This document shows positions 1 through 64,000 of a DNA stretch of 64,000 nucleotides, in pieces. How positions within the stretch are numbered: position 1 is the stretch's first letter; each line of letters opens with the position of its first letter. The translations under genes and the position numbers were made by a program. The DNA is taken from positions 563 to 64,562 of the forward strand of contig CAYRUF010000020.1 of the NCBI GenBank assembly GCA_964427375.1. Direction: 5' to 3'. Origin of the DNA: an uncultured Desulfatibacillum sp. Its GTDB lineage: Bacteria > Desulfobacterota > Desulfobacteria > Desulfobacterales > SpSt-501. Below the pieces are notes generated by a model. The model was not told the origin of the DNA and made no database searches. It was given only the letters and a program-made list of their open reading frames with translations.

Positions 1-408
1 TTCAGCGCGAAGACTGCCTCAAATCCTCTCAACCCGACAACCGCCGCGCGGGTCTCCGGTGATGTCGTGTCCATGCCGGCGACCCATTTCGACGACGGCA
101 AGGCGCGCTACTTCGAGCACCAACACGGCGGCATCACCATCCGTTACTTCGTGGTGAAGAGCGCCGACGGAGTCCTGCGGGCGGCCTTCGATGCCTGCGA
201 CGTATGCTGGCCGGCCGGCAAGGGCTATGCCCAGGACGGCGATTTCATGGTCTGCCGGAACTGCGGCCAGCGCTTCCACTCGACCAAGGTGAACGAGGTC
301 AAGGGCGGCTGCAATCCGGCGCCGCTGGAGCGCCGCGTTGAAAACGGGATGCTGGTGATCCGGGTGGGCGACATCCTCGAAGGCAAAACCTACTTTGACC
401 TAATTTGA
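1..408 (+). CDS. DUF2318 family Fe-S-containing protein (5' partial; C-terminus altered by MITE insertion)
   Basis: Frame is open from base 1; motifs DACDVC..KGY..MVCRNCGQRF..GGCNP are typical of DUF2318; the stop TGA (406-408) lies inside the MITE end. Confidence 0.8.
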   Translation, partial: FSAKTASNPLNPTTAARVSGDVVSMPATHFDDGKARYFEHQHGGITIRYFVVKSADGVLRAAFDACDVCWPAGKGYAQDGDFMVCRNCGQRFHSTKVNEVKGGCNPAPLERRVENGMLVIRVGDILEGKTYFDLI

Positions 409-695
409 GCGATTCTCACAGTGATGGTTATGGTAAGGTCCGCCGGGGTGTTCGCCCCGCAGGGCCCGCCGCAAAAGGCTCCCAGGCTTCGTCGACGCCC
501 CAAGGGTTTCCACAATGGCTCCTCACAGGCAGCGACGGCCGAGTGGGTCGTGAGCTCTGCCGTCCGGGGCTATCCGGGCCTATCTGAGCGGCATTGCTGC
601 CGTTGAGACGGCCACCGGAAAAATTGCAGCGGACCCTGCGGGGCGAACCCCCCCGGCGGACTCCACGGTCGGGTAATCCAATCGCTCAATTCAGG
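399..695 (-). mobile_element. ~297 bp non-autonomous MITE, copy 1
   Basis: Ends CCTAATTTGAGCGATT (399-414) / AATCGCTCAATTCAGG (680-695); flanking direct repeat TTTGA (394-398, 696-700); internal IR 438-474/624-661; core similar to copies at 7.8 and 15.5 kb. Confidence 0.85.
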
Positions 696-722
696 TTTGA
701 CTTTTCCAGAAAGGCCTGAGCC

Positions 723-1880
723 ATGACGCTGAAACGAATATCCATCCGCAACCTGATGCGGCGCAAGGGCAAGGCGGCCTTCATTCTGGCCGGGCTTGTG
801 ATCGGAGTGGCCACGGTCGTCGGCATCTTCACCTTCGTGGCGGCGACCACCCACGACATCGCCCACAAGCTCGAGCAATACGGCGCCAACATCCTGATTG
901 TGCCGAAAACCGAAAACCTATCTTTGAGCTACGGCGGGCTTTCGCTGGGCGGGGTGTCCTTCGACCTCGAAGAAATCCGGGAGTCCGAGCTGGCGCGGCT
1001 GGCCACCATTCCCAACCACCGCAACATCGCCGCGGTCGGCCCCATCGTGCTGGGGGCCGCGTCCGTTGCGGACCGTCGGATGCTGATGGCCGGCGTGGAT
1101 TTCCAGGCGGCCGAAATCCTCAAACCCTGGTGGCGGGTGGACGGCCGGTTGCCTCAGGCCGACGAGGCGCTGCTGGGGGCCGAGGCCGCCCGGGCGCTTA
1201 ACCTGACAACCGGCCAGCGCCTGTCCGTGAACGGCCGCGAATTGGCCGTTTCCGGGCGGCTCGAGGCCACCGGCTCCCAGGACGATCACCTGGCGTTTCT
1301 CACCCTCGCCACGGCCCAGCAGCTCTTTGCCAAGTCCGGAAAAATCTCCATGGTCGAGGTGGCGGCCCTGTGCAAGGACTGCCCGATGGAGGACATGGTC
1401 CGGCAGATCGCGGCGGTGCTGCCCGGCGCCAAGGTCATGGCCATCCAGCAGGTGGTCAAAAGCCGCATGGAGGCCTTGGCCCAGTTCCAGAAGTTTTCCT
1501 ACGGGATATCCGCCGTCATTCTTTTCATCGGCGGCCTGGTGGTGCTGGTCACCATGATGGGCAGCGTCCGGGAGCGCACCGAAGAGATCGGCATCTTCCG
1601 GGCCGTGGGCTTCCGGCGTTCGCACATCATGCAGGTCGTTTTCCTGGAGGCCGGGATCATTTCGGCGCTGGCCGGCGTGATCGGCTACGGCCTGGGATGG
1701 GCCTCGGCGGCTGCGGCACTCGCTCTGTCCGGCGACGGCCATGCGGGGCACGTTCCCTTTGCGCCCGAGTGGGCGCTGGGAGCGGTCGCCCTGGCGCTGG
1801 TCCTGGGGCTGGCCGCCACGGTTTATCCGGCGCAGATGGCATCGCGCCTCGATCCGAACGAAGCGCTGCGGGCGCTCTAA
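723..1880 (+). CDS. ABC transporter permease, MacB/FtsX family
   Basis: N-terminal TM helix, periplasmic domain, SVRERTEEIGIFRAVG motif, C-terminal TMs and SRLDPNEALR. Confidence 0.9.
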   Translation: MTLKRISIRNLMRRKGKAAFILAGLVIGVATVVGIFTFVAATTHDIAHKLEQYGANILIVPKTENLSLSYGGLSLGGVSFDLEEIRESELARLATIPNHRNIAAVGPIVLGAASVADRRMLMAGVDFQAAEILKPWWRVDGRLPQADEALLGAEAARALNLTTGQRLSVNGRELAVSGRLEATGSQDDHLAFLTLATAQQLFAKSGKISMVEVAALCKDCPMEDMVRQIAAVLPGAKVMAIQQVVKSRMEALAQFQKFSYGISAVILFIGGLVVLVTMMGSVRERTEEIGIFRAVGFRRSHIMQVVFLEAGIISALAGVIGYGLGWASAAAALALSGDGHAGHVPFAPEWALGAVALALVLGLAATVYPAQMASRLDPNEALRAL

Positions 1881-1904
1881 CCCTCGGGTCGGAAAGGAAC
1901 GCAC

Positions 1905-2612
1905 ATGAGCTACATCGTTGCAGACCAATTGGGCAAGTCCTTCGGAAGCGGAGCGGCCGCGGTGCACGCCGTTTCCGATCTGAATTTCCGGATCGCTCCG
2001 GGCGAGTTCGTCGCGATCATGGGCGAGTCCGGCGCCGGCAAGTCGACCCTGCTGGGAATCCTCGGGGCGATGAGCGCTCCGACCACGGGACGGCTGCACG
2101 TGGACGGCATCGACGTGTACGCGCTGAATCCGGACCGGCTGGCCGATTTCCGGCGCGAGTATCTGGGGTTCGTGTTCCAGAGTTTCCACCTGGTCCCCTA
2201 TCTGTCCGTGATCGAAAACGTCATGCTGCCGCTCGCCGTGAGCCGGCAGGGCGGCTTGGAAAAGCGCCGGCGGGCAAATGAGGCGCTGGCCCAGGTCGGC
2301 CTGGACGGAAAAGCCGACCGGCTCCCCGGAGAGATCTCGGGCGGCGAAAAGGAGCGCGTGGCGGTGGCGCGGGCGATCGTGAACGAGCCGCCGGTGCTGC
2401 TGGCCGACGAGCCCACGGGAAACCTGGATTCCGGAAACAGCCGTGAAATCATGCGGATGTTCCAGCGTCTGAACGCCTCCGGCATGACCGTCATCATGGT
2501 GACCCACAGCGCGGAATGCTCCGGCTATGCCGGGCGCATCATGCAGCTGAGCGACGGCCGACTGAAGACGGACCGGCGAGCCGCCGCCGCCCCTCTGCGG
2601 CGGGCTTCGTAA
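1905..2612 (+). CDS. ABC transporter ATP-binding protein (LolD/MacB-like)
   Basis: Walker A GESGAGKST, signature ISGGEKERVA, Walker B LLADEPTGNLD, MVTH. Confidence 0.93.
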   Translation: MSYIVADQLGKSFGSGAAAVHAVSDLNFRIAPGEFVAIMGESGAGKSTLLGILGAMSAPTTGRLHVDGIDVYALNPDRLADFRREYLGFVFQSFHLVPYLSVIENVMLPLAVSRQGGLEKRRRANEALAQVGLDGKADRLPGEISGGEKERVAVARAIVNEPPVLLADEPTGNLDSGNSREIMRMFQRLNASGMTVIMVTHSAECSGYAGRIMQLSDGRLKTDRRAAAAPLRRAS

Positions 2613-2675
2613 CCGGCGGCCCGGCGGAAGGGGTCGTGGGATTCCGCCGCGGGCGGCCGACGATCGAGGCGTTGC

Positions 2676-2703
2676 TTGACACCCTCGGCGCCGATCGTAT
2701 ATT
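2676..2703 (+). promoter_or_regulatory. sigma70-like promoter of the TIM-barrel gene
   Basis: TTGACA (2676-2681) N16 TATATT (2698-2703); the ORF track's TTG start at 2676 coincides with this -35 box. Confidence 0.45.
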
Positions 2704-2768
2704 TGACCGCGACCGGGGAGCGCTCAGCCGCCGGGGAACTCCGATTCCTCAAGCACGGGGGGACAGGC

Positions 2769-3611
2769 ATGGTTTTCGGTTACAGCACCAATGCGTTCGT
2801 GAAATACCGACTGGTGGATGCGGTGGCGCGCATCGCCCGGCTGGGATTCAAGGGCGTTGAGATCATGGCCGACCGGCCGCACCTGTATCCGCCGGATGTC
2901 GACGAAGCCGAGTTCGAGCGCCTCCAGCAGGCGCTGGTGTCCGGCGGGTTGAAAGTGACCAACCTGAACAGCTTCACGCTGTTCGCCGTGGGCGACACCT
3001 ATCTGCCTTCCTGGATCGAACCGGACCGCGGCCGCCGGGAGATCCGCATCCGCCACACCCGCGACTGCCTGCGCCTGGCCCGGCGGCTGGGCTGCGCCAA
3101 CATCTCCGTGCCGCCCGGCGGGCCGCTTTCCGGCGTCACCCGGGGCGAGGCCGAGCGGCTGTTTTACGAAGGGATCGAGGAGGTCGCCGCGCTCGCCGAA
3201 GCATTGAGCGTCCGACTGTTGGTCGAGCCGGAGCCCGGCCTGATGATTGAGACCACCCGTCAGTTCCAGGAATTCATGCGAGGCGTGCGCTCCCCGGCGG
3301 TCGGGGTGAATTTCGACATCGGCCATTTTTTCTGCGCCGGGGAAGATCCGCGGGAGGCCTTCGAGACGCTTTTCGAATGGGTGGGGCACGTTCACCTGGA
3401 AGACATCGCCCCCACGCGGGTCCATCGGCATCTGATCGCCGGCCGGGGCGCCATCCGGTTCGCCGATGTCCTGACATGCATGCGGCGGCTCGGCTACGCC
3501 GGCGACATCAGCCTGGAACTCTACCCCTACGTCGATACCCCGGAGGAAGCCGGGCGGGAGAGCCGGGCCTTCCTGGAACCGATCTTCGCAGAGGCGGGCT
3601 TCGACATCTAG
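2769..3611 (+). CDS. sugar phosphate isomerase/epimerase (xylose isomerase-like TIM barrel)
   Basis: Metal-ligand motifs VEPEP, NFDIGH, HVHLED, ISLELY; ATG at 2769 follows a purine-rich RBS-like stretch. Confidence 0.85.
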   Translation: MVFGYSTNAFVKYRLVDAVARIARLGFKGVEIMADRPHLYPPDVDEAEFERLQQALVSGGLKVTNLNSFTLFAVGDTYLPSWIEPDRGRREIRIRHTRDCLRLARRLGCANISVPPGGPLSGVTRGEAERLFYEGIEEVAALAEALSVRLLVEPEPGLMIETTRQFQEFMRGVRSPAVGVNFDIGHFFCAGEDPREAFETLFEWVGHVHLEDIAPTRVHRHLIAGRGAIRFADVLTCMRRLGYAGDISLELYPYVDTPEEAGRESRAFLEPIFAEAGFDI

Positions 3612-3682
3612 TCCGACATCCAGCGCGGCTCCCCGGATGAACGGTATGGCGGCGCAGGCAGCCGAGCGGCCGGTCCCGTCCG

Positions 3683-4591
3683 TCAGGCCCTGCTGCTGTG
3701 GCTGCTGACGGTCAGCACCGGGCAAGGCGAACGCCGCACCACCCGGTCGGTGGTTGAGCCCATCAGCAGGGATTCTATCAGGCCGTACCCCCGCACCCCC
3801 ATGACGATCATGTCCATGTTTTGGGCCACGGAATAGGCGACCAGCTCCTCGTGAGGCTGGCCGCGCAGGACGACCACCTGCAGGGAGCACCAGTTGCGGG
3901 CTTCCGGCGGCACCAGCTCTTCCAGTTTCGCCTTAAAGACATCGGTGTGAACCATGTCCTGGGCTTGTTCGGCGGGCGACATGAATTCGCGGTAGGCGGG
4001 CGGCTCGCTCACATGAATGAGGTGCAGTTCGGCCTCGAATTCCTGGGCCAGGCTGAGCCCGTAGTTCAAGCTGAGCACCGAGTCCGTCGAGAAGTCGCAG
4101 CCGACCAGAATTTTCTTCAGCCGGATGCCGGCGGCGTCCTTGCCGATGAAACCCTCCTCGGGGCTTTGCACGGCGAGCAGGGGACAGCTCAGGGTCCGCA
4201 TCAGGCGCTGGGTCACCGACCCCAGGATCAGCCGCTTCAGGCCGGAGTGGCCGCGAGTGGAGGTGATGACGAGATCGACGCCCTTTTCTTCGACCAGGCG
4301 GGCGATTTCGGCAGCCGGCTGGCCGACCGCGATCAACGGCTCCCACGTGACCCGATCGAGCCCCGGTATTTTGGGCAGATGGGCCTGGGCCTCCTGCTGG
4401 ATGCGCACCTGCTGGCCGATGGGGTCCAGCTGGAACTCGCCGTAGATCGTAACTGCCGACAAGTCGATGACGTGGCACACATAAAGCTTGGCGTCGAACT
4501 CCCGCGCGATCGCGACCCCATACGGAATGGTGCGGTTGGAATAATCCGAAAAATCGGTGGCGCAGATGATGCTCCGGAAATTCATTCTCAT
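3683..4591 (-). CDS. universal stress protein (tandem USP domains)
   Basis: Two IxxATDFS/VGCDFS starts and two G..G..LILGSVT/LMGSTT..L..CP motifs. Confidence 0.92.
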   Translation of the reverse strand: MRMNFRSIICATDFSDYSNRTIPYGVAIAREFDAKLYVCHVIDLSAVTIYGEFQLDPIGQQVRIQQEAQAHLPKIPGLDRVTWEPLIAVGQPAAEIARLVEEKGVDLVITSTRGHSGLKRLILGSVTQRLMRTLSCPLLAVQSPEEGFIGKDAAGIRLKKILVGCDFSTDSVLSLNYGLSLAQEFEAELHLIHVSEPPAYREFMSPAEQAQDMVHTDVFKAKLEELVPPEARNWCSLQVVVLRGQPHEELVAYSVAQNMDMIVMGVRGYGLIESLLMGSTTDRVVRRSPCPVLTVSSHSSRA

Positions 4592-4621
4592 ACGACACCT
4601 CCTTTTTTGAGGGACGAACGT

Positions 4622-6073
4622 TTATCCCTTTATGACCGCCAGCGGCGCCAGCCGGGCCACGCGCCGGGCCAGGCCGGCTCCGTGGACGACCTCAACGACC
4701 CGATCGACATCCTTGTAGGCCGCCGGCGCCTCCTCGGCCAGGCCGGCCATGCTGCCCGCGCGCACCCGGATGCCGCCGGCTTCGAGATCCCGGCGCAGGG
4801 CCGGTCCCTGCACGGAGCGCTTGGCTTGGTGCCGGCTCATGGTGCGGCCCGCGCCGTGGCAGCTGGAGCCGAACGTCTGGGACATGCCGCTTTCGGTTCC
4901 GACCAGCACCCAGCTGGAGGTGCCCATCGAGCCGGGGACCAGCACCGGCTGCCCGATGCCCCGGTAGACCGGCGGCAGCACGTCCGATCCGGGCCCGAAG
5001 GCCCGCGTGGCGCCCTTGCGATGCACGCACAGCGCGGCCGTCCGTTCTCCCACCGGATGGGATTCCACCTTGGCCATGTTGTGGGCGATATCGTAAATTT
5101 GAAAGAGGTGGTAACGTTTCAGTTTTCCGGCCAGCACCTGTTCGAACGAGCGTCGGATGTGATGGGCCAGCACCTGGCGGTTGGCAAATGCATAATTGGC
5201 GGCGGCTTTCATGGCGGCGAGGTAGTCCCGGCCCTCCGGGCTGCTCAGCGGCGCACAGACCAGTTCGCGGTCGGGCAGATCGATGCCGTATTGGCGGACG
5301 GCTTTCTGGAAGAGGTTGACATAGTCGGTGCAGACCTGATGCCCGAGGCCCCGTGATCCGCAATGGATCTGGACGACCACCTGCCCGGCGAAGAGGCCGA
5401 ATTGCCGGGCGACGGCTTCGTCCGCGATCCGATCGACCACGTCCACTTCGATGAAATGGTTGCCGGCCCCCAGCGTGCCGATCTGGCCCTTGCCGCGGTC
5501 GCGGGCGCGGGCGCTGACCTTTTCCGCATCGGCGCCGGGCAGGCAGCCCTCCTCCTCGGTGCGTTCGAGGTCGGCGGCGCTTCCAAACCCGCGCTGGACG
5601 GCCCACCGCGCGCCTTTTTCCATGACCTGGTCCAATTCGCCGGCGGCCAGTTTCACGGCACCGCCCTTGCCGACGCCGCTGGGGCAGTTGGCGTACAGCA
5701 TCGTCGCCAGGTCGTCCAGGTGAGGCCGAACGGCTTCAACGTCCAGTTGGCTGGCCAGCAGGCGGACCCCGCAGTTGATGTCGTAGCCCACCCCGCCCGG
5801 AGAGATCACCCCGTCCGGCAGGGCCGTAGCCACCACGCCGCCGATGGGAAACCCGTAGCCCTGGTGCATGTCCGGCATGGCCAGGACCTGGTTGACGACG
5901 CCCGGCAGCGTGGCGGTGTTGACCAGCTGCTCCAGGCTGCGGTCGCCGAGCACGTTTTCGATCAGGGCCTCGTCGGCATAAAACCGGGCCGGCACGCGCA
6001 TGTCCGGCCGAAATGACGACGGGATTTCATAGAGGTAGGTGTCGATTCTGCGTAGATCGCGGATGCGCACCAT
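4622..6073 (-). CDS. rtcB: RtcB family RNA ligase
   Basis: [62 protein letters not shown]; ATG at 6073 with AGGA RBS. Confidence 0.95.
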
Positions 6074-6104
6074 GGGGTCCTCCTGAGCGCCGAGGAGCGG
6101 CGGG

Positions 6105-6518
6105 TCACACATCGAAGACCACGGTCACCACCAGACCTTCCGGATGGCGGCCGATGGCCAGATGGTGAAAGGTGACGGCCTTGACGTGCTTGTCCAATGC
6201 CTGGACCGGGGCGCCGCGGACGACCGCCTTGAGCCGGACGGGGGACAACTCGATGAAGTCGACCTGGTCGAAAATCAGGGATTCGGTTTCCGCCCAGAAG
6301 GCCAACTCGCTCAGCCAGGCCACCAGCAGGCTTTCCGCATCGGCCGCCTCCAATTCGATGCGTTTGGCGACGCTGCCGGCACCCCCGGAGCCTCCCGTCC
6401 GCATCAGGCTGTTCATGCCCGCCGCGGCGTTCCCAAACAGCTCGGCCAGATTCCGGCCGTATATGCGCAGCGCCCGGTCTGCGGTGTGGTCGACTTCTTC
6501 GAACCGTATGGGCACCAT
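6105..6518 (-). CDS. archease
   Basis: [26 protein letters not shown]-terminal VVFDV; immediately upstream of rtcB. Confidence 0.92.
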
Positions 6519-6610
6519 GACTCCCGCGGGCGCTGATGGTTTGAGGTGCGTGCCCGTCCGCACCGGCACGGGAGGTGAATGAAGGCCGAAGCAGTTGGGC
6601 GGCTATAGCA

Positions 6611-6651
6611 GGGGATGATTCAGTATGTAATGAGCATCCCCCGGATGTCAA
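6611..6651 (-). promoter_or_regulatory. sigma70-like promoter with overlapping inverted repeat, archease-rtcB-usp
   Basis: Minus-strand TTGACA (6651-6646) followed by TACATA/CATACT; IR GGGGATGATTCA..TGAGCATCCCC (6611-6641). Confidence 0.45.
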
Positions 6652-6697
6652 GCATTCCAACGGGCGACGATCCGGCGCGTCCTGCGCTCAAAATGAC

Positions 6698-6727
6698 TTT
6701 ACAGGCTTCGGGCGGCTTGCCTATAAT
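6698..6727 (+). promoter_or_regulatory. sigma70 promoter of the oxidoreductase gene
   Basis: TTTACA N18 TATAAT. Confidence 0.55.
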
Positions 6728-6773
6728 CACTGATCCGTTTTCCCCTTTTGGATTAAGGCAAGGAGGCCATCCG

Positions 6774-7802
6774 ATGAAAGCCATTTTTTTCGAAACCCAT
6801 GGAGAAATCGACGTTCTGCGTTATGGCCAGGTGCCCGATCCGACTCCGGCGGCCGGTCAGGTGGTGGTGCGGGTCCGGGCCTGCGCCCTGAATTTCCTGG
6901 ATATCTGGGTGCGGCGTGGCTGGCCGGGGCTGAAGCTTGAAATGCCGCACTGGTGCGGCGCGGACGTGGCCGGCGAGGTCGCCGCACTGGGCCCGGGCGT
7001 GTCCGGCTGGGCCGTGGGGCAGCGGGTGGTCGTCGATCCCGGGATCAACCGGTTCGAAGACGAGTTCACCCGGCGCGGCGCGGCGTCGATCAGCCCCGGA
7101 TACAGCGTCCTGGGCGAGCATGTGCGCGGCGGAGCCGCCGAGTACGTGGCGGTGCCGGCCGCCAACCTGGCTGCGATGCCCGAGGGGCTGGACTTTCCCG
7201 CCGCGGCCGCTCCGCTGCTGGTCGGCCTGACGGCCTGGCGCATGCTGATCCACCGCGCCGGTCTTCGCCCGGCGGAAACGGTGCTGGTGGTGGGCGCCGG
7301 CGGCGGAGTGAACAGCATGGCGATCCAGGTCGCCAAGCTCGCCGGGGCCACGGTGTGGGTCGTGGCCGACGGTGCGGAAAAGTCCGCCAAGGCCGTCCGG
7401 CTGGGCGCCGACCGGGTCATCGACCGCTCCCAAACGGACTGGGTCCGGGAGGTCCTAACGGCGACCGGCCGGCGCGGGGTCGACGTGGTGGTGGACAACG
7501 TCGGGCGGGCCACATTGGCCGGCAGCATGCAGGCGGTGGCGCGCGGCGGCCGCATCGTGATCGTGGGAAACACCAGCGGGCCCAAGGCCGAGATCGACAT
7601 CCGCTTCATCTTCGGCAAGCAGATCAGCCTCATCGGCAGCACCATGGGCAGCCACCAGGATTTTCTCACCGTGACGGGCCTGCTCTGGAAGGGCAGGCTT
7701 GAACCGGTGATCGATCGGGTGTTCCCGCTGAGCGAGGGGATCGAGGCCTATCGGCGGATGGAGGCGGGGGGGCATTTCGGCAAGATCCTGCTGCAGCCAT
7801 AA
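6774..7802 (+). CDS. zinc-binding dehydrogenase / quinone oxidoreductase (MDR family)
   Basis: VRACALNFLD, CGADVAGEV, VLVVGAGGGV, GSTMG; AAGGAGG RBS before ATG 6774. Confidence 0.9.
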   Translation: MKAIFFETHGEIDVLRYGQVPDPTPAAGQVVVRVRACALNFLDIWVRRGWPGLKLEMPHWCGADVAGEVAALGPGVSGWAVGQRVVVDPGINRFEDEFTRRGAASISPGYSVLGEHVRGGAAEYVAVPAANLAAMPEGLDFPAAAAPLLVGLTAWRMLIHRAGLRPAETVLVVGAGGGVNSMAIQVAKLAGATVWVVADGAEKSAKAVRLGADRVIDRSQTDWVREVLTATGRRGVDVVVDNVGRATLAGSMQAVARGGRIVIVGNTSGPKAEIDIRFIFGKQISLIGSTMGSHQDFLTVTGLLWKGRLEPVIDRVFPLSEGIEAYRRMEAGGHFGKILLQP

Positions 7803-7812
7803 CAAATTGCAA

Positions 7813-8107
7813 CCCAAATTGAGCGATTTTATCAGCTGACAGCGGAGCCCGTCGGGGTATGCGCCCCGCCGGGCCGCCGCAAAAGACGCCCAGGCTTCGT
7901 CAACGCCCCCGGGGTTTCTCCCATGGCTCCGCACCGGCAGCGACGGCCGAGTCGGCCGTGAGCGCTGCCGTCCGGGGCTATCTGGGCCTATCTGAGCGGG
8001 ATGGCTGCCGTCGAGAGACGGCTACTGAAAAATTGCGGCGGTCCGGCGGGGCGCATACCCCGACGGGCCTTCCCCTAACAATCCGTGTAAGAATCGCTCA
8101 AACTGTA
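7813..8107 (+). mobile_element. ~295 bp MITE, copy 2 (core in opposite orientation)
   Basis: CCCAAATTGAGCGATT (7813-7828) and AATCGCTCAA (8092-8101); flanks TGCAA/TGAAA; internal IR 7847-7882/8033-8068 with 35/36 match. Confidence 0.85.
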
Positions 8108-8132
8108 TGAAAGAAAAGCAGCGCGACAGGCC

Positions 8133-9278
8133 CTATCGATAGCGCTTGATAACCTCGCGGAAGATGATGAGCTTCTGGACGTCCTGGGTGCCTTCGCCGA
8201 GCGAAGATCCCCAGGCGTCCATCGGGAACTTGTGGATGGGATGCTCGAACATGACCGATGCGGCGCCGAAGATGTCCGCAGCCCAGGCCGTGGTCTTGCG
8301 GGCGGCCGCAACCGCGAGCAGCTTTGCGATCGAGGCCTGCTCGCGGAAGTCTGCGCCGCGGTCGACCGTCCAGCAGGCTCTCCAGAGCGCCAGGCGGGCG
8401 GCCTCGATTTCGGCATGCCGCTCGGCGATTTCAAACGACTTGGCCTGATGGTCGGCGATCCGCTGGCCGAAGGCGGTGCGCGTGACGGCGCGCTTCACGG
8501 CCAGGTCGAAGGCGCCGGCGGCGGTGCCGAGCGTCAGGGCCGAGATCGCTAACCGGCTGTGGGTGAAGATTTGCAGCACCTGCGCCAGCCCGTGGCCCTG
8601 TCGGCCGAGCAGGTGGTCGGCCGGCACCGCCACGTCCTTCAACTCCAGCCGCGTCAGGTCCGACGGCAGCCAGACCTGTTTGTTCAAACGGGTGCGCCGG
8701 ACTCCGGGCTGATGGAGATCGACCAGAAACATCGAAAGTCGGCGAGCCCGAGTGGCGGCCGGGTCGGTGACGGCCGTGATCACGGCCAGGTCGGCGACGC
8801 TGCCGTTGGTGACGTAGGATTTCGCGCCGGTGAGCCTCCAGCCGTCTGGCGCGGCGTCGGCCTGCATGGCAACGGCCGCCACGTCGCTTCCAGCGTGGCC
8901 TTCGGTGTTGCCGAGGCCCATGATCGATTCCCCCTTCAGGGCCTTTTCCGCATAGCGGCGCTGAAGCTGCCGCGAACCGAAAAGAAAAAGGCCCATCAGG
9001 CCGAGGTCGGCGTGCGCGAGCGCTGCAATCGCCGCGCCCGGCGAACGCCGGGCCAGTTCCTCCGCGAAGAGAGCTTCCCGCAGGGCCGAACGCTTTACGA
9101 GGCCACTTTCTGACCATTCGAATCCGTACCCGCCCGATCGGCCCAGCTCCTCAAAAAATTCCCTCGGAAGGTCTCGGCGGCGGTACCAGTCGTTCAACCG
9201 CGTTTGGAAGCCGCTGTTCAAAAAATCTTTGAATTGGCTGAATTCAATAAGCAATTCTTCCGGAAGGGCGAAGTCCAT
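8133..9278 (-). CDS. acyl-CoA dehydrogenase family protein
   Basis: GNTEGHAGSDVAA, LTGAKSYVTNG, RTAFGQRIADHQ, SLGEGTQDVQKLII. Confidence 0.9.
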   Translation of the reverse strand: MDFALPEELLIEFSQFKDFLNSGFQTRLNDWYRRRDLPREFFEELGRSGGYGFEWSESGLVKRSALREALFAEELARRSPGAAIAALAHADLGLMGLFLFGSRQLQRRYAEKALKGESIMGLGNTEGHAGSDVAAVAMQADAAPDGWRLTGAKSYVTNGSVADLAVITAVTDPAATRARRLSMFLVDLHQPGVRRTRLNKQVWLPSDLTRLELKDVAVPADHLLGRQGHGLAQVLQIFTHSRLAISALTLGTAAGAFDLAVKRAVTRTAFGQRIADHQAKSFEIAERHAEIEAARLALWRACWTVDRGADFREQASIAKLLAVAAARKTTAWAADIFGAASVMFEHPIHKFPMDAWGSSLGEGTQDVQKLIIFREVIKRYR

Positions 9279-9568
9279 TTTTTTATCCTTGCGGATGCGA
9301 CGCGGCTGTCATTCTCTCGGGAGATGATTTTACGAAACCATACGCCATTTGAGGTTTTATCAATTTATTTTTTAAAAATACGCCTTTTGGATTTAAATGA
9401 CAAGATAATATGAATGCCATTTTTTATTTTGATATCGATATTGCAATTTGGGTTGGCTTTATGCTAACCATAAAGCAGGCTATCTCTTGAGCATGGTTCC
9501 AGCAGCGTGCTGTGGGCTTATGATATCTCCTCCGATGACCGCGAACGGCAGGCGAAAGAGAGGGCGCC

Positions 9569-9799
9569 ATGAAGGAGCTGATCGAATACATAGCCAAATC
9601 TCTGGTGGATTATCCGGAGCAGGTAAGCGTCAACGTGCTGGAAGGCAGTCAGGCGACCGTGCTGGAGCTGAACGTGGCCAAGATGGACTTGGGCAAAGTG
9701 ATCGGGAAGCAGGGCCGGACGGCCAAGGCCATCCGAACCATCCTTGGCGCGGCCTCCGCCAAAAACAAGAAACGCGCCGTGCTTGAAATCGTGGAGTGA
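9569..9799 (+). CDS. khpA: KH domain RNA-binding protein KhpA
   Basis: [35 protein letters not shown]. Confidence 0.92.
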
Positions 9800-9808
9800 C
9801 GCCCTGCC

Positions 9809-9841
9809 GGGGGTGCCTGGATTTACACCCCCTCGTTTTTA
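9809..9841 (+). terminator. rho-independent terminator after khpA
   Basis: GGGGGTG..CACCCCC stem followed by a T tract. Confidence 0.55.
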
Positions 9842-9914
9842 CAACCACCTTCCTTGCGGCGGCAGGCGCCATGAGAAGCCTTCCTTTCCTGGATTTCCTC
9901 AACAACGGGCACCC

Positions 9915-9943
9915 TTGACGCGATTTGATCGCGTCGCATATTT
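9915..9943 (+). promoter_or_regulatory. promoter with palindromic operator, pdh operon
   Basis: TTGACG -35 overlapped by perfect IR GACGCGAT-TTG-ATCGCGTC (9917-9935), AT-rich -10 region after it. Confidence 0.5.
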
Positions 9944-10007
9944 TCCCAAACCAGTCCGGACGCAACCAACACAGCTGCACCCGAATCCTTAACCAAGGAT
10001 GGTTTCG

Positions 10008-11114
10008 ATGCCGAAGACGCGAATCGCCTTGCCCGACTCACTGGATTACCTTTCCATTCTCGATGAACACGGGGTGCTGGACCCGGATCTCGAACCGGCC
10101 CTCGACGATTCCCTGCTCTTGAAACTGCATCGGACGATGCTTCTGGCGCGCCGGTTCGATGAGCGGCTGCTGAGCCTGCAGCGCCAGGGCCGGATCGGGA
10201 CGTTTCCGCCGATCGCCGGCCAGGAGGCCGCGCACCTGGGGGCGGTCGCCGCCTTGCGGGCCTCCGACTGGGTGGTTCCGGCATTCCGCGAAATGGCGGC
10301 CGATCTCTGGCGCGGCCGTTCCCTGGAGAGCATCATCATTTACAACAACGGTTTCAACGAAGGCAGCCGGATTCCCGCCGAGCGCAACGACATGCCCATC
10401 TCCGTGCCCGTTGGCTCCCAAATCCTGCACGCCGTCGGCATTGCCTGGGGCATGCAGTACCGCGGCACGGACGACGTCGCGATGACCTTTTTCGGCGACG
10501 GTGCGACCTCCCAGGGCGACTTCCACGAGGGGCTCAACTTTGCCGGCGTGTTCCAGCTGCCGGCGGTGTTCGTCTGCCAGAACAACCAGTGGGCCATTTC
10601 GATTCCGCGCTCCAAGCAGACCCGCTCAAAAACCCTGGCCCAAAAGGCGTTTGCATACGGGATCCCGGGAATTCAGGTGGACGGCAACGATATTCTCGCG
10701 GTTTACGCCGCCGCCCGGGAGGCGGTCGAGCGGGCCCGGTCCGGGGGCGGGGCCACCCTGATCGAGTGCGTCACCTACCGCATGGCCGTGCACACCACGG
10801 CGGACGATCCCAAGCGCTACCGGTCGGACGCCGAAGTGGAGGAATGGCGCCGCAGGGACCCGCTCACCCGCTTCCAGGGATATCTCTCGGCCAAGGGCCT
10901 CTTGACCGCGGATGCCGTCAAGGACGAGGAAGAGCGGGTCGCCGCCGAGATTCAAGCGGCGGTGGAGCGTGCCGAAGCAGAGATGAAGTCTCTGGGGGAC
11001 CCGTTGCCGATGTTCGAACACGCCTACGCCGAAATGCCCGAATACCTCAGCGAGCAGCGCGCGGATTTCATCCGGTTCATCGGTTCGATCGAGAAGGAGG
11101 GGGACCATGCCTAA
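10008..11114 (+). CDS. pdhA: pyruvate/2-oxoacid dehydrogenase E1 alpha
   Basis: LQRQGRIG, TPP motif FFGDGATSQGDFHEGLN, QNNQWAIS, YRMAVHTTADDP. Confidence 0.93.
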   Translation: MPKTRIALPDSLDYLSILDEHGVLDPDLEPALDDSLLLKLHRTMLLARRFDERLLSLQRQGRIGTFPPIAGQEAAHLGAVAALRASDWVVPAFREMAADLWRGRSLESIIIYNNGFNEGSRIPAERNDMPISVPVGSQILHAVGIAWGMQYRGTDDVAMTFFGDGATSQGDFHEGLNFAGVFQLPAVFVCQNNQWAISIPRSKQTRSKTLAQKAFAYGIPGIQVDGNDILAVYAAAREAVERARSGGGATLIECVTYRMAVHTTADDPKRYRSDAEVEEWRRRDPLTRFQGYLSAKGLLTADAVKDEEERVAAEIQAAVERAEAEMKSLGDPLPMFEHAYAEMPEYLSEQRADFIRFIGSIEKEGDHA

Positions 11115-12093
11115 GATGACCATGGTGCAGGCCCTGAATTTGGCCCTGCGCCAGGAGATGGCCCGGGACGACCGCGTCATCGTCCTGGGCGAGGACGTGG
11201 GGGTGGACGGCGGCGTCTTCCGCGTGACCGACGGCCTGATCGAAGCCTTTGGGGAACGCCGCGTGGTGGACACGCCGCTGGCGGAATCCGCCATCGCCGG
11301 CATGTCCATCGGCATGGCCGTCTACGGGCTGAAACCGGTCTGCGAGATGCAGTTCGATGGGTTCAGCTACTACACCATGCACCAGATCGAAGCCCACGCC
11401 TCCCGCCTGCGCTGGCGCTCCCAGGGGCGCTACCATGTGCCGATGGTCCTGCGGGCGCCCTACGGCGGCGGCGTGCGCGCCCTGGAACATCATTCCGAGA
11501 GCCGCGAGGTCTTTTGGGCCCACATCCCGGGCCTCAAGATGGTGATCCCCTCGGGTCCGCGCAACGCCCGGGCGCTTCTGGTCAGCGCCATCCGAGACCC
11601 GGACCCCGTCATCTTCTATGAACCCAAGGCCGTCTACCGCGCCTTCCGCGAAGACGTGCCCGAGGAGGAAGAAACGCTGCCCATCGGACGCTCCCGGCGG
11701 GTGCGGGAGGGCCGCGACCTCACGCTGATCGCCTACGGCGCCATGATGCGGCCGACCCTGGAAGCGGCCGACGCGCTGCAGCGCCAGCACGGTGTGGAGG
11801 CCGACGTGATCGATCTGCTGACGATTTCGCCGCTGGACGACTCGCTCCTGGTGGAGTCCGCCCGCAGGACCGGGCGGGTGGCCGTCGTGCACGAGGCGCC
11901 GCGCAGTTTCGGACCGGGGGCCGAAGTGGTGGCCCGGCTGGTGGAAAAGGCGTTTTATCACCTCGAGGCGCCGGTGGCGCGGGTGACCGGCTACGATGTC
12001 CTCATCCCCTTGTTCAGCCGCGAAAAATACTACCTGCCCGATGCGGCCCGCATCGTCGACGCGGCCCGCACCCTGCTGGCGGCGCAATCATAG
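11107..12093 (+). CDS. pdhB: 2-oxoacid dehydrogenase E1 beta
   Basis: GEDVGVDGGVFRVT, DTPLAES, EHHSES, FYEPK. Confidence 0.93.
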   Translation: MPKMTMVQALNLALRQEMARDDRVIVLGEDVGVDGGVFRVTDGLIEAFGERRVVDTPLAESAIAGMSIGMAVYGLKPVCEMQFDGFSYYTMHQIEAHASRLRWRSQGRYHVPMVLRAPYGGGVRALEHHSESREVFWAHIPGLKMVIPSGPRNARALLVSAIRDPDPVIFYEPKAVYRAFREDVPEEEETLPIGRSRRVREGRDLTLIAYGAMMRPTLEAADALQRQHGVEADVIDLLTISPLDDSLLVESARRTGRVAVVHEAPRSFGPGAEVVARLVEKAFYHLEAPVARVTGYDVLIPLFSREKYYLPDAARIVDAARTLLAAQS

Positions 12094-12102
12094 GAGGCGA
12101 AC

Positions 12103-13392
12103 ATGGCCAAGGCGTTCAAGCTCCCGGACCTGGGTGAGGGCATCCACGAAGGGGAGGTGCTGGCCGTGCGGGTCAGCGCCGGACAGGCCGTCAAGGAAGG
12201 CGACGTCATCCTGGAGGTCGAGACCGACAAGGCCGCGGTCGAAATCCCCTCGCCGTACACCGGCACGGTTTTGGAGATACTCGTCAAGCCCGGCGACACG
12301 GTTCGGGTCGGCCAGGTGCTGATGACCTTCTCGGAAGCCGGGGAAAAACCCGAGGCGCTTCCCGCACCGGCTGCGCGGCCTCCCCAAGCGGCGGCCGGCC
12401 CGGAGCCGGTCGGCGCGCCGCCGGCTGCCGGTCCGCGCCAGGGACCGGTTCCGGCTTCGCCGGCGACCCGCCGTCTGGCTCGGGAGCTGGGCGTGGACCT
12501 GACGCAGGTGCCGCCCAGCGGTGCAGCGGGTCTGGTCACCGCCGATGACGTGCGTGCGTTCGCTGCGGCCGGCCCGACCTCGAAAACGCCGGCGGCTGCA
12601 CCCGCGGCGCCGGCCGCGGAACAACCCGCCCGCCCCCCCGTTCCGCCCTCGGAGCTGCCTGATTTTTCCAAGTGGGGTGCGGTGGAACGAGTGCCGTTCC
12701 GCTCCATCCGCCGGGCCACGGCCAGGCAGATGAGCCTGGCCTGGGAGCAAATACCCCATGTCAACAGCCAGGACTACGTGGACGTGACGCGGCTCGAAGC
12801 CTTCCGGCGCAAGCACAAGCGCGATGTTGAAGCGCTCGGCGGGCGCCTGACGGTCACCGTTTTCGCGCTCAAGGCCGTGGCGACGGCCTTGAAGGCCCAT
12901 CCGCGGATCAACGCCAGCCTGGACACGGCGGCCGGCGAAATCGTGCTGAAAAAGCACTATCACATCGGCGTGGCCGTCAACACCGAGGAGGGGCTCGTCG
13001 TTCCGGTGGTGCGCGACGTCGACAACAAGAGCATCAAAGAGCTCGCGGTCGAGCTCAACGCCCTCGTGCAGCGGGCCCATGCCCGCAAGATCGCCCTGGA
13101 AGAATTCCAGGGCGGAACCTTTACCATCACCAATGCCGGCGCGCTGGGGGGCTGGACGTTTGCGCCGATCATCAACTATCCGCAGGTGGCGATCCTCGGG
13201 CTTGGGCAGGGACGGCTCCAGCCGGCGGTCGTCAAGCGGGAGAGCGGCCTGGCGATCGCCGCCCGGCTGATCATGCCGGCGGTGCTGTGCATCGACCACC
13301 GCGTGCTGGACGGGGCTGATGCCGTGAACTTCCTGAAGCTCTTCAAACAGATCATGGAAGATCCGGACGAGCTGCTGATGTCCGTTGTTTGA
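12103..13392 (+). CDS. pdhC: dihydrolipoamide acyltransferase E2
   Basis: Lipoyl motif VETDKA, Ala/Pro linker, E3-binding ASPATRRLARELG, catalytic DHRVLDG. Confidence 0.93.
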   Translation: MAKAFKLPDLGEGIHEGEVLAVRVSAGQAVKEGDVILEVETDKAAVEIPSPYTGTVLEILVKPGDTVRVGQVLMTFSEAGEKPEALPAPAARPPQAAAGPEPVGAPPAAGPRQGPVPASPATRRLARELGVDLTQVPPSGAAGLVTADDVRAFAAAGPTSKTPAAAPAAPAAEQPARPPVPPSELPDFSKWGAVERVPFRSIRRATARQMSLAWEQIPHVNSQDYVDVTRLEAFRRKHKRDVEALGGRLTVTVFALKAVATALKAHPRINASLDTAAGEIVLKKHYHIGVAVNTEEGLVVPVVRDVDNKSIKELAVELNALVQRAHARKIALEEFQGGTFTITNAGALGGWTFAPIINYPQVAILGLGQGRLQPAVVKRESGLAIAARLIMPAVLCIDHRVLDGADAVNFLKLFKQIMEDPDELLMSVV

Positions 13393-13430
13393 CAACCAGC
13401 GAGCGCGGGCTTCCAATTGGAGGTGCACCA

Positions 13431-14852
13431 ATGGTGATGGGCGAACTGGCGCAGGAGACCGAGCTGCTGGTGATCGGCAGCGGACCGGGCGGCTATGCCG
13501 CGGCGTTTCGTGCGGCCGACCTCGGCATGGACGTGAGCCTGGTGGACCCGGCGCCGCGGCCGGGCGGGGTCTGCCTCTACAAAGGGTGCATCCCCTCCAA
13601 GACCTTTCTCTTCCTGGCCGAGCTCATCTTCGACGCCGAGCGGGCCGGCGCCATGGGAATCTCCTTCGGTCCTCCCCAGATCGACCTGGCCGGCCTGCGG
13701 CGCTGGAAGGCCGAGGTGATCGAGAAGATGGCGGGCGGTTTGATGAGCCTCGCCAAACGCCGGGGAGTGCAGCTCATCAACGGCCGCGCCGAATTCGAGT
13801 CCTCGGAAAGCGTGCGGGTGCACGACGCCGATATCAGCCGCATCCGCTTCCGGCACGCGATTATCGCCACCGGATCGAAGCCGATCCCGTTTCCGGGAAC
13901 CGATTTTGCGGCCGGCCGCCGGATCATGAGCTCCACCGGGGCTCTGGCGCTTGCCGATGTGCCGGAATCCCTGCTCGTTCTGGGGGGCGGCTATGTGGGC
14001 TTGGAGCTGGGGACCGTCTATGCCGCGCTCGGCAGCCGCGTCAGCGTCGTCGAACGGCAGGATCGCCTCCTGCCGGGGGTCGATCCGGACCTGGTCAATC
14101 CGCTGCAGCGGCGGTTGCAATCCATCTTCGCCGACATCCGGCTGAACACCCGCGTCCAGCAGCTGCGGGAGGAGGAGGGCGGCGTCACGGTGCAGTTGGA
14201 AGGAGACGGCGCTCCTTCCGAACAGCGCTTCGAGCGGGTGCTGGTGGCCATCGGGCGCAAGCCGGCGACCCAGGGGTTGGGCCTAGAGCATACGCGCGTT
14301 CAGGTGGATGCGAAGGGCTTCATCCGCGTGGACGAACAACGCCGCACGAACGATGCGCGCATTTTCGCCGTCGGGGACGCCGTGGGCGGCATGATGCTCG
14401 CCCACAAAGCGAGCTACGAGGGCAAGGTGGCGGCCGAGGCCATCGCCGGCCAGCCTTCGGCATTTGATGTGCGGGCGATTCCGGCCGTGGTCTACACCGA
14501 TCCCCAGATCGCCTGGTGCGGGCTTACCGAGGAGCAGGCGCGGCAGGAGCGCATCCCCGTCCAGGTGCAGCGTTTTCCATGGAAGTTCTCCGGGCGGGCG
14601 ACCACCATGGGGGCTTCCGAAGGCCTCACCAAAATTCTGGCCGATCCCGCATCCGGCCGGATCCTGGGCGTGGGGATCGCCGGCCGGAACACGGAGGGCT
14701 TGATCTCAGAGGGGGTCCTGGCCATCGAAATGGGAGCCCTGGCCGAGGACGTCGCCGCCACGATGCACCCGCATCCGACGCTCTCGGAGACGGAATCCGA
14801 GGCGGCCGAGATGTTCCTGGGTCGGGCGACGCATATCATCGGGAAACGTTAA
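13431..14852 (+). CDS. lpdA: dihydrolipoyl dehydrogenase E3
   Basis: GSGPGGY, GGVCLYKGCIPSK redox disulfide, MLAHKA, HPHPTLSE; GGAGG RBS before ATG 13431. Confidence 0.95.
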   Translation: MVMGELAQETELLVIGSGPGGYAAAFRAADLGMDVSLVDPAPRPGGVCLYKGCIPSKTFLFLAELIFDAERAGAMGISFGPPQIDLAGLRRWKAEVIEKMAGGLMSLAKRRGVQLINGRAEFESSESVRVHDADISRIRFRHAIIATGSKPIPFPGTDFAAGRRIMSSTGALALADVPESLLVLGGGYVGLELGTVYAALGSRVSVVERQDRLLPGVDPDLVNPLQRRLQSIFADIRLNTRVQQLREEEGGVTVQLEGDGAPSEQRFERVLVAIGRKPATQGLGLEHTRVQVDAKGFIRVDEQRRTNDARIFAVGDAVGGMMLAHKASYEGKVAAEAIAGQPSAFDVRAIPAVVYTDPQIAWCGLTEEQARQERIPVQVQRFPWKFSGRATTMGASEGLTKILADPASGRILGVGIAGRNTEGLISEGVLAIEMGALAEDVAATMHPHPTLSETESEAAEMFLGRATHIIGKR

Positions 14853-14987
14853 AAGCTGAAAGATAAGAGCCGAAAGGCTTTTGGGGATTCATGGAACTTC
14901 GGGCCGTGAACCGCTCGCAGCGCCGCCATTCAGACAGCGAGCCTAATCTTTTGCGTTGAGCTTTGAGCTTGCCGCTTTGAGCTTTTC
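14850..14987. repeat. inverted pair of heptamer tandem arrays (T[G/C]AAAGC)
   Basis: Plus: TAAAAGC TGAAAGA TAAGAGC CGAAAGG; minus: GAAAAGC TCAAAGC GGCAAGC TCAAAGC TCAACGC. Confidence 0.55.
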
Positions 14988-15449
14988 CGCCCAGTCCGCG
15001 GGCATCTGAACGGCAACGACGTCTCCACGGGCACAGACCACGCCCTTGGCGGACAGTCGGATATCGAGCATCACCTTGCGGCCCTGGATTTCCCGAACCC
15101 GCGCCCGCAGCTCCAGTTCCGCATCGATGGGCGTCGGCGCGAGATAATCCACGTGCAGCGAGCCGGTGACGAAACGCACCGGCGGTTCGGTCCCCAGCTC
15201 CCGTCCCTCCTGCCGGTATTTGGCGGCCGCGGCGGTACCGGTGGCGTGGCAATCGATGAGCGAGGCGATCAAGCCGCCATATACATAGCCCGGAATCGCC
15301 GTATGGTAGGGCCGCGGCCGAAAGCGGCACACACTCTCCTCCCCGTCCCAATGGCTTTTGATCTGAAGGCCGTGCGGGTTCAAGCGGCCGCATCCATAGC
15401 AGTGGCTCACGTCGTCCGGATAATAATCCTGAAAGGCTTTCGAGGCCAT
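14943..15449 (-). CDS. PaaI/hotdog-fold thioesterase
   Basis: CYGCGRLNPHGL, VYGGLIASLIDCH, VTGSLHVDYLAPTP. Confidence 0.88.
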   Translation of the reverse strand: MASKAFQDYYPDDVSHCYGCGRLNPHGLQIKSHWDGEESVCRFRPRPYHTAIPGYVYGGLIASLIDCHATGTAAAAKYRQEGRELGTEPPVRFVTGSLHVDYLAPTPIDAELELRARVREIQGRKVMLDIRLSAKGVVCARGDVVAVQMPADWAEKLKAASSKLNAKD

Positions 15450-15466
15450 CGATTTCCCTTCTGATA

Positions 15467-15759
15467 CCCAAATTGAGCGATTTTATTGCCTGACAGCGGA
15501 GTCCGCAGGCGTGTGCGCCCCGCCGGACCGCCGCAATTTTTCAGTAGCCGTCTCGACGGCAGCCATTCCGCTCAGATAGGCCCAGACAGCCCCGGACGGT
15601 AGAGCCCACGACCCATTCGGCCGGCACTGCCTGTAAGGAGCTATGGGAGAAACCCCGGGGGCGTTGACGAAGCCTGGGCGTCTTTTGCGGCGGTCCGGCG
15701 GGGCGCACACCCCTGCGGACCTTCCCATGACAATAAATGCGATAATCCCTCAAACGATG
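15467..15759 (+). mobile_element. ~293 bp MITE, copy 3
   Basis: CCCAAATTGAGCGATT (15467-15482) and AATCCCTCAA (15744-15753); perfect TSD TGATA (15462-15466, 15760-15764); internal IR 15501-15536/15685-15720 with 35/36 match. Confidence 0.87.
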
Positions 15760-15805
15760 TGATAGAGAACCCATCGCTGGGACGAGACGGGTGCGACCGC
15801 CGACC

Positions 15806-15837
15806 AAAAGGCCGGGGGGCCTCATCCCCGCCGGCCT
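15806..15837 (-). terminator. rho-independent terminator of the dodecin gene
   Basis: Minus strand AGGCCGGCGGGG-ATGAGG-CCCCCCGGCCT followed by TTT. Confidence 0.55.
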
Positions 15838-15874
15838 CGATTCCCCCGGCGGCAGCACCGCGGACACATCCGAA

Positions 15875-16090
15875 TCAATCTTCCTTCTGGTACTTGAAGG
15901 AGAGGCTCACCCGCGCCCGGTAGGCGGTCGCCTTGCCATTCTCGATCTTCAGGTCGAGTTTGGTGATTTCCGCTACGCGCAGATCTCTGAGGCTTTTGGA
16001 GGCGGTTTCCACGGCATTTTTGGCCGCATCCTCCCATGACTTGGTGCTGGTGCCAATCAGCTCGATGACTTTGTAGATGCTCTCGGCCAT
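15875..16090 (-). CDS. dodecin family protein
   Basis: YKVIELIGTS..SWEDAAKNAV..A..LRDLRVAE, VSLSFK; GGAGGA RBS. Confidence 0.92.
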   Translation of the reverse strand: MAESIYKVIELIGTSTKSWEDAAKNAVETASKSLRDLRVAEITKLDLKIENGKATAYRARVSLSFKYQKED

Positions 16091-16217
16091 AACATCCTCC
16101 TTTCTGATGATCACAGGTGATCGCCGCATCGGGGGCGGCCGGGGACGATCCCCGGTCCCTCCGGGGGGGAGAATCGATACCACCGGCGTTAGCCAACCGC
16201 TGAAATGGGTCTTAACA

Positions 16218-16369
16218 GCCGGCTGCCGGCTTCAGCATGCCCGTTGGGGCTCAGGGGCGGAATGGCATCCGCCGTCGCGGAAAATCGATTGGAGCCGATC
16301 GGCATCGACGGCGGGGCGTTAAATGACTACCTACCCGGAAACGCCCCTGGAAGTCAAGCCGGCAGCGGC
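16218..16369. ncRNA. candidate rod-shaped structured RNA (unassigned)
   Basis: Four nested helices seen by eye: 16218-32/16356-69, 16252-59/16342-49, 16269-77/16306-14, 16286-92/16295-301. Confidence 0.3.
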
Positions 16370-16473
16370 GTGTGCCGATCGTCCGCCCTCTTGCATCCCA
16401 GCCGGTTCCTTTGTATGACCACCCTCGATCCATTTTACGAGCAGCCGATCGCCGGCAAGAGGTGCGTTGAACT

Positions 16474-17517
16474 ATGGAACGGGACTTCCTCGGACTCAGA
16501 CCCGAATCGGAACGGGCGATCGACCTTGAGGCGCCTGCGGCGTTGATCGCCAAGACGCAATTGCCGAGCGGCGAGATTCCCTGGTGCGACGGGCAGAAAA
16601 CCGACCCCTGGGATCATGTGGAAGCCGCCATGGGGCTGGGGACTGCCGGCCGCCATGAGGCGGCCCGCAGGGCGTTTGAGTGGCTGGCCGGCGTTCAGCT
16701 GCACGACGGCAGCTGGTACAGCGCCTACCGCCAGGGCCGGGCCCAGGATCGGACCCGGGATGCCAACATGACCGCGTACGTGGCCGTCGGGGTCTATCAC
16801 CACTACCTGCTCACGGGTGATGCCGGCTTTCTCTCCGCGATGTGGAGGACGGTCTGCGCGGCGATTGAATTCGCTCTGAGGCTGCAGGCGCCCCAAGGTG
16901 AAATCCACTGGGCCATCAGCCCGCAGGGACGGGTCGATCGCATGGCCCTGCTCACCGGCTCGAGTTCCATCTACATGAGCATCAAGTGCGCGCTCGCCAT
17001 CGCTGGCGTCCTGGGCCGGGCGCGGCCCGGCTGGCAGGCGGCGCTGCGCCGGCTCGGGCACGCCATTCGGTTCAAGCCGCATCTGTTCAACGTGACCAAA
17101 TCCCGTTTTTCAATGGACTGGTTCTACCCGGTTCTATGCGGCGCCGTCAGCGGGGCCGCTGCCGAGCGCCGGGTCGAGCGCGGCTGGCGGAAGTTCGTCG
17201 TCGAGGGCCTGGGCGTGCGGTGCGTCTCGGACCAGCCCTGGGTGACTCTGGCCGAGACCTCGGAGCTGGCGCTGACGCTGGCGGCCATGGGCCATGTCGA
17301 AACGGCGCGGATCGTCTTCAGCTGGATCGGCGAGCGGCGCTTCGAGGACGGATCGTACTGGTCGGGGTTTACCGTTCCGGACATGACCCTCTGGCCGGAA
17401 GACCGGCTGACCTGGACCAACGCCGGCATCCTCATCGCCGCGGACGCCATTTTCGAACTGACCCCTGCCGCCGGGCTTTTCAGCCATCGCCGGTGGAGCG
17501 ACGGCCCGCCCTCATGA
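16474..17517 (+). CDS. prenyltransferase/squalene oxidase repeat-like (alpha/alpha barrel) protein
   Basis: QLPSGEIPW, DPWDHVEAAM, QLHDGSW, QAPQGEIHW QW-like repeats. Confidence 0.75.
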   Translation: MERDFLGLRPESERAIDLEAPAALIAKTQLPSGEIPWCDGQKTDPWDHVEAAMGLGTAGRHEAARRAFEWLAGVQLHDGSWYSAYRQGRAQDRTRDANMTAYVAVGVYHHYLLTGDAGFLSAMWRTVCAAIEFALRLQAPQGEIHWAISPQGRVDRMALLTGSSSIYMSIKCALAIAGVLGRARPGWQAALRRLGHAIRFKPHLFNVTKSRFSMDWFYPVLCGAVSGAAAERRVERGWRKFVVEGLGVRCVSDQPWVTLAETSELALTLAAMGHVETARIVFSWIGERRFEDGSYWSGFTVPDMTLWPEDRLTWTNAGILIAADAIFELTPAAGLFSHRRWSDGPPS

Positions 17518-18669
17518 CGGGCTTCGGCTCCGGCCCTCCCGGAAGCGAAAGATCCCGAACACGGCCCCGCCCGCCAGGGCGACCCCCGCGCTCACCTGAA
17601 ACAGCCCGAAGCCGCCCAGGGTTCCATACAGCGCGCCGTTGATAAAAAAGCCCGCCATCAACCCGAGGCCGTAGGTCAGGGCATTGTTGACCGCCTGGCC
17701 CAGGTTCTTGGCATCCGGCGGCGACAGGCGGTCCATGTAAAGGATGCTCGCCATGTGGAACGTCCCATAGGTCATGGCGTGCAGCAGCTGAGCGAGCAGG
17801 ATGGCGGCCGGTGCCGATGCGGATCCCAGAACCAGCCAGCGCAGCACAGCGGCGGCAAACGAGGCGGTCAGCACGCGTTCGAGCGCGAAACGGCTGAAAA
17901 TGGCATCCGAATAGAGCATGGCCACGATTTCCGCCGTCGACGCCACGGCCCAGCAGATGCCGATGAAGGTGCCGGAATATCCCAGGGTTTCGAGGTGGAT
18001 GGAAAAAAAACCGTAATACGCCCCGTGGCTGACGAGCATCAGAAAGCCGCCGGTGAGGAACACGGCGGATCGTCGCAGCAGCAGGGCCTTGGTTCGGCGG
18101 GCCAGCCCGGCGGAGGACGGACCGCGGTCGCGGGGCACCGTGGCGGAGATCGGAACGAGCAGGAGGGAGCCGGCCAGAACCCCGTACAGGATCAGCCGCA
18201 CCGAAAACCACTCCATCAGTTTGCCGAAAACCAGCACGACGGTGATGAAGCTGATGGACCCCCAGAGCCGGATGCGGCCGTAGCTTTTCTTCTCCCGCCC
18301 CAGGGTCTCCATGGTGATGGCTTCCAGGAACGAAATGACCGGCGCGTAGAAGATGCCGTACGCGATGGTGATCAGGGCCATGACGGCAAACTCCTCGGTG
18401 AGCAGGAAGAGCGCCCAAACGGCCGCGCTCACGGCGTTGCATGCAATGTATATCGGGCGCCGGCTCCTGGTCCGGTCCGCCAGGGCGCCCCAGAGCATCG
18501 GAAAGACCACCATCGTGACCGACCGCAAGGCGGACAGGGCGCCGATGTGGAATCCCGATAACCCCAAATGGTAGCAATACAGATTGAAGTAGGGCAGGTA
18601 CAGACCCATGACGCCGAAATAGAGGAAGTACTGCGAGGCGATCGCCGTCTTGGAGAAAATATGCGCCAT
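17512..18669 (-). CDS. MFS transporter (HcaT/MFS_1_like)
   Basis: About 12 hydrophobic segments, WGALADRT, YGRIRLWGSI. Confidence 0.88.
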   Translation of the reverse strand: MAHIFSKTAIASQYFLYFGVMGLYLPYFNLYCYHLGLSGFHIGALSALRSVTMVVFPMLWGALADRTRSRRPIYIACNAVSAAVWALFLLTEEFAVMALITIAYGIFYAPVISFLEAITMETLGREKKSYGRIRLWGSISFITVVLVFGKLMEWFSVRLILYGVLAGSLLLVPISATVPRDRGPSSAGLARRTKALLLRRSAVFLTGGFLMLVSHGAYYGFFSIHLETLGYSGTFIGICWAVASTAEIVAMLYSDAIFSRFALERVLTASFAAAVLRWLVLGSASAPAAILLAQLLHAMTYGTFHMASILYMDRLSPPDAKNLGQAVNNALTYGLGLMAGFFINGALYGTLGGFGLFQVSAGVALAGGAVFGIFRFREGRSRSPS

Positions 18670-18981
18670 GGAGTTCAACCCGTAAGAGCCATGCAACACC
18701 GTCCGTGGAACAACGCCTATCATACGGCAAATCGGGTGCCGGGGCAAAACGGGGGCCGCCGAGCGTATGCCGGATCCCAACGAACCGCTCGCGTCGGTTT
18801 ACAAAGAAAAGGCGAGATGCTATTTTTATCGACTGGATTCATGATTGCCAAGGGACCACGACCGGCCGGGAAGCCCTCCGGCCGGTTCGACGCCGACGCG
18901 GAAAATCGTCAATACAGGCCGGACACTCGGATCCGGGCCGGGGGGCGCCCGGCCGGAGGGGGGGCCGATCAGGAGGCGGGC

Positions 18982-19428
18982 ATGGACGTCATCAAGATCC
19001 GCTTTGCGGCTGAATTCGAGGATCTCAGCAGCGATGTCGAACGAACCATCGAAGACATGTTTCGGTCGCTCAATCCGGTGTTTCGCCTCGCCGAGCGCTC
19101 CTGGAAGCCGTCGATGGACATGAACGAAACTCCGGAGCAGATCATCATCCTGGCGGAGGTGGCCGGCGTCGACAAGGACGACCTGGAGGTGGAGATCAGC
19201 AGTAAAGCCGTGCGCATCCGTGCGATGCGCCCGGCGCGGAACTGGGGTGGGGATGCCACCTACCGCCTGGCGGAGATCCAGTACGGCCGGTTTGAGCGCG
19301 TGCTGTTTCTGCCGGCGCCCATCGATCCGGAGATCGTATCGGCCGCGTACACGAACGGGATGCTTGAGATCCGGCTGGCCAAACTGCAGCTGGAAGCGGT
19401 GCGCCACGTTCCGGTGGCGGACGCCTAG
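18982..19428 (+). CDS. Hsp20/alpha-crystallin family protein (copy 1)
   Basis: PSMDMNET, EVAGVDKDDLEVE, EIQYGRFERVLFLP, YTNGMLEI; AGGAGG RBS. Confidence 0.92.
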   Translation: MDVIKIRFAAEFEDLSSDVERTIEDMFRSLNPVFRLAERSWKPSMDMNETPEQIIILAEVAGVDKDDLEVEISSKAVRIRAMRPARNWGGDATYRLAEIQYGRFERVLFLPAPIDPEIVSAAYTNGMLEIRLAKLQLEAVRHVPVADA

Positions 19429-19506
19429 CCGCCGGCGCCGACCCGCGGCGCGGCCGCCATGATCCGCGCGGCTGCAGCGGACGGCGTTCGAATCCTGGAG
19501 GAACCC

Positions 19507-21897
19507 TTGACGGAGAATACGACATCGCTGCCATCGCCCCCCGAAGCCCTTCCGGAGCTTCTGCCCATCCTTCCGCTTTTCGACGCGGTGCTCTTCCCGA
19601 AGATGGTGTTGCCCTTGATGGTCATTCAGGAAGAATCCGTCAAATTGGTGGATGACGTCATGGCCAAGGACCGGCTGCTCGGGCTGGTGGCGTCCACCCA
19701 GGGCGGGGATCCGAAGCCGGAACGGGTGAAGGACACGCTGTCCTCCGTGGGCACCGGTGCGCTGATCCTCAAGATGGCCAAGACCCATGACAACCGTACC
19801 CAGCTTCTGTTGCAGGGTCTGAGCCGCTTCCGCATCCGATCCTTCGTGGACGGCAAGGCGTTTCTGGAAGCGCACGTCAGCGCGCTGCCGGACCTGGGAG
19901 AGAAGGACAACGAAACCGAAGCGCTCATGGCCAATGTGGTCAGCCAGTTCGTCCGGATCGTCGAGTTGTCGCCGGGGCTGCCCCAGGAGATCGGGCAGAT
20001 GGCGCGCTCCATCCAAGAACCGGGCACCCTGGCCGACATGGTCGCCTCCAGCATCCCGATCAGTCTGGAAGAGAAGCAGAAGGTTCTCGAGCAGGAGCGG
20101 GTGAACGAGCGGCTCCGGATCGTGGCGCGCCTGGTCCACCACCAGCTGGAAATTCTCGAGCTGGGGAAGAAGATCCAGACCCAGGTCAAGGGCGACATGG
20201 AAAAAAGCCAGCGGGATTACTACCTGCGGCAGCAGCTGAAAGCCATCCGCGAGGAGCTCGGGGAGAAGGACGACGCCTCGGGAGAGATCGAGGAGATGCG
20301 CCGGAAGATCGCCGCCAAAAATCTGCCCGACGAGGCCCGCAGGGAGGCCGACCGGGAATTGGAGCGGCTGGCGCGGATGCACCCCTCCTCGGCCGAGTAC
20401 ACCGTCGCCTCCACCTACCTCGACTGGCTGGCGGCGCTGCCCTGGCACGACGCCACCGTCGATACGCTGGATATCCCGCGCGCGCGCAAGATTTTGGACG
20501 ATGATCACTTCGGCCTGGAAAAGCCGAAACGGCGCATCATCGAATACCTGGCCGTGCGCAAGCTCAAGCCGAATTCGAAGGGCCCCATCCTTTGCCTGGC
20601 CGGACCTCCCGGCACCGGCAAGACCTCCCTGGGCCAGTCCATCGCCCGCGCGCTCGGGCGCCGGTTCCACCGCATCTCGCTGGGCGGGGTGCGCGACGAG
20701 GCCGAGATCCGCGGGCACCGGCGCACCTATGTCGGAGCCCTGCCCGGGCGGGTCATTCAGGCCCTGCGCCGCACCGGTTCCAACAACCCGGTTTTCATGC
20801 TGGATGAGATCGACAAGGTCGGCAGCGATTTCCGCGGAGACCCGTCCTCGGCGCTCCTGGAAGTGCTGGATCCCGAGCAGAACAAATCCTTTTCCGACCA
20901 TTACCTGGATGTGCCTTTCGATCTGTCGCGGGTGCTGTTCATCGCCACCGCGAACGTCCTGGACACGATTCCGCCCGCGCTGCGCGACCGGATGGAGGTC
21001 CTGAACCTCGTCGGCTATACCCTGGACGAAAAGTTGAAAATCGCTCATCGCCATCTCATCCCGCGCCAGCGCGAGGAACACGGCCTGACCGCCAAGCAGA
21101 TCCGGATCACGTCCGGCGCCGTGCGCGAGATCATCACGGGCTACACGCGCGAGGCCGGCCTCCGGAACCTGGAGCGCGAAATCGCGGGCATCTGCCGGCG
21201 GGCGGCCAGCAAAATCGCCCAGGGGCGTGCCAAGACCGTGAACGTCGGACGCAGCGATCTGCACGGAATGCTGGGGCCGGTCCGTTTCATCGACGAGCCG
21301 CGGGCGCGCGTCACCACGCCGGGAATCGCCACCGGTCTGGCATGGACGCCGGTCGGCGGGGAACTGCTGTTCATCGAGGCCACCGCCATGAAGGGCAAAA
21401 AAGGCCTGACGCTGACCGGCCAGCTGGGTGACGTCATGAAGGAGTCGGCGGCGGCGGCCCTTAGCTTCATCCGAGCCAACAGCCCGGCCCTGGGAATCGA
21501 CGAGCAATTTTACGAAACCCACGACATCCACATCCACCTGCCCGCCGGCGCCATTCCCAAGGACGGCCCGTCGGCCGGAGTCACCCTGCTGACGGCGCTC
21601 ACCTCGCTTTTTACCGACCGGCCGGTGCGCCCGGATCTGGCCATGACCGGCGAAATCACGTTGCGGGGCCAGGTGCTCCCGGTGGGCGGCATCAAGGAGA
21701 AGGTCCTGGCGGCCCACCGCGCCCGCATAGCGGCCGTGATTCTGCCGGCCTGGAACCGCAAGGACTTGGAAGACGTTCCGAAAAACATCCAGAAGGAAAT
21801 CCGATTCCACTTCGTGGACCGCATGCTGGACGTTCTGGAGCTCGCCCTGACCCCGGATCCACGCAGACCCAAACCCCGGAAACGCCGAAAGGGATGA
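19507..21897 (+). CDS. lon: Lon protease (copy 1)
   Basis: LON N domain, [20 protein letters not shown] catalytic Ser, VGGIKEK; TTG start at 19507 with GGAGGA RBS matches the paralog N-terminus (alternative ATG 19459). Confidence 0.95.
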   Translation: MTENTTSLPSPPEALPELLPILPLFDAVLFPKMVLPLMVIQEESVKLVDDVMAKDRLLGLVASTQGGDPKPERVKDTLSSVGTGALILKMAKTHDNRTQLLLQGLSRFRIRSFVDGKAFLEAHVSALPDLGEKDNETEALMANVVSQFVRIVELSPGLPQEIGQMARSIQEPGTLADMVASSIPISLEEKQKVLEQERVNERLRIVARLVHHQLEILELGKKIQTQVKGDMEKSQRDYYLRQQLKAIREELGEKDDASGEIEEMRRKIAAKNLPDEARREADRELERLARMHPSSAEYTVASTYLDWLAALPWHDATVDTLDIPRARKILDDDHFGLEKPKRRIIEYLAVRKLKPNSKGPILCLAGPPGTGKTSLGQSIARALGRRFHRISLGGVRDEAEIRGHRRTYVGALPGRVIQALRRTGSNNPVFMLDEIDKVGSDFRGDPSSALLEVLDPEQNKSFSDHYLDVPFDLSRVLFIATANVLDTIPPALRDRMEVLNLVGYTLDEKLKIAHRHLIPRQREEHGLTAKQIRITSGAVREIITGYTREAGLRNLEREIAGICRRAASKIAQGRAKTVNVGRSDLHGMLGPVRFIDEPRARVTTPGIATGLAWTPVGGELLFIEATAMKGKKGLTLTGQLGDVMKESAAAALSFIRANSPALGIDEQFYETHDIHIHLPAGAIPKDGPSAGVTLLTALTSLFTDRPVRPDLAMTGEITLRGQVLPVGGIKEKVLAAHRARIAAVILPAWNRKDLEDVPKNIQKEIRFHFVDRMLDVLELALTPDPRRPKPRKRRKG

Positions 21898-22736
21898 GAC
21901 GCTTGGGAACGATCACCGCTCGGGAAAGCCGAATCCGGTTCGGCCCGCCGAAAACCGGAATGCGCCCGCTGCCGCATGGCTGCTGGGCAACGATTGCCGC
22001 CGCCCTCCTGCTGGTGCTCCTGGCCGGCTGTGCGACCCGCTCCCGGCCGGCGCCGCCTTCGTTTCCGTCCGCGCCGGCTCCGGCTCCCCGACCGGAGTCC
22101 ACCGCCCCGGAAACCCGGCCGGGCGAGCCCCGGCCATATAAGGCTCTGGGCCAGTGGTACCAACCCCTGCCCGACGCCACCGGATTCCGCCAAGAGGGAA
22201 TCGCCTCGTGGTACGGGCCCGATTTCCACGGCAAACGCACCTCCAGCGGTGAGACGTATGACATGCACGGGCTGACCGCCGCCCATAAGACCCTTCCGCT
22301 CGGAACCCTGGTCCGGGTGCGCCATCTGCAGAACCAGCGCACGGTCGAGCTGCGCATCAACGACCGCGGACCGTTCGTCGGCAACCGCGTGATCGATTTG
22401 TCCTACGAGGCGGCGCGGCAGCTCGGCGTCGTCGGGCCGGGAACCGCGCCGGTGGAGGTCGTGGCGATCGGCGTGCTGGCCGGCAGCTCCGTCGATCTGT
22501 ATTCCGGCAACTTTACGTTTCAGGTCGGCGCGTTCACCAACCGGGACAGCGCGGAACGGCTGAGAGCCGAGTTGGATCCGCGCTTCGGCAACGCCCACAT
22601 CGTGGAATTCGACCGCGGCGACCGCCTGTTCTACCGGGTGCGGGTGGGCAAAAAGACCTCCCTGCAGGATGCGACCGCCTACGAGGCCTACCTCGTCCGC
22701 AACGGGTTCCCGGACGCCTTTGCCGTGGCCGACTAA
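21894..22736 (+). CDS. rlpA: RlpA septal lytic transglycosylase lipoprotein with SPOR domain
   Basis: Lipobox LLAGC, GIASWYG, LTAAHKTLP, INDRGPF..RVIDLS, FQVGAF. Confidence 0.92.
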   Translation: MRRLGTITARESRIRFGPPKTGMRPLPHGCWATIAAALLLVLLAGCATRSRPAPPSFPSAPAPAPRPESTAPETRPGEPRPYKALGQWYQPLPDATGFRQEGIASWYGPDFHGKRTSSGETYDMHGLTAAHKTLPLGTLVRVRHLQNQRTVELRINDRGPFVGNRVIDLSYEAARQLGVVGPGTAPVEVVAIGVLAGSSVDLYSGNFTFQVGAFTNRDSAERLRAELDPRFGNAHIVEFDRGDRLFYRVRVGKKTSLQDATAYEAYLVRNGFPDAFAVAD

Positions 22737-22756
22737 GAGAAGGGCTGAAGGCGCGC

Positions 22757-23314
22757 ATGCGACGAAAGGTGATTTTCACCGACCGCGACGGCGTGATCAA
22801 CCGAAATTCGCCGGACTATATCAAACAGCCGGAAGAATTCGAGTTCCTGCCCGGGAGCCGCGAGGCCCTGCGCCGCCTGACCGAAAGCGGATTTGACATC
22901 ATCGTCATCACGAACCAGTCGGCGCTGGGCCGCGGGCTCATGACTCCCGTCAGCCTGGCGGAAATCCATCGGCGCATGATCGCCTCCATCGAAGCGGCGG
23001 GCGGCCGGATTCTTGACATTTTCTTCTGCCCGCACCGGCCCGGCGAGGGGTGCGGTTGCCGCAAGCCCGCGCCGGGGCTGGTCCTCGACGCGCAGCGGAA
23101 GCACCAGGTTGATTTTTCAACGGCGGCGATGGTCGGAGACAGCGCTGCGGACATCGAATGCGCGCGGAGGGCCGGCATACGGACCACCCTGCTGGTCCGA
23201 ACCGGCAACGGCGCCGCGGCCGCCGAAGAGCTGGCGGCCCACGGATGCCTGCCGGATTTCATCGCCGATGACCTGAGTCAGGCGGCGGATTGGATGATCG
23301 CAAAAAGCCAGTGA
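22757..23314 (+). CDS. gmhB: D-glycero-D-manno-heptose 1,7-bisphosphate phosphatase
   Basis: DRDGVIN, ITNQS, CPH..CGCRKP, MVGD. Confidence 0.9.
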   Translation: MRRKVIFTDRDGVINRNSPDYIKQPEEFEFLPGSREALRRLTESGFDIIVITNQSALGRGLMTPVSLAEIHRRMIASIEAAGGRILDIFFCPHRPGEGCGCRKPAPGLVLDAQRKHQVDFSTAAMVGDSAADIECARRAGIRTTLLVRTGNGAAAAEELAAHGCLPDFIADDLSQAADWMIAKSQ

Positions 23315-23341
23315 CGCCGCGTTGGGCCGTCACTGGCTTTT
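23303..23341. terminator. bidirectional terminator between convergent gmhB and DUF1178
   Basis: AAAAGCCAGTGACG..CGTCACTGGCTTTT perfect 14 bp IR. Confidence 0.7.
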
Positions 23342-23347
23342 CGCGCG

Positions 23348-23785
23348 TCATGAAGCTTCGGGCTCGGGTTCGGGCGGGGCCGGGACGGGAATCTTGATGA
23401 ACTGGACGCCTTCTTGTTTGAGGAGTTTTTCTTCGGCCTGGGTGCTGACGCCGCGGATGTTGCGGGGTTCGGTCACCCCGTAGTGAATCTTCAAGGCCTC
23501 GGTGGCGAATTGGCACCCGACGTTGTCGAAATTTTTTTCAACGAACTCGGCCACCTGACGCCCCAGCTGGGCCATGGCGTGCTCTTCCTGCGAAACGGCC
23601 ACCTGCGGTTTGAACCCCGAAGATGTCTTGATGGCAAACCGCGAAGGCAGCTTGACGATGTCCGTGTCATTGCAGACCGGACAGGCGATCAGCCCCTTCT
23701 TCCTTTGGGCGTTAAAGGCGGCACTGTCTTCGAACCAGCCCTCGAAGGCATGCCCATTTCCACACTGCAGATCATAAGCAATCAT
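23348..23785 (-). CDS. DUF1178 family protein
   Basis: MIAYDLQCGNGHAFEGWF, IACPVC, FDNVGCQFATEALKIHYG..RNIRG. Confidence 0.9.
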   Translation of the reverse strand: MIAYDLQCGNGHAFEGWFEDSAAFNAQRKKGLIACPVCNDTDIVKLPSRFAIKTSSGFKPQVAVSQEEHAMAQLGRQVAEFVEKNFDNVGCQFATEALKIHYGVTEPRNIRGVSTQAEEKLLKQEGVQFIKIPVPAPPEPEPEAS

Positions 23786-23975
23786 GACACGAACCCTGCG
23801 AATCAAGCCGGGACCGCCTCTCGGCCGAAACGGAGAAATAACCAGTCGCCTCGTCTTCGCGCTGGATTTATGCATCGATCTAGGATAGCTTTTACCATAG
23901 CGTATGTGCCGGGTTTCGTCAATTGAATGAAATCCTTCCCGGTCGCGGCCACCGCGGAAGGAGAGGATAGCAGCG

Positions 23976-24638
23976 ATGAAACGCTTGATCCAATCGGTGA
24001 CGGTTTTGATGATCGGGTTCTGGGGGTGTGGCGCTCCGGGGTGGGCGGACACCGCCTATATTGTCGACGTCATCAAAGTGGCGCTGCGCTCCGGTCCCGG
24101 CAACGACCAAAAATCCGTCGGGATGACGGAAAGCGGGCAGCCGGTAGATGTCATCCAGGCCGGCGAGGAATGGTCGCTGGTTCGACTGGGGAACGGCATC
24201 GAGGGCTATCTGCTGAACCGCTATCTGACGGCCACCCCGCCGGCTCGCTTTCGTTTCGACCAGCTTCAGGAGAAAACCAAAGCGTTGACGGCACAGGCCG
24301 CCGGCCTGCTTGAGGATAATGCGCGCTTGAAGGCCGAAAATGAAAGGCTGGCGACCGCACTGGCGGCCGAGGAAAAGCAGATCGCTGTGTTGCAGGGCGA
24401 TTTCGATGCGTTTCGAAGAGATGTGGCCGATGTGACGGCGTTAAAGTCCAGGGCCGAGGCGCTGGCCATCGAGCTGGACCAGAAAAAAGAGGAAATCGCG
24501 CGGCTGCAATCCGGCCCTCTGGCCATCCTCGAAAACGAAAACCTGTATTGGTTTCTGGCCGGCGCCGCTGTTTTGATGGTCGGGTTTCTGGCCGGTTATG
24601 TTGTGAAACGCCCGCGTCGTTGGTCGACGCTCAGCTGA
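23976..24638 (+). CDS. SH3 domain-containing protein (TIGR04211/YgiM-like)
   Basis: Signal peptide, LRSGPG SH3b domain, coiled coil, C-terminal TM WFLAGAAVLMVGFLAG. Confidence 0.85.
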   Translation: MKRLIQSVTVLMIGFWGCGAPGWADTAYIVDVIKVALRSGPGNDQKSVGMTESGQPVDVIQAGEEWSLVRLGNGIEGYLLNRYLTATPPARFRFDQLQEKTKALTAQAAGLLEDNARLKAENERLATALAAEEKQIAVLQGDFDAFRRDVADVTALKSRAEALAIELDQKKEEIARLQSGPLAILENENLYWFLAGAAVLMVGFLAGYVVKRPRRWSTLS

Positions 24639-24673
24639 TCCGGCGCCGAATCCCGCCCCGAAATTGGAAACGC

Positions 24674-25918
24674 ATGCTTATCCACCTTATTCTGGTTCTG
24701 ATTGGGATGCTGGCGCTGTCGGCCTTTTTTTCGGCCTCCGAAACCGCCCTCGCATTCACCCGCCAGGCCAAACCGCCGCACCCGACCCGAGGCGGCGGAC
24801 GGATCGGCGGCCTGCTCGATCGCCTGCAGGAAGACCCCGATCGCTTTTTCACCACGATCCGGATCGGCAATCATCTGGCCAATGTCGCCGCCTCCTGTCT
24901 GGCCACCCTGATCGCGTTTCAGACGGTGCCCAGCCATGTCGTTGCCGCCACCACGGGGATCATGACGGTCGTGATCCTGGTTTTCGGAGAGATCATTCCC
25001 AAATCGGTTGCACCCCGCAGCCATCTCCGGATTGCGCGAACGGTGATTGTCCCGATTTACTGGCTCTCCAAACTGGTTTACCCGTTGGTGTTGTTCCTGA
25101 ACTTTATTCCGCGCATGACCGACCGGATCCAGGGGCCGCCGCGGGTCACGGAAGCCGAGCTGCTCACCATGGTGGAGGCGGTGGAGGAGGACGGGCAGAT
25201 CAAGGAGGCAGAGAAGGAGCTGATCCACAACATCTTCGAATTCGACGATACCAGCGTTTCGGAGATCATGACCCCCCGGGCGGATATGTTCGTCGTCGAC
25301 ATCAACGCGAAGCTCGATCTTGCGGAAATTTTCAGATCCGGGTTTACGCGGATCCCGATCATCGATGGGGACATGGATCACATCATCGGCATTCTCAACA
25401 TCAAGGACTTGCTGCTGCAGTCTTCCGGCGGTCTGCCATCGTTGGATCTGCGCCAGATCATGCGAGAACCCTATTTCGTTCCGGAGCACAAGAAACTGGA
25501 TAAGCTGTTGCAGGGTTTCAAACGGCGCAAGCAACACCTGGCGATCGTCGTGGACGAACACGGCGGCGTGTCGGGGCTCATCACGCTGGAAGATGCCTTG
25601 GAGGAGATCGTTGGGGAAATCAGCGACGAGACCGATATCATCGAGTCGACGATTTCATCGGTCGCTCCCGGTGAATGGCGCGTGATGGGAAAAGCCGAAA
25701 TCGGCGAGGTGAACGAGCAGCTGCAGATGAATATTCCCGATACGGGAGAATACGACACGTTTTCGGGATATGTCATGAATCGGACCGGTCGGATCCCGCG
25801 GGAAGAAGAGGAGATACCCCTCGGGGAATTCACGGCGATCGTCAAGACCCGCAAAGGCAACCGCATCATCGAATACAAGGTCTGCAAACGGTTGCCGGCC
25901 CAACCCCTGAACGCATAG
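24674..25918 (+). CDS. HlyC/CorC (CNNM) family transporter
   Basis: LSAFFSASETA, VFGEIIPK, IMTPR, CBS pair, VVDEHGG..TLEDALEEIVGEI. Confidence 0.92.
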   Translation: MLIHLILVLIGMLALSAFFSASETALAFTRQAKPPHPTRGGGRIGGLLDRLQEDPDRFFTTIRIGNHLANVAASCLATLIAFQTVPSHVVAATTGIMTVVILVFGEIIPKSVAPRSHLRIARTVIVPIYWLSKLVYPLVLFLNFIPRMTDRIQGPPRVTEAELLTMVEAVEEDGQIKEAEKELIHNIFEFDDTSVSEIMTPRADMFVVDINAKLDLAEIFRSGFTRIPIIDGDMDHIIGILNIKDLLLQSSGGLPSLDLRQIMREPYFVPEHKKLDKLLQGFKRRKQHLAIVVDEHGGVSGLITLEDALEEIVGEISDETDIIESTISSVAPGEWRVMGKAEIGEVNEQLQMNIPDTGEYDTFSGYVMNRTGRIPREEEEIPLGEFTAIVKTRKGNRIIEYKVCKRLPAQPLNA

Positions 25919-25977
25919 GGATGCCGGCGCTACCGCCGCCATCCCCATGCCGCACGCCATCCCTTTCCGGAGGGACA

Positions 25978-26247
25978 CTAGTTGACGGCGTCTTTTAAGC
26001 CCTTGCCGGCCACAAACTTGGGAGACTTGGATGCGTTGATCTTGATCTCCTCGCCGGTCTGGGGGTTACGCCCCTTGCGGGCTTTGCGCTTCACAACTTT
26101 GAACGTCCCGAATCCCACGAGCGTGACCGTATCTCCTTTTTTCAACGCCTGGGTGATGGAATCCAGAACGCAGTCCACGGCGCTCTGGGCTTCCTTCTTG
26201 GTGCTGACGACCTGAGCCACTTCATTGATGATGTCTGCTTTGTTCAT
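25978..26247 (-). CDS. hup: HU family DNA-binding protein
   Basis: MNKADII, GFGTF, RKGRNPQTG, PKFVAGK. Confidence 0.95.
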   Translation of the reverse strand: MNKADIINEVAQVVSTKKEAQSAVDCVLDSITQALKKGDTVTLVGFGTFKVVKRKARKGRNPQTGEEIKINASKSPKFVAGKGLKDAVN

Positions 26248-26340
26248 GTCTATCTCCTTTCGTTTTCTTCAATTGCCGAGTCGTGGTTAAGGGAGGGGGA
26301 TGCGGTCAACCGGCCGGCGGGCCCCGTCTCCGCAGCCGCC

Positions 26341-26526
26341 TTAAATGCTGTCGCGGCAGCTTTGGCAGTATTTTCGAGGAGTGCCCCGGCCGATCCAATG
26401 AAAGTTCATAATATGCTTCTTGCCGCACTTCGGGCACAGGCATTCCACTTTGGATTTATCATGGTCGATCACGACATCCGGATCGTCGTTGGCTGTTTCC
26501 TTGGGCGCTTTCTTGGGTGCTTTCAT
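26341..26526 (-). CDS. small hypothetical Zn-ribbon protein
   Basis: 61 aa with CPKCG and YCQSC pairs, between dksA and hup on the same strand. Confidence 0.65.
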   Translation of the reverse strand: MKAPKKAPKETANDDPDVVIDHDKSKVECLCPKCGKKHIMNFHWIGRGTPRKYCQSCRDSI

Positions 26527-26647
26527 GGTCAATTTTCGTTTTAGAGATGGCATGTCCAAACACTCCGTCCCCGATCGCTGGGTGCTGGCCGGCCAGGCGC
26601 GGAGGCAGCTCCGGCCGTTACGCAAGGCGCGGTTGCATCGGATTCGA

Positions 26648-27010
26648 TCATGTCCCGGTCAGTTTTTCACGGGCTTCGATTTGGGTTTTGCAGCGGATGC
26701 AGTGACGCGTCACCGGACGAGCCTTGAGCCGCTCGATGGCGATATCCTCCCCGCAGGATTCGCAGGTTCCGTAAACGCCCTCTTCGATGTCCTGCAAGGT
26801 TTTGCGGATCTTCTTGATGAGCATGCTTTCACGGTCCCGAATGCGCAGGGTGAAGTTGCGTTCGGAGTCGAAAACGGCGCGGTCCAACGGATCCGGCAGG
26901 CTTTCATCGCTTTCCCTGAGCCCGTTCACCGTCGAATCCGCATGAGCGAGAAGTTCCTCCAGCCAGCGGCTGAGCAGATCTTTAAAGTACTTTAAATCCT
27001 TTTCTTTCAT
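26648..27010 (-). CDS. dksA: RNA polymerase-binding protein DksA
   Basis: PDPLDRA coiled-coil tip, YGTCESCGEDI..RL.ARP...CIRCK zinc finger. Confidence 0.93.
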   Translation of the reverse strand: MKEKDLKYFKDLLSRWLEELLAHADSTVNGLRESDESLPDPLDRAVFDSERNFTLRIRDRESMLIKKIRKTLQDIEEGVYGTCESCGEDIAIERLKARPVTRHCIRCKTQIEAREKLTGT

Positions 27011-27277
27011 CTATGGCATCCCCGGAAAAGATCATACGGCAGGGTTATCAAAAACAACCAACCCCGTCAACCGTTCAAAATGGGGCTTTCTTTATTCCCG
27101 AACGCATCCATTTTTTCAAGACTTTTCTGAAAACGGTCACCGATGGATGCCGACGGGCGCCGGACCCGAAGGCGCCCCGACCGGCCCGAATGTTTGACAT
27201 AGCCGGCGGAGTTGCCTAAAATAACCGCATACGGGTCGATGAACGGCCATTTCATTGGATCTCGAAATGGAGCAGGC

Positions 27278-27607
27278 ATGGAATCGAATCCCGAAAAGCG
27301 ATGCGAAGACCGCCAGGACTGCGATGCCGTCATCGAATGGGCTTATTTTAACAGGGGGGGCTGCTTCAGCGCCCGACTGTTGAACTTCAGCAAGGGCGGC
27401 GGCTATTTCGTATCCAACCAGCCGCTGACGCCGGGAACCACCGTCCTGATTCGGGTTCGGGATTTCAGCCCCGCCGAGTCGGGAACCTGCGGCACCCGCA
27501 CCACCCTGCGGACGAACGCTCTGGGCGAGGTCAAATGGTGCCGGGAAATCAGCAGCGAGGCGGCGGCGCGATTCGGGATCGGCGTGCGCTACCATTTCCC
27601 GGTATAG
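27278..27607 (+). CDS. single-domain PilZ protein
   Basis: RxxxR (RCEDR) and NxSxxG (NFSKGG) motifs, GEVKW, GIGVRY. Confidence 0.8.
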   Translation: MESNPEKRCEDRQDCDAVIEWAYFNRGGCFSARLLNFSKGGGYFVSNQPLTPGTTVLIRVRDFSPAESGTCGTRTTLRTNALGEVKWCREISSEAAARFGIGVRYHFPV

Positions 27608-27740
27608 CGGCTTCCGCGGCGAGCCGGCGCCGGGTCCGCCCAACCCCCCTTCGTTTCGATTCACTCATACCACATCGATCGATTCCCGGGCCTCCCGCAG
27701 AGCCGGCCTCGCCTTAAACCCAATTCTCTAAGACATAGGG

Positions 27741-28598
27741 ATGGACATGCAGCAGCGACTGATCAAAATGGGGTGGAACCTTTTTCTGATTATTGCCGGA
27801 AGCGTGCTATGCGCCGTGGCCATCAACGGCATCCTCATTCCCAACCAGTTCCTGGCCGGGGGGATCAGCGGCCTGAGTCTTTTTATTTATTACCTCTTTC
27901 CGTTCATGCCGGTCGGAGTCAACAATTTCCTTCTCAATATACCGCTTTTCGCGATCGGATGGTTGTTTGTCGGGCGCCGATTCTTCTTCTACAGTCTGGC
28001 CGGGATGGTGATCTTTTCGGCGGCACTGCTCCTGCAGGTGCCGGTGTTTCCGATTCGGGACCCGCTTCTCCAAGCGCTGACCGCCGGCATCATATCCGGC
28101 ATCGGCAGCGGCGTGATCCTGAAATCCCTCGGCTCCGGCGGAGGCCTGGATATTCTCTCGGTCATTTTGCTCAAGCGCTTTTCCATCCGAATCGGCACCA
28201 CGGTCATGGCGTTCAACTGCGCCCTGCTGGCGGCCTCGCTCTTCCGCTTCAGCCTGGACATCGTTCTTTACACCTTGATCTATCTTTTTGTCACGACCCA
28301 GCTCGTCAACCTGGTGGTGACCGGGCTCAACCAGCGCAAGGCGGTCATGGTGGTCTCGCCGGCATGGCAGGCCATCGCGCGCGAGATCATGGAGACCATG
28401 CAGCGCGGGGTCACCATCGTCAACGGCGAGGGCGGTTACACCGGCCATCCGCTGCGCATCATCTATTCGGTGATCACGTTCCAGGAACTGTCCCGTTTCA
28501 AAGAGATGGTCCGCCAGCATGACCCCCTCGCGTTTCTGGTGGTGACCGAAACCCTGGAGGTGATGGGCAGGGGGATCGGCAACCAGCCGCACTGGTAA
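27741..28598 (+). CDS. YitT family membrane protein (DUF161 + DUF2179)
   Basis: FLAGGISG, LNIPLF, GSGGGLDI, RGVT...G.GGYT, DPLAF. Confidence 0.9.
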   Translation: MDMQQRLIKMGWNLFLIIAGSVLCAVAINGILIPNQFLAGGISGLSLFIYYLFPFMPVGVNNFLLNIPLFAIGWLFVGRRFFFYSLAGMVIFSAALLLQVPVFPIRDPLLQALTAGIISGIGSGVILKSLGSGGGLDILSVILLKRFSIRIGTTVMAFNCALLAASLFRFSLDIVLYTLIYLFVTTQLVNLVVTGLNQRKAVMVVSPAWQAIAREIMETMQRGVTIVNGEGGYTGHPLRIIYSVITFQELSRFKEMVRQHDPLAFLVVTETLEVMGRGIGNQPHW

Positions 28599-28696
28599 TC
28601 CAGCGGCTTCCCGGTGAATCTGCGCCCGCGCGGCGCGAGAGAACCCTGCGGCGCGGAGGTTCTCCGGCGGGGGCGGCCGGAGGAAGGCGCCGGCGC

Positions 28697-30247
28697 TCAA
28701 AGGGGTTTGGAATAGATCACTTTCGCGTCGCCCCGGGCGTAGAAGTCCTCCAGCCGAGCCTCCGGTCGAAACCCCACCCGTTCGTAAAAGGCCCGGGTGC
28801 TCGCGTACTGAGCGCGCCCGGAGGTGTCGGCGTAGAGGCGGGTGCCGCCGGCCTGGCGGACCCGACGCTCCGCCGCCTGCAGCAGGATCCGGCCGAGCCC
28901 TTTGCCCTGAACCTCCGGGGACACCACGATCCAGTAAAGGTCATAGCTGGATTCCGTCAGCGGAACCGGTCCGTAGCAGGCATATCCCGCGAGCTTTCCA
29001 TCCAGCTCGGCGAAAACGAAGTGGTAGCCGCTTTCCGGCCCCTTGGACAGTCTCTCAAGGACCAGTTCTTCGGCGACCTCGGCTTCCGCCGCGCTGAAAT
29101 AGCCGGTGGCCTCCGCCAGGCGCCGGACCGCGGCCGGATCCCCGGTCGAGACGGCGAAGCGCAAGCTCGGCTGGATCGGGGGCGGCGGGATTGAAGCCGC
29201 GGCGGGGATCTCCGCTTTCCGCCCAGCGCCGGGTGAACGCGCTCGGTGCGTGTCGGCCAGAATGCGCGCGATGGCTTCCGGGTAACTGACGCCGGTTGCT
29301 TCCAGCGCGGCGGCGAAGCCGGCATCGGGCGACAGGCAGGGATTGGCGTTGACCTCCAAGACCCAGGGGCGGCCCTCGGCATCCACGCGGAAGTCCACCC
29401 GGGCATAGCCGTTCAGGCCGAAACCCTGCCAGCACCGCAGGGCCAGCATCCGCAGCCGGACCAGCAGCCCGGCATCCTCGGGCGGGAAATCGAAGCGCCG
29501 CGGGGTATGGTGGTATTCATACGAGTCGCTGTCCCACTTGGCGCGGTATCCCACGATGCGCAGCGCATCCGGCGGGTAGCCCTCGAAAAGGATCTCCGCG
29601 GGACGCAGCACCTCGGGGCCGCGGGGGCCGGCCAACAGCGAGAGATTGAATTCGCGGCCCGCCACGAAGCGTTCGGCAAAGCAGGCGCCGCCCAAGCCCG
29701 GTGCGCGGGCCTGCAAGGCCCCCGTCATCCGGTCGACGCGCTCGCAGCGGAGGAGCGCTTTTTCATCGAGGCCGATGGACGCATGCTCCCACAGGGATTT
29801 TATGATCCAGGGTGCCGAAGGCTCGGCGGCGGCCGCAGCCGCCCGCGACACGGCGGGAAGGTCGGGCGGGAAGGGACCGGTCCAATCCGGGGTCGGCAGG
29901 CCCAGCGTCCGCAGGCGGTCCTTGGCCAGGATTTTGTGGGAGGTCTGCTGGATCGCCTCGGTGCACGAGCCGGTGTAAGGCAGGCCCATGGCGTCCAGCA
30001 GCGCCGGCGCCAAATGGATCAAGCGGCCGGTGCCCCCGAGCGCTTCCACCAGGTTGAAGACCAGGTCCGGCCGCTGGGCTTCCAGGCGATGCTTGAGTCG
30101 GGCGATGTCAAGCGTACAGGGCAGGACCTCCGCCGGATGCCCCAGCGCGGCGAGCGCGGTGCGGACGGCTTCAACCTGGGTCAGCACGTCGCGATCGTCG
30201 GGCGCGCTGGCGTCGACGACCTCATTGTGGAGAATGAGGATGCGCAT
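28697..30247 (-). CDS. Ddl-like ATP-grasp ligase fused to a C-terminal GNAT acetyltransferase
   Basis: PDLVFNLVE, WIIKSLWEHASIG, GYARVDFRVD..VLEVNANP; C-terminal LYWIVVSPEVQGKGLG. Confidence 0.85.
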   Translation of the reverse strand: MRILILHNEVVDASAPDDRDVLTQVEAVRTALAALGHPAEVLPCTLDIARLKHRLEAQRPDLVFNLVEALGGTGRLIHLAPALLDAMGLPYTGSCTEAIQQTSHKILAKDRLRTLGLPTPDWTGPFPPDLPAVSRAAAAAAEPSAPWIIKSLWEHASIGLDEKALLRCERVDRMTGALQARAPGLGGACFAERFVAGREFNLSLLAGPRGPEVLRPAEILFEGYPPDALRIVGYRAKWDSDSYEYHHTPRRFDFPPEDAGLLVRLRMLALRCWQGFGLNGYARVDFRVDAEGRPWVLEVNANPCLSPDAGFAAALEATGVSYPEAIARILADTHRARSPGAGRKAEIPAAASIPPPPIQPSLRFAVSTGDPAAVRRLAEATGYFSAAEAEVAEELVLERLSKGPESGYHFVFAELDGKLAGYACYGPVPLTESSYDLYWIVVSPEVQGKGLGRILLQAAERRVRQAGGTRLYADTSGRAQYASTRAFYERVGFRPEARLEDFYARGDAKVIYSKPL

Positions 30248-31253
30248 GGTCGGAGCCGGCGGCGGGCGAGGGCGGGATGCGTTCGGCGGCCGATTCCACG
30301 ATCCGCGCCACCAGGCTGTCGAAGGTCACCCCGACCAGGGAGCCGATGATGGGAAGGTCGGAGTGTTCGAAGTGCAGGCCGGCCAGAGGGTTGACTTCCA
30401 TAAACTGCGGCCGGCCTTTGGCGTCGCAGCGGACATCGAGGCGGCCGGCGTCGCGGCAGCCGAGCGTGCGCCAGGCGCGCAGCGCAATGTCCTCCACGGC
30501 GGCGATCAAGGGGTCTTCCTGGGGCCGCATGAGCCGGTAGCGCACGAGCTCTTCGGAATGCTCCTTGTTGTGATAGGAGTACACGTCCGGCTCGGCGGCG
30601 GGCAGCAGCAGCACCTCCATAATCCCCAGAACCTGAGCTCTGGGGCCGGTGCCGGTGATTCCGACGGTGAACTCGCGGCCGGGCAGAAACCGTTCGACCA
30701 GAACCGGCTGGCGGTAGGCCTGAAGCAGCCGGGCGCAGGCGTCCGGCAGGTCCTGGCGGCGGCGGACAATCGAGCGGGTCGAAACGCCCTTGCCCGTGCC
30801 CTCGGCCACCGGCTTGATGAAATAGGGCGGCGCAAAGCCGACCGCGGCCGCTTCTTGCGGCGCTGCGACGGTCGCAAAAACGCAGGTCGGGATGCCGGCA
30901 TCGCGGATGACCCGCTTGGTCATGCCCTTGTGCAGCGTCAGGCTCATGACCAGCGGGTCCGAAAAGGTGTAGGCAATACCGTAGGCGTCCAGCAGGGCCG
31001 GCACCTGGGCCTCCCGGCCGATGCCGATCAGACCCTCGGCGATGTTGAAAACCAGGTCCCAGCGATGGCCGGCGGCCAGACGCTCCACCAGCCGCCGGAC
31101 ATGGCCGATGCGGTCGGTTTCGTGGCCCAGCCGCTGCAGCGCGGACTCGATGCCGTGGATGGTTTCATCCCGGTCGAATTCGGCGGTTTCGTCCTCCGAG
31201 TATCCCAGCGCGAGGTACTCGGAGCGCAAGTCGTACGTGAGCCCGATCCGCAT
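30222..31253 (-). CDS. Ddl-like ATP-grasp ligase
   Basis: DLVFNIAEG, YFIKPVAEGTGKG, GREFTVG, DAGRLDVR..MEVNPLAG; lacks the Ddl N-terminal GGxSxEH motif. Confidence 0.85.
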   Translation of the reverse strand: MRIGLTYDLRSEYLALGYSEDETAEFDRDETIHGIESALQRLGHETDRIGHVRRLVERLAAGHRWDLVFNIAEGLIGIGREAQVPALLDAYGIAYTFSDPLVMSLTLHKGMTKRVIRDAGIPTCVFATVAAPQEAAAVGFAPPYFIKPVAEGTGKGVSTRSIVRRRQDLPDACARLLQAYRQPVLVERFLPGREFTVGITGTGPRAQVLGIMEVLLLPAAEPDVYSYHNKEHSEELVRYRLMRPQEDPLIAAVEDIALRAWRTLGCRDAGRLDVRCDAKGRPQFMEVNPLAGLHFEHSDLPIIGSLVGVTFDSLVARIVESAAERIPPSPAAGSDHAHPHSPQ

Positions 31254-31268
31254 GGGGCGGCGATCCTC

Positions 31269-32594
31269 TTATCCCCTTCCGACATCCGGATAGCGATAGA
31301 CCTGATCGCAGTAATTGCGAAGCAGCAGGTCGTCGCCGCTGCGGCCTTCGACATAATTGGGCATGAGCGGGATCTTGCCGCCGCCCCCGGGGGCGTCGAT
31401 GACGTAGGTCGGTACCGCGTACCCGGTGGTGAAGCCGCGCAGGCCCCGGATGATTTCAAGGCCCTTTTCGACCGGCGTGCGGAAATGGCTGGAGCCGGTG
31501 ATCGGGTCGCACTGATAGATGTAATACGGCCGCACGCGCATGCGCATCAGATGATGGCAGAGCGCCTTCATGGTCTCCACCGAATCGTTGATGCCCTTCA
31601 GCAATACCGTCTGGGAGCCCAGCGGAATGCCGGCGTTGGCCAGCCGTTCGCAGGCGCGGTAGGCCTCGGCCGTGCACTCGCCCGGATGCGTGAAATGCAG
31701 GCTCATCCACAGCGGGTGGTAGCGCCGCAGGACCCTCACCAGGTTCGGGGTGATGCGCTGAGGCAGCACGGCCGGGATCTTGGTGCCGATGCGGATGATC
31801 TCCACGTGCGGGATCTCACGCAGCCGTGACAGCAGCCAGTTCAATCGCTCGTCGTTCAACGTCAGCGGGTCGCCGCCGGAGATCAGGACATCGCGGACGG
31901 ACGTGGCCGAACGGATGTAATCGATGGCGCGCTCCAGGCGCGAGCGGCTGGGATAGATGGCGCCGTGGCCGACCACGCGGGAGCGCGTGCAATAGCGGCA
32001 ATACGTGGAGCAGAAGTCCAGCACCAACAGCAGCACGCGGTCCGGGTAGCGGTGGACCAGGCCGTGGACGGGGCTCTGTCCGTCTTCGCCGAGCGGATCA
32101 TCGGCTTCTCCGGGCGTTTGGATGAACTCGGAAACCGTCGGGATCACCGTCCGGCGCAGGGCATCGTTCGGGTCGTCCTTGGAAAGCAGGCTCATGAAAT
32201 AGGGCGTGATACCGACCGGCAGCCTGGATTGGATCTTCTCGACAGCCGTGCGCTCGGCGTCGGACAGCGCCAGCATTCGTTCGAGTTGATCCAGGTGGCG
32301 GACACGATTGCGGATCTGCCACTGCCAGTCCGTCCAGTCCTTGTCGCTAGCGGACGGGAAAAAGGCCCGGCGGAAGGCGGCGGCCCTGGGGCTGGAGATG
32401 GGTCGTGATTTGGGTGCTGGGAAAACAGAAATTTTGCCCCTGAAGCGCGGGGCTACTTCCGGTAGGGGAACGACGTTGGCCAGGCAGCCGGATGAACCGG
32501 GAGGTTCTTCATCACTTTCGCCGGCCGTCTCGCTGGTTGATCCGGATGCTGCGTGGCTGTCAGAATCGTGGGACCGGACCACATCCTGTTTCAT
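31269..32594 (-). CDS. kamA: KamA family radical SAM aminomutase (lysine 2,3-aminomutase-like)
   Basis: HRYPDRVL, CSTYCRYCTR, ISGGDPL, YIYQCD, IDAPGGGGKIP (PLP lysine). Confidence 0.92.
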   Translation of the reverse strand: MKQDVVRSHDSDSHAASGSTSETAGESDEEPPGSSGCLANVVPLPEVAPRFRGKISVFPAPKSRPISSPRAAAFRRAFFPSASDKDWTDWQWQIRNRVRHLDQLERMLALSDAERTAVEKIQSRLPVGITPYFMSLLSKDDPNDALRRTVIPTVSEFIQTPGEADDPLGEDGQSPVHGLVHRYPDRVLLLVLDFCSTYCRYCTRSRVVGHGAIYPSRSRLERAIDYIRSATSVRDVLISGGDPLTLNDERLNWLLSRLREIPHVEIIRIGTKIPAVLPQRITPNLVRVLRRYHPLWMSLHFTHPGECTAEAYRACERLANAGIPLGSQTVLLKGINDSVETMKALCHHLMRMRVRPYYIYQCDPITGSSHFRTPVEKGLEIIRGLRGFTTGYAVPTYVIDAPGGGGKIPLMPNYVEGRSGDDLLLRNYCDQVYRYPDVGRG

Positions 32595-33083
32595 GGCTGT
32601 CAGAGTTCTCCTTTCACCGGGGCCTTTCAAAGGCCCATACAAATAGTTAAATAGCTTGAAGGACGAAAAAGATCAGGGTATACTATCTTTACTGGGTTGT
32701 TGTGGGTTGCCTTCCCTTTGTTTATCGGTTGGGTTTGCTGCCGATTCGGCCCCGATAGGCCAAATTCGTCCCCTCCATATAGTATTTAGATGCAGACCCT
32801 AATACAAAATATCGTTGTTGTCAATAAAATATTTTATGTTGAAAATCTAACTTTTTTCTAATCCTCTTGGAGTATTATACTGTTTTTCAACTAATAATCA
32901 AAGCTCTTTTTTTCAGTCGGGTGATGCATAAATGCGACACGTGAGGCTGCCCTGGGATATGTATCTATATTGATACGTGTATCCGGCCTCATGCATCCAA
33001 TTAGAGGCCATTTTCGTACTATCGGATTACAAAGGGCTATGGATTAGAAAAATCGAACGTCGAATTCATAAGGAGGCAGAAGC

Positions 33084-33377
33084 ATGGCTCGTAAAGTGAA
33101 AAAGGACGCTCCCAGGCGACGACGGATTGAATTTTCGATCGAGATGCCCAAGGCCAGCCAGGTGATCCTGATGGGCGATTTCAACCAGTGGGAACCGAAA
33201 ACTCATCCCATGCGCAAAGATGCGGACGGCGTATGGCGCAAGACCGTCATGATCTACCCGGGGCGGTATGAGTACCGGTTTTGGGTGGACGGCGAATGGT
33301 ACAACGACCCGCACAATCGGCTGCGCTGTCCGAACTGCTTCGGAAGCGAAAACAACGTGATCGAAGTGACCACGTGA
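33084..33377 (+). CDS. stand-alone CBM48 / isoamylase early-set domain protein
   Basis: VILMGDFNQW, GVWR, GRYEYRFWVDGEW..DP, FGSENNV. Confidence 0.88.
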   Translation: MARKVKKDAPRRRRIEFSIEMPKASQVILMGDFNQWEPKTHPMRKDADGVWRKTVMIYPGRYEYRFWVDGEWYNDPHNRLRCPNCFGSENNVIEVTT

Positions 33378-33486
33378 CCATCGGATGCTCAGTCCGGATG
33401 CCGGACGGCGGGCCGTTTCTCAGCGAGCCGAGGCGGCGGCTCAAAGCCCTGTGAGGCGAGGGAGGGCCGGCCGGGGGCGGCGGAGG

Positions 33487-35844
33487 TTATTTTTCAAGCG
33501 CCAGCTTGAGGACGTCCATCATTCGATCCACGAAGTGAAACGTGATGTCCTTTTGCACTTTCTTCGGGATGTCTTCCAGGTCCTTGTGATTTTCTTTGGG
33601 CAGGATGACCGTCTTGATTCCGGCGCGGTGGGCGGCCAGCACTTTTTCCTTGATCCCGCCCACCGGCAGCACCTGGCCGCGCAGGGTGATTTCCCCGGTC
33701 ATGGCGAGATCTTTGACCACCGCATGCTTGGTGAGGAAGGAGACCAGGGCGGTGAAGATGGTGACTCCGGCCGAGGGTCCGTCCTTGGGGATGGCGCCGG
33801 CCGGTATGTGGATGTGGATGTCCTGGCTTTCGAAGATGGTTTCGGACAGGCCCAGTTTGACGGCGTGAGTGCGGATGAAGCTCAGCGCCGCCTGGGCCGA
33901 CTCCTTCATGACATCGCCGAGTTGGCCGGTCATGATCAGGCGATCCTTGCCCTTCATGGCGGTGGCTTCGACAAAGAGGATGTCGCCGCCGACCTGGGTC
34001 CAGGCCAGGCCGGTGACCACCCCCGGCGTGGACGTGCGCGACCGGGTTTCCGCGCTGAAGCGCACCGGCCCGAGATATTTGGTGACCTGCTGGGCCTTGA
34101 TGGCCTCGGCGGTGATCGACCCCTCGGCGACTCGGCTGGCCACCCCGCGGCAGATGGAACCGATCTCGCGTTCCAGGTTGCGCAGGCCGGCCTCCCGCGT
34201 GTAGCCGGAGATGATGTGCCGCAGGGCCGCGCGGCTGAAGGTGATCTGCTCGGCCGAAAGCCCGTTGGCCGAGCGCTGGCGGGGGATCAGGTGCCGCTCG
34301 GCGATGTGGATCTTCTCGTCCTCGGTATAGCCCAGCAGCTGCAGCACTTCCATGCGGTCGCGCAGCGCCGGCGGGATCGTGTCGAGGATGTTGGCGGTGG
34401 CGATGAACATGGCTTTGGACAGGTCGAACGGCACGTCGAGATAATGGTCCTGGAAGGAGTGGTTCTGCTCGGGGTCGAGCACCTCCAGCAGGGCCGATGA
34501 GGGGTCGCCGCGGAAATCGGCGCCCAGCTTGTCGATTTCGTCGAGCATAAAAACGGGGTTGTTGGATTCGGCGCGGCGGATGCCCTGGATGACCCGTCCG
34601 GGCAGGGCGCCGACATAGGTGCGGCGGTGGCCGCGGATCTCGGCTTCGTCCCGCACGCCGCCGAGGGACATGCGATAGAACTTGCGGCCGAGGGCGCGGG
34701 CGATGGACTGGCCGAGCGAGGTCTTGCCGGTGCCGGGAGGGCCCGCAAAGCACAGGATCGGCCCCTTGGAGTCGGGCTTGAGCTTGCGCACGGCGAGATA
34801 TTCGATGATGCGGCGCTTGGGCTTTTCAAGGCCGTAATGGTCGTCGTCCAGCACCTTGCGGGCCTTCTTGATATCCAGGTTGTCCTCGGTGGCCTGGTGC
34901 CAGGGCAGGCCGGTCAGCCAATCGAGAAACGTGGTGGCGACCGTGTACTCCGCCGAGGAGGGATGCATGCGCCCGAGCCGTTCGAGCTCGCGCTCCGCCT
35001 CTTTGGCCGCCTCCGGCGGCAGGTTGGCCTCGCTGACCTTGGTGCGATAGGTCTCCACCTCGGCGGTGGCTTCGTCCTTTTCGCCCAGCTCGGCCTTGAT
35101 GGCCTTGAGCTGTTCGCGCAGGTAGTACTCGCGCTGCTTCTTGTCCATGTCCTCCTTGACCTGGTCCTGGATCTTCTTGCCCAGCTCCAGGATTTCCAGC
35201 TGCTTGTTCACGATGCGCGTGACCTCCTTCAGCCGGTCGGCCACGGGTCCGAGCTCAAGCACCTTCTGCTTTTCTTCCGCCGTGGCGTTGATGGAGGAGG
35301 CGATCATATCGGCCAGGGTGCCGGCCTCCTTGATCGACTGCGCCATGTAGACGACTTCGGCGGGAAGGGTCGGCGACGCCTGCACGACGCGCGCAAAGAG
35401 GTTCACAATATTGGTCATCAAGGCTTCGATCTCGGTATTCTGCGAGGCGTCTTCGGCCAAATGCTCGACCTCGGCCTGGAAGAAGGCCTTGCCCTCGGCC
35501 TGCACGAGGTTCTTGATCCGGAAACGCCCCAGGCCCTGGACCAGCAGCTGGGTGCGGTTTTCAGGGGTCTTGGCCATTTTGAGGATCATGGCGCTCGTTC
35601 CTACGGACGCGTAGCTCTCCGGCTTCGGCGGCCCTTCCTGGGAGGGGTCGGGTTTGGCGAAGACCATGCCGATCAGGCGGTCGCGCGACATGGCCTCGTC
35701 GATGAGCTGCACCGAATCCGGCTGCATCACCAGCAGCGGGGTCACCATCTTGGGAAACAGCACCGAGTCGACCACCGGCAGCAGGGGCAGAATATCCGGA
35801 AGCTGGTTCGCAACAGCGGCTTCAGATGATTGTTCGTCGGTCAT
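33487..35844 (-). CDS. lon: Lon protease (copy 2)
   Basis: [27 protein letters not shown]. Confidence 0.95.
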
Positions 35845-35921
35845 GTCACCCTCCGAATCCGTTTACTTCCGCAGCGGAAACATTCACGTCGCAGCAGCTG
35901 AGCCATGCCCGAGGCTGCCAT

Positions 35922-36365
35922 TCATTCGCTGGTGATGGGCACTTTGTAAGTCTGGTCCATCGGCCGTTTGACCAGCCGGATCTCCAGCAATCCATTCTTG
36001 GCCGCAGCGCTGACCTTGTCCGGATCGATGGGGCTCGGCAGGAAGAGGATGCGCTCGAACCGTCCGTACTGGATTTCGGCCAGGCGATAGGTGCAGCTGG
36101 CGCCAGAGGCCGGCGTCAGGCGTTTGCCCTGGATGCGCACGGCCTTGCTGCTGATCTCGACTTCGAGATCCTCCTTGTCCACGCCGCCGATCTCGGCCCG
36201 GATGACGACTTCATCCGGCGTTTCATACATGTCCATCGGCGGGCGCCAGGCGCGTTCCGAGAGCGTGAAGGACGGGCCGATCCCCAGCATGTCCTCCAGG
36301 GTCTTTTCAAACTTGGAGGACAACTCGTCCAGGTCGTTGCCGAAGCGAATCTTGAAGAATTCCAT
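35922..36365 (-). CDS. Hsp20/alpha-crystallin family protein (copy 2)
   Basis: PPMDMYET, EIGGVDKEDLEVE, EIQYGRFERILFLP, KNGLLEI. Confidence 0.92.
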   Translation of the reverse strand: MEFFKIRFGNDLDELSSKFEKTLEDMLGIGPSFTLSERAWRPPMDMYETPDEVVIRAEIGGVDKEDLEVEISSKAVRIQGKRLTPASGASCTYRLAEIQYGRFERILFLPSPIDPDKVSAAAKNGLLEIRLVKRPMDQTYKVPITSE

Positions 36366-36612
36366 ATGCCGTTCCTCGACGGTTGAGGGTCATGACGCCA
36401 CGGCCCGGCGCCGACTGCAACGGGTTTCGGTTGCGCGACGCCAGGCGTTGGAATGACGGTTGACGACGTCATATCGTCTGGTACCACACTTGGGTTTCCA
36501 AGTAAACCAGCCGTGCGGCGAAGTCGGCGGAGCCGATAGACCCCAACCTTCCGCTGGGGCGCACGCGCCGGGCTGGGTCTCCGAGCATCCGAGCAAAGAA
36601 AAAAAAATACTG

Positions 36613-37521
36613 TTACAGCTGCTCCGGCGTAAATGCCACCACTTCGTCGATCGCGGCGGCATCGCAGAAGAGCATGGCCAGCCGGTCGATGCCGAGCGCG
36701 TTGCCGGCGCAGGGCGGCAGGTGCTTCAACGCTTCGAGGAATTTCTCCGGAAGCGGGTAGGCCGAGCGGCCCGAGTCGCCGATGCGCTGCTGCTCCGCCT
36801 CGAACCGCTGCCGCTGCTCGGCCGCGTCGTTCAGTTCGCTGAAACCGTTGCAGATCTCCAGTCCGCCGATGTAAAGCTCGAACCGTTCCGCTACGGCCGG
36901 ATTTTCAGGCTTCAGACGCGCCAGCGATGCCTTCTCGGCCGGGTAGTCGATCAGGAAGACCGGGCGCTCCTTGACGAGGTTCGGCTCGATCGCCAGGCCC
37001 ATGACTTCATCGAAGCGGCTCTGGGCCAATGCCTCCTCGGCGGAGACGGCGGCGAAGCGGTGATAGGCCTCGCTCACGGTCAGACGCGGCCAGGGCGCGG
37101 CCAGATCGATGGTCAGCCCCTGATAGCTCAGGCTGCCGCCCATGCCGAGCCGGCGGGCGATGTGCCGGATCAGCTCTTCGCAGCGGGCCATCAGATCGTC
37201 ATACGTCTGGCCAGCGGCATACCACTCCAGCATGGTCATCTCCGGCAGATGCCGTCGCCCGCGCTCGGCCTTGCGGAAGCACTTGCAGATCTGGAAGATT
37301 TTCGTATGGCCGGCCGCGAGGAGGCGCTTCATGCAAAGCTCCGGCGATGGCTGCAGCACCCAGCCGTCCGAGGAGATTACCTCGATATGTGCTTCCGGCA
37401 GCGGCGCGGGGATGCGCAGCGGGGTTTCGACTTCGAGGAAGCCCTGACCGCGGAAGGAGCTGCGGATCAGGTTCAGGATCTCGGCCCGGCGCTCCAGGTT
37501 GGCAGATTTGAAATTCTTCAT
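36613..37521 (-). CDS. epmA: EF-P lysine aminoacylase EpmA (GenX/PoxA)
   Basis: GFLEVETP, LQPSPELCMKRLLA, IFQICKCFR, EMTMLEWY, ERFELYI..EICNGFSEL, GNALGIDRL; no anticodon-binding domain. Confidence 0.92.
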   Translation of the reverse strand: MKNFKSANLERRAEILNLIRSSFRGQGFLEVETPLRIPAPLPEAHIEVISSDGWVLQPSPELCMKRLLAAGHTKIFQICKCFRKAERGRRHLPEMTMLEWYAAGQTYDDLMARCEELIRHIARRLGMGGSLSYQGLTIDLAAPWPRLTVSEAYHRFAAVSAEEALAQSRFDEVMGLAIEPNLVKERPVFLIDYPAEKASLARLKPENPAVAERFELYIGGLEICNGFSELNDAAEQRQRFEAEQQRIGDSGRSAYPLPEKFLEALKHLPPCAGNALGIDRLAMLFCDAAAIDEVVAFTPEQL

Positions 37522-37603
37522 GTAACATGCCTCATCGCAAACCGGCAGAACCACCCACTTTCGCCAGGCAATCACGCATTGAAACGGCAGCTTCCAATCG
37601 GTT

Positions 37604-37957
37604 CTAGAACAGCTTCAGCTGTTCACCGTTTGGAGTGGCCGGCGGAAACTTTTTGACGATCGAAAGGTGGTCCTCCGCTTCCGCGGAAAGATTGGCGCCG
37701 TTCAGCATCAGATACAGGAAGGCAAACCCCTGTTTAAACCCCCGATTGAAAGCATAGTCGTAATTGTCCGCCTTCTTCCGGAGGACTTCAATTTCCTGCT
37801 CGAGGCCCATACTCCCAATTTCCGTGAGCATTGCGTTTTCGAGAGCATCTTCCACAAAATCGAGGAACCGGATGCCGAAGCGATCGCAGTGCTCGCGAAG
37901 CTGCAGGTACAAGTCACGGTTGATTCGTATGAGCGAATCCGTTGGTTTGCCCGGCAT
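37604..37957 (-). CDS. hypothetical protein (putative ribbon-helix-helix N-terminus, C-terminal QLKLF)
   Basis: 117 aa ORF with GGA RBS-like stretch filling a visibly lower-GC intergenic space. Confidence 0.6.
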   Translation of the reverse strand: MPGKPTDSLIRINRDLYLQLREHCDRFGIRFLDFVEDALENAMLTEIGSMGLEQEIEVLRKKADNYDYAFNRGFKQGFAFLYLMLNGANLSAEAEDHLSIVKKFPPATPNGEQLKLF

Positions 37958-38136
37958 GGGTCCACTTCATTTTGGGATTGGTGGTTGATGAACTGGATTT
38001 CATCATGAAAATTGCCGATTTCAGCGCACCGTGTCAAGGAAGTTTCAGGGAAGGCGGCTCCGCGGGCACGCAGGCGCCGCATGGCGGGCGTCAGCTGCCG
38101 AACCGGACCAACCCAGGCCCCCGCAGCAACATTGTT

Positions 38137-38165
38137 TTGACAGCGTCCCCGATGGGGAATACTAT
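38137..38165 (+). promoter_or_regulatory. sigma70 promoter of the SGNH gene
   Basis: TTGACA N17 TACTAT; spacer contains TCCCC-GAT-GGGGA. Confidence 0.6.
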
Positions 38166-38293
38166 AGCGCTGTTGAAGGGACGGGCAGGGCATCTTCAGC
38201 GTCGCTAGCGGCGCCACCCAAGACCAGAAGGTCACTTTTCGGACCCGCTCCGAGGACGCCACCGGCACCCATCCGGTCAGAAAGGAGGATGTA

Positions 38294-39232
38294 ATGGCGA
38301 TGGACAAGAGCATCCGGCACGCGATGAAAGCCGGACGACAGCAGGCTGACGAGGTATTGAAGTTTCGCGCCAGAGAGCTGCGGCGGCGAGTGGACGCAGT
38401 CCAGCGGCAGCCGGCGGCGGTGCGAGCCGCGCGAGGTCCGGCGGTGCCGGCCCCGAGGCTGGTTCGCGCGGCCGGGGGGCCCGGCTCCGCCGGCGTGCTG
38501 GTGGCGGAGGGCGACTCCTGGTTCGACTATCCCCTCAACGACATCCTGCGGCTGCTCGAGGACCACCACGGCTACGATGTCGAGTCGGTGGCCCACAAGG
38601 GAGACCGGGTGGAGGACATGGCCTACGGCTCCGGGCAATTCGAGGAATTCGCGCGGCGGCTCGAAAAACTCCTGCGGCAGAACATCATCCCCAAGGCCAT
38701 CTTGCTGTCCGGAGGGGGCAACGACATCGCCGGCGAGGAGTTCGGAATGCTCATCAACCATGCCCTTTCTCCGGCGGCGGGGCTCAACGAGCAGGTCCTC
38801 AGCGGCGTGATCGACGAACGCATCAAATTCGCCTACATCACCATCCTCAGCGCCATTACCCGTATCTGCGAGCAGCGCCTCAACGGCCCCATCAAAATCC
38901 TCACCCACGGGTACGATTACCCGGTTCCGGACGGACGCGGGTTTTTAGGCGGCTGGTGGATCCTGCCCGGGCCCTGGCTGGAGCCGGGATTCCGGCAGAA
39001 GGGGTATGACGACCTTGCGGTCCGGGTGAATCTCGCCAAGCGCCTGATCGATCGTTTCAACGACATGCTCAAGGCCATCGTGGCCCTGCCCGAATTCGCG
39101 CATGTCCAGCATATCGACCTCCGGAACACGCTGTCCACCGGGAGCAACTACAAGCGGGACTGGGCCAATGAACTGCACCCCACCTTGGCCGGATTCAGGC
39201 GGGTGACCGAGCGCTTCGCCGCGGCGATTTAA
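38294..39232 (+). CDS. SGNH/GDSL hydrolase family protein
   Basis: AEGDSWF (block I), LSGGGNDI (block III), NELHPT (block V); AAGGAGG RBS. Confidence 0.85.
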   Translation: MAMDKSIRHAMKAGRQQADEVLKFRARELRRRVDAVQRQPAAVRAARGPAVPAPRLVRAAGGPGSAGVLVAEGDSWFDYPLNDILRLLEDHHGYDVESVAHKGDRVEDMAYGSGQFEEFARRLEKLLRQNIIPKAILLSGGGNDIAGEEFGMLINHALSPAAGLNEQVLSGVIDERIKFAYITILSAITRICEQRLNGPIKILTHGYDYPVPDGRGFLGGWWILPGPWLEPGFRQKGYDDLAVRVNLAKRLIDRFNDMLKAIVALPEFAHVQHIDLRNTLSTGSNYKRDWANELHPTLAGFRRVTERFAAAI

Positions 39233-39291
39233 CGGCGGCTTCACGAATCGTCCGGTTCATTCCGGCCATCCAAACTGTCCGATGAGGCCGC

Positions 39292-40800
39292 GTGTCGTCC
39301 TTGAGCGCCATCCACCGTGCGGTGTTCCCCGCCCTGGAACTCTTGATCGGCATGGGCATCGCGCAGATCCTTGCGACCGCGCAGGTGTATGTTTCCAACC
39401 ACCGGCTCTTCGCGCAGATCCTGGCGGTGGCCGACGCCGGGTTTCTGCCCGTTCCCAACCAGATCGTGCTTCCCCGCCTGCTGGATCTGGAAACCGCCTT
39501 CTGCGGAGGATTGCTGTTCACGCTCAGCGTCGGGGCGGGGTTGGCGCTGCTCAGCGCGGCCGCGGCCCAACTGTGGCGCCGGTTCAACCGCGGCCGTCGA
39601 ACCGCGGCCGCGGGGTTGGCCGCCGTCCTGGCGGCCGCCGTCGCATGCCTGAACCTTCGAGGCTTTGACGTCTGGGTGACGCTTTACCTGATCGCGATCC
39701 CGCCGGCCGTCTTTTGGCTGGCCGGCCGGTCGCCGTTCGCGCGGCGCACCCCGCCGGGCCTGCGATGGGCGGCCCTGCGTTTCCTGCCCCTGGCCGTGCT
39801 GGCGCTCGGATGGTTCACTCAGTACGACCGCAGCCTGTTCGTCGACCTGCGCGACCATCTGCTCCTGTCCAACACGGCGGGCCAGCGGATCAGTGCGTTC
39901 TACTACCGGTACACCCTTTATCCGGCCGAGGTTTTCAAGACCTTCGACCAGCGGCTCATCAAAACGGTCGCCGCTCCGGATGCGGACTGGGGCCGTCGTC
40001 ACCCTGCCATACAGCGGGAGTTGATCCGGATGGATTATCTGCCCGTCGGAGCCGCCCCGGAGGCGGATATCGTCCTGAGATTCGAGGGGGACCGCCTCGC
40101 CCTTCTGCATCGTGGAAGCGTCGTCTGGGAAAATACGATCGACCGCTTCTTGGCCGACCCGCGCCGGGCCGCGGCCGAGGTCTCGGCCGAAGCCGACCGC
40201 TTCGGCTTATTTCGCCGCGTCACCTTCTACGGGGTCCTGCTGGCATTCCCGATCAGCCTTTACGTGTTCTTGTTTGCGCTGCTGCGCCTGGCGGCCGGCC
40301 TCGTCCTGAACCCGCACCGGGCGGAGGCCGCTGCGGCCGCCGCCTGCCTGCTGATCGGAGCGGCGGTCCTGGCCGGCTTCCATCTCAGTCGAGAGGATGC
40401 GCCCCCGCCCGGCGCCATCGACGCCGCGCTGGCATCCGATCGCTGGCAGCAGCGCGTCGCCGGGCTCAAAGCGATCCACGACCGCCGTGAAGACGTGACC
40501 GCCCGCCCTGCGTATGCGCGCATGCTGCACAGCCCTTATCCGCAGGAGCGCTACTGGCTGGCGCGCGCGTTGGGGGCCAGCCCGAACCCGGCGGCATTCA
40601 TCGATTTGATCGGCCTGCTGGACGATCCGCAGATCAATGTGCGGACCATGGCGCTCCAAGCGCTCGCCCAGCGCCGGGATCCGCGCGCCGTGAACCCGAT
40701 CCTGAAGCTGCTGAAGACCTCCGACGATTGGTATGACCAACTCTACGCCTACCAGGCCCTGAGGACGAACCTGCGATGGGATCAGACCCGATTGCATTGA
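39292..40800 (+). CDS. membrane protein with C-terminal HEAT repeats
   Basis: Several TM helices, soluble loop, HEAT-like repeats (ERYWLARALG, NVRTMALQALA). Confidence 0.7.
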   Translation: MSSLSAIHRAVFPALELLIGMGIAQILATAQVYVSNHRLFAQILAVADAGFLPVPNQIVLPRLLDLETAFCGGLLFTLSVGAGLALLSAAAAQLWRRFNRGRRTAAAGLAAVLAAAVACLNLRGFDVWVTLYLIAIPPAVFWLAGRSPFARRTPPGLRWAALRFLPLAVLALGWFTQYDRSLFVDLRDHLLLSNTAGQRISAFYYRYTLYPAEVFKTFDQRLIKTVAAPDADWGRRHPAIQRELIRMDYLPVGAAPEADIVLRFEGDRLALLHRGSVVWENTIDRFLADPRRAAAEVSAEADRFGLFRRVTFYGVLLAFPISLYVFLFALLRLAAGLVLNPHRAEAAAAAACLLIGAAVLAGFHLSREDAPPPGAIDAALASDRWQQRVAGLKAIHDRREDVTARPAYARMLHSPYPQERYWLARALGASPNPAAFIDLIGLLDDPQINVRTMALQALAQRRDPRAVNPILKLLKTSDDWYDQLYAYQALRTNLRWDQTRLH

Positions 40801-41420
40801 GGACCCTGGCGCTGGCCACCGCGGGGGTGGTTGCCTGCGAGAGCCTCGGCCGCTGGGCCATTGCGCAATACGGAGTCGACCCGATGGCGGGCATCGGCTG
40901 GGCGCGCCTGGCGGATATCGCCTGGATGGTGCTGATCATCGCCCGTAGCCCGAACGGGTGGAGCCGGGCCGGGCTGGCGCGCTCCCGGTGGAAGACCGGT
41001 CTGGTCCGGGGACTCGTCTGGTCGGCGGGTTTCGGGATCCTGGCCCTAGCCGGGTATGCCGTGCTTCATTGGGCGGGATTCGACCCCCTGCGGATCATCC
41101 GCCCCGGTCCGACCGCGCATTTCCCCCGGCCGGTGCTTCTTTTTCTGGTCGGCGGACTCATCGCGCCGGTCGCAGAAGAAATCTATTTTCGAGGTCTGAT
41201 GTACGGATATTGCCGGCGCTGGGGTTTCGGGCCGGCCCTGTTGTTGAGCACGCTCGTGTTCACCTTTTTGCACGGCAACACCCCCGGTGCCCCCATCCCT
41301 CAACTCGTCGGCGGTCTGGTATTCGCGACGGCCTATGAAGTCGAGAAAAGCCTGCTCGTCCCGATCCTGATCCACATTCTCGGAAACACCGCCATCTTCA
41401 GCATCACCCTCTGGCTGTGA
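40776..41420 (+). CDS. CPBP (CAAX/Abi) intramembrane metalloprotease
   Basis: AEEIYFRG, FTFLH, HILGN motifs. Confidence 0.88.
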   Translation: MGSDPIALRTLALATAGVVACESLGRWAIAQYGVDPMAGIGWARLADIAWMVLIIARSPNGWSRAGLARSRWKTGLVRGLVWSAGFGILALAGYAVLHWAGFDPLRIIRPGPTAHFPRPVLLFLVGGLIAPVAEEIYFRGLMYGYCRRWGFGPALLLSTLVFTFLHGNTPGAPIPQLVGGLVFATAYEVEKSLLVPILIHILGNTAIFSITLWL

Positions 41421-41477
41421 TTCGGTTTAAGGTTTCTAAATTACATTAAAAACCTTTAACCCGCCTGTATTTTTCTC

Positions 41478-41530
41478 TTGACTATTCACATGTTTTATTA
41501 TTTAATGGAGCAAAGTGGCGGAAAGTGGGT
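41478..41530 (+). promoter_or_regulatory. dcw promoter with MraZ-binding direct repeats
   Basis: TTGACT N17 TTTAAT; ATGGAG/GTGGCG/GTGGGT at 10 bp spacing (41505, 41515, 41525). Confidence 0.7.
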
Positions 41531-41544
41531 AATATTTGACGGAC

Positions 41545-41991
41545 ATGTTTCGCGGAAGCTCATACCACACGATCGACGACAAGGGTCGCATCGTCATCCC
41601 CTCCCGATTCCGGGTGCTCGCACGCTCGGAGGACGGCGAGGGGATCATGGTCTCGCGCATGGATCAATGTCTGGTCGCTTTCCCGATGGCCGCGTGGCAC
41701 CGGCTGGAAGAACGGATTCTGCAACTGGCCGAAAAAAGCGACATCATGCGCCGCTTCCGCCGGGTGTTCATTGGTGGAGCCCACGAATGCACCTGCGACC
41801 GGCAGGACCGCATTCTCATCCCGCCCGTTCTGAGGCAATACGCGGGTCTGAACCGGGATATCGTGTTGGTGGGGGTCCTCGACCATTTCGAGATCTGGTC
41901 CCGAGAAAACTTCGAGAACGAAGAGCGGATGCTCTTGAACGATCTCAAGAACCCGGAGGCCCGCAACGACATCGCCAAACTCGGCATATGA
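41545..41991 (+). CDS. mraZ: division/cell wall cluster repressor MraZ
   Basis: MFRG, IDDKGRIVIPSRFR, DRQDRILIP, HFEIWS. Confidence 0.95.
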   Translation: MFRGSSYHTIDDKGRIVIPSRFRVLARSEDGEGIMVSRMDQCLVAFPMAAWHRLEERILQLAEKSDIMRRFRRVFIGGAHECTCDRQDRILIPPVLRQYAGLNRDIVLVGVLDHFEIWSRENFENEERMLLNDLKNPEARNDIAKLGI

Positions 41992-42928
41992 ACCCCCGGC
42001 GTATCGCCATGTCCCGGCCATGCTGACCGAGGTGCTGGCCTACCTCAACTGCCGACCGGGAGGAGTTTATGCCGACGGTACGCTCGGCGGCGCCGGTCAT
42101 GCCCGGGCCATTCTCAGGCAAAACGCGCCCGACGGGCTGCTCATCGGTCTGGACCAGGATGCGGATGCCGTCGCCAACGCCCGGAGCCTTCTGGCGGACG
42201 AAGCCGAACGAGTTCGGCTGTTCCACCGCAATTTTGCGCAGCTTGCCGACGTGCTTCGAGAGCTCGGATTGAAAGGGGTGGACGGCATCCTCCTCGATCT
42301 GGGAATTTCGCTGCACCACTTGCAGGGCAGCGGACGGGGGTTCAGCTTCCAGCGGGACGAACCGCTGGACATGCGGATGGACACCCGGACGGACCAGACG
42401 GCGGCCGACCTGGTCAACCGCTTGAAGGAAGACGAGTTGCGGCGCATCTTTCAAGAGTATGGCGAAGAGCGCTGGTCCGGCCGCATCGCCCGCCGCATCG
42501 TCCATGCGCGGCGGCGCCAGCCGGTCCGCTCCAGCGGCGAATTGGCCCGCCTGGTGTGCGCGGCGGTTCCCGGCGGCGGCCGGTCCCGGATTCACCCGGC
42601 GACCCGGGTTTTCATGGCCCTGCGGATCGCCGTCAATGACGAGCTGGCCCGCCTCTCGGAATTCCTGGGCCAGGCACCGGCGATGCTCAATCCCGGCGGG
42701 CGCCTGTGCATCCTGACCTTCCATTCGCTGGAGGATCGCATCGTCAAGCAGCGTTTCAAGGCCATGGAAAAAACCTGCCGCCGCGGCTCGGAGCCGAACG
42801 ACATGGCCGGCCGGCCGGAAAAAATTCTGAAAATCCTGACCCGCAAAGTCGTCCGCCCCGCCCCGGATGAAATCGCCGCCAATCCGATGGCCCGCAGCAC
42901 CAAGCTTCGCGCGGCCGAACGGATCTGA
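41988..42928 (+). CDS. rsmH: 16S rRNA m4C1402 methyltransferase RsmH (apparent 1-nt frameshift near 5' end)
   Basis: DGTLGGAGH, LDLGIS, PLDMRMD, HPATRVF.ALRIAVN, FHSLEDRIVK; long frame starts 42020 but the HVP motif upstream is reached from ATG 41988 only with a -1 shift. Confidence 0.88.
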
Positions 42929-42973
42929 CAGGGGCCCGGCCGGGGGATGGACGTGGAAACCCAGGAAGCCGCG

Positions 42974-43273
42974 ATGACCGACCCGACAGCGAAAAGCCGA
43001 CGCCGCCCCCCCAGATTGCTCGTCCTGTGGATCGCGCTGTTGTGCGTCTTCATCGTCGAACTCCTGATCTACACCTGGGTGCGGGTCCAATGCGTGCGGG
43101 TGGGGTATGAAATCTCCGCATTGACCAAGGAGCAGCAGCGCCTGACCGAGCTGCAGGCCAACCTCAAGGTGGAGCTCGCCCGCCTGCGGGCCCCCCAGCG
43201 CATCATCCGGATTGCGCAGGAAAAGCTGGGGCTGACGCTGCCCACCTCCAAGCAAATGATGGTAATGCCCTGA
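42974..43273 (+). CDS. ftsL: cell division protein FtsL
   Basis: Single TM, coiled coil, LRAPQRIIRIAQEKLGL; position between rsmH and ftsI. Confidence 0.85.
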   Translation: MTDPTAKSRRRPPRLLVLWIALLCVFIVELLIYTWVRVQCVRVGYEISALTKEQQRLTELQANLKVELARLRAPQRIIRIAQEKLGLTLPTSKQMMVMP

Positions 43274-45006
43274 TGAACGCGCGCGCCAAATACATCCGTC
43301 TCCGCATCCTGCTGGTCGGCGTGGTCTTTGCGATGGCCTTTGTCGCGATCGGCAGCAAGGCCCTTCTGCTTCAAGTTTACCAGGGCTCCTGGCTGTCCCG
43401 CAAGGCGTCCGATCAGGTGGAGGATTCGCTTAAAGCCGTGGGCAAGCGCGGCACGATTTTCGATCGCCGGGGCCATGCGATGGCGGTCAGCATCGACGTC
43501 ACCTCCATCGCCGTGCGGCCGTCCCAGGTGAAGGCGCCCGAAGCGGCGGCGAAGGAGCTCGCCCGGGTTCTGAAGCGAACCCCGCAGGAGATGAAAGAAC
43601 GGCTGGCCAGCCGCAAGCCGTTCGTGTGGATCAAGCGCCAGGCCACGCCGAAGGAAGCCGAAGCGGTCAAGCAGTTGCAGATCCCCGGAATCGAATTCGT
43701 GTCCGAGACCAGCCGCTTCTATCCCAACCGCGCGCTGGCGGCCCACGTGCTGGGATTCACCGGCATGGACGGCCGGGGGCTGGAAGGCGTCGAGTTCTTC
43801 TACGACCGACACCTGCGCGGCGCCGACACCAGCGTCAAGGTCCTGCGGGACGCCCACGGCAACGGGTTCCAGTCGGAATCACCGCCGGACGAAGACGCCA
43901 GCGGCAAAAACCTGGTCCTGACGCTGGATCAGAGCATTCAGTTCGCGGCCGAAACGGCCCTGGCCGATGCCGTTGAAAAGACCAAGGCCAAGTCCGGAAT
44001 CGCCATCGTGATGGCGCCGGGAACCGGAGAAATCCTGGCCCTGGCGCTGGCCCCGGCGTTCAACCCGAACGCGTTTGACGACGCCAAGAAAGCGCTCTGG
44101 CGCAATCGCGCCATCACCGACCCCTTCGAGCCCGGGTCGACGCTCAAGGTCTTCAGCGCCGCCGCCGCACTCGAGTTCGCCAACCTCTCGCCCAAGACGA
44201 CGTTCAACTGCGAAAACGGCGCCTATCGCATCGGCAAGAACACCGTGCACGACGTCCACCGTTACGGCCTGCTGACCCTGCAAGACATCATCAAGTACTC
44301 GAGCAACATCGGCGCCGTGAAGATCAGCGAACGGGTCGGGCCGGAGAAGCTCCACCACACCCTGCGCCTGTTCGGCTTCGGCCAGAAAACGGGCATCGAC
44401 AGTCCGGCCGAGACCACCGGCCTGCTCATGCACCACAAGCACTGGACGGGCATCGACACGGCCGCCATCTCGTTCGGCCACGGGGTTTCCGTATCGGCGG
44501 TCCAGTTGATCACCGCGTTTTCCGCCATCGCCAACGACGGCGTGCTGATGCGGCCGCGCATCGTCCAGGCCATCACCGACCAGCAGGGCCAGATCCTGCA
44601 GCAGTTCGCACCCGAGGCGGTGCGGCGGGTCGTTTCGTCGCAGACGGCCTCCACCCTCCGGGACATTCTCCAGACGGTGATGCTGCCCGGCGGCACCGGC
44701 GTGAATGCCGCCCTGGACGGATACAGCGCCTGCGGCAAGACCGGCACGGCCCGCAAGATCGACGACGGCGGCACCTACTCCAACGATCGGCACGTGGCCT
44801 CGTTCATCGGATTTGCGCCGGCCGAAGATGCGCAGGTCGCCGTCCTGGTCGTCATCGACGAGCCCAAAGGCCAGATCTACGGGGGCGCCGTGGCCGCCCC
44901 GGTATTCAAGAAAATCGCCCAGATCGCGCTCAACTATCTGAACGTGCCGCCGCGCCCCGCCACGGAGCGGCTGCGGGTCGCATGGGACCACGGAGGCCGC
45001 GGATGA
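43273..45006 (+). CDS. ftsI: PBP3 transpeptidase FtsI
   Basis: EPGSTLK (SxxK), YSSNIG (SxN), GKTGTA (KTG). Confidence 0.93.
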   Translation: MNARAKYIRLRILLVGVVFAMAFVAIGSKALLLQVYQGSWLSRKASDQVEDSLKAVGKRGTIFDRRGHAMAVSIDVTSIAVRPSQVKAPEAAAKELARVLKRTPQEMKERLASRKPFVWIKRQATPKEAEAVKQLQIPGIEFVSETSRFYPNRALAAHVLGFTGMDGRGLEGVEFFYDRHLRGADTSVKVLRDAHGNGFQSESPPDEDASGKNLVLTLDQSIQFAAETALADAVEKTKAKSGIAIVMAPGTGEILALALAPAFNPNAFDDAKKALWRNRAITDPFEPGSTLKVFSAAAALEFANLSPKTTFNCENGAYRIGKNTVHDVHRYGLLTLQDIIKYSSNIGAVKISERVGPEKLHHTLRLFGFGQKTGIDSPAETTGLLMHHKHWTGIDTAAISFGHGVSVSAVQLITAFSAIANDGVLMRPRIVQAITDQQGQILQQFAPEAVRRVVSSQTASTLRDILQTVMLPGGTGVNAALDGYSACGKTGTARKIDDGGTYSNDRHVASFIGFAPAEDAQVAVLVVIDEPKGQIYGGAVAAPVFKKIAQIALNYLNVPPRPATERLRVAWDHGGRG

Positions 45007-46526
45007 ACGTCGCCCGTCTAATGGCGGCTTTGAGTCCCTGCGCCGTTCACGGCCTGCAGGGCGAGGGGCCCGAGGTGGCGGCCCTGCACTACCGCTCCCA
45101 GGAGGTGCGGCCCGGCGGGGTTTTCGTGGCCATTCGCGGACAGGTCGCCGACGGCCATGACTTCATCGACGACGCCCGCCGGCGGGGGGCGGCTGCCGTC
45201 GTCACGGAGAAACCGGTCGCCGGCGCCGGGGTGGTCGTCACCGTGCCCGACACGCGGCGGGCCCTGGCCGAGCTGGCCGCGGCGTTTTACGGGCGCCCGT
45301 CGGAGCAGCTGACCGTGGTCGCCGTCACCGGCACCAACGGCAAGACCACCACCACCTATCTCGTCGAGGGCATCCTCCGGCAGGCCGGCCGCCCCACCGG
45401 GGTCATCGGGACCATCAACTATCGGCACTCGGGCATCTCTCATCCCAGCCCGACCACCACCCCCGAATCCCTGGACCTTCAGCGAATCCTGGCGGAGATG
45501 CGGGCCGCGGGCGTTTCGCACGTCGTCCTCGAGGCGTCCTCCCACGCCATCGATCTGCAGCGCATCCACGCCTGCTCGATCGACGTCGGCGTGTTCACCA
45601 ATCTGAGCCAGGACCACCTCGACTTCCACGGCAGCATGCCGGCCTACTGGGCGGTCAAGAAGCGGTTGTTCACCCACTTTCTGGCCTCCGGCCCCAAGGC
45701 CGGCCGGGCCGTTGCCGTCGTGAATACGGACAGCGCCCACGGCCGCGAACTGGCCGAGCAGCCGGGGCTTCGCGTGATCCGCGCCGGCAGCGGGGCGGAC
45801 TGCCGCGTGCGCGGCGAAAATTGGTCCTGCGACTTGCGGGGCATTCGCGGCGCCATCGTTTTCGGCGGGCGGCGCATCGCGATCCGCTCGCGCCTGGTGG
45901 GCCGCCACAACATCGAGAACCTGCTGTGCGCCGCCGGCGTGGGCGCGGCCCTGGGCATCGATCCCGAAGTGATCGGCGCCGGCTTGGAAGCCGTCGGCCG
46001 CGTCCCCGGGAGGCTGGAGCGGGTCGAGAGCCGGAGCGGCCGATGGGTCTACGTGGACTACTCCCACACCCCCGACGCTCTCGAAAATGCGCTTTCCGCC
46101 CTGCGCGCGCTCACGGCGGGACGGATCATCTGCGTGTTCGGCTGCGGCGGCGACCGCGACCGCACCAAACGCCCGATCATGGGCGCCATCGCGGCGCGGC
46201 TGAGCGACCTCGCCGTCGTGACATCCGACAACCCCCGCACCGAAGATCCGGTCGCCATTTTGGATCAGATCGTTCCGGGGATCCGCGCCCAGGGCGTCGC
46301 GCCGATCGACGCCCGCGCCATCGATCCATCGGCCGGAAGCAAGGGCTTCGTGGTCGAACCGGACCGGCGCAAGGCCATTGGCCTGGGGATCCGCGCCGCG
46401 CGGCCGGGGGACGCCGTGCTGATCGCGGGCAAGGGGCACGAACCGTATCAGATCATCGGCCATCAGGCCATCCACTTCGATGACCGCGAAGAGGCGGCCG
46501 CCGTGTTGGCCGCATTGCAGGACTGA
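45003..46526 (+). CDS. murE: UDP-MurNAc-tripeptide synthetase (meso-DAP)
   Basis: VTGTNGKTT, TTPES, FTNLSQDHLD, VDYSHTPD, DNPR, GKGHE. Confidence 0.95.
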   Translation: MNVARLMAALSPCAVHGLQGEGPEVAALHYRSQEVRPGGVFVAIRGQVADGHDFIDDARRRGAAAVVTEKPVAGAGVVVTVPDTRRALAELAAAFYGRPSEQLTVVAVTGTNGKTTTTYLVEGILRQAGRPTGVIGTINYRHSGISHPSPTTTPESLDLQRILAEMRAAGVSHVVLEASSHAIDLQRIHACSIDVGVFTNLSQDHLDFHGSMPAYWAVKKRLFTHFLASGPKAGRAVAVVNTDSAHGRELAEQPGLRVIRAGSGADCRVRGENWSCDLRGIRGAIVFGGRRIAIRSRLVGRHNIENLLCAAGVGAALGIDPEVIGAGLEAVGRVPGRLERVESRSGRWVYVDYSHTPDALENALSALRALTAGRIICVFGCGGDRDRTKRPIMGAIAARLSDLAVVTSDNPRTEDPVAILDQIVPGIRAQGVAPIDARAIDPSAGSKGFVVEPDRRKAIGLGIRAARPGDAVLIAGKGHEPYQIIGHQAIHFDDREEAAAVLAALQD

Positions 46527-46601
46527 GGGATGAGGACTGAGGACTGAGTCTAAAAACCGTCAGAGGCTGGGGAACATTTTCGCTCAGCCCTCAGTCCTCA
46601 G
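46519..46601. repeat. inverted pair of heptamer tandem arrays (AGGACTG)
   Basis: AGGACTG AGGGATG AGGACTG AGGACTG (46519-46546) facing CTCAGCCCTCAGTCCTCAG (46583-46601). Confidence 0.7.
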
Positions 46602-46612
46602 AACTGACTGAC

Positions 46613-48022
46613 ATGACTTGGACGATCGACGACATACTCGACGCCACCCGCGGCGAACTCGCCGCGGGCGCTCGCGGGCGCAGCTTCGATTCGATCGGCA
46701 TCGACTCGCGCACCATCACGGCCCGCGCGGTGTTTGTGGCCATTCGCGGAGACGTGCACGACGGGCACCGCTTCATCGGGGAGGTGCTGAACCAGGGCAT
46801 CCGCGGCATCGTCGTCCGCCGCGATCGGGTAGACGCGGTGCGGGCGTTGCGGGAGATGCACGGCGACGTTGCCTGCGTGGCGGTCGCTGACACCAACCGC
46901 TCCCTCGGGGACCTGGGGGGATTCCATCGCCGGCGGTCGCCGGCCGCGGTCGTGGCCATCACCGGGTCCAACGGCAAAACCACCACGCGCCGAATGGCCG
47001 CCGAGATCCTGTCGCGACGCTTCACGGTGCTGGAGCCGGCCAAAAATCTGAACAACCAGATCGGCGTTCCGCTGACGCTGCTGCGGCTGGAGCCGACGCA
47101 TCAATGGGCGGTCCTGGAGCTGGGGACCAACCAGCCCGGCGAAATTGCGCGGCTGAGCGAAATCTGCACCCCGGACATCGGGGTCATCACCAACATCGGG
47201 CCGGCGCACTTGGAGGGGCTCGGCTCCCTGGAGGGGGTTCTGCAGGAAAAAAGCGCGCTGGTGGCCGGGCTGGCGCCCGGCGGACGCGCCGTGCTCAACG
47301 CGGACGATCCGCGCCTGCGATCCCTGGCCGGGGCATCCGGCGCCGGAGCGCTGCTGTTCGGCTGTTCGGCCGATGCCGCGGTGCGCGCCGAGCAGATTCA
47401 GGAAACCGAGCATGGAATCCGCTTCCAATTGCTGCTGCCGGGGCGGCGCACGGCGGTTCAGCTGCAGGCTTTCGGCCGGTTCATGGTGCACAACGCCCTC
47501 GCGGCCGCCGCGGTCGGGTATGCCCTCGGCCTGGACGCCGCCGACATCCGCGCCGGGCTGGAAGCCTTCATTCCGGTGGGGGGCCGCATGGACGTGAGCG
47601 AGCTGGCCGGCGGCATCCACCTGATCGATGACACGTATAACGCCAACCCGGCATCCATGGAGGGCGCCATGCATGCGCTCCATCGCCTGCGCGGGACCGC
47701 CCGCAGTCTGCTGGTGCTGGGCGACATGCGCGAACTGGGCCGCGATGCCGCCGCCCGGCACCGGGAGGTGGGCCGGCTCGCCGCCCGCAGCGGCGCAGCC
47801 AAGCTGCTGGCCTGCGGGGATTTTGCCGCCGATGTGGCCGCCGGCGCCCGCCAGGGCGGAATGGCGGCCGCCGACATCGTCATCGGATCCCGGGCCGAGG
47901 TGCAGGCCGCTCTGCTGCAGGTGCTGCAGGCCGGCGACTGGCTGCTCGTCAAGGGCTCCCGGGCGATGGGAATGGAAGCGGTGGTTCGGGCCGTGCGGGA
48001 CCGGTTCGAACCGCAACGTTAG
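46613..48022 (+). CDS. murF: UDP-MurNAc-pentapeptide synthetase
   Basis: ITGSNGKTTT, NNQIGVP, LELGTN, DDTYNANP.SM, GDMRELG, LVKGSR. Confidence 0.95.
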   Translation: MTWTIDDILDATRGELAAGARGRSFDSIGIDSRTITARAVFVAIRGDVHDGHRFIGEVLNQGIRGIVVRRDRVDAVRALREMHGDVACVAVADTNRSLGDLGGFHRRRSPAAVVAITGSNGKTTTRRMAAEILSRRFTVLEPAKNLNNQIGVPLTLLRLEPTHQWAVLELGTNQPGEIARLSEICTPDIGVITNIGPAHLEGLGSLEGVLQEKSALVAGLAPGGRAVLNADDPRLRSLAGASGAGALLFGCSADAAVRAEQIQETEHGIRFQLLLPGRRTAVQLQAFGRFMVHNALAAAAVGYALGLDAADIRAGLEAFIPVGGRMDVSELAGGIHLIDDTYNANPASMEGAMHALHRLRGTARSLLVLGDMRELGRDAAARHREVGRLAARSGAAKLLACGDFAADVAAGARQGGMAAADIVIGSRAEVQAALLQVLQAGDWLLVKGSRAMGMEAVVRAVRDRFEPQR

Positions 48023-48031
48023 GAAGCCGAG

Positions 48032-49111
48032 ATGCTCTATCATCTTTTATATCCGCTGCACACGCTGTTTTCGATCCTGAACGTGTTCCGCTACATCACG
48101 TTCCGGACGATCTACGCCAGCCTGACCGCCTTTTTCATCTGTTTTTTCCTCGGGCCCTGGGTAATCGACCGGCTGGCGCGGATGCAAATCGGACAGTACA
48201 TCCGCGACGACGGCCCCCAAAGCCATCTGGGCAAAGCCGGGACGCCGACCATGGGCGGGGTCTTGATGATCGCCGCGATTACGTTGTCCACGCTGCTGTG
48301 GAGCGACCTGACCGACCCGTTCATCTGGATCGCCCTCTGGGTCCTGCTCGGTTTCGGGGCCGTGGGGTTTATGGACGACTACCTCATGCAGGTCAAGAAG
48401 CAGAGCAAGGGGCTCAGCGTGCGCGGCAAGCTGGTGTGCCAGGCGGGGGTCGGGCTGGTCGCCGGAGGTTGGGTGTATCTCACGCCGAATTTCTCGACCG
48501 AAGTGACCATTCCCTTTTTCAAGACGGTGACGCCGGACCTGGGCTGGGGCTACATCGTCTTCGCGATGCTGGTCATCGTCGGCGCCTCCAACGCCGTCAA
48601 TCTGACGGACGGCCTCGACGGGCTGGCCATCGGCCCGGTCATCATCGCCGCCGCCACCTATATGGTCTTCGCCTATGTCGCCGGCCATGTCAAAATCGCC
48701 AGCTACCTGCAGATCACCTATGTGCCCGGCTGCGGGGAGTTGGCCGTGCTCTGCGGCGCCATGGCCGGCGCCGGCTTGGGGTTCTTGTGGTTCAACGCCT
48801 ATCCGGCCCAGGTGTTCATGGGGGATACGGGCTCTCTGTCGCTGGGGGCCGTGCTGGGGGCGATCGCGGTCATCACCAAGCAGGAGATCCTGCTGGTGCT
48901 GGTCGGAGGGCTCTTCGTGATCGAGGCCTTATCGGTCATCTTTCAGGTGGGCTTTTTCAAGATGACCAGCGGCCGGCGGATCTTCCGCATGGCGCCGCTG
49001 CATCACCATTTTGAGTTGAAAGGCTGGCCGGAACCCAAAGTCATCGTGCGGTTCTGGATCATTGCGATCGCTCTGGCCCTGCTCGCCATGAGCACGCTGA
49101 AACTCAGGTAG
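48032..49111 (+). CDS. mraY: phospho-MurNAc-pentapeptide transferase
   Basis: [34 protein letters not shown]. Confidence 0.96.
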
Positions 49112-49117
49112 CACGGC

Positions 49118-49193
49118 ATGCGACCCGTCCGCCCGAACCCGGCATCCGACGACCGCCCTCCTCCGGTGCCGGGCGGCGCGGACGGGGCCGCAT
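49118..49193. repeat. long GC-rich intergenic hairpin between mraY and murD
   Basis: ATGCG-ACCCGTCCGC..CCCGGCA/TGCCGGG..GCGGACGGGG-CCGCAT nested inverted repeat. Confidence 0.5.
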
Positions 49194-49214
49194 CGCCGCC
49201 GTAAGGACGTCGGC

Positions 49215-50618
49215 ATGGAGCTGCACCGCAAACGCGTTCTCGTGGTTGGACTGGCCCGGACCGGGGTGGCCGCCGCCCGGTTTTTGCACGGCCGGGGGGC
49301 GATCGTCCGGGCGACCGATCGGGCCGACGAGGGCCGCCTCGGACCCGCGGTGGCCGAACTGCGGGCCATGGGGATCGCGCTCGAGTTGGGCGGCCATGAC
49401 GATGCGAGCTTCGCCCGCGCCGAGATGATCGTGCTGAGCCCCGGCGTGGCGCACACGCTGCCGGCGCTGCAGGCCGCGCGCCGCCGCGGCGTCCCGGTGA
49501 TCGGCGAGACCGAGCTGGCCGCCCGATTCATCCGGCAGCCCATCGTGGCGGTGACCGGCACCAACGGCAAGACCACGACCACCGAATTGGTGGGCGCCAT
49601 GCTCGCCGCGTCGAGCCGCCGGGTGTTCGTGGGCGGCAACATCGGCCGGCCCCTGATCGAATACGTGGACGCCGGCATGACCGCCGAGATCGTGGTGGCG
49701 GAAGTCAGCAGCTTCCAGCTGGACACGATTGAATGGTTTCGGCCGAACGTCGGGGTTCTGCTCAACATCACGCCGGACCACCTGGACCGGCATGCGAGCT
49801 TCGCCGACTACGCGGCGGCCAAGCTGCGGCTGTTTGAAAACCAGGAGGCCGGGGATGTCGCCGTCCTCAACGCCGACGACCCGGTCATCGCCGCGCACGC
49901 CGAAGCCATTCGCAGCCGCAAACTCTTTTTCTCCGCCGCCGCGGCGGGCCATGCCGCCGGCCGGGACGGCAGCCGGCTGATCCTGCGGCTGCCGGAGCGT
50001 GAAGCGGTCGGGCTCGATCTGGCGCGCTTCCGGCTGCGCGGTGCGCACAACGCCGAAAACGCCGCCGCGGCGGCCCTGGCGGCCCTGGCCGCCGGCGCCC
50101 GCCCGGCCGGCATCCAGGCGGCGATCGACGCCTTTCGGCCGGCCGCTCACCGCCTGGAGACCATTGCGACGATCCACGGCGTCGAATACGTGAACGACTC
50201 CAAGGCCACCAACGTCGACGCGGTGCGCCGCGGCCTGGAGTGCTTCCGCTCGCCGGTGGTGCTGATCATGGGCGGGGTGGACAAGGGCGGTGATTTCAGC
50301 CTGCTCCAAGATGCCGTCCGCCGCCACGGCCGGGGCCTCGTGCTGCTCGGCGACAGCCGCGACGCCCTGCGGGCCGCCCTCGGCGGGCTCCTGCCGACGT
50401 GCGAGGCCGCCTCCATGCAGGAGGCCGTGCAGGCGGCGCAGGCCATGGCCGCCGCCGGGGATGCGGTGCTGCTGGCCCCGGGCTGCGCCAGTTTCGATCG
50501 GTACGCCGATTACCAGGAGCGCGGCGATGACTTCCGCCGCGCGGTCCAGGCGCTAAAACCAGCGCCGAACGAGGCGTCTTCGCCGTCCGTCGGCGCCGAT
50601 TCCGGGAAGGGCCGGTAA
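49215..50618 (+). CDS. murD: UDP-MurNAc-L-Ala:D-Glu ligase
   Basis: VTGTNGKTTT, GGNIG, EVSSFQL, DHLDRH, NDSKATN, LAPGCASFD. Confidence 0.95.
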   Translation: MELHRKRVLVVGLARTGVAAARFLHGRGAIVRATDRADEGRLGPAVAELRAMGIALELGGHDDASFARAEMIVLSPGVAHTLPALQAARRRGVPVIGETELAARFIRQPIVAVTGTNGKTTTTELVGAMLAASSRRVFVGGNIGRPLIEYVDAGMTAEIVVAEVSSFQLDTIEWFRPNVGVLLNITPDHLDRHASFADYAAAKLRLFENQEAGDVAVLNADDPVIAAHAEAIRSRKLFFSAAAAGHAAGRDGSRLILRLPEREAVGLDLARFRLRGAHNAENAAAAALAALAAGARPAGIQAAIDAFRPAAHRLETIATIHGVEYVNDSKATNVDAVRRGLECFRSPVVLIMGGVDKGGDFSLLQDAVRRHGRGLVLLGDSRDALRAALGGLLPTCEAASMQEAVQAAQAMAAAGDAVLLAPGCASFDRYADYQERGDDFRRAVQALKPAPNEASSPSVGADSGKGR

Positions 50619-50621
50619 CCG

Positions 50622-51776
50622 ATGAGACCCGCTGCCGCAGCCATGCCGAGTGTCAGCCGCGGACGCTCCGCCAGCACCGTCTATGACGTGCAGCTGCTGT
50701 TTCCGGTGCTCTTCCTGGTGGGGATCGGCATCGTCATGGTCTACAGCGCGAGCTCGGCCTTGGCCATGAAAAAGTTCGGCTCGGATTACTACTTTTTGAA
50801 AAAGCAGGCCATGTTCGCGCTGGCGGGCATTTGCGTGCTCGTGCTCGCTCGGCACGTGCCCTACCGGCTCTACCGGCCGTTGGCCTATCCGCTGCTGGCG
50901 GCGGCGCTGGTCCTGCTGGCGGCGGTCCTGTTTTCGCCGCTGGGGATCACGGCCGGCGGGGCGAGCCGGTGGCTCGGGCTGGGGCCGCTGCGGTTCCAGC
51001 CCTCGGAATTCGCCCGTTTCGCGCTGGTCGTCTACCTGGCCTATTCCCTGGAGAAAAAAGCCGAGCGCATCAAGGAGTTCTCGATCGGATTCGTGCCTCA
51101 TGTGGTGGTTCTGGGCGCGGTGGCGGTCCTGATCCTGAAGCAGCCCGACTTCGGATCCGTGGCCATTCTCGCCGTGCTGACCTGGCTGATGATGTTCGTC
51201 GGCGGCGTCCGGATGCTGTATTTGGGCAGCTCCTGCCTGGTCCTGGGGGCGGCCGGAGGGTATTTCATCACCCGGGCCGGCTACCGCATGCGCCGGCTGC
51301 TGAGCTTCCTGGATCCCTGGCAGTACAGCGCCGACGCCGGCTATCAGATCGTGCACTCGTTGATGGCCTTCGGCACGGGCGGCTGGTGGGGGACCGGCAT
51401 CGGCAAGGGCTACCAGAAGCTGTTCTATCTGCCCGAGCCCCACACGGACTTCATTTTTTCGGTGATCGGCGAGGAGCTGGGCCTGGTCGGCGTGCTGGTG
51501 ATCATCCTGCTCTATCTGATGATCATCTGGAAGGGCATCCGCATTGCGCGGCACGCCACCGATCTGTTCGGCAGCTATTTGGCCATCGGCCTCACCGCGG
51601 CGCTCGGCCTGCAGATCTGCATCAACATGGCGGTCACCCTGGGGCTGCTGCCGACCAAGGGGCTGACCCTCCCGTTTCTGAGCTACGGCGGAACGTCGCT
51701 GCTGTTGAACATGGCCACGATCGGCATCCTGATGAATATCGGCGCCGCCGCCCCGGCCGGACGAGGTGCGGCATGA
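50622..51776 (+). CDS. ftsW: lipid II polymerase FtsW
   Basis: GASRW, QPSEF, QPDFG, LPEPHTDFIFS, PFLSYGGTS. Confidence 0.95.
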   Translation: MRPAAAAMPSVSRGRSASTVYDVQLLFPVLFLVGIGIVMVYSASSALAMKKFGSDYYFLKKQAMFALAGICVLVLARHVPYRLYRPLAYPLLAAALVLLAAVLFSPLGITAGGASRWLGLGPLRFQPSEFARFALVVYLAYSLEKKAERIKEFSIGFVPHVVVLGAVAVLILKQPDFGSVAILAVLTWLMMFVGGVRMLYLGSSCLVLGAAGGYFITRAGYRMRRLLSFLDPWQYSADAGYQIVHSLMAFGTGGWWGTGIGKGYQKLFYLPEPHTDFIFSVIGEELGLVGVLVIILLYLMIIWKGIRIARHATDLFGSYLAIGLTAALGLQICINMAVTLGLLPTKGLTLPFLSYGGTSLLLNMATIGILMNIGAAAPAGRGAA

Positions 51777-52942
51777 CGGCGCGCGGATGCAGCCCCGCCT
51801 CCGGCGGCCCGTGCGCGCTGCGCATCGTCATCGCCGGCGGCGGCACGGGCGGCCACCTCTTCCCGGGCATCGCCGTCGCCGAAGAGATCCGGGCCCGTCA
51901 TCCCGGCCACCAGGTTCTTTTCATCAGCCGGGGCAACGAATTCGAGCGCACGGCCCTGGCGGCCGCGGGCTTTCCGCTCGCGACCATCTCGGTCGAAGGG
52001 CTCAAGGGCCGCGGCCCGTGGAACCAGCTGCGGGGGCTCTGCCGCCTGCCGGTGAGCCTCGTCCAGTCGCTCCGGCGGCTGCGGGCGTTCCGGCCGCATC
52101 TGGTCATCGGCCTGGGCAGCTACGCGGCCGGGCCGGTGGTGACGGCCGCCTGGCTGCGCAGAATCCCGGTGGCGCTGTGCGAGCAGAATGTCCGGCCGGG
52201 CGTCACCAACCGGGTCCTGGCGCGGCTGGCCGAGCGGATCTTCACCTCCTTCGATCAAACCGAAGCCGGGTTCGACGCCGCCAAGGTTGATTGGACCGGC
52301 AATCCGCTGCGGCGGCAGATTGTCGAGAAATGCGCCCGCCCCGCGCCGCCCGGCCCCGCGCCGGCCGCGCCTTTCACGGTGCTGGTGCTCGGGGGCAGCC
52401 AGGGGGCCCATCGCATCAACACCGCCGTGATCGAGGCGCTCGGCGGCCTCGGCGATCCGGCCGGATTCTTTTTCATTCATCAGACCGGCCACGCGGATGA
52501 GGCGATGGTGGCCGAGGGCTATCGACGATCGGGGGTGGCCGCCCGCGTGCAGGCGTTTTTCGAGGACATGGCCGACCAATACGAACCGGCGCACCTGGTC
52601 GTCTGCCGGGCCGGGGCGACCACGGTGGCGGAGATCACCGCGCTGGGCAAGGCGTCCGTTTTGATCCCCTACCCCCACGCAGCCGATGGCCACCAGCATC
52701 TCAATGCCCGGCGGCTGGCGGATGCCGGCGCGGCCGAGCTGATCGACGAGCGGGAGTTGAGCGGCGAACGCTTGAGCGAGCGCATCCGGTTTTTCGCCTC
52801 CCATCCGGAGGTTCTGAAACGGATGGAACAACACGCGTCCCGGCTGGGCAAGCCGGATGCGGCCCGCCGCATCGTCGACGCGTGCGTCCGGCTGGTCGCG
52901 GAGCGCACCCCGGGCCGACGGGCCAACCGGCTGACGGGCTAA
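51773..52942 (+). CDS. murG: MurG glycosyltransferase
   Basis: GGGTGGHLFPG, EQN..PG.TN, GNPLR, LGGSQGA, CRAGATT. Confidence 0.95.
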   Translation: MTARGCSPASGGPCALRIVIAGGGTGGHLFPGIAVAEEIRARHPGHQVLFISRGNEFERTALAAAGFPLATISVEGLKGRGPWNQLRGLCRLPVSLVQSLRRLRAFRPHLVIGLGSYAAGPVVTAAWLRRIPVALCEQNVRPGVTNRVLARLAERIFTSFDQTEAGFDAAKVDWTGNPLRRQIVEKCARPAPPGPAPAAPFTVLVLGGSQGAHRINTAVIEALGGLGDPAGFFFIHQTGHADEAMVAEGYRRSGVAARVQAFFEDMADQYEPAHLVVCRAGATTVAEITALGKASVLIPYPHAADGHQHLNARRLADAGAAELIDERELSGERLSERIRFFASHPEVLKRMEQHASRLGKPDAARRIVDACVRLVAERTPGRRANRLTG

Positions 52943-52957
52943 CGGACGAACGACACC

Positions 52958-54364
52958 ATGTATCGCAAAAAATATCACATCCACTTCGTGGGCGTCGGCG
53001 GCATCGGGATGAGCGGCATCGCCGAGCTGCTGCTCAACCTGGGCTACACCGTGTCCGGTTCGGACCTCCGAGCGTCCGACATCACCGAACGTCTGCGCTC
53101 GCTGGGCGGGACCATCCACGAGGGGCATGCCGCCGAACAGATCGAAGGCGCGGACGTAGTGGTGACCTCCTCGGCTGTGCGGCCGGAGAACCCGGAAGTG
53201 CAGGCCGCCCATCAGGCTTCGATCCCCGTGATCCCGCGGGCGGAGATGCTGGCGGAGCTGATGCGGCTGAAATACAGCGTCGCGGTGGCCGGGGCCCACG
53301 GCAAGACCACCACGACATCGATCATCGCGGCCGTGCTGGCCAGCGGCGGGCTGGATCCGACGGTCGTGATCGGCGGCAAGCTGATCGGCGTCGGCACCAA
53401 CGCCGTGCTGGGCCGCGGCGATTTTATCGTGGCCGAGGCGGACGAAAGCGACGGCTCGTTCTTGCGGTATTCGCCGGCCATCGCGGTCGTCACCAACATC
53501 GACCGCGAGCACCTCGATTATTATGCGGATCTGGCCGCCATCCAGCGGGTTTTTTTGGAATTCATCGACCGCATTCCGTTTTACGGCCTGGCGGTCCTCT
53601 GCCTGGACAACGAACCCATCCAGGGCCTGCTCCCGCAGATCAAAAAGCGCTACACGACCTACGGGACGAACCCGCAGGCCGACTTCCAGATCCGCCACGT
53701 CGTGGTCGAGGGCCGCCGCACCCGCTTCAGCGTCTTTCACCGCCGGCGCAAGCTCGGCCGCTTCAAGCTGAACCTGCCCGGGGTGCACAACGTCTACAAC
53801 GCCACCGCCAGCATTGTGGTGGCGACCGAACTCGATATTCCGGTCGCACGCATCCAGAGCGCTCTGCAGAGTTTGGCCGGCGTGCAGCGGCGGCTGGAGG
53901 TCAAGGGGGAGGTGAACGGGGTCACCGTCGTGGACGACTACGGCCACCACCCCACGGAGATCAAGATGACCCTGCAGGCCGTGCGCGAAGGTTGGCCCGA
54001 GCGCCGCATGGTGGTTGCGTTCCAACCCCATCGTTACACCCGCACGCGCGCCCTGATGGAGGAATTCTCGCGGGCGTTCTACCAATCGGATGTCGTGGTC
54101 ATCCTGCCGATCTACGCCGCCAGCGAAGAACCGCTGGAGGGAGTCACCGGGCAGGCCCTCGGCCGGCAGATCGTCGCCCACGGCCACAAGCAGGTGGTCT
54201 TCGCCGACGGCATCGCCGATGCGGCGGAGCAGCTGAAATCCCTGCTGGCGCCCGGCGACCTGCTGCTGACCCTGGGCGCCGGCGACGTCTGGAAGGTCGG
54301 CGTCGACCTGCTGCAGACAACCTGGACGGCTGCCGGGAACCCCGTTGAACGGAGGCTCGCATGA
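52958..54364 (+). CDS. murC: UDP-MurNAc:L-Ala ligase
   Basis: [49 protein letters not shown]. Confidence 0.95.
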
Positions 54365-54389
54365 AGGCGCGCTCGCGCGAGCGGCACCG

Positions 54390-55358
54390 ATGGAGGATCG
54401 GATGAGACGGATCACCCCCAGCGTGCGCCGGCCGCCGCGGACCGGCCACCGGCGGGCGCCCCGCCAGAACATCAGCCGGCGGACCGTGGCCCAACGCCAC
54501 CGCTCCTGGCTGCGGCGGCTGGTGGCGGCGATCTGGCTGGCCGTCGTCACGGCCGGGGTGTTGTTCGTCAGCGTTTTTTTCATCTTCCTGCATGATGTGT
54601 TCACCCAGAGCGAGCATTTCCAGGCGCACCAGATCCACGTCGAAGGCGGCCGGCGCCTGTCCCGGCAGCTCATCCTCGATCAGGCCGGCGTCCGGCCGGG
54701 AATCAATGTGCTCAGCGTCAACCTGGCGGCCGCCCGCAAACGGCTGCTGGCGCATCCCTGGATTGCCGAGGCGGAGATTCAGCGTGAAATTCCCGCGACG
54801 CTGCGCATCCGCATTCGGGAGCATGTCGGGGCGGCCGTGGTGGATGTCGGACGCAAGTTCCTGCTCAGCCCCCAAGGCGAGCTTTTCAAGGAATGGGAAC
54901 CTTCGGATCCGGCGGACCTTCCGTCCGTGGTCGGGCTGGCCGCTGCCGACCTGCGTGTGGCGGATCGTGCGGCCGCGGCCGCAGGCCCGGCCTTTTTCGA
55001 CGCGGGCGGGCCGGCTGCGCCGCCGCCCCCTCCCAGCCGGGCGATGGATGCGGTGCTGCAGGTGCTCCTCCTGGGCCGCGAGCCGGAGAGCGTTCTCTCC
55101 ACCCGCGAGCTGCGATCGATCCAGGTGGACCGGGAGCTGGGCCTGACGCTGATAGCGTATGCGGAGAACCGCGCCATCCGGCTGGGATACAACGACTATC
55201 CCGCCAAATACCATCTGCTCCGGGATCTGCTGGCCTTTTTCCGCACCCAGCCGAACGTCGCGGATTTCGAGCGGATCGATCTGACCGATATGAACCGGGT
55301 CATTGTCAACCCGATCCGGGCCGAGATCCCGAAAAAAACGGGCCCGCAAGGAGGTTAA
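54390..55358 (+). CDS. ftsQ: cell division protein FtsQ/DivIB
   Basis: Basic N-terminus, single TM, POTRA-like segment, PWIAEA, C-terminal IDL; position before ftsA (start uncertain). Confidence 0.82.
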   Translation: MEDRMRRITPSVRRPPRTGHRRAPRQNISRRTVAQRHRSWLRRLVAAIWLAVVTAGVLFVSVFFIFLHDVFTQSEHFQAHQIHVEGGRRLSRQLILDQAGVRPGINVLSVNLAAARKRLLAHPWIAEAEIQREIPATLRIRIREHVGAAVVDVGRKFLLSPQGELFKEWEPSDPADLPSVVGLAAADLRVADRAAAAAGPAFFDAGGPAAPPPPPSRAMDAVLQVLLLGREPESVLSTRELRSIQVDRELGLTLIAYAENRAIRLGYNDYPAKYHLLRDLLAFFRTQPNVADFERIDLTDMNRVIVNPIRAEIPKKTGPQGG

Positions 55359-55362
55359 CGCG

Positions 55363-56595
55363 ATGCAGCGCAAGGAAGACATCGTCGTCGGACTGGACAT
55401 CGGCACCACGAAAATCTGTGCCGTGGTGGGGGAGGTTTCCGCCGGCGGCGTCAACATCATCGGGATCGGCACGCATCCCTCGGTCGGCCTGCGGAAGGGG
55501 ATGGTCGTCAACATCGAGGCCACGGTGGAGTCCATCAAAAAGGCGGTCGAGGAAGCCGAAATGATGGCCGGCTGCGAAATCTCCTCCGTCTACACCGGCA
55601 TTGCCGGCGGTCATATCACCGGCTTCAACAGCCGCGGCATCGTGGCGATCAAGGGCGCCGAGATCACCGCCCAGGATGTGGAGCGGGTCATCGACGCCGC
55701 CCGCGCGGTGGCCATTCCCATGGACCGCGAAGTCATTCATGTGCTGCCCCAGGAATACATGGTCGACGGCCAACCCGGCATTCAAAATCCGGTCGGCATG
55801 TCCGGGGTGCGCCTGGAAGCCAAGATCCATATCGTGACCGGAGCGGTGGCCTCCGCCCACAACATCGTCAAGTGCGCCAACCGCTCGGGGCTGGATGTGT
55901 GCGATATCGTGCTGGAGTGTCTGGCCTCGGGCGAGGCCGTGCTGACCGAAGAGGAAAAGCAGCTCGGCGCGGCCCTGCTCGACCTGGGCGGCGGAACCAC
56001 CGATCTCGCCGTATTTTCGGGCAAAAACATCAAGCACACCTTCGTGCTCGCCCTCGGCGGAGACAACCTCACCAACGACATCGCCATCGGCCTGCGCTGC
56101 CCCCACCCCGAAGCCGAAAAACTCAAGAAGAAATTCGGACACGCCGTCGCCCGCAACATCCAGGCCGACGAGATGATCGAGGTGCCGGGGGTGAGCGGCC
56201 GCGAGCCGCGCAAGCTCCCGCGTCAGATTCTGGGAGAAATCCTGGAGCCGCGCATGGAGGAGATCTTCGCGCTGGTCAACCGCGAAATCTATCGGGCCGC
56301 CATGGAAAACCACATCCCCTCCGGCATCGTCCTGACCGGCGGGACGGCGTTGCTCGAGGGGGCCACCGAGATCGCCGAATCGGTCTTCAACCTGCCGGCG
56401 CGGATCGGCACCCCGCAGGGAATCAAGGGGCTCGTGGACGTGGTCAACAACCCCATGTACGCCACCGGCGTGGGCCTGGTTCTCTACGGCGCGCGCCACC
56501 AGCAGACCGAAAAGAAGAAATTCCGGATCCGCGACCGCAACATTTTCAATCGCCTGATGACCCGCATGCGGCGCTGGTTCAAGGACGTCGTATAA
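55363..56595 (+). CDS. ftsA: cell division protein FtsA
   Basis: GLDIGTTKI, LDLGGGTTD, VLTGG, C-terminal amphipathic RMRRWFKDVV; AGGAGG RBS. Confidence 0.96.
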   Translation: MQRKEDIVVGLDIGTTKICAVVGEVSAGGVNIIGIGTHPSVGLRKGMVVNIEATVESIKKAVEEAEMMAGCEISSVYTGIAGGHITGFNSRGIVAIKGAEITAQDVERVIDAARAVAIPMDREVIHVLPQEYMVDGQPGIQNPVGMSGVRLEAKIHIVTGAVASAHNIVKCANRSGLDVCDIVLECLASGEAVLTEEEKQLGAALLDLGGGTTDLAVFSGKNIKHTFVLALGGDNLTNDIAIGLRCPHPEAEKLKKKFGHAVARNIQADEMIEVPGVSGREPRKLPRQILGEILEPRMEEIFALVNREIYRAAMENHIPSGIVLTGGTALLEGATEIAESVFNLPARIGTPQGIKGLVDVVNNPMYATGVGLVLYGARHQQTEKKKFRIRDRNIFNRLMTRMRRWFKDVV

Positions 56596-56600
56596 ACCGA

Positions 56601-56708
56601 AAATTTAAAATTTAAAGATTAACGGAGTCCAGCTGCAAGAAACAATTTCATGAATCGCACAGTCAGTCGCCATCGAAACATTAACTTTTAAACGTTAAAC
56701 CTTAAACC
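56601..56708. repeat. inverted pair of AT-rich heptamer arrays (NNTTTAA)
   Basis: AATTTAA AATTTAA AGATTAA facing TTAACTT TTAAACG TTAAACC TTAAACC. Confidence 0.6.
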
Positions 56709-56734
56709 CCAACACCCAGGCAGGAGGGCACAGC

Positions 56735-57946
56735 ATGTTCACGTACGTAGACAACGAGAAATCGGCCAGAATCAAAGTGATCGGAGTCGGCGGCGCCGGC
56801 GGCAACGCCATCAACAACATGATCCAGTCCGGTCTGCAGGGCGTCAAGTTCATCGCCGCCAACACCGACGCCCAGGCATTGGAGATCTCCCGGGCGGATG
56901 TCCGCATTCAGCTGGGCAGCAGCATCACCGAGGGGCTGGGCGCCGGCGCCAATCCCCAGATTGGACGGGATGCGGCGCTGGAAACCGCCGAGGACATCCG
57001 CAGCGCCCTGAAGGACAGCCACATGGTATTCATCACGGGCGGACTGGGGGGCGGGACCGGAACCGGCGCCACGCCGGTCATCGCCGAGATCTGCCGCGAG
57101 ATGGGGGCGCTGACCGTCGCCGTGGTGACCCGGCCGTTTTCTTTCGAAGGGAGAAAACGGGCGCTGATCGCCGAACAGGGCCTCGAGGAGCTCAAGAAGG
57201 TGGTCGATACCGCGATCACCATCCCCAACGACCGACTGCGGGCGCTGGCCTCCAAGAAGGCGACCCTCATGGAGATGTTCCTGAAGGCGGATGAGATCCT
57301 GCTGCATGCGGTCAAGGGCATCACGGATTTGATCGTGATGCCGGGGCTGGTCAACCTCGATTTCGCCGACGTCCGCACCACCATGTCCAAAGCCGGTATG
57401 GCCCTGATGGGGATCGGCATCTCGGCCGGCGAAAACCGCGCGATCGAGGCCGCCGAGCGCGCCATCTCGCACCCGCTTCTGGAGGACCTCTCCATCGCCG
57501 GCGCCAAAGGCGTGCTCATGAACATCACGGCCTCGAGCGGCATGGAATTCGAAGAGGTGGCCGAAGCGTCCGAACGCATCCACAAGGAAGTCGGTGACGA
57601 CGCCGAAATTTTCTGGGGAACGTCGGTGGACGAAAGCCTGGGCGACGAAATGCGGGTGACGGTCATTGCCACCGGCATCGGTCCCGAAGCCGAGGTGCTG
57701 CGCCCCGGCGAGAAGGACGCCGAAAAAGAGAAGAAGATCGTGCAGCCGCTGCGCGGAAAGGTCCGCGACGTCACCCCGGCCGACGCGGAGCGCCCGGACA
57801 TCGTCGATCTGGATGAGCCGACCTTCATCCGCCACCGCCGGGCGGTCGGCGAGTCCTCCGGAGCGCTATACCGCGGGGTGGGACGTCTGGCGCTGGACGA
57901 CACGGATCTCGATGTGCCGACCTTTCTGCGGCGCAAGGCGGACTGA
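56735..57946 (+). CDS. ftsZ: cell division GTPase FtsZ
   Basis: GVGGAGGNA, GGGTGTG tubulin motif, NLDFADV, C-terminal LDVPTFLRR. Confidence 0.97.
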   Translation: MFTYVDNEKSARIKVIGVGGAGGNAINNMIQSGLQGVKFIAANTDAQALEISRADVRIQLGSSITEGLGAGANPQIGRDAALETAEDIRSALKDSHMVFITGGLGGGTGTGATPVIAEICREMGALTVAVVTRPFSFEGRKRALIAEQGLEELKKVVDTAITIPNDRLRALASKKATLMEMFLKADEILLHAVKGITDLIVMPGLVNLDFADVRTTMSKAGMALMGIGISAGENRAIEAAERAISHPLLEDLSIAGAKGVLMNITASSGMEFEEVAEASERIHKEVGDDAEIFWGTSVDESLGDEMRVTVIATGIGPEAEVLRPGEKDAEKEKKIVQPLRGKVRDVTPADAERPDIVDLDEPTFIRHRRAVGESSGALYRGVGRLALDDTDLDVPTFLRRKAD

Positions 57947-58058
57947 GGCCTCTGCGGCCTAGCCCCCGGTCCGGTCCGGTTGTCAAGGGGCTTGGGCGGT
58001 TTTATTATGGATGAGCCGGCCCCTTGCCGGATAGGGCAACGACACCGGACGGGAACCC

Positions 58059-59786
58059 GTGAGACCAGAGGACGCCTGGAAGCGGTATGCGGCCGCCGAA
58101 GACGGAGCGGTCCGCAAGCACGCGCGCGGAAGAATCCGCATCGCATTGGCTTACCCCAACCGCTATTCCGTGGGCATGGCGAACCTGGGGCTGCACGCCG
58201 TCTATGGGCTTCTCAACCGCTATGACGACGTGGTCTGTGAACGGGTGTTCCTGCCCGAAAACGAGGACCTCGCGGCCGGACGCCTGACGACGTTCGAATC
58301 CGGGCTGCCGGTCGCCGCGGTGGACCTGATCGCCTGCTCCATTTCGTTTGAAAGCGACTACTCCCACCTGCTGACCCTCCTCCAGCTGGCCGGGATGCCT
58401 CTGCCGGCCGCGCACCGAGACGAGCGCCACCCTTTAGTGATCGCCGGCGGAATCGCCTGTTTCCTGAACCCCGAACCCATCGCCGCATTTGTCGACGCCT
58501 TTCTGATCGGAGAGGCCGAGGCGATTCTGCCTCAATTCCTGCAGGTGTTCCAGCCGGGCGCCGAGCGCCGCACGATGTTGAAGACGATCGCCCGCTCGGT
58601 CCCCGGCGCCTACGTGCCGCGCTTCTACGACGTGCGCTACGCCGCCGACGGAACCCTGAGCGCCTGGACCCCGACCGAAGAGGTCCCGTCCCGGATCGTG
58701 CGGCCGTGCGTCCCGGACCTGTCGGCGACCGCCACGTGCAGCACGGTGCTCACCCCCCACACCGCCCTGGGCGGCTCCCTGCTCGTCGAAGTCGGGCGAG
58801 GTTGCCCGCATGGCTGCCGCTTCTGCAGCGCGGGGTTCGTCTACCGGCCGCCGCGCTTCCGCACGGAGGCGTCCCTGGCGCAAACCATCGAACAGGGCCT
58901 GGCCCGCAGCCACCACATCGGCCTGGTGGGTGCGGCGGTCTCCGACCTGCCCGGCATCGCCTCGCTCTGCCGGCGGTTTTCCGGCCCGGACGTCACGCTC
59001 TCGTTCAGTTCGCTGCGGGCGGATGCGCTCCGCCCGGAGCTCCTGGACGCGCTCCGCCGCAGCCGGGTCAAAACCGCCACGATCGCTCCGGAGGCCGGCT
59101 CGGAGCGCTTGCGCCGCGTCATCAACAAGGGGATTCAAGAAGCGGACGTCCTCAATGCGGCCACGGCCCTGGTCGCCCACGGCATTCCGAACCTGAAGCT
59201 GTACTTCATGGTGGGGCTGCCGACCGAAACGAATGCGGATGTCGATGCGATTGTGGTTCTGGTCAAGCACATCAAGCACGCGTTTTTGAAATCCAGCCGA
59301 ACCCGCGGCGCCATCGGCACCCTGACGGTCAGCGTCAGTTCCTTTGTGCCGAAGCCCTTCACTCCGTTTCAGTGGGCGGCCATGGCCCCGACGGCCGAAC
59401 TCAAGGCCCGCATCAAGCGCATCCAGGCCGGACTGAAGCGCGTGCCCAACGTCCGGGTTCACTCCGATCTGCCGCGTTGGGCCTACATCCAAGCCCTGCT
59501 GGCGCGCGGTGACCGCCGGGTGGCCGACCTGCTGGTGCGGGCGGACGCGGCCGGGGGCAACTGGGCCCATGCGCTCAAAACCGGGCCGCTCAACCCGGAT
59601 TTCTACGTGCTCCGGGAGCGGGGGCCGGAAGAGATTCTGCCCTGGGACTTCATCGATCACCGCATCACCAAAGCCTACCTTCTGAACGATTACCGCCGAG
59701 CCCTGGAGGGCCGCCCGGGGACGGTCTGCCGGACGGAGTCCTGCCGGCGGTGCGGCGCCTGCGGCGAAGAATCCCTCGACACGTAG
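58059..59786 (+). CDS. radical SAM protein (TIGR03960-like, B12-binding-like N-terminus)
   Basis: YPNRYSVGMANLG, RGCPHGCRFC, TIAPEAGSERLR, LYFMVGLPTE, C-terminal CRRCGAC. Confidence 0.85.
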   Translation: MRPEDAWKRYAAAEDGAVRKHARGRIRIALAYPNRYSVGMANLGLHAVYGLLNRYDDVVCERVFLPENEDLAAGRLTTFESGLPVAAVDLIACSISFESDYSHLLTLLQLAGMPLPAAHRDERHPLVIAGGIACFLNPEPIAAFVDAFLIGEAEAILPQFLQVFQPGAERRTMLKTIARSVPGAYVPRFYDVRYAADGTLSAWTPTEEVPSRIVRPCVPDLSATATCSTVLTPHTALGGSLLVEVGRGCPHGCRFCSAGFVYRPPRFRTEASLAQTIEQGLARSHHIGLVGAAVSDLPGIASLCRRFSGPDVTLSFSSLRADALRPELLDALRRSRVKTATIAPEAGSERLRRVINKGIQEADVLNAATALVAHGIPNLKLYFMVGLPTETNADVDAIVVLVKHIKHAFLKSSRTRGAIGTLTVSVSSFVPKPFTPFQWAAMAPTAELKARIKRIQAGLKRVPNVRVHSDLPRWAYIQALLARGDRRVADLLVRADAAGGNWAHALKTGPLNPDFYVLRERGPEEILPWDFIDHRITKAYLLNDYRRALEGRPGTVCRTESCRRCGACGEESLDT

Positions 59787-59910
59787 GGCTTGCAATCCAC
59801 CGAGTGACCTGCTAAGGAAAGTTTCCGTCGCAAATCCGGAAACCGTCCCGCCGTGCGGCGTTCGCCACGTCCGCCCCGGCGGCGGCTTCAAAGCGGGAGA
59901 GCGGATCAAC

Positions 59911-62025
59911 ATGCTGGAAGGCATCTTTTTCATGACGGCGCTGGGTGCGGCCTGCAGCATCGTACTGGGCATCGCATCCCGCATTTTTTATGTCTACGAG
60001 GATCCGCGCATCGCCCAGGTGGAGGCGTGTTTCGCGGGGGCCAATTGCGGCGGATGCGGATTCGCCGGTTGCTCGGCGGCTGCGGCGGCCGTGGTCGGCG
60101 GCAAGGCCAAACCCAACGTGTGCGTCGTCGGCGGCATGGAATCCGCACAGAATGCGGCCGCCGTCATGGGCATGGAGGTCGGCTCGGTCGAACCGCCGAA
60201 ATCCTTCAACCCCTGCACCGGCGGCGATCGCGCCGAAAACAAGTTCCTATATATAGGGGTCGCCACCTGCCAGGCCGAAGCCGCGCTGTTCAGCGGCAAG
60301 CGGGTCTGCGAGGTCGGCTGCATCGGCCACGGCGACTGCGTGCGCGCCTGCCTGTTCAACGCCATCGCCATGGGGCCGGGCGGCTTCCCCGTCGTGGATG
60401 AGGAAAAGTGCGTGGGCTGCGGCGCCTGCGCCCGGGCCTGCCCCAAGAGCCTGCTCAAAATCAGCACCCCTTCCGAACGCCTGCTGCACTTCAACCAAGT
60501 CGGAGACTGCCTGGCGCCCTGCCGCCAGACGTGTCCGGCCGAGATCGACATTCCGCTCTATATTCATCAAATCCGCACCGGCGACTACGCCGGCGCGGTC
60601 AACACCATCCGCGAGCGCAACCCGCTGCTGCTCGCCTGCGGCCGGGTGTGCCCGCACCCCTGCGAGCTGAACTGCCGGCGCGGCGTCGCCGACGAGCCGG
60701 TCTCGATCAACCAGCTCAAGCGCTTCGCCGCCGATTACGAGATGACCTCCGGCAAGCGCCTGCCCATCCGGGTCGCGCCCGATACGGGCAAGCGAGTGGC
60801 GGTGGTCGGCGGCGGGCCGGCCGGGCTCACCTGCGCATACTTTTTGAGGCGGCTGGGCCACGGCGTCACCATCTTCGAAGCCATGCCCAAGCTCGGCGGC
60901 ATGCTGCGCTACGGCATCCCGGAATACCGTCTGCCGAAGCAGGTGCTGGACTGGGAGATCGAGAGCATCCTCAACCTGGGCGTCGAGGTCCGCACCGGGG
61001 TCCGTTTCGGATCGGACATCCAGCTCGACGGCCTCCGGGCGGACGGTTTTGATGCCGTTTTCGTGGGCGTCGGCGCCTGGAAAGACAGCAAGATGGCGGT
61101 GCCCGGCGAGGAGCTGCAAGGCTGCTACACCGGCATCGATTTCCTGGCCCGGCTCGCCTCCGGGGAGAAACTGAACATCCGACCGGTGGCTGCCGTCATC
61201 GGCGGGGGCAACACGGCGATCGACTGCACGCGCAACCTGCTGCGGCTGGGGGCCCGCAAGGTCTATCTGGTCTACCGCCGGACGCGCAAAGAGATGCCCG
61301 CCAACGAGGTCGAAGTCGAGGCGGCCGAGCACGAGGGCGTGGAGCTGATCTTCCTGAGCGCGCCGGTGCGCGTGGTGGGGGACGAGCACGGCCGCGTCAC
61401 CCACCTGGAGTACCTGCGCATGGAGCTGGGCGAGCCGGATGCCAGCGGCCGGCGCCGGCCCGTACCGGTGAAGGGCTCCGAAACGCTTCTGGCGACCGAC
61501 ATGGTGATCTCGGCCATCGGCCAAGCGCCGGATGTCTCCTTCGCGGCCAGCGCTCAACTGAAAACCACGCGGTGGAGCACCATCGAGTCTGACCCCGCCA
61601 CGCTTCAGACCAACATCCCCTTCTTGTTTGTCGCCGGTGATGTGGCCACGGGTCCATCTCTGGTCGTCGAGGCCATCGGCGGGGGACGGCGCGCGGCGCG
61701 CTCCATTCACCAGTTCGTCACCGGCCGCCCGGTGGAGGCCGAACCCAACGAGCTGCGCAAGAATCTGCTCACCGAAACCATTTTCGATCAGGTTCCCGGG
61801 GTGGTCCCGTTCCCGCGGGCGAAGATGGTGGAGCTGCCGGCCGCCGAGCGGATCCGCTCCTTTGACGAGGTCGACCAGGTGCTGACCGAAGCGGCCGCCC
61901 GGCGCGAGAGCGAACGATGCCTTTACTGCTGCCTGACCTGTTACAACCCGGACCCGACGGCACCGGGCGCCGCTCAAAATTCTGCAGCGGTTGCGGCCGC
62001 CGGCGGGCACACGCATGCCGCCTGA
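59911..62025 (+). CDS. rnfB: RnfB-like Fe-S membrane subunit fused to a GltD/NfnB-like FAD-NAD(P) oxidoreductase
   Basis: TM helix, GANCGGCGFAGC cluster, two ferredoxin motifs, then PCRQTCP/CGRVCPHPCE, GGGPAG, GGGNTAIDC..YRR. Confidence 0.85.
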   Translation: MLEGIFFMTALGAACSIVLGIASRIFYVYEDPRIAQVEACFAGANCGGCGFAGCSAAAAAVVGGKAKPNVCVVGGMESAQNAAAVMGMEVGSVEPPKSFNPCTGGDRAENKFLYIGVATCQAEAALFSGKRVCEVGCIGHGDCVRACLFNAIAMGPGGFPVVDEEKCVGCGACARACPKSLLKISTPSERLLHFNQVGDCLAPCRQTCPAEIDIPLYIHQIRTGDYAGAVNTIRERNPLLLACGRVCPHPCELNCRRGVADEPVSINQLKRFAADYEMTSGKRLPIRVAPDTGKRVAVVGGGPAGLTCAYFLRRLGHGVTIFEAMPKLGGMLRYGIPEYRLPKQVLDWEIESILNLGVEVRTGVRFGSDIQLDGLRADGFDAVFVGVGAWKDSKMAVPGEELQGCYTGIDFLARLASGEKLNIRPVAAVIGGGNTAIDCTRNLLRLGARKVYLVYRRTRKEMPANEVEVEAAEHEGVELIFLSAPVRVVGDEHGRVTHLEYLRMELGEPDASGRRRPVPVKGSETLLATDMVISAIGQAPDVSFAASAQLKTTRWSTIESDPATLQTNIPFLFVAGDVATGPSLVVEAIGGGRRAARSIHQFVTGRPVEAEPNELRKNLLTETIFDQVPGVVPFPRAKMVELPAAERIRSFDEVDQVLTEAAARRESERCLYCCLTCYNPDPTAPGAAQNSAAVAAAGGHTHAA

Positions 62026-62134
62026 TCTGCGGGTTGATGGAATGGCGGCGCCGATCCGCGCCCGGGGGAATCGACCCGCCGGCAGCTAACGATCAGGTCA
62101 TACTCATAGCTTGAGCACGGAAGGAGCATTGCCC

Positions 62135-62524
62135 ATGATGTTTTCGCGGAAAGAGCTGAACCTGGTTTACGTGGGAACCGCCATCCTGCTCTTCCTAGCC
62201 GTGGTGAGCTATGCGGCCTTTCCCAACCAGGCTCCGAAGCAGCCCTTGCGGATCGCGTTTCAAAGTGTGGCCGGCAAGGTCATGTTCGATCATGCCCGCC
62301 ATCGCTGGGAGGCGGGGTATAGCCTGGCCTGCGGGGAATGTCACCATACGCTGGCCCCCGATGAATACGACCAGGCCGGCTCCTGCACCGAATGCCACCC
62401 CGTAGAGGACAGCGACGATCCAATGCTCAAACGTTCGGACGCCATCCACCAGCAGTGCATCGGCTGCCATCGGGAGTACGGTGCGGGGCCGGTCGACTGC
62501 GCCCAATGTCATGTGATGCAATGA
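62135..62524 (+). CDS. tetraheme class III cytochrome c (c3-like), membrane-anchored
   Basis: Four CxxCH motifs (CGECH, CTECH, CIGCH, CAQCH), FDHARH, N-terminal hydrophobic segment. Confidence 0.9.
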   Translation: MMFSRKELNLVYVGTAILLFLAVVSYAAFPNQAPKQPLRIAFQSVAGKVMFDHARHRWEAGYSLACGECHHTLAPDEYDQAGSCTECHPVEDSDDPMLKRSDAIHQQCIGCHREYGAGPVDCAQCHVMQ

Positions 62525-62553
62525 TCCTGTGCCGCTCGAAGAGGGATTGACCG

Positions 62554-63843
62554 ATGACCATGTTGAGTTCGAAGGCGTTTTTGGGAATGGGACTGCCGCG
62601 CCTGGAATACGCCCCGGTGCCGCCGAGGGTCGACCGTCCCGAGTCCATCCGGCCGGCAGGACCCTTGGCCCTACTGCACCCGCGTCCGGCCGAGATCCGG
62701 GCGGTTCCGGCCGTCAAGATTGGCGCCGCCGTCAAAACCGGCCAGAAACTGTCGCTCTACGGCAATGGCGACTACGTCACCGCATCGGTCACCGGAACCG
62801 TGACGTCCCTGACGCCCTTCCCGGGCAGCTTCGGCCGGAACTACACCGCCGTCGGCATTGCCCCGGGGCCCGACGATCTTTTTGACGATGCGCTGGCGGC
62901 GGCGCAAGCGACACCGTCCCTTGCCGGCGCTCTGGAGTTTCTGGCTGCCTGCCCCGGTGCGCCCGGCCTGCAACGGCTGGCCGATCCGGAGCGGCCGATC
63001 AAAACGCTGGTCGTTTGCGGGGTCGATCAGGATCTGCTCGTGTTCACCCAGCAGTATATCCTCGGCACCCGCGGCCAGGACATTCAAAAGGGAATCCGCT
63101 TGCTGAAGCAGGTCGCCGGCATCGAAGAGGTGATCATCCTCACTCGCAGGGAAGCCGTCCAGGGATACGGCCATATCGTCGGCCGGGTGATGGGTGTGGA
63201 CCACCGCTACCCCTCGGCGCTGCCGCCGCTGGTGATGGCCGGCCTCTTCGGCCGCGTGGTGCCGGCCGGCCGGACCTGCGAAGACCTGGGGTTCTGCTTC
63301 ATGAGCGCCGAGGCGGTGGCCTCGATCGGAGCGGCCTTCAACACCGGCCGCATGCCGGTCACCAAGCTTCTGACCGTCATCCCCAAGGACGGCGCGGCCC
63401 GTCTCGCGGAGGCGCCCGTCGGTACGCCCGTCGGCGAGGTGCTGAACCGCTTCGGCATCTCTATCGACGCGGGGGACCGCATCGTGACCGGCGGCCCGAT
63501 GCGGGGAACCGCCGTGTTTTCACTCGATCACCCCGTGCAGCCCGACACCGACGGCCTCCTCGTTCTCAGCGCGGCGTCCGCGGCCAACGTCTCCGACTAT
63601 CCCTGTATCAACTGCGGTGAATGCGTCCGCGTCTGCCCGGCTCGCATGCAGATCAACCTGCTGGTGCGCTACCTGGAGGCCGGCAAGTACGAAGACGCCG
63701 AGGAATCCTACGATCTGCACGCCTGCGTCGAGTGCGGGCTCTGTAGCTTCGTCTGTGTTTCGAACATCCCGATCCTACAGTACATCATGCTCGCCAAGCA
63801 CGAACTGGCGCGCATGCGATCAACGGAGACTCATGATGGCTGA
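62554..63843 (+). CDS. rnfC: RnfC-like subunit (degenerate FMN/NADH motifs)
   Basis: VKIGAAVKTGQKL, VGTPVGEVL SLBB, GGPMRG, CINCGECVRVCP and CVECGLCSFVC. Confidence 0.82.
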   Translation: MTMLSSKAFLGMGLPRLEYAPVPPRVDRPESIRPAGPLALLHPRPAEIRAVPAVKIGAAVKTGQKLSLYGNGDYVTASVTGTVTSLTPFPGSFGRNYTAVGIAPGPDDLFDDALAAAQATPSLAGALEFLAACPGAPGLQRLADPERPIKTLVVCGVDQDLLVFTQQYILGTRGQDIQKGIRLLKQVAGIEEVIILTRREAVQGYGHIVGRVMGVDHRYPSALPPLVMAGLFGRVVPAGRTCEDLGFCFMSAEAVASIGAAFNTGRMPVTKLLTVIPKDGAARLAEAPVGTPVGEVLNRFGISIDAGDRIVTGGPMRGTAVFSLDHPVQPDTDGLLVLSAASAANVSDYPCINCGECVRVCPARMQINLLVRYLEAGKYEDAEESYDLHACVECGLCSFVCVSNIPILQYIMLAKHELARMRSTETHDG

Positions 63844-64000
63844 AAAACAAAAACTCGTCGTCTCCTTCGCGCCCTTCTGGCACAACGGCAGCCGGGTGAC
63901 CGACCGCAGCCGGCAGATCTTTCTCGCCGCATTGCCCGCCGCCCTTTTCGGCGTTTACCGGTTCGGCATCGGTGCTCTGGGCGTATTGGCGCTATCCGTG
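63836..64000 (+). CDS. rnfD: RnfD-like membrane subunit (3' partial)
   Basis: LVVSFAPFWHNG..IFLAALPAALFGVYRFG N-terminus, overlapping the rnfC stop. Confidence 0.8.
   Translation, partial: MAEKQKLVVSFAPFWHNGSRVTDRSRQIFLAALPAALFGVYRFGIGALGVLALSV

Follow-up and report, generated by a model that had tools for sequence, protein, structure and literature searches.

The analysed window, a 64,000-nucleotide stretch of DNA from an uncultured Desulfatibacillum sp., carries a gene in which rnfB is fused to a GltD-type flavoprotein; by its sequence it is identified as the large RnfB of the "Rnf2" or "Desulfobacula toluolica Tol2-type" complex of a Desulfatibacillum-like sulfate reducer. It is proposed, with a probability of roughly 0.55, that Rnf2 is a reversible, ion-translocating NADPH:cytochrome c3 oxidoreductase which receives electrons at RnfB and releases them at RnfG. 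The fusion architecture itself is already known, having been published from genomes and proteomes of marine sulfate-reducing bacteria; the contribution made here is a set of candidate refinements of Rnf2, of which the loss of a threonine in RnfD, a lysine signature in the flavoprotein and a circular permutation of its two-cluster domain are new relative to the Rnf2 papers examined.

The large RnfB of the Tol2-type Rnf is attributed to Woehlbrand et al. (2016, Proteomics), as cited in PMC5109826, and the complex also appears in Doerries et al. (2016; PMC5109826). Rnf2 belongs to the core genome of the Desulfobacteraceae, where its expression is abundant and constitutive (Sci Adv 2025, PMC11887813). 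As published, Rnf2 features an RnfB of ~700 aa, with residues 1-200 RnfB-like and the other ~500 resembling a pyridine-nucleotide oxidoreductase, an RnfC that has no NADH/FMN (Complex1_51K) signature, a small cytochrome c3 gene within the rnf cluster, and ordinary RnfG, -E and -A in a Desulfobacterales host; the fusion, the rnfC-like gene and the cytochrome gene of the window show the same features, and the D-G-E-A order is seen in locus L001, which matches the window without a difference along 14,090 nt and supplied the remaining operon genes (rnfD, rnfG, rnfE, rnfA). Elsewhere the fusion gene is last in the operon and here it is first; otherwise nothing essential differs. The Rnf2 literature refers to NAD+/NADH, however the motifs of the fusion point instead to NADP(H). 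The architecture is published, though not as a biochemically described, standard ferredoxin-dependent RnfB, and no enzymology, cofactor analysis or structure of any Rnf2 complex was found in the searchable literature.

The reading frame and the motifs GGGPAG, GGGNTA, YRRTR and RCLYC, all named in an earlier sequence-only reading of this DNA, were found as described (Table 1).

Table 1. Positions of the fusion gene, its parts and the genes that follow it, numbered from the first nucleotide of the window.
Feature	Position (nt)	Strand	Basis or remark
rnfB-gltD fusion gene, 704 aa, ATG start	59911..62025	+	ORF, domains, full-length homologues, literature on ~700-aa RnfB
N-terminal transmembrane anchor, residues 1-27	59911..59991	+	peak hydropathy; aligned with N-terminus of solved RnfB chains
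Single-[4Fe-4S] "FeS" domain, residues 40-72 (C46, C49, C54, C71)	60028..60126	+	PF04060
Ferredoxin-like cluster region, residues 102-180	60214..60450	+	Pfam Fer4 families at 137-180; invariance, n=69
Fer4_20 two-cluster domain, profile positions 29-111, residues 200-280	60508..60750	+	Pfam; permutation test
K270, NfnABC/Stn-type ligand position	60718-60720	+	Lys vs Glu column; Lys in 67/69
FAD/NAD(P)H flavoprotein core, residues 295-592	60793..61686	+	Pyr_redox_2; motifs; invariance; solved relatives
FAD motif GGGPAG, residues 300-305	60808-60825	+	
NADPH motif GGGNTA, residues 431-436	61201-61218	+	
YRRTR, residues 455-459	61273-61287	+	
C-terminal tail, residues 640-680, E-S-x-R-C670-L-x-C673-x3-C677-Y	61828..61950	+	Fer4_20 first segment
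Tetrahaem cytochrome c3-family gene, 129 aa from ATG	62135..62524	+	ORF from TTG begins 62111
rnfC-like gene, 429 aa	62554..63843	+	two [4Fe-4S] motifs kept; NADH/FMN motifs GGAxFP, ECEP gone
rnfD start, continuing beyond the window	63833..64000	+	

The 19-residue windows of highest hydrophobicity in the fusion protein lie at its N-terminus (residues 1-27); in A. woodii RnfB the first TM helix is the membrane anchor of the subunit. The PF04060 match (residues 43-72; 37.4 bits against a Pfam cut-off of 23) contains C46, C49 and C54, invariant in an alignment of 69 sequences, and C71, present in 67 of them; by analogy, this domain is the equivalent of the mobile B8 domain feeding the membrane [2Fe-2S] cluster. 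Ten cysteines of the ferredoxin-like region (102, 120, 133, 137, 143, 147, 167, 170, 173 and 177) are likewise invariant (n=69), and Pfam assigns a 4Fe-4S dicluster domain to residues 137-180. The "two ferredoxin motifs" previously reported for this region are one canonical motif, C167-x2-C-x2-C-x3-CP, and one that is non-canonical, C133-x3-C-x5-C-x3-C147. The protein had also been said to contain a full RnfB, which holds as far as one dicluster domain, preceded by the single-cluster domain and the TM helix; beyond these, the flavoprotein takes the place of the distal polyferredoxin. Solved clostridial-type RnfB chains align to the fusion over its first ~190 residues only (7zc6_B, 9-194 of 274; 9eri_B, 12-193 of 333), and the RnfB models of NCBIfam cover residues 2-210 (best 163 bits, E 7.5e-48), every one under its whole-protein cut-off. 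A linker of ~20 residues joins the dicluster domain to the Fer4_20 domain, so the flavoprotein probably sits on the dicluster-domain face.

The second half begins with the two-cluster domain that the sequence-only reading had recognised after the RnfB part (Fer4_20, residues 201-280, 79.1 bits) and continues with Pyr_redox_2 (residues 295-592, 116.4 bits); the NCBIfam model PRK12771, "NAD(P)-binding protein", spans residues 200-679 with 521.7 bits against a cut-off of 516. The FAD motif is invariant among 48 close relatives, as are G431-A436 and Y455-R456-R457-T458-R459 of the NADPH site. The signature GxGNTAxD...YRR(T/S) is common to five aligned, solved, NADP(H)-linked chains, namely T. maritima NfnB, P. 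furiosus NfnI, the NfnABC large subunits from C. saccharolyticus and T. sibiricus, and StnC, which supports the earlier use of YRR as a probable mark of NADP(H). RnfB had been suggested to carry a direct NADP(H) site that replaces or supplements the ferredoxin port; this is the natural reading since the flavoprotein half sits where clostridial RnfB docks ferredoxin, and the intact motifs agree with such a site, while the ferredoxin-like domain that is still present could continue to accept ferredoxin.

Amongst solved structures the best relatives of this half are the large subunits of NfnABC and Stn (447.8, 439.8 and 384.1 bits), and the same three rank top in Foldseek; StnC (8oh5_C) and NfnA of NfnABC (9bov_A/9n5u_A) provide the best matches in sequence and fold, over residues ~190-675. 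In these large subunits NADPH reduces a non-bifurcating FAD, which feeds a linear chain of clusters, and judged by sequence it is to this NADPH input module that the flavoprotein half is nearest. Both share the NADPH motif and a lysine, of published role in these enzymes, at the FAD-proximal cluster ligand position (K270, within "INQLKRF"), where NfnB and NfnL (4ylf_B, 5jca_L) have glutamate as fourth ligand ("LERF"); C114 of StnC is Ile in the fusion. NfnABC and Stn also feature a NuoG/Fdh-like domain and NuoE/NuoF-type partners; the fusion has neither, as its chain stops at residue 704 and such genes are absent from the operon, and its module is connected to RnfB and the membrane. NfnB/NfnL of NfnAB/NfnSL share the fold (39% identity when the folds are aligned) together with the two-cluster, FAD and NADPH motifs, and NfnB as an isolated module exchanges electrons with clusters of the ferredoxin type; however, they have the Glu ligand, an NfnA partner and an N-terminal Fer4_20 start, whereas the fusion has Lys, no partner and a C-terminal start. 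The "bifurcation Arg", R340 (equivalent to NfnB R201), is present in 67 of the 69 sequences; the same residue lies ~6 Å from the flavin N5 in non-bifurcating StnC and NfnABC, so its presence does not discriminate between the two classes.

The C-terminal RCLYC (residues 669-673) lies inside CLYCCLTC (670-677), of which C670 is conserved in 69 of 69 sequences and C673 and C677 in 68 each. By itself the tail hits Fer4_20 positions 1-28 (E 0.003), and when it is placed before the native segment the score rises from 84.8 to 96.6 bits in one match over positions 1-111. By this profile evidence the tail is not an extra site: it is the beginning of the two-cluster domain, moved to the C-terminus by circular permutation. 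An additional cluster or a second electron exit at these cysteines was rejected on the permutation test. The permuted Fer4_20 with a C-terminal RCLxC is shared with the NfnABC/Stn module, as aligned in 9bov_A and 8oh5_C. An AlphaFold2 model built from a 48-sequence alignment (mean pLDDT 64, pTM 0.59) has pLDDT 75-93 over most of the core at 295-592 and below 50 in the C-terminal tail and every Fe-S region; because of this low confidence it is unusable for cluster-FAD distances, the Arg-N5 contact or the permutation.

Protein clusters of ~700 aa with the same domain set number at least 120 (71-96% identity), and the fusion junction occurs in ~40 species-level genomes; the fusion is therefore not an assembly artefact. 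At 94% identity, Desulfatibacillum/Desulfobacterales MAGs are the closest genomes. Several Desulfatiglandales genomes carry the fusion gene on its own, at a distance from rnf genes; the neighbours at three of these orphan loci (L012, L019, L026) are housekeeping-like and offer no functional hint, and two large convergent ORFs nearby have N-termini that, judged by eye only, are gyrase-like. In one paralogue clade, P0123, the fused RnfB is found together with a canonical RnfC. Divergent fused-RnfB paralogues outside the clade of the present fusion (L085, L088) display degenerate NAD(P)H motifs and adjoin NuoE/NuoF(/NuoG)-type genes; these may represent a Bfu-type module docked onto the Rnf membrane core. 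A 636 aa Dehalococcoidales protein (L049) was rejected as a fusion: it has a ferredoxin-GltD-ferredoxin layout and is encoded close to a canonical rnf cluster, and having no PF04060 domain it was counted as a control.

The operon runs rnfB-gltD, tetrahaem cytochrome c3, rnfC-like, rnfD, rnfG, rnfE, rnfA, and a terminator scan of the window showed no plus-strand terminator-like sites between its genes; the combined promoter and terminator scan gave nothing over shuffle expectation. The cytochrome (Cytochrom_CIII, 53.3 bits) is TmcA-like, with four CxxCH motifs and a conserved hydrophobic N-terminal segment that may be a signal peptide or an anchor. A cytochrome with 4-8 haems occurs in all 27 related clusters listed. 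In D. multivorans the cluster cytochrome has been detected only in lactate-adapted cells, and it was undetected in the Desulfobacteraceae proteomic studies (2025 supplement, PMC11887813).

The rnfC-like protein falls below the cut-offs of both TIGR01945 (168 bits against 246) and Complex1_51K (23.5 against 31.2). Alignment to 9eri_C, 8ahx_C and 7zc6_C shows that it has lost GGAxFP and ECEP, and in a motif test both are lost in 28/28 fusion-linked RnfC and kept in 15/15 controls, which upholds the co-occurrence of the fusion with a degenerate RnfC that the sequence-only reading had put forward as a check. The eight cluster cysteines of the fusion-linked RnfC are all invariant; RnfC would therefore still carry electrons, and the D/C branch may not be dead. 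In RnfD the covalent-FMN threonine, scored on the ATPL column, is replaced by Y, A, F or V in 23 of 24 fusion-linked proteins and retained in nine of nine controls; the source organism has Phe at this site (T156 in A. woodii), as read from L001, outside the window. Fusion-linked RnfD differs at 22 further positions that are nearly invariant in controls; in A. woodii the riboflavin ligands of RnfD are N123 and D249. Remodelled RnfB, -C and -D hence occur together. RnfG retains SGAT (162-165) and departs from the canonical proteins at only two otherwise conserved positions, and RnfA C27/C115 and RnfE C27/C110 are the counterparts of the A. woodii [2Fe-2S] ligands. Pumping of Na+ in A. woodii is proposed to take place in RnfA/E, and none is evident in RnfD.

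In the proposed mechanism, the C-terminal module of RnfB would bind FAD and oxidise NADPH, and electrons would pass singly from the FAD through two [4Fe-4S] clusters to the RnfB clusters of the same polypeptide. From there they would reach the membrane [2Fe-2S] cluster of RnfA/RnfE, where ion translocation would be coupled, and then the covalently bound FMN of periplasmic RnfG; RnfG would reduce the cytochrome c3 of the operon, which probably hands electrons on to Qrc and menaquinone, and the return through RnfD and RnfC to NAD+ would not be used. NADPH (about -320 mV) and the haems of type I c3 have similar potentials, so outward pumping would need either a higher-potential cytochrome or the pull of menaquinone.

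If ferredoxin were instead the main donor, entering at the retained RnfB domain, the flavoprotein would be an added NADP(H) port and the protein an Fd:NADP+ oxidoreductase or a dual-input feeder. Such an arrangement is near the published proposal, in that the 2025 supplement (PMC11887813) assumes a nicotinamide cofactor "in addition to ferredoxin"; the N-terminal 190 residues do amount to a minimal RnfB, as in the 190-position TIGR01944 and RsxB models, and isolated NfnB modules catalyse NADPH-linked ferredoxin oxidoreduction. It is nonetheless considered unlikely: docking in A. woodii is thought to involve distal clusters and a basic C-terminal region that the fusion does not have, the short linker probably leaves the flavoprotein on the dicluster-domain face, and an uncoupled short circuit from ferredoxin to NADP+ would be expected to waste the energy that Rnf conserves. 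Operation of the same machine in reverse, with reduced periplasmic c3 feeding RnfG, RnfA/E and RnfB so that the ion gradient drives NADP+ reduction for biosynthesis or CO2 fixation, is consistent with the reversibility of Rnf, the constant presence of the cytochrome in the cluster and, from general knowledge, the closeness of the NADPH and c3 potentials. This direction seems improbable, however, as the hydrogenases of Desulfobacteraceae are low in abundance, substrate-specific or absent, D. multivorans is unable to use hydrogen or formate, and Rnf2 is constitutive and abundant while organic substrates are oxidised; complete oxidisers would moreover be expected to produce rather than lack reduced nicotinamide cofactors.

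The two functions offered by the sequence-only reading fare worse. A membrane-linked Nfn, in which flavin-based bifurcation would take place at the FAD of the flavoprotein half, draws on the NfnB fold, the conserved Arg340 and the divergent paralogues beside NuoE/NuoF-type modules, the kind that form the bifurcating core in Stn; those paralogues, however, belong to another clade with degenerate NAD(P)H motifs, the FAD of the nearest relatives is non-bifurcating with the same Arg ~6 Å from N5, and K270 is as in NfnABC/Stn rather than the Glu of bifurcating NfnB/NfnL. A second exit of the NfnA/NfnS type is not encoded in the operon, nor was such a gene found within 10 kb on either side, and bifurcation is considered highly improbable. 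An ion-coupled transhydrogenase, with NADPH reacting at RnfB-GltD and NADH at RnfC, would make use of the NADP(H)-type site on RnfB and has a parallel in the pairing of fused RnfB with canonical RnfC in P0123; it is unsupported here because it requires the NADH/FMN site of RnfC, both motifs of which are gone from this protein and from all 28 fusion-linked RnfC, and since RnfD is also without its FMN threonine this function is scarcely credible.

An NADPH:cytochrome c3 pump would be of wider relevance as a large share of the organic carbon oxidised with sulfate in marine sediments is ascribed to the Desulfobacteraceae, and Qrc is abundant in them though some cannot use hydrogen or formate; if correct, the pump would provide the route, otherwise missing, by which cytoplasmic NADPH feeds the Qrc/menaquinone pool of complete-oxidising marine sulfate reducers. 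As to its origin, it is tentatively suggested, at somewhat less than even odds, that Rnf2 became an ion-pumping NADPH:cytochrome c3 oxidoreductase through an NQR-like rewiring of Rnf, independent of NQR itself, in which a non-bifurcating, NfnABC-type NADPH module was grafted onto RnfB. The RnfD/RnfC branch would have been switched off after the graft by loss of the covalent-FMN threonine of RnfD and the FMN/NADH site of RnfC, and electrons are proposed as a consequence to leave periplasmic RnfG for a dedicated cytochrome. Rnf2 would then be a second, independent case of Rnf-to-NQR type rewiring.

Canonical Rnf complexes (A. woodii 9eri, C. tetanomorphum 7zc6, A. vinelandii 8ahx) have a homologous six-subunit core and share with Rnf2 the TM helix and B8-type domain of RnfB, the cysteine pairs of RnfA/E, the SGAT of RnfG and the two [4Fe-4S] motifs of RnfC; they differ in that here an FAD/NADPH module stands in for the distal polyferredoxin, a cytochrome gene is added, and the NADH/FMN motifs of RnfC and the covalent-FMN Thr of RnfD are lost. 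Na+-NQR follows the same logic, with a TM-anchored, nicotinamide-oxidising flavoprotein in place of the ferredoxin input and an RnfC homologue without nucleotide and FMN sites, and this resemblance is one of function, not membership. NqrF carries FAD and a [2Fe-2S] cluster, is nearest to the reductase subunit of aromatic monooxygenases and is unrelated to RNF subunits, whereas the input here is GltD-type; NqrA has lost its clusters, whereas RnfC keeps its eight cluster cysteines; and NqrB has a covalently bound FMN with ubiquinone as acceptor, whereas RnfD has lost the Thr and a cytochrome is the likely acceptor. The Rnf of Methanosarcina acetivorans takes ferredoxin as donor at an ordinary RnfB with no fused flavoprotein; like Rnf2 it has an RnfC with two [4Fe-4S] motifs, it does not use NAD(P) at that end, as is proposed for Rnf2, and its proposed transfer from RnfG to a co-transcribed cytochrome c provides a precedent for the exit suggested for Rnf2.

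The gene under study, rnfB-gltD, is one unbroken plus-strand ORF whose product joins an RnfB to a GltD/NfnB-like flavoprotein; the ORF and all motifs named in the sequence-only reading were found in place, and that observation is confirmed (table). The fusion had been described as a full RnfB with two ferredoxin motifs: the NCBIfam RnfB models do cover residues 2-210, under their whole-protein cut-offs, but only the proximal ~190 residues of the best-matching clostridial-type RnfB chains are retained (9-194 of 274 in 7zc6_B from C. tetanomorphum and 12-193 of 333 in 9eri_B from A. woodii), and of its two ferredoxin motifs just one has the canonical form. The flavoprotein half is covered by PRK12771 (NCBIfam, residues 200-679, above cut-off). 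The fusion is no artefact: its architecture recurs in at least 120 clusters of ~700-aa proteins at 71-96% identity, and one main cluster, with about six divergent full-length clusters beside it, emerged when 1.84 billion representatives were searched exhaustively.

Features of the fusion protein, its operon and the surrounding window (nucleotide positions refer to the window unless a contig is named)
Feature	Position	Remark
rnfB-gltD	59911-62025 (+)	704 aa
N-terminal hydrophobic helix	residues 1-27	
RnfB-type FeS domain	residues 43-72	Pfam
4Fe-4S dicluster domain	residues 137-180	Pfam
Fer4_20	residues 201-280	Pfam
Pyr_redox_2	residues 295-592	Pfam
GGGPAG	residue 300	motif position
GGGNTA	residue 431	motif position
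YRRTR	residue 455	motif position
RCLYC	residue 669	motif position
Tetrahaem cytochrome c3 gene	62135-62524	
rnfC-like gene	62554-63843	
rnfD	starts 63833; L001:13923-14885	leaves the window; first 168 nt inside (63833-64000)
B12-binding radical-SAM gene	58059-59786	immediately 5' of the operon
2-oxoacid dehydrogenase complex	9999-14852	complete (E1 alpha, E1 beta, E2, E3)
Acyl-CoA dehydrogenase gene	8133-9278 (-)	
RtcB gene	4622-6112 (-)	

The RnfB-gltD architecture is already published, as Rnf2, and the instance in the window is the Rnf2 orthologue of an uncultured Desulfatibacillum-like bacterium. Desulfobacteraceae carry Rnf2 in their core genome, and six strains form it abundantly and constitutively (Science Advances 2025, PMC11887813); the supplement to that paper describes matching domain differences and the cytochrome c3 of the cluster. 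In D. multivorans an Rnf1 of the A. woodii type occurs together with an Rnf2 whose cluster codes for a 15-kDa cytochrome, and five of the six Rnf2 subunits were detected in every condition (Doerries et al. 2016, PMC5109826, which cites Woehlbrand et al. 2016, Proteomics, for Rnf2); a differing mode of action had been suggested, which in the words of that paper 'awaits experimental verification'. The literature searched held no biochemical characterization of Rnf2, and a word search of a 2025 RNF/NQR review found no mention of Desulfo-, NADPH, fusion, glutamate synthase or cytochrome c.

Scanning species genomes with exact peptide words from the first 360 residues of this one sequence, which span the fusion junction, gave at least about 40 loci, a count that is a lower bound. 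Nearly all hosts among the loci listed belong to Desulfobacterales, Desulfatibacillum, Desulfobacula or Desulfatiglandales, and the nearest among the matches listed is a Desulfatibacillum at 94%. The fusion gene stands first in its cluster, as in the window, or last; at some loci it is alone. Three such solitary copies, in MAGs labelled Desulfatiglandales (L019, L026) and 'Deltaproteobacteria' (L012), lie at ~10001-12100 with no rnf gene within 10 kb, and downstream are two large convergent ORFs with N-termini that look gyrase-like by eye. Short contigs of 3-4 kb binned as Acidobacteriota and Nakamurella (L043, L045) also carry the fusion; the L043 copy is divergent (41-52% identity), and L045 agrees with the window protein at 89% in the stretch it covers, so its assignment suggests mis-binning, not a wider host range. 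At L018:12372-13741, and likewise in L014 and L015, two cyclic-nucleotide-binding-domain genes separate the fusion and cytochrome genes and may be regulators of the operon; for one of those in L018 there is also a thioredoxin-like [2Fe-2S] hit, marginal at 24.5 bits against a cut-off of 24.8.

Among solved structures, the flavoprotein half is closest to the large subunits of Bfu-type transhydrogenases, NfnABC (9bov_A, 447.8 bits; 9n5u_A, 439.8 bits) and StnC (8oh5_C, 384.1 bits), which outscore NfnB, GltD and DPD; Foldseek with the predicted model ranks these relatives identically. Residues 102-565 of StnC form a GltD fold that binds FAD and NADPH, with linear electron flow via two [4Fe-4S] clusters, and its FAD is explicitly non-bifurcating; the same is true of the GltD-type FAD of NfnABC, where bifurcation takes place at the FMN 'flavobicluster' of the B/C subunits. 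Published work tells NfnABC from bifurcating NfnL by the residue that serves as fourth ligand to the FAD-proximal cluster: every NfnABC enzyme has Lys there, NfnL has Glu. In the fusion this residue is Lys270 ('INQLKRF'), conserved in 67 of 69 family members; the three NfnABC/Stn structures likewise have Lys, whereas NfnB/NfnL from T. maritima and P. furiosus have Glu; Arg340 is also conserved, but the same Arg occurs in bifurcating and non-bifurcating classes and so does not discriminate. YRR-type arginines mark NADP(H) preference in the GltD-like family. GGGNTA and YRRTR are invariant in 48 close relatives, GxGNTAxD...YRR(T/S) is common to all five solved chains aligned across the NADPH subdomain, and a direct NADP(H) port on RnfB, as proposed from the sequence, is the natural reading; the NADPH preference of the fusion itself we only infer from these arginines.

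The Pfam match to Fer4_20 in the native protein begins at profile position 29, and the tail (residues 640-704) by itself matches positions 1-28 (E 0.003). Set ahead of residues ~198-295, the tail gives a single continuous match to 1-111 at 96.6 bits, compared to 84.8 for the native segment. C670 is present in 69/69 aligned sequences and both C673 and C677 in 68; the StnC and 9bov_A alignments run through the same C-terminal Cys motif, and the NfnB alignment starts no earlier than residue ~45 of NfnB. Because the tail completes the profile, its cysteines are conserved and both structures align through the motif, RCLYC is, by sequence, the first ligand segment of that two-cluster domain in circularly permuted position, not an additional site or second flavin exit.

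The remainder of the operon was read from longer contigs, among them L001, which is identical to the window (0 mismatches over 14,090 nt): rnfB-gltD, cyt c3, rnfC-like, rnfD, rnfG, rnfE and rnfA, followed by convergent genes. No terminator-like sites were found on the plus strand between the operon genes inside the window. A cell-division/cell-wall cluster and the B12-binding radical-SAM gene lie 5' of the operon; the latter belongs to the uncharacterized TIGR03960 family (438 bits, cut-off 462) and keeps its position on three independent contigs. The remaining genes of the window are housekeeping; the complete 2-oxoacid dehydrogenase complex is found in a presumed strict anaerobe, and GC falls to 0.56-0.59 at 24001-28000 and 32001-34000, from ~0.65 elsewhere, with few confident ORFs.

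Compared to three solved RnfC structures, the RnfC of the window is without the glycine-rich GGAxFP and ECEP motifs and retains GGPMxG and both cluster motifs. Co-occurrence of the fusion with a degenerate RnfC holds across related loci: both motifs are missing in 28/28 fusion-linked RnfC and present in 15/15 controls. Neither group shows any change in the eight cluster cysteines; as lengths are similar (411-447 aa fusion-linked, 435-475 aa controls) and the motifs are missing, the fold is retained and the NADH/FMN site gone. RnfD is also changed: the Thr to which FMN is covalently attached (A. woodii T156) is present in 9/9 controls, whereas 23 of 24 fusion-linked proteins have Tyr, Ala, Phe or Val there (Phe in the window organism, read from L001), and a further 22 changes fall at positions nearly invariant in controls, compared to two in RnfG. 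This remodelling may be unreported so far, because the 2025 supplement (PMC11887813) calls the remaining Rnf2 subunits 'very similar'. RnfG retains SGAT, and RnfA and RnfE retain the Cys pairs of the membrane [2Fe-2S] cluster; each of the 27 related clusters listed includes a 4-8-haem cytochrome whose hydrophobic N-terminus is conserved.

Electrons enter A. woodii Rnf from ferredoxin, cross the RnfB clusters as far as B8 and continue via the RnfA/E [2Fe-2S] cluster, the RnfG FMN, the FMN and riboflavin of RnfD, and the RnfC clusters and FMN to NAD+; Na+ translocation is proposed to occur in RnfA/E, with no evidence for it in RnfD. Along this route Rnf2 has gained an NADPH-FAD module at the input end, kept the pump segment and RnfG intact, lost two flavin sites from the return segment and added a periplasmic or anchored cytochrome. 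The most economical reading of the complex is an ion-translocating NADPH:cytochrome c3 oxidoreductase, in principle reversible; it is weakened by the invariant RnfC clusters, which it leaves unexplained, and ferredoxin may still be able to dock. NADPH and c3 haems also lie close together in potential, which weakens it further. The sequence-only reading, partly supported overall, had instead proposed an ion-coupled transhydrogenase or a membrane-linked bifurcating complex: the former is unsupported because the NADH site it requires on RnfC is missing, and bifurcation at the fused FAD is unsupported because no second exit is encoded in the operon or within 10 kb on either side and the non-bifurcating Lys signature is present.

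Divergent fused paralogues found outside the window may leave some room for both ideas. P0123 (L086:1028-7430, also L087; 43% identity) retains GGGNVA and has CLE in place of YRR; an acidic residue at this position suggests NAD(H). Upstream of its gene are rnfDGEA and an RnfC of canonical type, in which RnfC_N, Complex1_51K and SLBB are all intact; gene calling gave no cytochrome in the vicinity, and HdrB/C-like genes lie downstream on the opposite strand. P0138 (L085:6145-11606) and P0153 (L088:3692-19173) are RnfB-GltD paralogues of 38-39% identity with degenerate NAD(P)H motifs that adjoin NuoE-like and NuoF/HydB-like genes; L088 also carries a 940-aa NuoG/Fdh-like protein, a multihaem cytochrome, a degenerate RnfC and rnfDGEA, and the last gene of L085 is RseC. 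What these two contigs encode may be an Rnf core with a Bfu-type module docked to it. A tandem pair of fused rnfB genes lies 3' of rnfG-E-A at L017:1699-5978; the first copy is of the window type with YRRTR intact, and the second, a divergent copy (40% identity), matches Pyr_redox_2 more weakly and is degenerate in its nucleotide motif.

Rnf2 as an NADPH:cytochrome c3 oxidoreductase would have parallels in two known systems: Na+-NQR, which has a flavoprotein in place of RnfB and in which NqrA is a degenerate RnfC; and the Rnf of Methanosarcina, which ignores NAD(P) and in which RnfG is proposed to pass electrons to a co-transcribed cytochrome.

What the first reader, a model, noticed from the sequence alone, without database searches (positions are those of the whole stretch)
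62554..63843. RnfC with eroded FMN/NADH-binding motifs but intact ferredoxin clusters
Seen: where RnfC normally has GIxGxGGAGFP and INxAECEPY, this protein reads FLAACPGAPG and VVCGVDQDLL. The SLBB segment, GGPMxG and both CxxCxxCxxxC motifs remain. Inference: RnfC no longer reduces NAD+, so the complex's chemistry is rewired. Together with the RnfB fusion and the cytochrome, this suggests a cytochrome or ferredoxin to NADP(H) route, possibly with reversed electron flow.
Basis: partly seen in the sequence, partly recalled or inferred. Interest (0 to 1): 0.7.

Follow-up and report, generated by a model that had tools for sequence, protein, structure and literature searches.

The report
Flavin-less RnfC of Tol2-type Rnf complex
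This gene encodes the C subunit of a variant membrane redox pump of sulfate-reducing Desulfobacterales in which the usual NADH/flavin pocket has been remodelled and an NADPH-binding module sits on another subunit; the variant was noted in genome papers in 2013 and 2016 but its chemistry has never been tested.

Summary
ORF 62554-63843 (429 aa) has the RnfC fold and both CxxCxxCxxxC cluster motifs. It lacks all three FMN/NADH signatures of canonical RnfC: the GxGGAxFP loop (8 residues deleted), NxAECEPY (now CGVDQDLL) and YPxGxEK (now YPSALP).

"Eroded" is the wrong word. The replacement residues are conserved, dN/dS is 0.20-0.27, and none of 270 relatives (down to about 25% identity) has the canonical motifs.

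The gene sits in an operon: RnfB fused to a GltD-like module, then cytochrome c3, then RnfC*, then rnfD (the window ends there; G, E and A follow in a 90%-identical relative). The same set recurs in about 62 of 80 Desulfobacterales loci. The fusion also accompanies 4 of 4 distant relatives that have enough genomic context. Its flavin module is closest to the NADPH/FAD modules of NfnABC, StnC and NfnB.

This is the "Desulfobacula toluolica Tol2-type Rnf" (Rnf2) described from annotation in PMC5109826, which is expressed in D. multivorans but has no biochemistry.

The likeliest mechanism is that NADPH enters on the B arm, in an NQR-like layout. RnfC* would then act as an Fe-S-only relay to an unknown partner, and the cytochrome would link the complex to the periplasm. 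This is inference, not shown. It is a new member of a known but uncharacterised kind, of moderate interest.

The parts
59911..62025 (+). RnfB* fusion, 704 aa. Residues 1-195 are the RnfB membrane anchor, the PF04060 Fe-S domain and one 2x[4Fe-4S] ferredoxin domain. Residues about 198-604 are a GltD/NfnB-like FAD/NADPH module with a Fer4_20 dicluster domain. The C-terminal tail carries a CxxCCxxC motif.
   Evidence: Pfam and NCBIfam hits. In the PDB search the RnfB part matches 7zc6_B residues 9-194 of 274 and 9eri_B residues 12-193 of 333. The rest matches NfnA of NfnABC (9bov_A, 448 bits), 9n5u_A, StnC (8oh5_C) and NfnB (4ylf_B, 5jca_L). GGGPAG, GGGNTA (GxGxxA) and YRRTRKEMP are conserved across the family.
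62111..62524 (+). Tetrahaem cytochrome c3, 137 aa, with four CxxCH motifs and an N-terminal hydrophobic signal or anchor segment.
   Evidence: Pfam Cytochrom_CIII 53.3 bits (cutoff 22.9). NCBIfam TmcA-like 67.7 bits, below its cutoff of 114. A homologue lies directly upstream of RnfC* in essentially all Desulfobacterales loci that reach that far, with 4 haems in 32 loci and 5 in 43.
62554..63843 (+). RnfC*, 429 aa: the RnfC fold without the FMN/NADH motifs, with two [4Fe-4S] motifs.
62938..62967 (+). Residues 129-138, FLAACPGAPG. This replaces the GxGGAxFP flavin-phosphate loop and is 8 residues shorter. The family consensus is L-x3-P-G-x-P.
63010..63039 (+). Residues 153-162, VVCGVDQDLL. This replaces NxAECEPY. 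The family consensus is (I/V)(I/V)xGxDxDLL, with D160 invariant.
63208..63225 (+). Residues 219-224, YPSALP. This replaces YP(Q/S)GxEK of canonical RnfC.
63490..63507 (+). Residues 313-318, GGPMRG. This motif is retained in the SLBB-like subdomain.
   Evidence: Invariant at G313, G314 and G318.
63604..63639 (+). Residues 351-362, CINCGECVRVCP: the first [4Fe-4S] motif.
   Evidence: All four Cys are invariant in 81 of 81 sequences and in 35 of 35 distant representatives.
63724..63756 (+). Residues 391-401, CVECGLCSFVC: the second [4Fe-4S] motif.
63833..64000 (+). 5' end of rnfD (MMAEKQKLVVSFAPFWHNG...). It overlaps the rnfC* stop codon and runs off the end of the window.
   Evidence: The full rnfD-G-E-A set is seen in L001, a 90%-identical relative.

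Best explanation
**What it is (shown by sequence).** The ORF is the C subunit of a Tol2-type (Rnf2) ion-translocating Rnf complex of an uncultured freshwater Desulfobacterales bacterium.
- RnfC* keeps the RnfC fold, its place in the rnfCDGEA operon and both [4Fe-4S] clusters.
- The NuoF-like FMN/NAD(H) pocket has been rebuilt into a different, conserved surface.
- The partner RnfB keeps its membrane anchor, the Fe-S domain that faces RnfA/E, and one dicluster domain.
- The distal polyferredoxin of RnfB, where ferredoxin normally docks, is replaced by an NfnB/StnC-like FAD/NADPH module.

**How it most likely works (inferred).**
- The pyridine-nucleotide site has moved from the C arm to the B arm.
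- Proposed path: NADPH -> FAD -> Fer4_20 clusters -> RnfB clusters -> RnfA/E [2Fe-2S] -> RnfG FMN.
- From RnfG, electrons either leave to the periplasmic tetrahaem c3, or return through the RnfD flavins to the two RnfC* clusters.
- The RnfC* clusters would pass electrons to a still unidentified cytoplasmic acceptor that is not a nicotinamide.
- This layout parallels Na+-NQR, which has an FAD/NADH module on the A/E side and a cofactor-poor C/A subunit.
- By the published coupling model, flow from the B arm to RnfG exports Na+/H+. The reverse flow would use the ion gradient to make NADPH.
For: **Identity and fold.**
- Sequence hits to the RnfC chains 9eri_C, 8ahx_C and 7zc6_C at E 1e-26 to 1e-31.
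- AF2 pLDDT 80, with Foldseek TM 0.64-0.67 to those same chains, about 0.55 to NqrA and about 0.45 to NuoF/HydB.

**Motif loss and conservation.**
- (0 of 270 relatives carry the canonical motifs).
- dN/dS 0.20-0.27.
- The ferredoxin domain is the most conserved region (0.82). The former pocket regions (0.54-0.67) are no less conserved than the rest of the protein.

**Operon conservation.**
- The fusion + c3 + C*DGEA set recurs in about 62 of 80 loci, in two gene orders.
- Distant RnfC* proteins at 27-29% identity (P0210, P0215, P0198, P0244) all lie next to a 670-713 aa RnfB-GltD fusion.

**The fusion.**
- Its best PDB matches are NADPH/FAD modules.
- GxGxxA and YRRTRxEMP are conserved. PMC7483475 cites GxGxxA as an NADP(H) signature and shows that the homologous StnC binds FAD and oxidises NADPH.

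**The rest of the electron path is intact.** These were read in L001, the 90%-identical relative, and across the related loci, because the window ends inside rnfD.
- RnfA/E cysteines are present.
- RnfG carries SGATxT.
- RnfD carries T(E/D)DxSSP where C. tetanomorphum RnfD has TDYATSP.

**Literature.**
- The same architecture is described as Tol2-type Rnf. Five of six Rnf2 subunits were detected in D. multivorans membranes (PMC5109826).
- The coupling direction comes from the A. woodii structure paper (PMC11889175).

**Transcription.** Sediment metatranscriptome contigs at 85-96% identity span the fusion/c3 and c3/rnfC* junctions.
Against: - There is no biochemical datum for any member of this variant.
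- Flavin absence is inferred from motifs only. I could not inspect the model's pocket geometry.
- NADPH versus NADH specificity rests on motif homology.
- No conserved neighbouring gene suggests a partner for RnfC*.
- Three loci lack an adjacent fusion: L071 has a stand-alone 266-aa RnfB, and L072 and L079 have none within about 7 kb.
- The driving force from NADPH to c3 haems may be small.
Confidence: 0.6

Rival explanations
1. NqrA-like outcome. RnfC* is essentially a structural cap. Its clusters are vestigial or only modulate the complex. All productive electron flow ends at RnfG -> cytochrome c3, or at a quinone site in RnfD as in NqrB. The complex would then be an NADPH:cytochrome c3 or NADPH:menaquinone oxidoreductase.
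For: - NqrA is the precedent for a C-type subunit that lost its cofactors (PMC4014512; PMC12174285).
- Foldseek also matches NqrA (TM 0.55), and NCBIfam gives a weak NqrA hit.
- A cytochrome is fixed in the Desulfobacterales operons.
- No RnfC* partner gene was found.
Against: - All eight Cys are invariant across 81 close and 35 distant sequences, and the ferredoxin domain is the most conserved part of the protein. That argues for working clusters.
- Distant operons L082 and L088 have no adjacent cytochrome, so the cytochrome cannot be the universal acceptor.
Confidence: 0.17
2. Membrane-bound flavin-based electron bifurcation or confurcation. The NfnB/StnC-like FAD on RnfB* splits the NADPH electron pair. 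One electron goes to ferredoxin through the Fer4_20 clusters. The other goes into the Rnf membrane path towards cytochrome c3 or RnfC*. The reverse reaction would be Fd(red) + reduced c3 -> NADPH.
For: - The closest solved relatives of the module are bifurcating enzymes: NfnABC, StnABC and NfnAB.
- The Arg proposed to tune the bifurcating FAD appears conserved (GIPEYRLPK against GIPEFRLPK in 5jca_L).
- A conserved extra CxxCCxxC motif lies at the C-terminus.
Against: - GltD-type modules also act as simple linear NADPH inputs in glutamate synthase and dihydropyrimidine dehydrogenase, which also appear.
- The Arg is not specific to bifurcating members (my own knowledge, not tested here).
- No second branch can be demonstrated from sequence.
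Confidence: 0.1
3. RnfC* still binds a flavin and reacts with NAD(P)H through non-canonical residues. The complex would then be an ordinary Fd/NAD(P)H Rnf with an extra module.
For: - The fold is kept and the pocket region has conserved acidic and Gly/Pro residues.
- There is a weak partial Complex1_51K hit, 23.5 bits.
- Some distant members keep a longer loop, GIIEIGTPALPLHVKLAPP.
Against: - The phosphate-binding Gly loop is deleted.
- The canonical NxAECEPY consensus is replaced (CGVDQDLL), and the YPxGxEK motif is lost.
- 0 of 270 relatives keep either motif.
- A second nicotinamide site on RnfB* would make an RnfC site redundant.
Confidence: 0.08
4. A decaying gene or pseudogene (random erosion).
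For: Scores are below the cutoffs of the curated RnfC models.
Against: - The ORF is intact.
- dN/dS is 0.20-0.27.
- More than 300 species-level genomes and 231 representative clusters (E<=1e-30) share the same architecture.
- Proteomic detection in D. multivorans.
Confidence: 0.01

Closest known systems
Tol2-type Rnf complex (Rnf2) of Desulfobacula toluolica Tol2, Desulfococcus multivorans and Desulfobacterium autotrophicum (described from annotation and proteomics; PMC5109826)
   Same: - An RnfB of about 700 aa with an added NAD(P)-binding flavoprotein part.
- An RnfC without detectable Complex1_51K or SLBB Pfam domains but with two 4Fe-4S motifs.
- An rnfCDGEA core.
- Desulfobacterales host.
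   Different: - This locus comes from an uncultured freshwater lineage and has the fusion upstream (B*-cyt-C*DGEA) rather than downstream.
Canonical RnfC (A. woodii 9ERI, A. vinelandii 8AHX, C. tetanomorphum 7ZC6; E. coli RsxC)
   Same: - Overall fold (TM 0.64-0.67).
- N-terminal barrel-sandwich domain.
- GGPMxG motif.
- C-terminal 2x[4Fe-4S] ferredoxin domain.
- Gene position before rnfD.
   Different: - Only 23-26% identity.
- GxGGAxFP deleted, and NxAECEPY and YPxGxEK replaced.
- Below the TIGR01945 and Complex1_51K cutoffs.
- FMN and NAD+ binding is therefore not expected.
Na+-NQR (NqrA plus NqrF)
   Same: - The C/A-type subunit has lost the flavin/nicotinamide site.
- A separate FAD/NAD(P)H module feeds the A/E (NqrD/E) side.
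- The architectural logic is therefore the same.
   Different: - NqrA has lost the Fe-S clusters too.
- NqrF is an FNR-type protein unrelated to GltD and is not fused to an RnfB.
- NQR reduces ubiquinone.
- RnfB is absent from NQR.
Cytochrome-associated Rnf complexes (Methanosarcina acetivorans MmcA-Rnf; Desulfovibrio multihaem cytochrome-rnfCDGEAB)
   Same: A c-type cytochrome gene is co-transcribed directly upstream of rnfC. It is proposed to link RnfG to periplasmic or membrane acceptors.
   Different: - M. acetivorans RnfC is reported to keep its cofactor sites (bioRxiv 2022.07.20.500911), and its RnfB is not fused to a flavoprotein.
- NF041837 scores 93 bits against a cutoff of 650 here.
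- The cytochrome here is a small 4-haem c3.
NfnA of NfnABC, StnC of StnABC and NfnB of NfnAB (GltD-like NADPH/FAD modules)
   Same: The fusion's residues about 191-675 align at 384-448 bits, including the FAD and NADP(H) glycine motifs, the two N-terminal clusters and the start of the following Cys motif.
   Different: Here the module is fused behind a membrane-anchored RnfB, instead of a NuoG-like domain or an NfnA partner. No HydB/NuoF-like NADH subunit is encoded nearby.

Membership tests
Canonical RnfC (TIGR01945 / Fd:NAD+ Rnf, NAD+-reducing subunit) | Whole-protein score above the curated cutoff | tested here: not met
   TIGR01945 scores 168.2 against 245.95. RsxC NF003454 scores 152 against 345.
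Canonical RnfC (TIGR01945 / Fd:NAD+ Rnf, NAD+-reducing subunit) | NuoF-like FMN/NADH site: the GxGGAxFP loop, NxAECEPY and YPxGxEK | tested here: not met
   All three are replaced or deleted. Complex1_51K scores 23.5 against 31.2.
Canonical RnfC (TIGR01945 / Fd:NAD+ Rnf, NAD+-reducing subunit) | Two CxxCxxCxxxC(P) [4Fe-4S] motifs in a C-terminal ferredoxin domain | tested here: met
   Residues 351-362 and 391-401, invariant across the family.
Canonical RnfC (TIGR01945 / Fd:NAD+ Rnf, NAD+-reducing subunit) | RnfC three-dimensional fold | tested here: met
   AF2 pLDDT 80 and pTM 0.79. Foldseek matches 9eri_C at E 6e-26, TM 0.67.
Canonical RnfC (TIGR01945 / Fd:NAD+ Rnf, NAD+-reducing subunit) | Non-covalent FMN and NADH:acceptor activity | not testable with these tools
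   This needs recombinant protein.
Tol2-type Rnf (Rnf2) as defined in PMC5109826 | Large RnfB (about 700 aa) with an NAD(P)-binding part added to the Fe-S domains | tested here: met
   704 aa, with FeS + Fer4 + Fer4_20 + Pyr_redox_2 + NAD_binding_8 domains.
Tol2-type Rnf (Rnf2) as defined in PMC5109826 | RnfC lacking detectable NADH-ubiquinone oxidoreductase (Complex1_51K) and SLBB domains | tested here: met
   Complex1_51K is below the gathering score and SLBB is not reported at E<=0.01.
Tol2-type Rnf (Rnf2) as defined in PMC5109826 | Complete rnfCDGEA core in the same operon | tested here: inconclusive
   The window holds rnfC* and the first 55 codons of rnfD and then ends. The 90%-identical locus L001 has D, G, E and A.
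Tol2-type Rnf (Rnf2) as defined in PMC5109826 | Sequence orthology to the D. toluolica, D. multivorans or D. autotrophicum Rnf2 proteins | not tested
Relatives come from Desulfosarcina, Desulfatibacillum and Desulfatirhabdium MAGs.
Na+-NQR subunit NqrA | No redox cofactors; operon nqrABCDEF with NqrF | tested here: not met
   Eight cluster Cys are present. There is an RnfB fusion instead of NqrF. NqrA models score 57 against 450 and 22.7 against 321.
Methanosarcina-type RnfC (NF041837) | Score above cutoff, and mmcA-rnfCDGEABX context with canonical cofactor sites | tested here: not met
   93 bits against 650, and only residues 218-422 match. The literature says the M. acetivorans cofactor sites are conserved.
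Class III cytochrome c (c3) for ORF 62111-62524 | Pfam PF02085 above the gathering score and four CxxCH motifs | tested here: met
   53.3 bits against 22.9, with four CxxCH motifs in the translated ORF.

The most novel reading that the evidence does not exclude
The Tol2-type Rnf may be a convergent, NQR-like redox pump driven by (or producing) NADPH. Its Fe-S-only RnfC* would dock a non-nicotinamide cytoplasmic partner, such as a ferredoxin- or flavodoxin-like protein or a component of the sulfite-reduction pathway, while a periplasmic c3 taps the same chain at RnfG. A more radical version has the NfnB-like FAD on RnfB* making it the first membrane-integral, ion-coupled flavin-based electron-bifurcating complex. 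Either reading would add a new node to energy conservation in completely oxidising sulfate reducers.
Probability: 0.2. Interest if true: 0.85.

Novelty: new member of a known kind. Interest (0 to 1): 0.5.

Why it matters
Desulfobacterales carry out much of the carbon mineralisation in anoxic sediments, and their energy budget is tight. In D. multivorans this variant is made under all growth conditions tested, alongside a normal Rnf, and nobody knows what it oxidises or reduces.

The present analysis shows three things:
- The variant is a large and old clade, with more than 300 species-level genomes and relatives down to about 25% identity.
- Loss of the FMN/NAD pocket in RnfC and gain of an NADPH/FAD module on RnfB go together.
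- The cytochrome is a lineage-specific addition.

This makes the question directly testable. Two recombinant proteins and one membrane preparation from cultivated strains would be enough. It also offers a living analogue of the evolutionary step from Rnf to Na+-NQR.

Tried and rejected
- **Second canonical rnf operon.** tblastn of the window with this operon's proteins and the E. coli Rsx proteins found nothing else in the 64 kb.
- **Pocket geometry.** The prediction tool returns only summary statistics, so the model could not be checked for an FMN-sized cavity.
- **Original D. toluolica paper** (doi 10.1111/j.1462-2920.2012.02885.x). It is not held, so I relied on its summary in PMC5109826.
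- **Context of distant representatives.** The contigs for P0240, P0193 and P0206 were too short to show rnfB.
- **Conserved neighbour that could be an RnfC* partner.** Only the upstream dcw cluster/ftsZ and a TIGR03960 B12-radical-SAM gene are conserved, with nothing informative downstream.
- **Pseudogene or erosion reading.** Rejected on dN/dS and conservation.
- **Fd at RnfC* -> NADP+ at RnfB* (reversed polarity).** Considered unlikely, because the published mechanism couples G-to-B flow to ion import. An exergonic reaction would then dissipate the gradient. This is reasoning, not a test.
- **RNA evidence.** Only low-identity metatranscriptome contigs from related organisms were found. Contamination with DNA cannot be excluded.
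Full report
**1. The observation**

The ORF at 62554-63843 (+ strand, 429 aa) is intact. It is preceded by a Shine-Dalgarno-like GAGGG, and its stop codon overlaps the start of rnfD.

The curated models see it as RnfC-like but below threshold:
- TIGR01945 scores 168 bits against a cutoff of 246.
- Complex1_51K scores 23.5 against 31.2.
- RnfC_N scores 17.9 against 25.6.
- SLBB gives no hit at E<=0.01.

The best solved relatives by sequence are the three RnfC structures: A. woodii 9eri_C (1.7e-31), A. vinelandii 8ahx_C and C. tetanomorphum 7zc6_C. The HMMER alignment puts an 8-residue gap in the query directly after residues 129-139, where the canonical flavin loop is expected, and aligns 153-162 with only two matching residues.

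A MAFFT alignment with E. coli RsxC (fetched as L081) shows the same. GLGGAGFPTG lies opposite CPGAPGL, NAAECEPYIT opposite CGVDQDLLVF, and KYPSGGAKQL opposite RYPSALPPLV. So three motif groups of the NuoF-like flavin/nicotinamide site are gone, while the ferredoxin domain is intact.

**2. It is not erosion**

A word-indexed search found 1084 relatives. The best 120 are 50-90% identical and nearly all about 427 aa long. A scan of species-representative genomes found at least 321 genomes with a relative. The best 80 loci are nearly all labelled Desulfobacterales or unclassified delta-proteobacterial MAGs, including Desulfatibacillum, Desulfosarcina, Desulfatirhabdium, Ca. Desulfatibia and an Olavius symbiont.

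In an alignment of the 80 loci plus the window, the replacement residues are themselves conserved:
- L130, P134, G135 and D160 are invariant in 81 of 81 sequences.
- G156, D158 and T165 are conserved in 77 of 81.
- All eight cysteines and GGPMxG are invariant or nearly so.

dN/dS against four relatives is 0.20-0.27. Region by region, the ferredoxin domain is the most conserved (0.82). The former pocket regions (0.54-0.67) are as conserved as the rest of the protein.

An exhaustive HMMER search of 1.84 billion representatives gave 231 clusters at E<=1e-30. The best 150, down to 24-30% identity, all score higher than any canonical RnfC in the PDB search. None of these 270 proteins matches regexes for GGAxFP or NxxExEP, whereas E. 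coli RsxC matches both. Some distant members (P0206, P0210, P0215) keep the longer loop in mutated form, for example GIIEIGTPALPLHVKLAPP. These look like transitional states.

**3. Structure**

An AlphaFold2 model built on a 45-sequence alignment has mean pLDDT 80 and pTM 0.79. Most of residues 30-340 score 78 or higher. The cluster-binding loops score low, as expected without cofactors.

Foldseek against the PDB returns these matches:
- RnfC of A. woodii (E 6e-26, TM 0.67), A. vinelandii and C. tetanomorphum
- then NqrA (TM about 0.55)
- then NuoF/HydB-type subunits (about 0.45)

The fold, including the SLBB-like subdomain, is therefore retained. I could not inspect the pocket geometry, because coordinates are not returned.

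**4. Context**

The window shows, in order:
- ftsA, ftsZ and a TIGR03960 B12-radical-SAM gene
- a 704-aa RnfB fusion (59911-62025)
- a 137-aa tetrahaem c3 (62111-62524)
- RnfC*
- the start of rnfD

L001, whose RnfC* is 90% identical, continues with rnfD, G, E and A.

BLAST of all ORFs in the 80 loci gave the following:
- The c3-C*-D-G-E-A set is present wherever the contig reaches.
- About 62 loci carry a roughly 700-aa RnfB-GltD fusion.
- The fusion lies either upstream (B*-cyt-C*DGEA, as in the window and its closest relatives) or downstream (cyt-C*DGEA-B*).
- Most of the loci without a fusion are truncated contigs.
- Three are genuine exceptions. L071 has a stand-alone 266-aa RnfB, and L072 and L079 have no rnfB within about 7 kb.

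Four distant RnfC* representatives with enough context (27-29% identity: P0210, P0215, P0198, P0244) all sit in C*DGEA operons followed by a 670-713 aa RnfB-GltD fusion. P0198 has a small c3 upstream. P0215 has only a large multihaem gene downstream. P0210 and P0244 have no adjacent cytochrome. RseC or ApbE genes are nearby in three of the four.

So remodelling of the RnfC pocket and the flavoprotein fusion on RnfB are tightly linked over a deep clade. The small cytochrome is a narrower addition.

**5. The fusion and the rest of the electron path**

Against the PDB, residues 6-190 of the fusion match RnfB of C. tetanomorphum (residues 9-194 of 274) and A. woodii (12-193 of 333). That covers the membrane anchor, the Fe-S domain that feeds RnfA/E, and one dicluster domain. 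The distal polyferredoxin, where ferredoxin is thought to dock (PMC11889175), is not covered.

Residues 191-675 match these NADPH/FAD modules:
- NfnA of the NfnABC complexes (9bov_A at 448 bits, and 9n5u_A)
- StnC (8oh5_C)
- NfnB (4ylf_B, 5jca_L)
- more weakly, GltD and dihydropyrimidine dehydrogenase

GGGPAG (FAD), GGGNTA (GxGxxA), YRRTRxEMP and a C-terminal CxxCCxxC are conserved in the family. PMC7483475 cites GxGxxA as an NADP(H) signature and shows that recombinant StnC binds FAD and oxidises NADPH.

The other cofactor sites of the U-shaped Rnf path are present. They were read in L001 and in the related loci, because the window ends inside rnfD:
- the RnfA and RnfE cysteines
- SGATxT in RnfG
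- T(E/D)DxSSP in RnfD, aligned with TDYATSP of C. tetanomorphum RnfD. A Ser lies where that protein has Thr.

**6. Literature**

PMC5109826 states that a different type of Rnf was reported in Desulfobacula toluolica Tol2. Its RnfB is about 700 aa with NAD+-binding sites. [quoted passage not shown]

D. multivorans and D. autotrophicum carry both an A. woodii-type Rnf1 and a Tol2-type Rnf2. Five of six Rnf2 subunits were detected under all growth conditions tested. The mode of action "awaits experimental verification".

The 2025 RNF/NQR review does not mention Desulfo- organisms or NADPH at all. My searches found no biochemical or structural follow-up. Cytochrome-linked Rnf operons are known from Desulfovibrio and M. 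acetivorans. M. acetivorans RnfC is said to keep its cofactor sites.

The finding is therefore a new member of a known but uncharacterised variant.

**7. Mechanism**

What is shown is listed in sections 1-5. The following is inferred.

- NADPH has replaced ferredoxin as the B-arm substrate.
- The proposed path is NADPH -> FAD -> Fer4_20 clusters -> RnfB clusters -> RnfA/E [2Fe-2S] -> RnfG FMN.
- From RnfG, electrons can go to the periplasmic c3, or through the RnfD flavins to the two RnfC* clusters and on to an unknown cytoplasmic acceptor.
- In the A. woodii model, B-to-G electron flow drives Na+ export. NADPH oxidation would therefore be energy-conserving only with acceptors of clearly higher potential.
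- The reverse direction would make NADPH at the expense of the ion gradient.
- The layout parallels Na+-NQR, where an FAD/NADH module feeds the D/E side and NqrA has lost its cofactors.

Rival explanations:
- An NqrA-like structural RnfC*, with electrons exiting at RnfG or RnfD.
- A bifurcating FAD on RnfB*.
- A non-canonical flavin site in RnfC*.

The invariant cysteines argue against the first rival. Nothing in the sequence can decide the second. The deleted phosphate loop argues against the third.

**8. Additional evidence and limits**

The exact sequence occurs in freshwater metagenomes. A sediment metatranscriptome holds contigs of 85-96% identity across the fusion, the cytochrome and rnfC*. 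Two of them span gene junctions, which is consistent with co-transcription in related organisms, although DNA carry-over cannot be excluded.

No second rnf operon lies in the window. Whether the genome has a canonical Rnf1 could not be checked.

**9. Verdict**

This is a new member of a known kind. Interest is moderate (0.5), because the function of this widespread complex is still open and is now easy to test.

Noticed in passing
window 58059-59786 (+): A B12-binding radical SAM protein of the uncharacterised TIGR03960 family (438 bits, just under its cutoff of 462) lies between ftsZ and the rnf operon. The ftsA-ftsZ-rSAM arrangement upstream of the rnf genes recurs in about 41 of 80 related loci. 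The rnf2 operon therefore has a fixed chromosomal position after the dcw cluster.
   Followed up: partly
window 61924-61947 (fusion residues about 672-679, CLYCCLTC): A conserved C-terminal CxxCCxxC motif follows the GltD-like module. It aligns with the start of the next Fe-S region in NfnA of NfnABC (9bov_A) and may bind an extra cluster.
   Followed up: partly
L001 11283-12242 (rnfD) and related loci: The RnfD flavin-attachment motif reads T(E/D)DxSSP, with Ser where C. tetanomorphum RnfD has Thr (TDYATSP). This is conserved in at least 55 of the 79 loci with a detectable RnfD. In the other 24 the motif was not matched, and some of those RnfD ORFs are truncated by contig ends.
   Followed up: partly
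L001-L080, cytochrome gene upstream of rnfC*: The small cytochrome has 4 CxxCH motifs in 32 loci (including the window) and 5 in 43 loci. Its length ranges from 121 to 186 aa.
   Followed up: partly
L071 589-1389 (-); L072 and L079: These are exceptions to the fusion rule. One locus has a stand-alone 266-aa RnfB transcribed divergently from cyt-rnfC*. Two loci have no rnfB within about 7 kb of cyt-C*DGEA.
   Followed up: partly
L082 14447-15466 and 16153-16614; L085 7780-8271; L087 13984-14430: The distant Tol2-type operons are flanked by ApbE (flavin transferase) and RseC/MucC genes, which are the usual Rnf maturation and accessory genes.
   Followed up: no
window 24001-28000 and 32001-34000: G+C drops to 0.56-0.59 against a background of about 0.65-0.69. 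AT skew is also negative at 26-28 kb (-0.136) and, outside the dips, at 34-36 kb (-0.146). These may be acquired or otherwise unusual segments.
   Followed up: no
window 61855-62191 and 62254-62654: Contigs from a sediment metatranscriptome (run X25), about 91-94% identical, bridge the fusion/cytochrome and cytochrome/rnfC* junctions. This suggests one transcript in related bacteria.
   Followed up: partly
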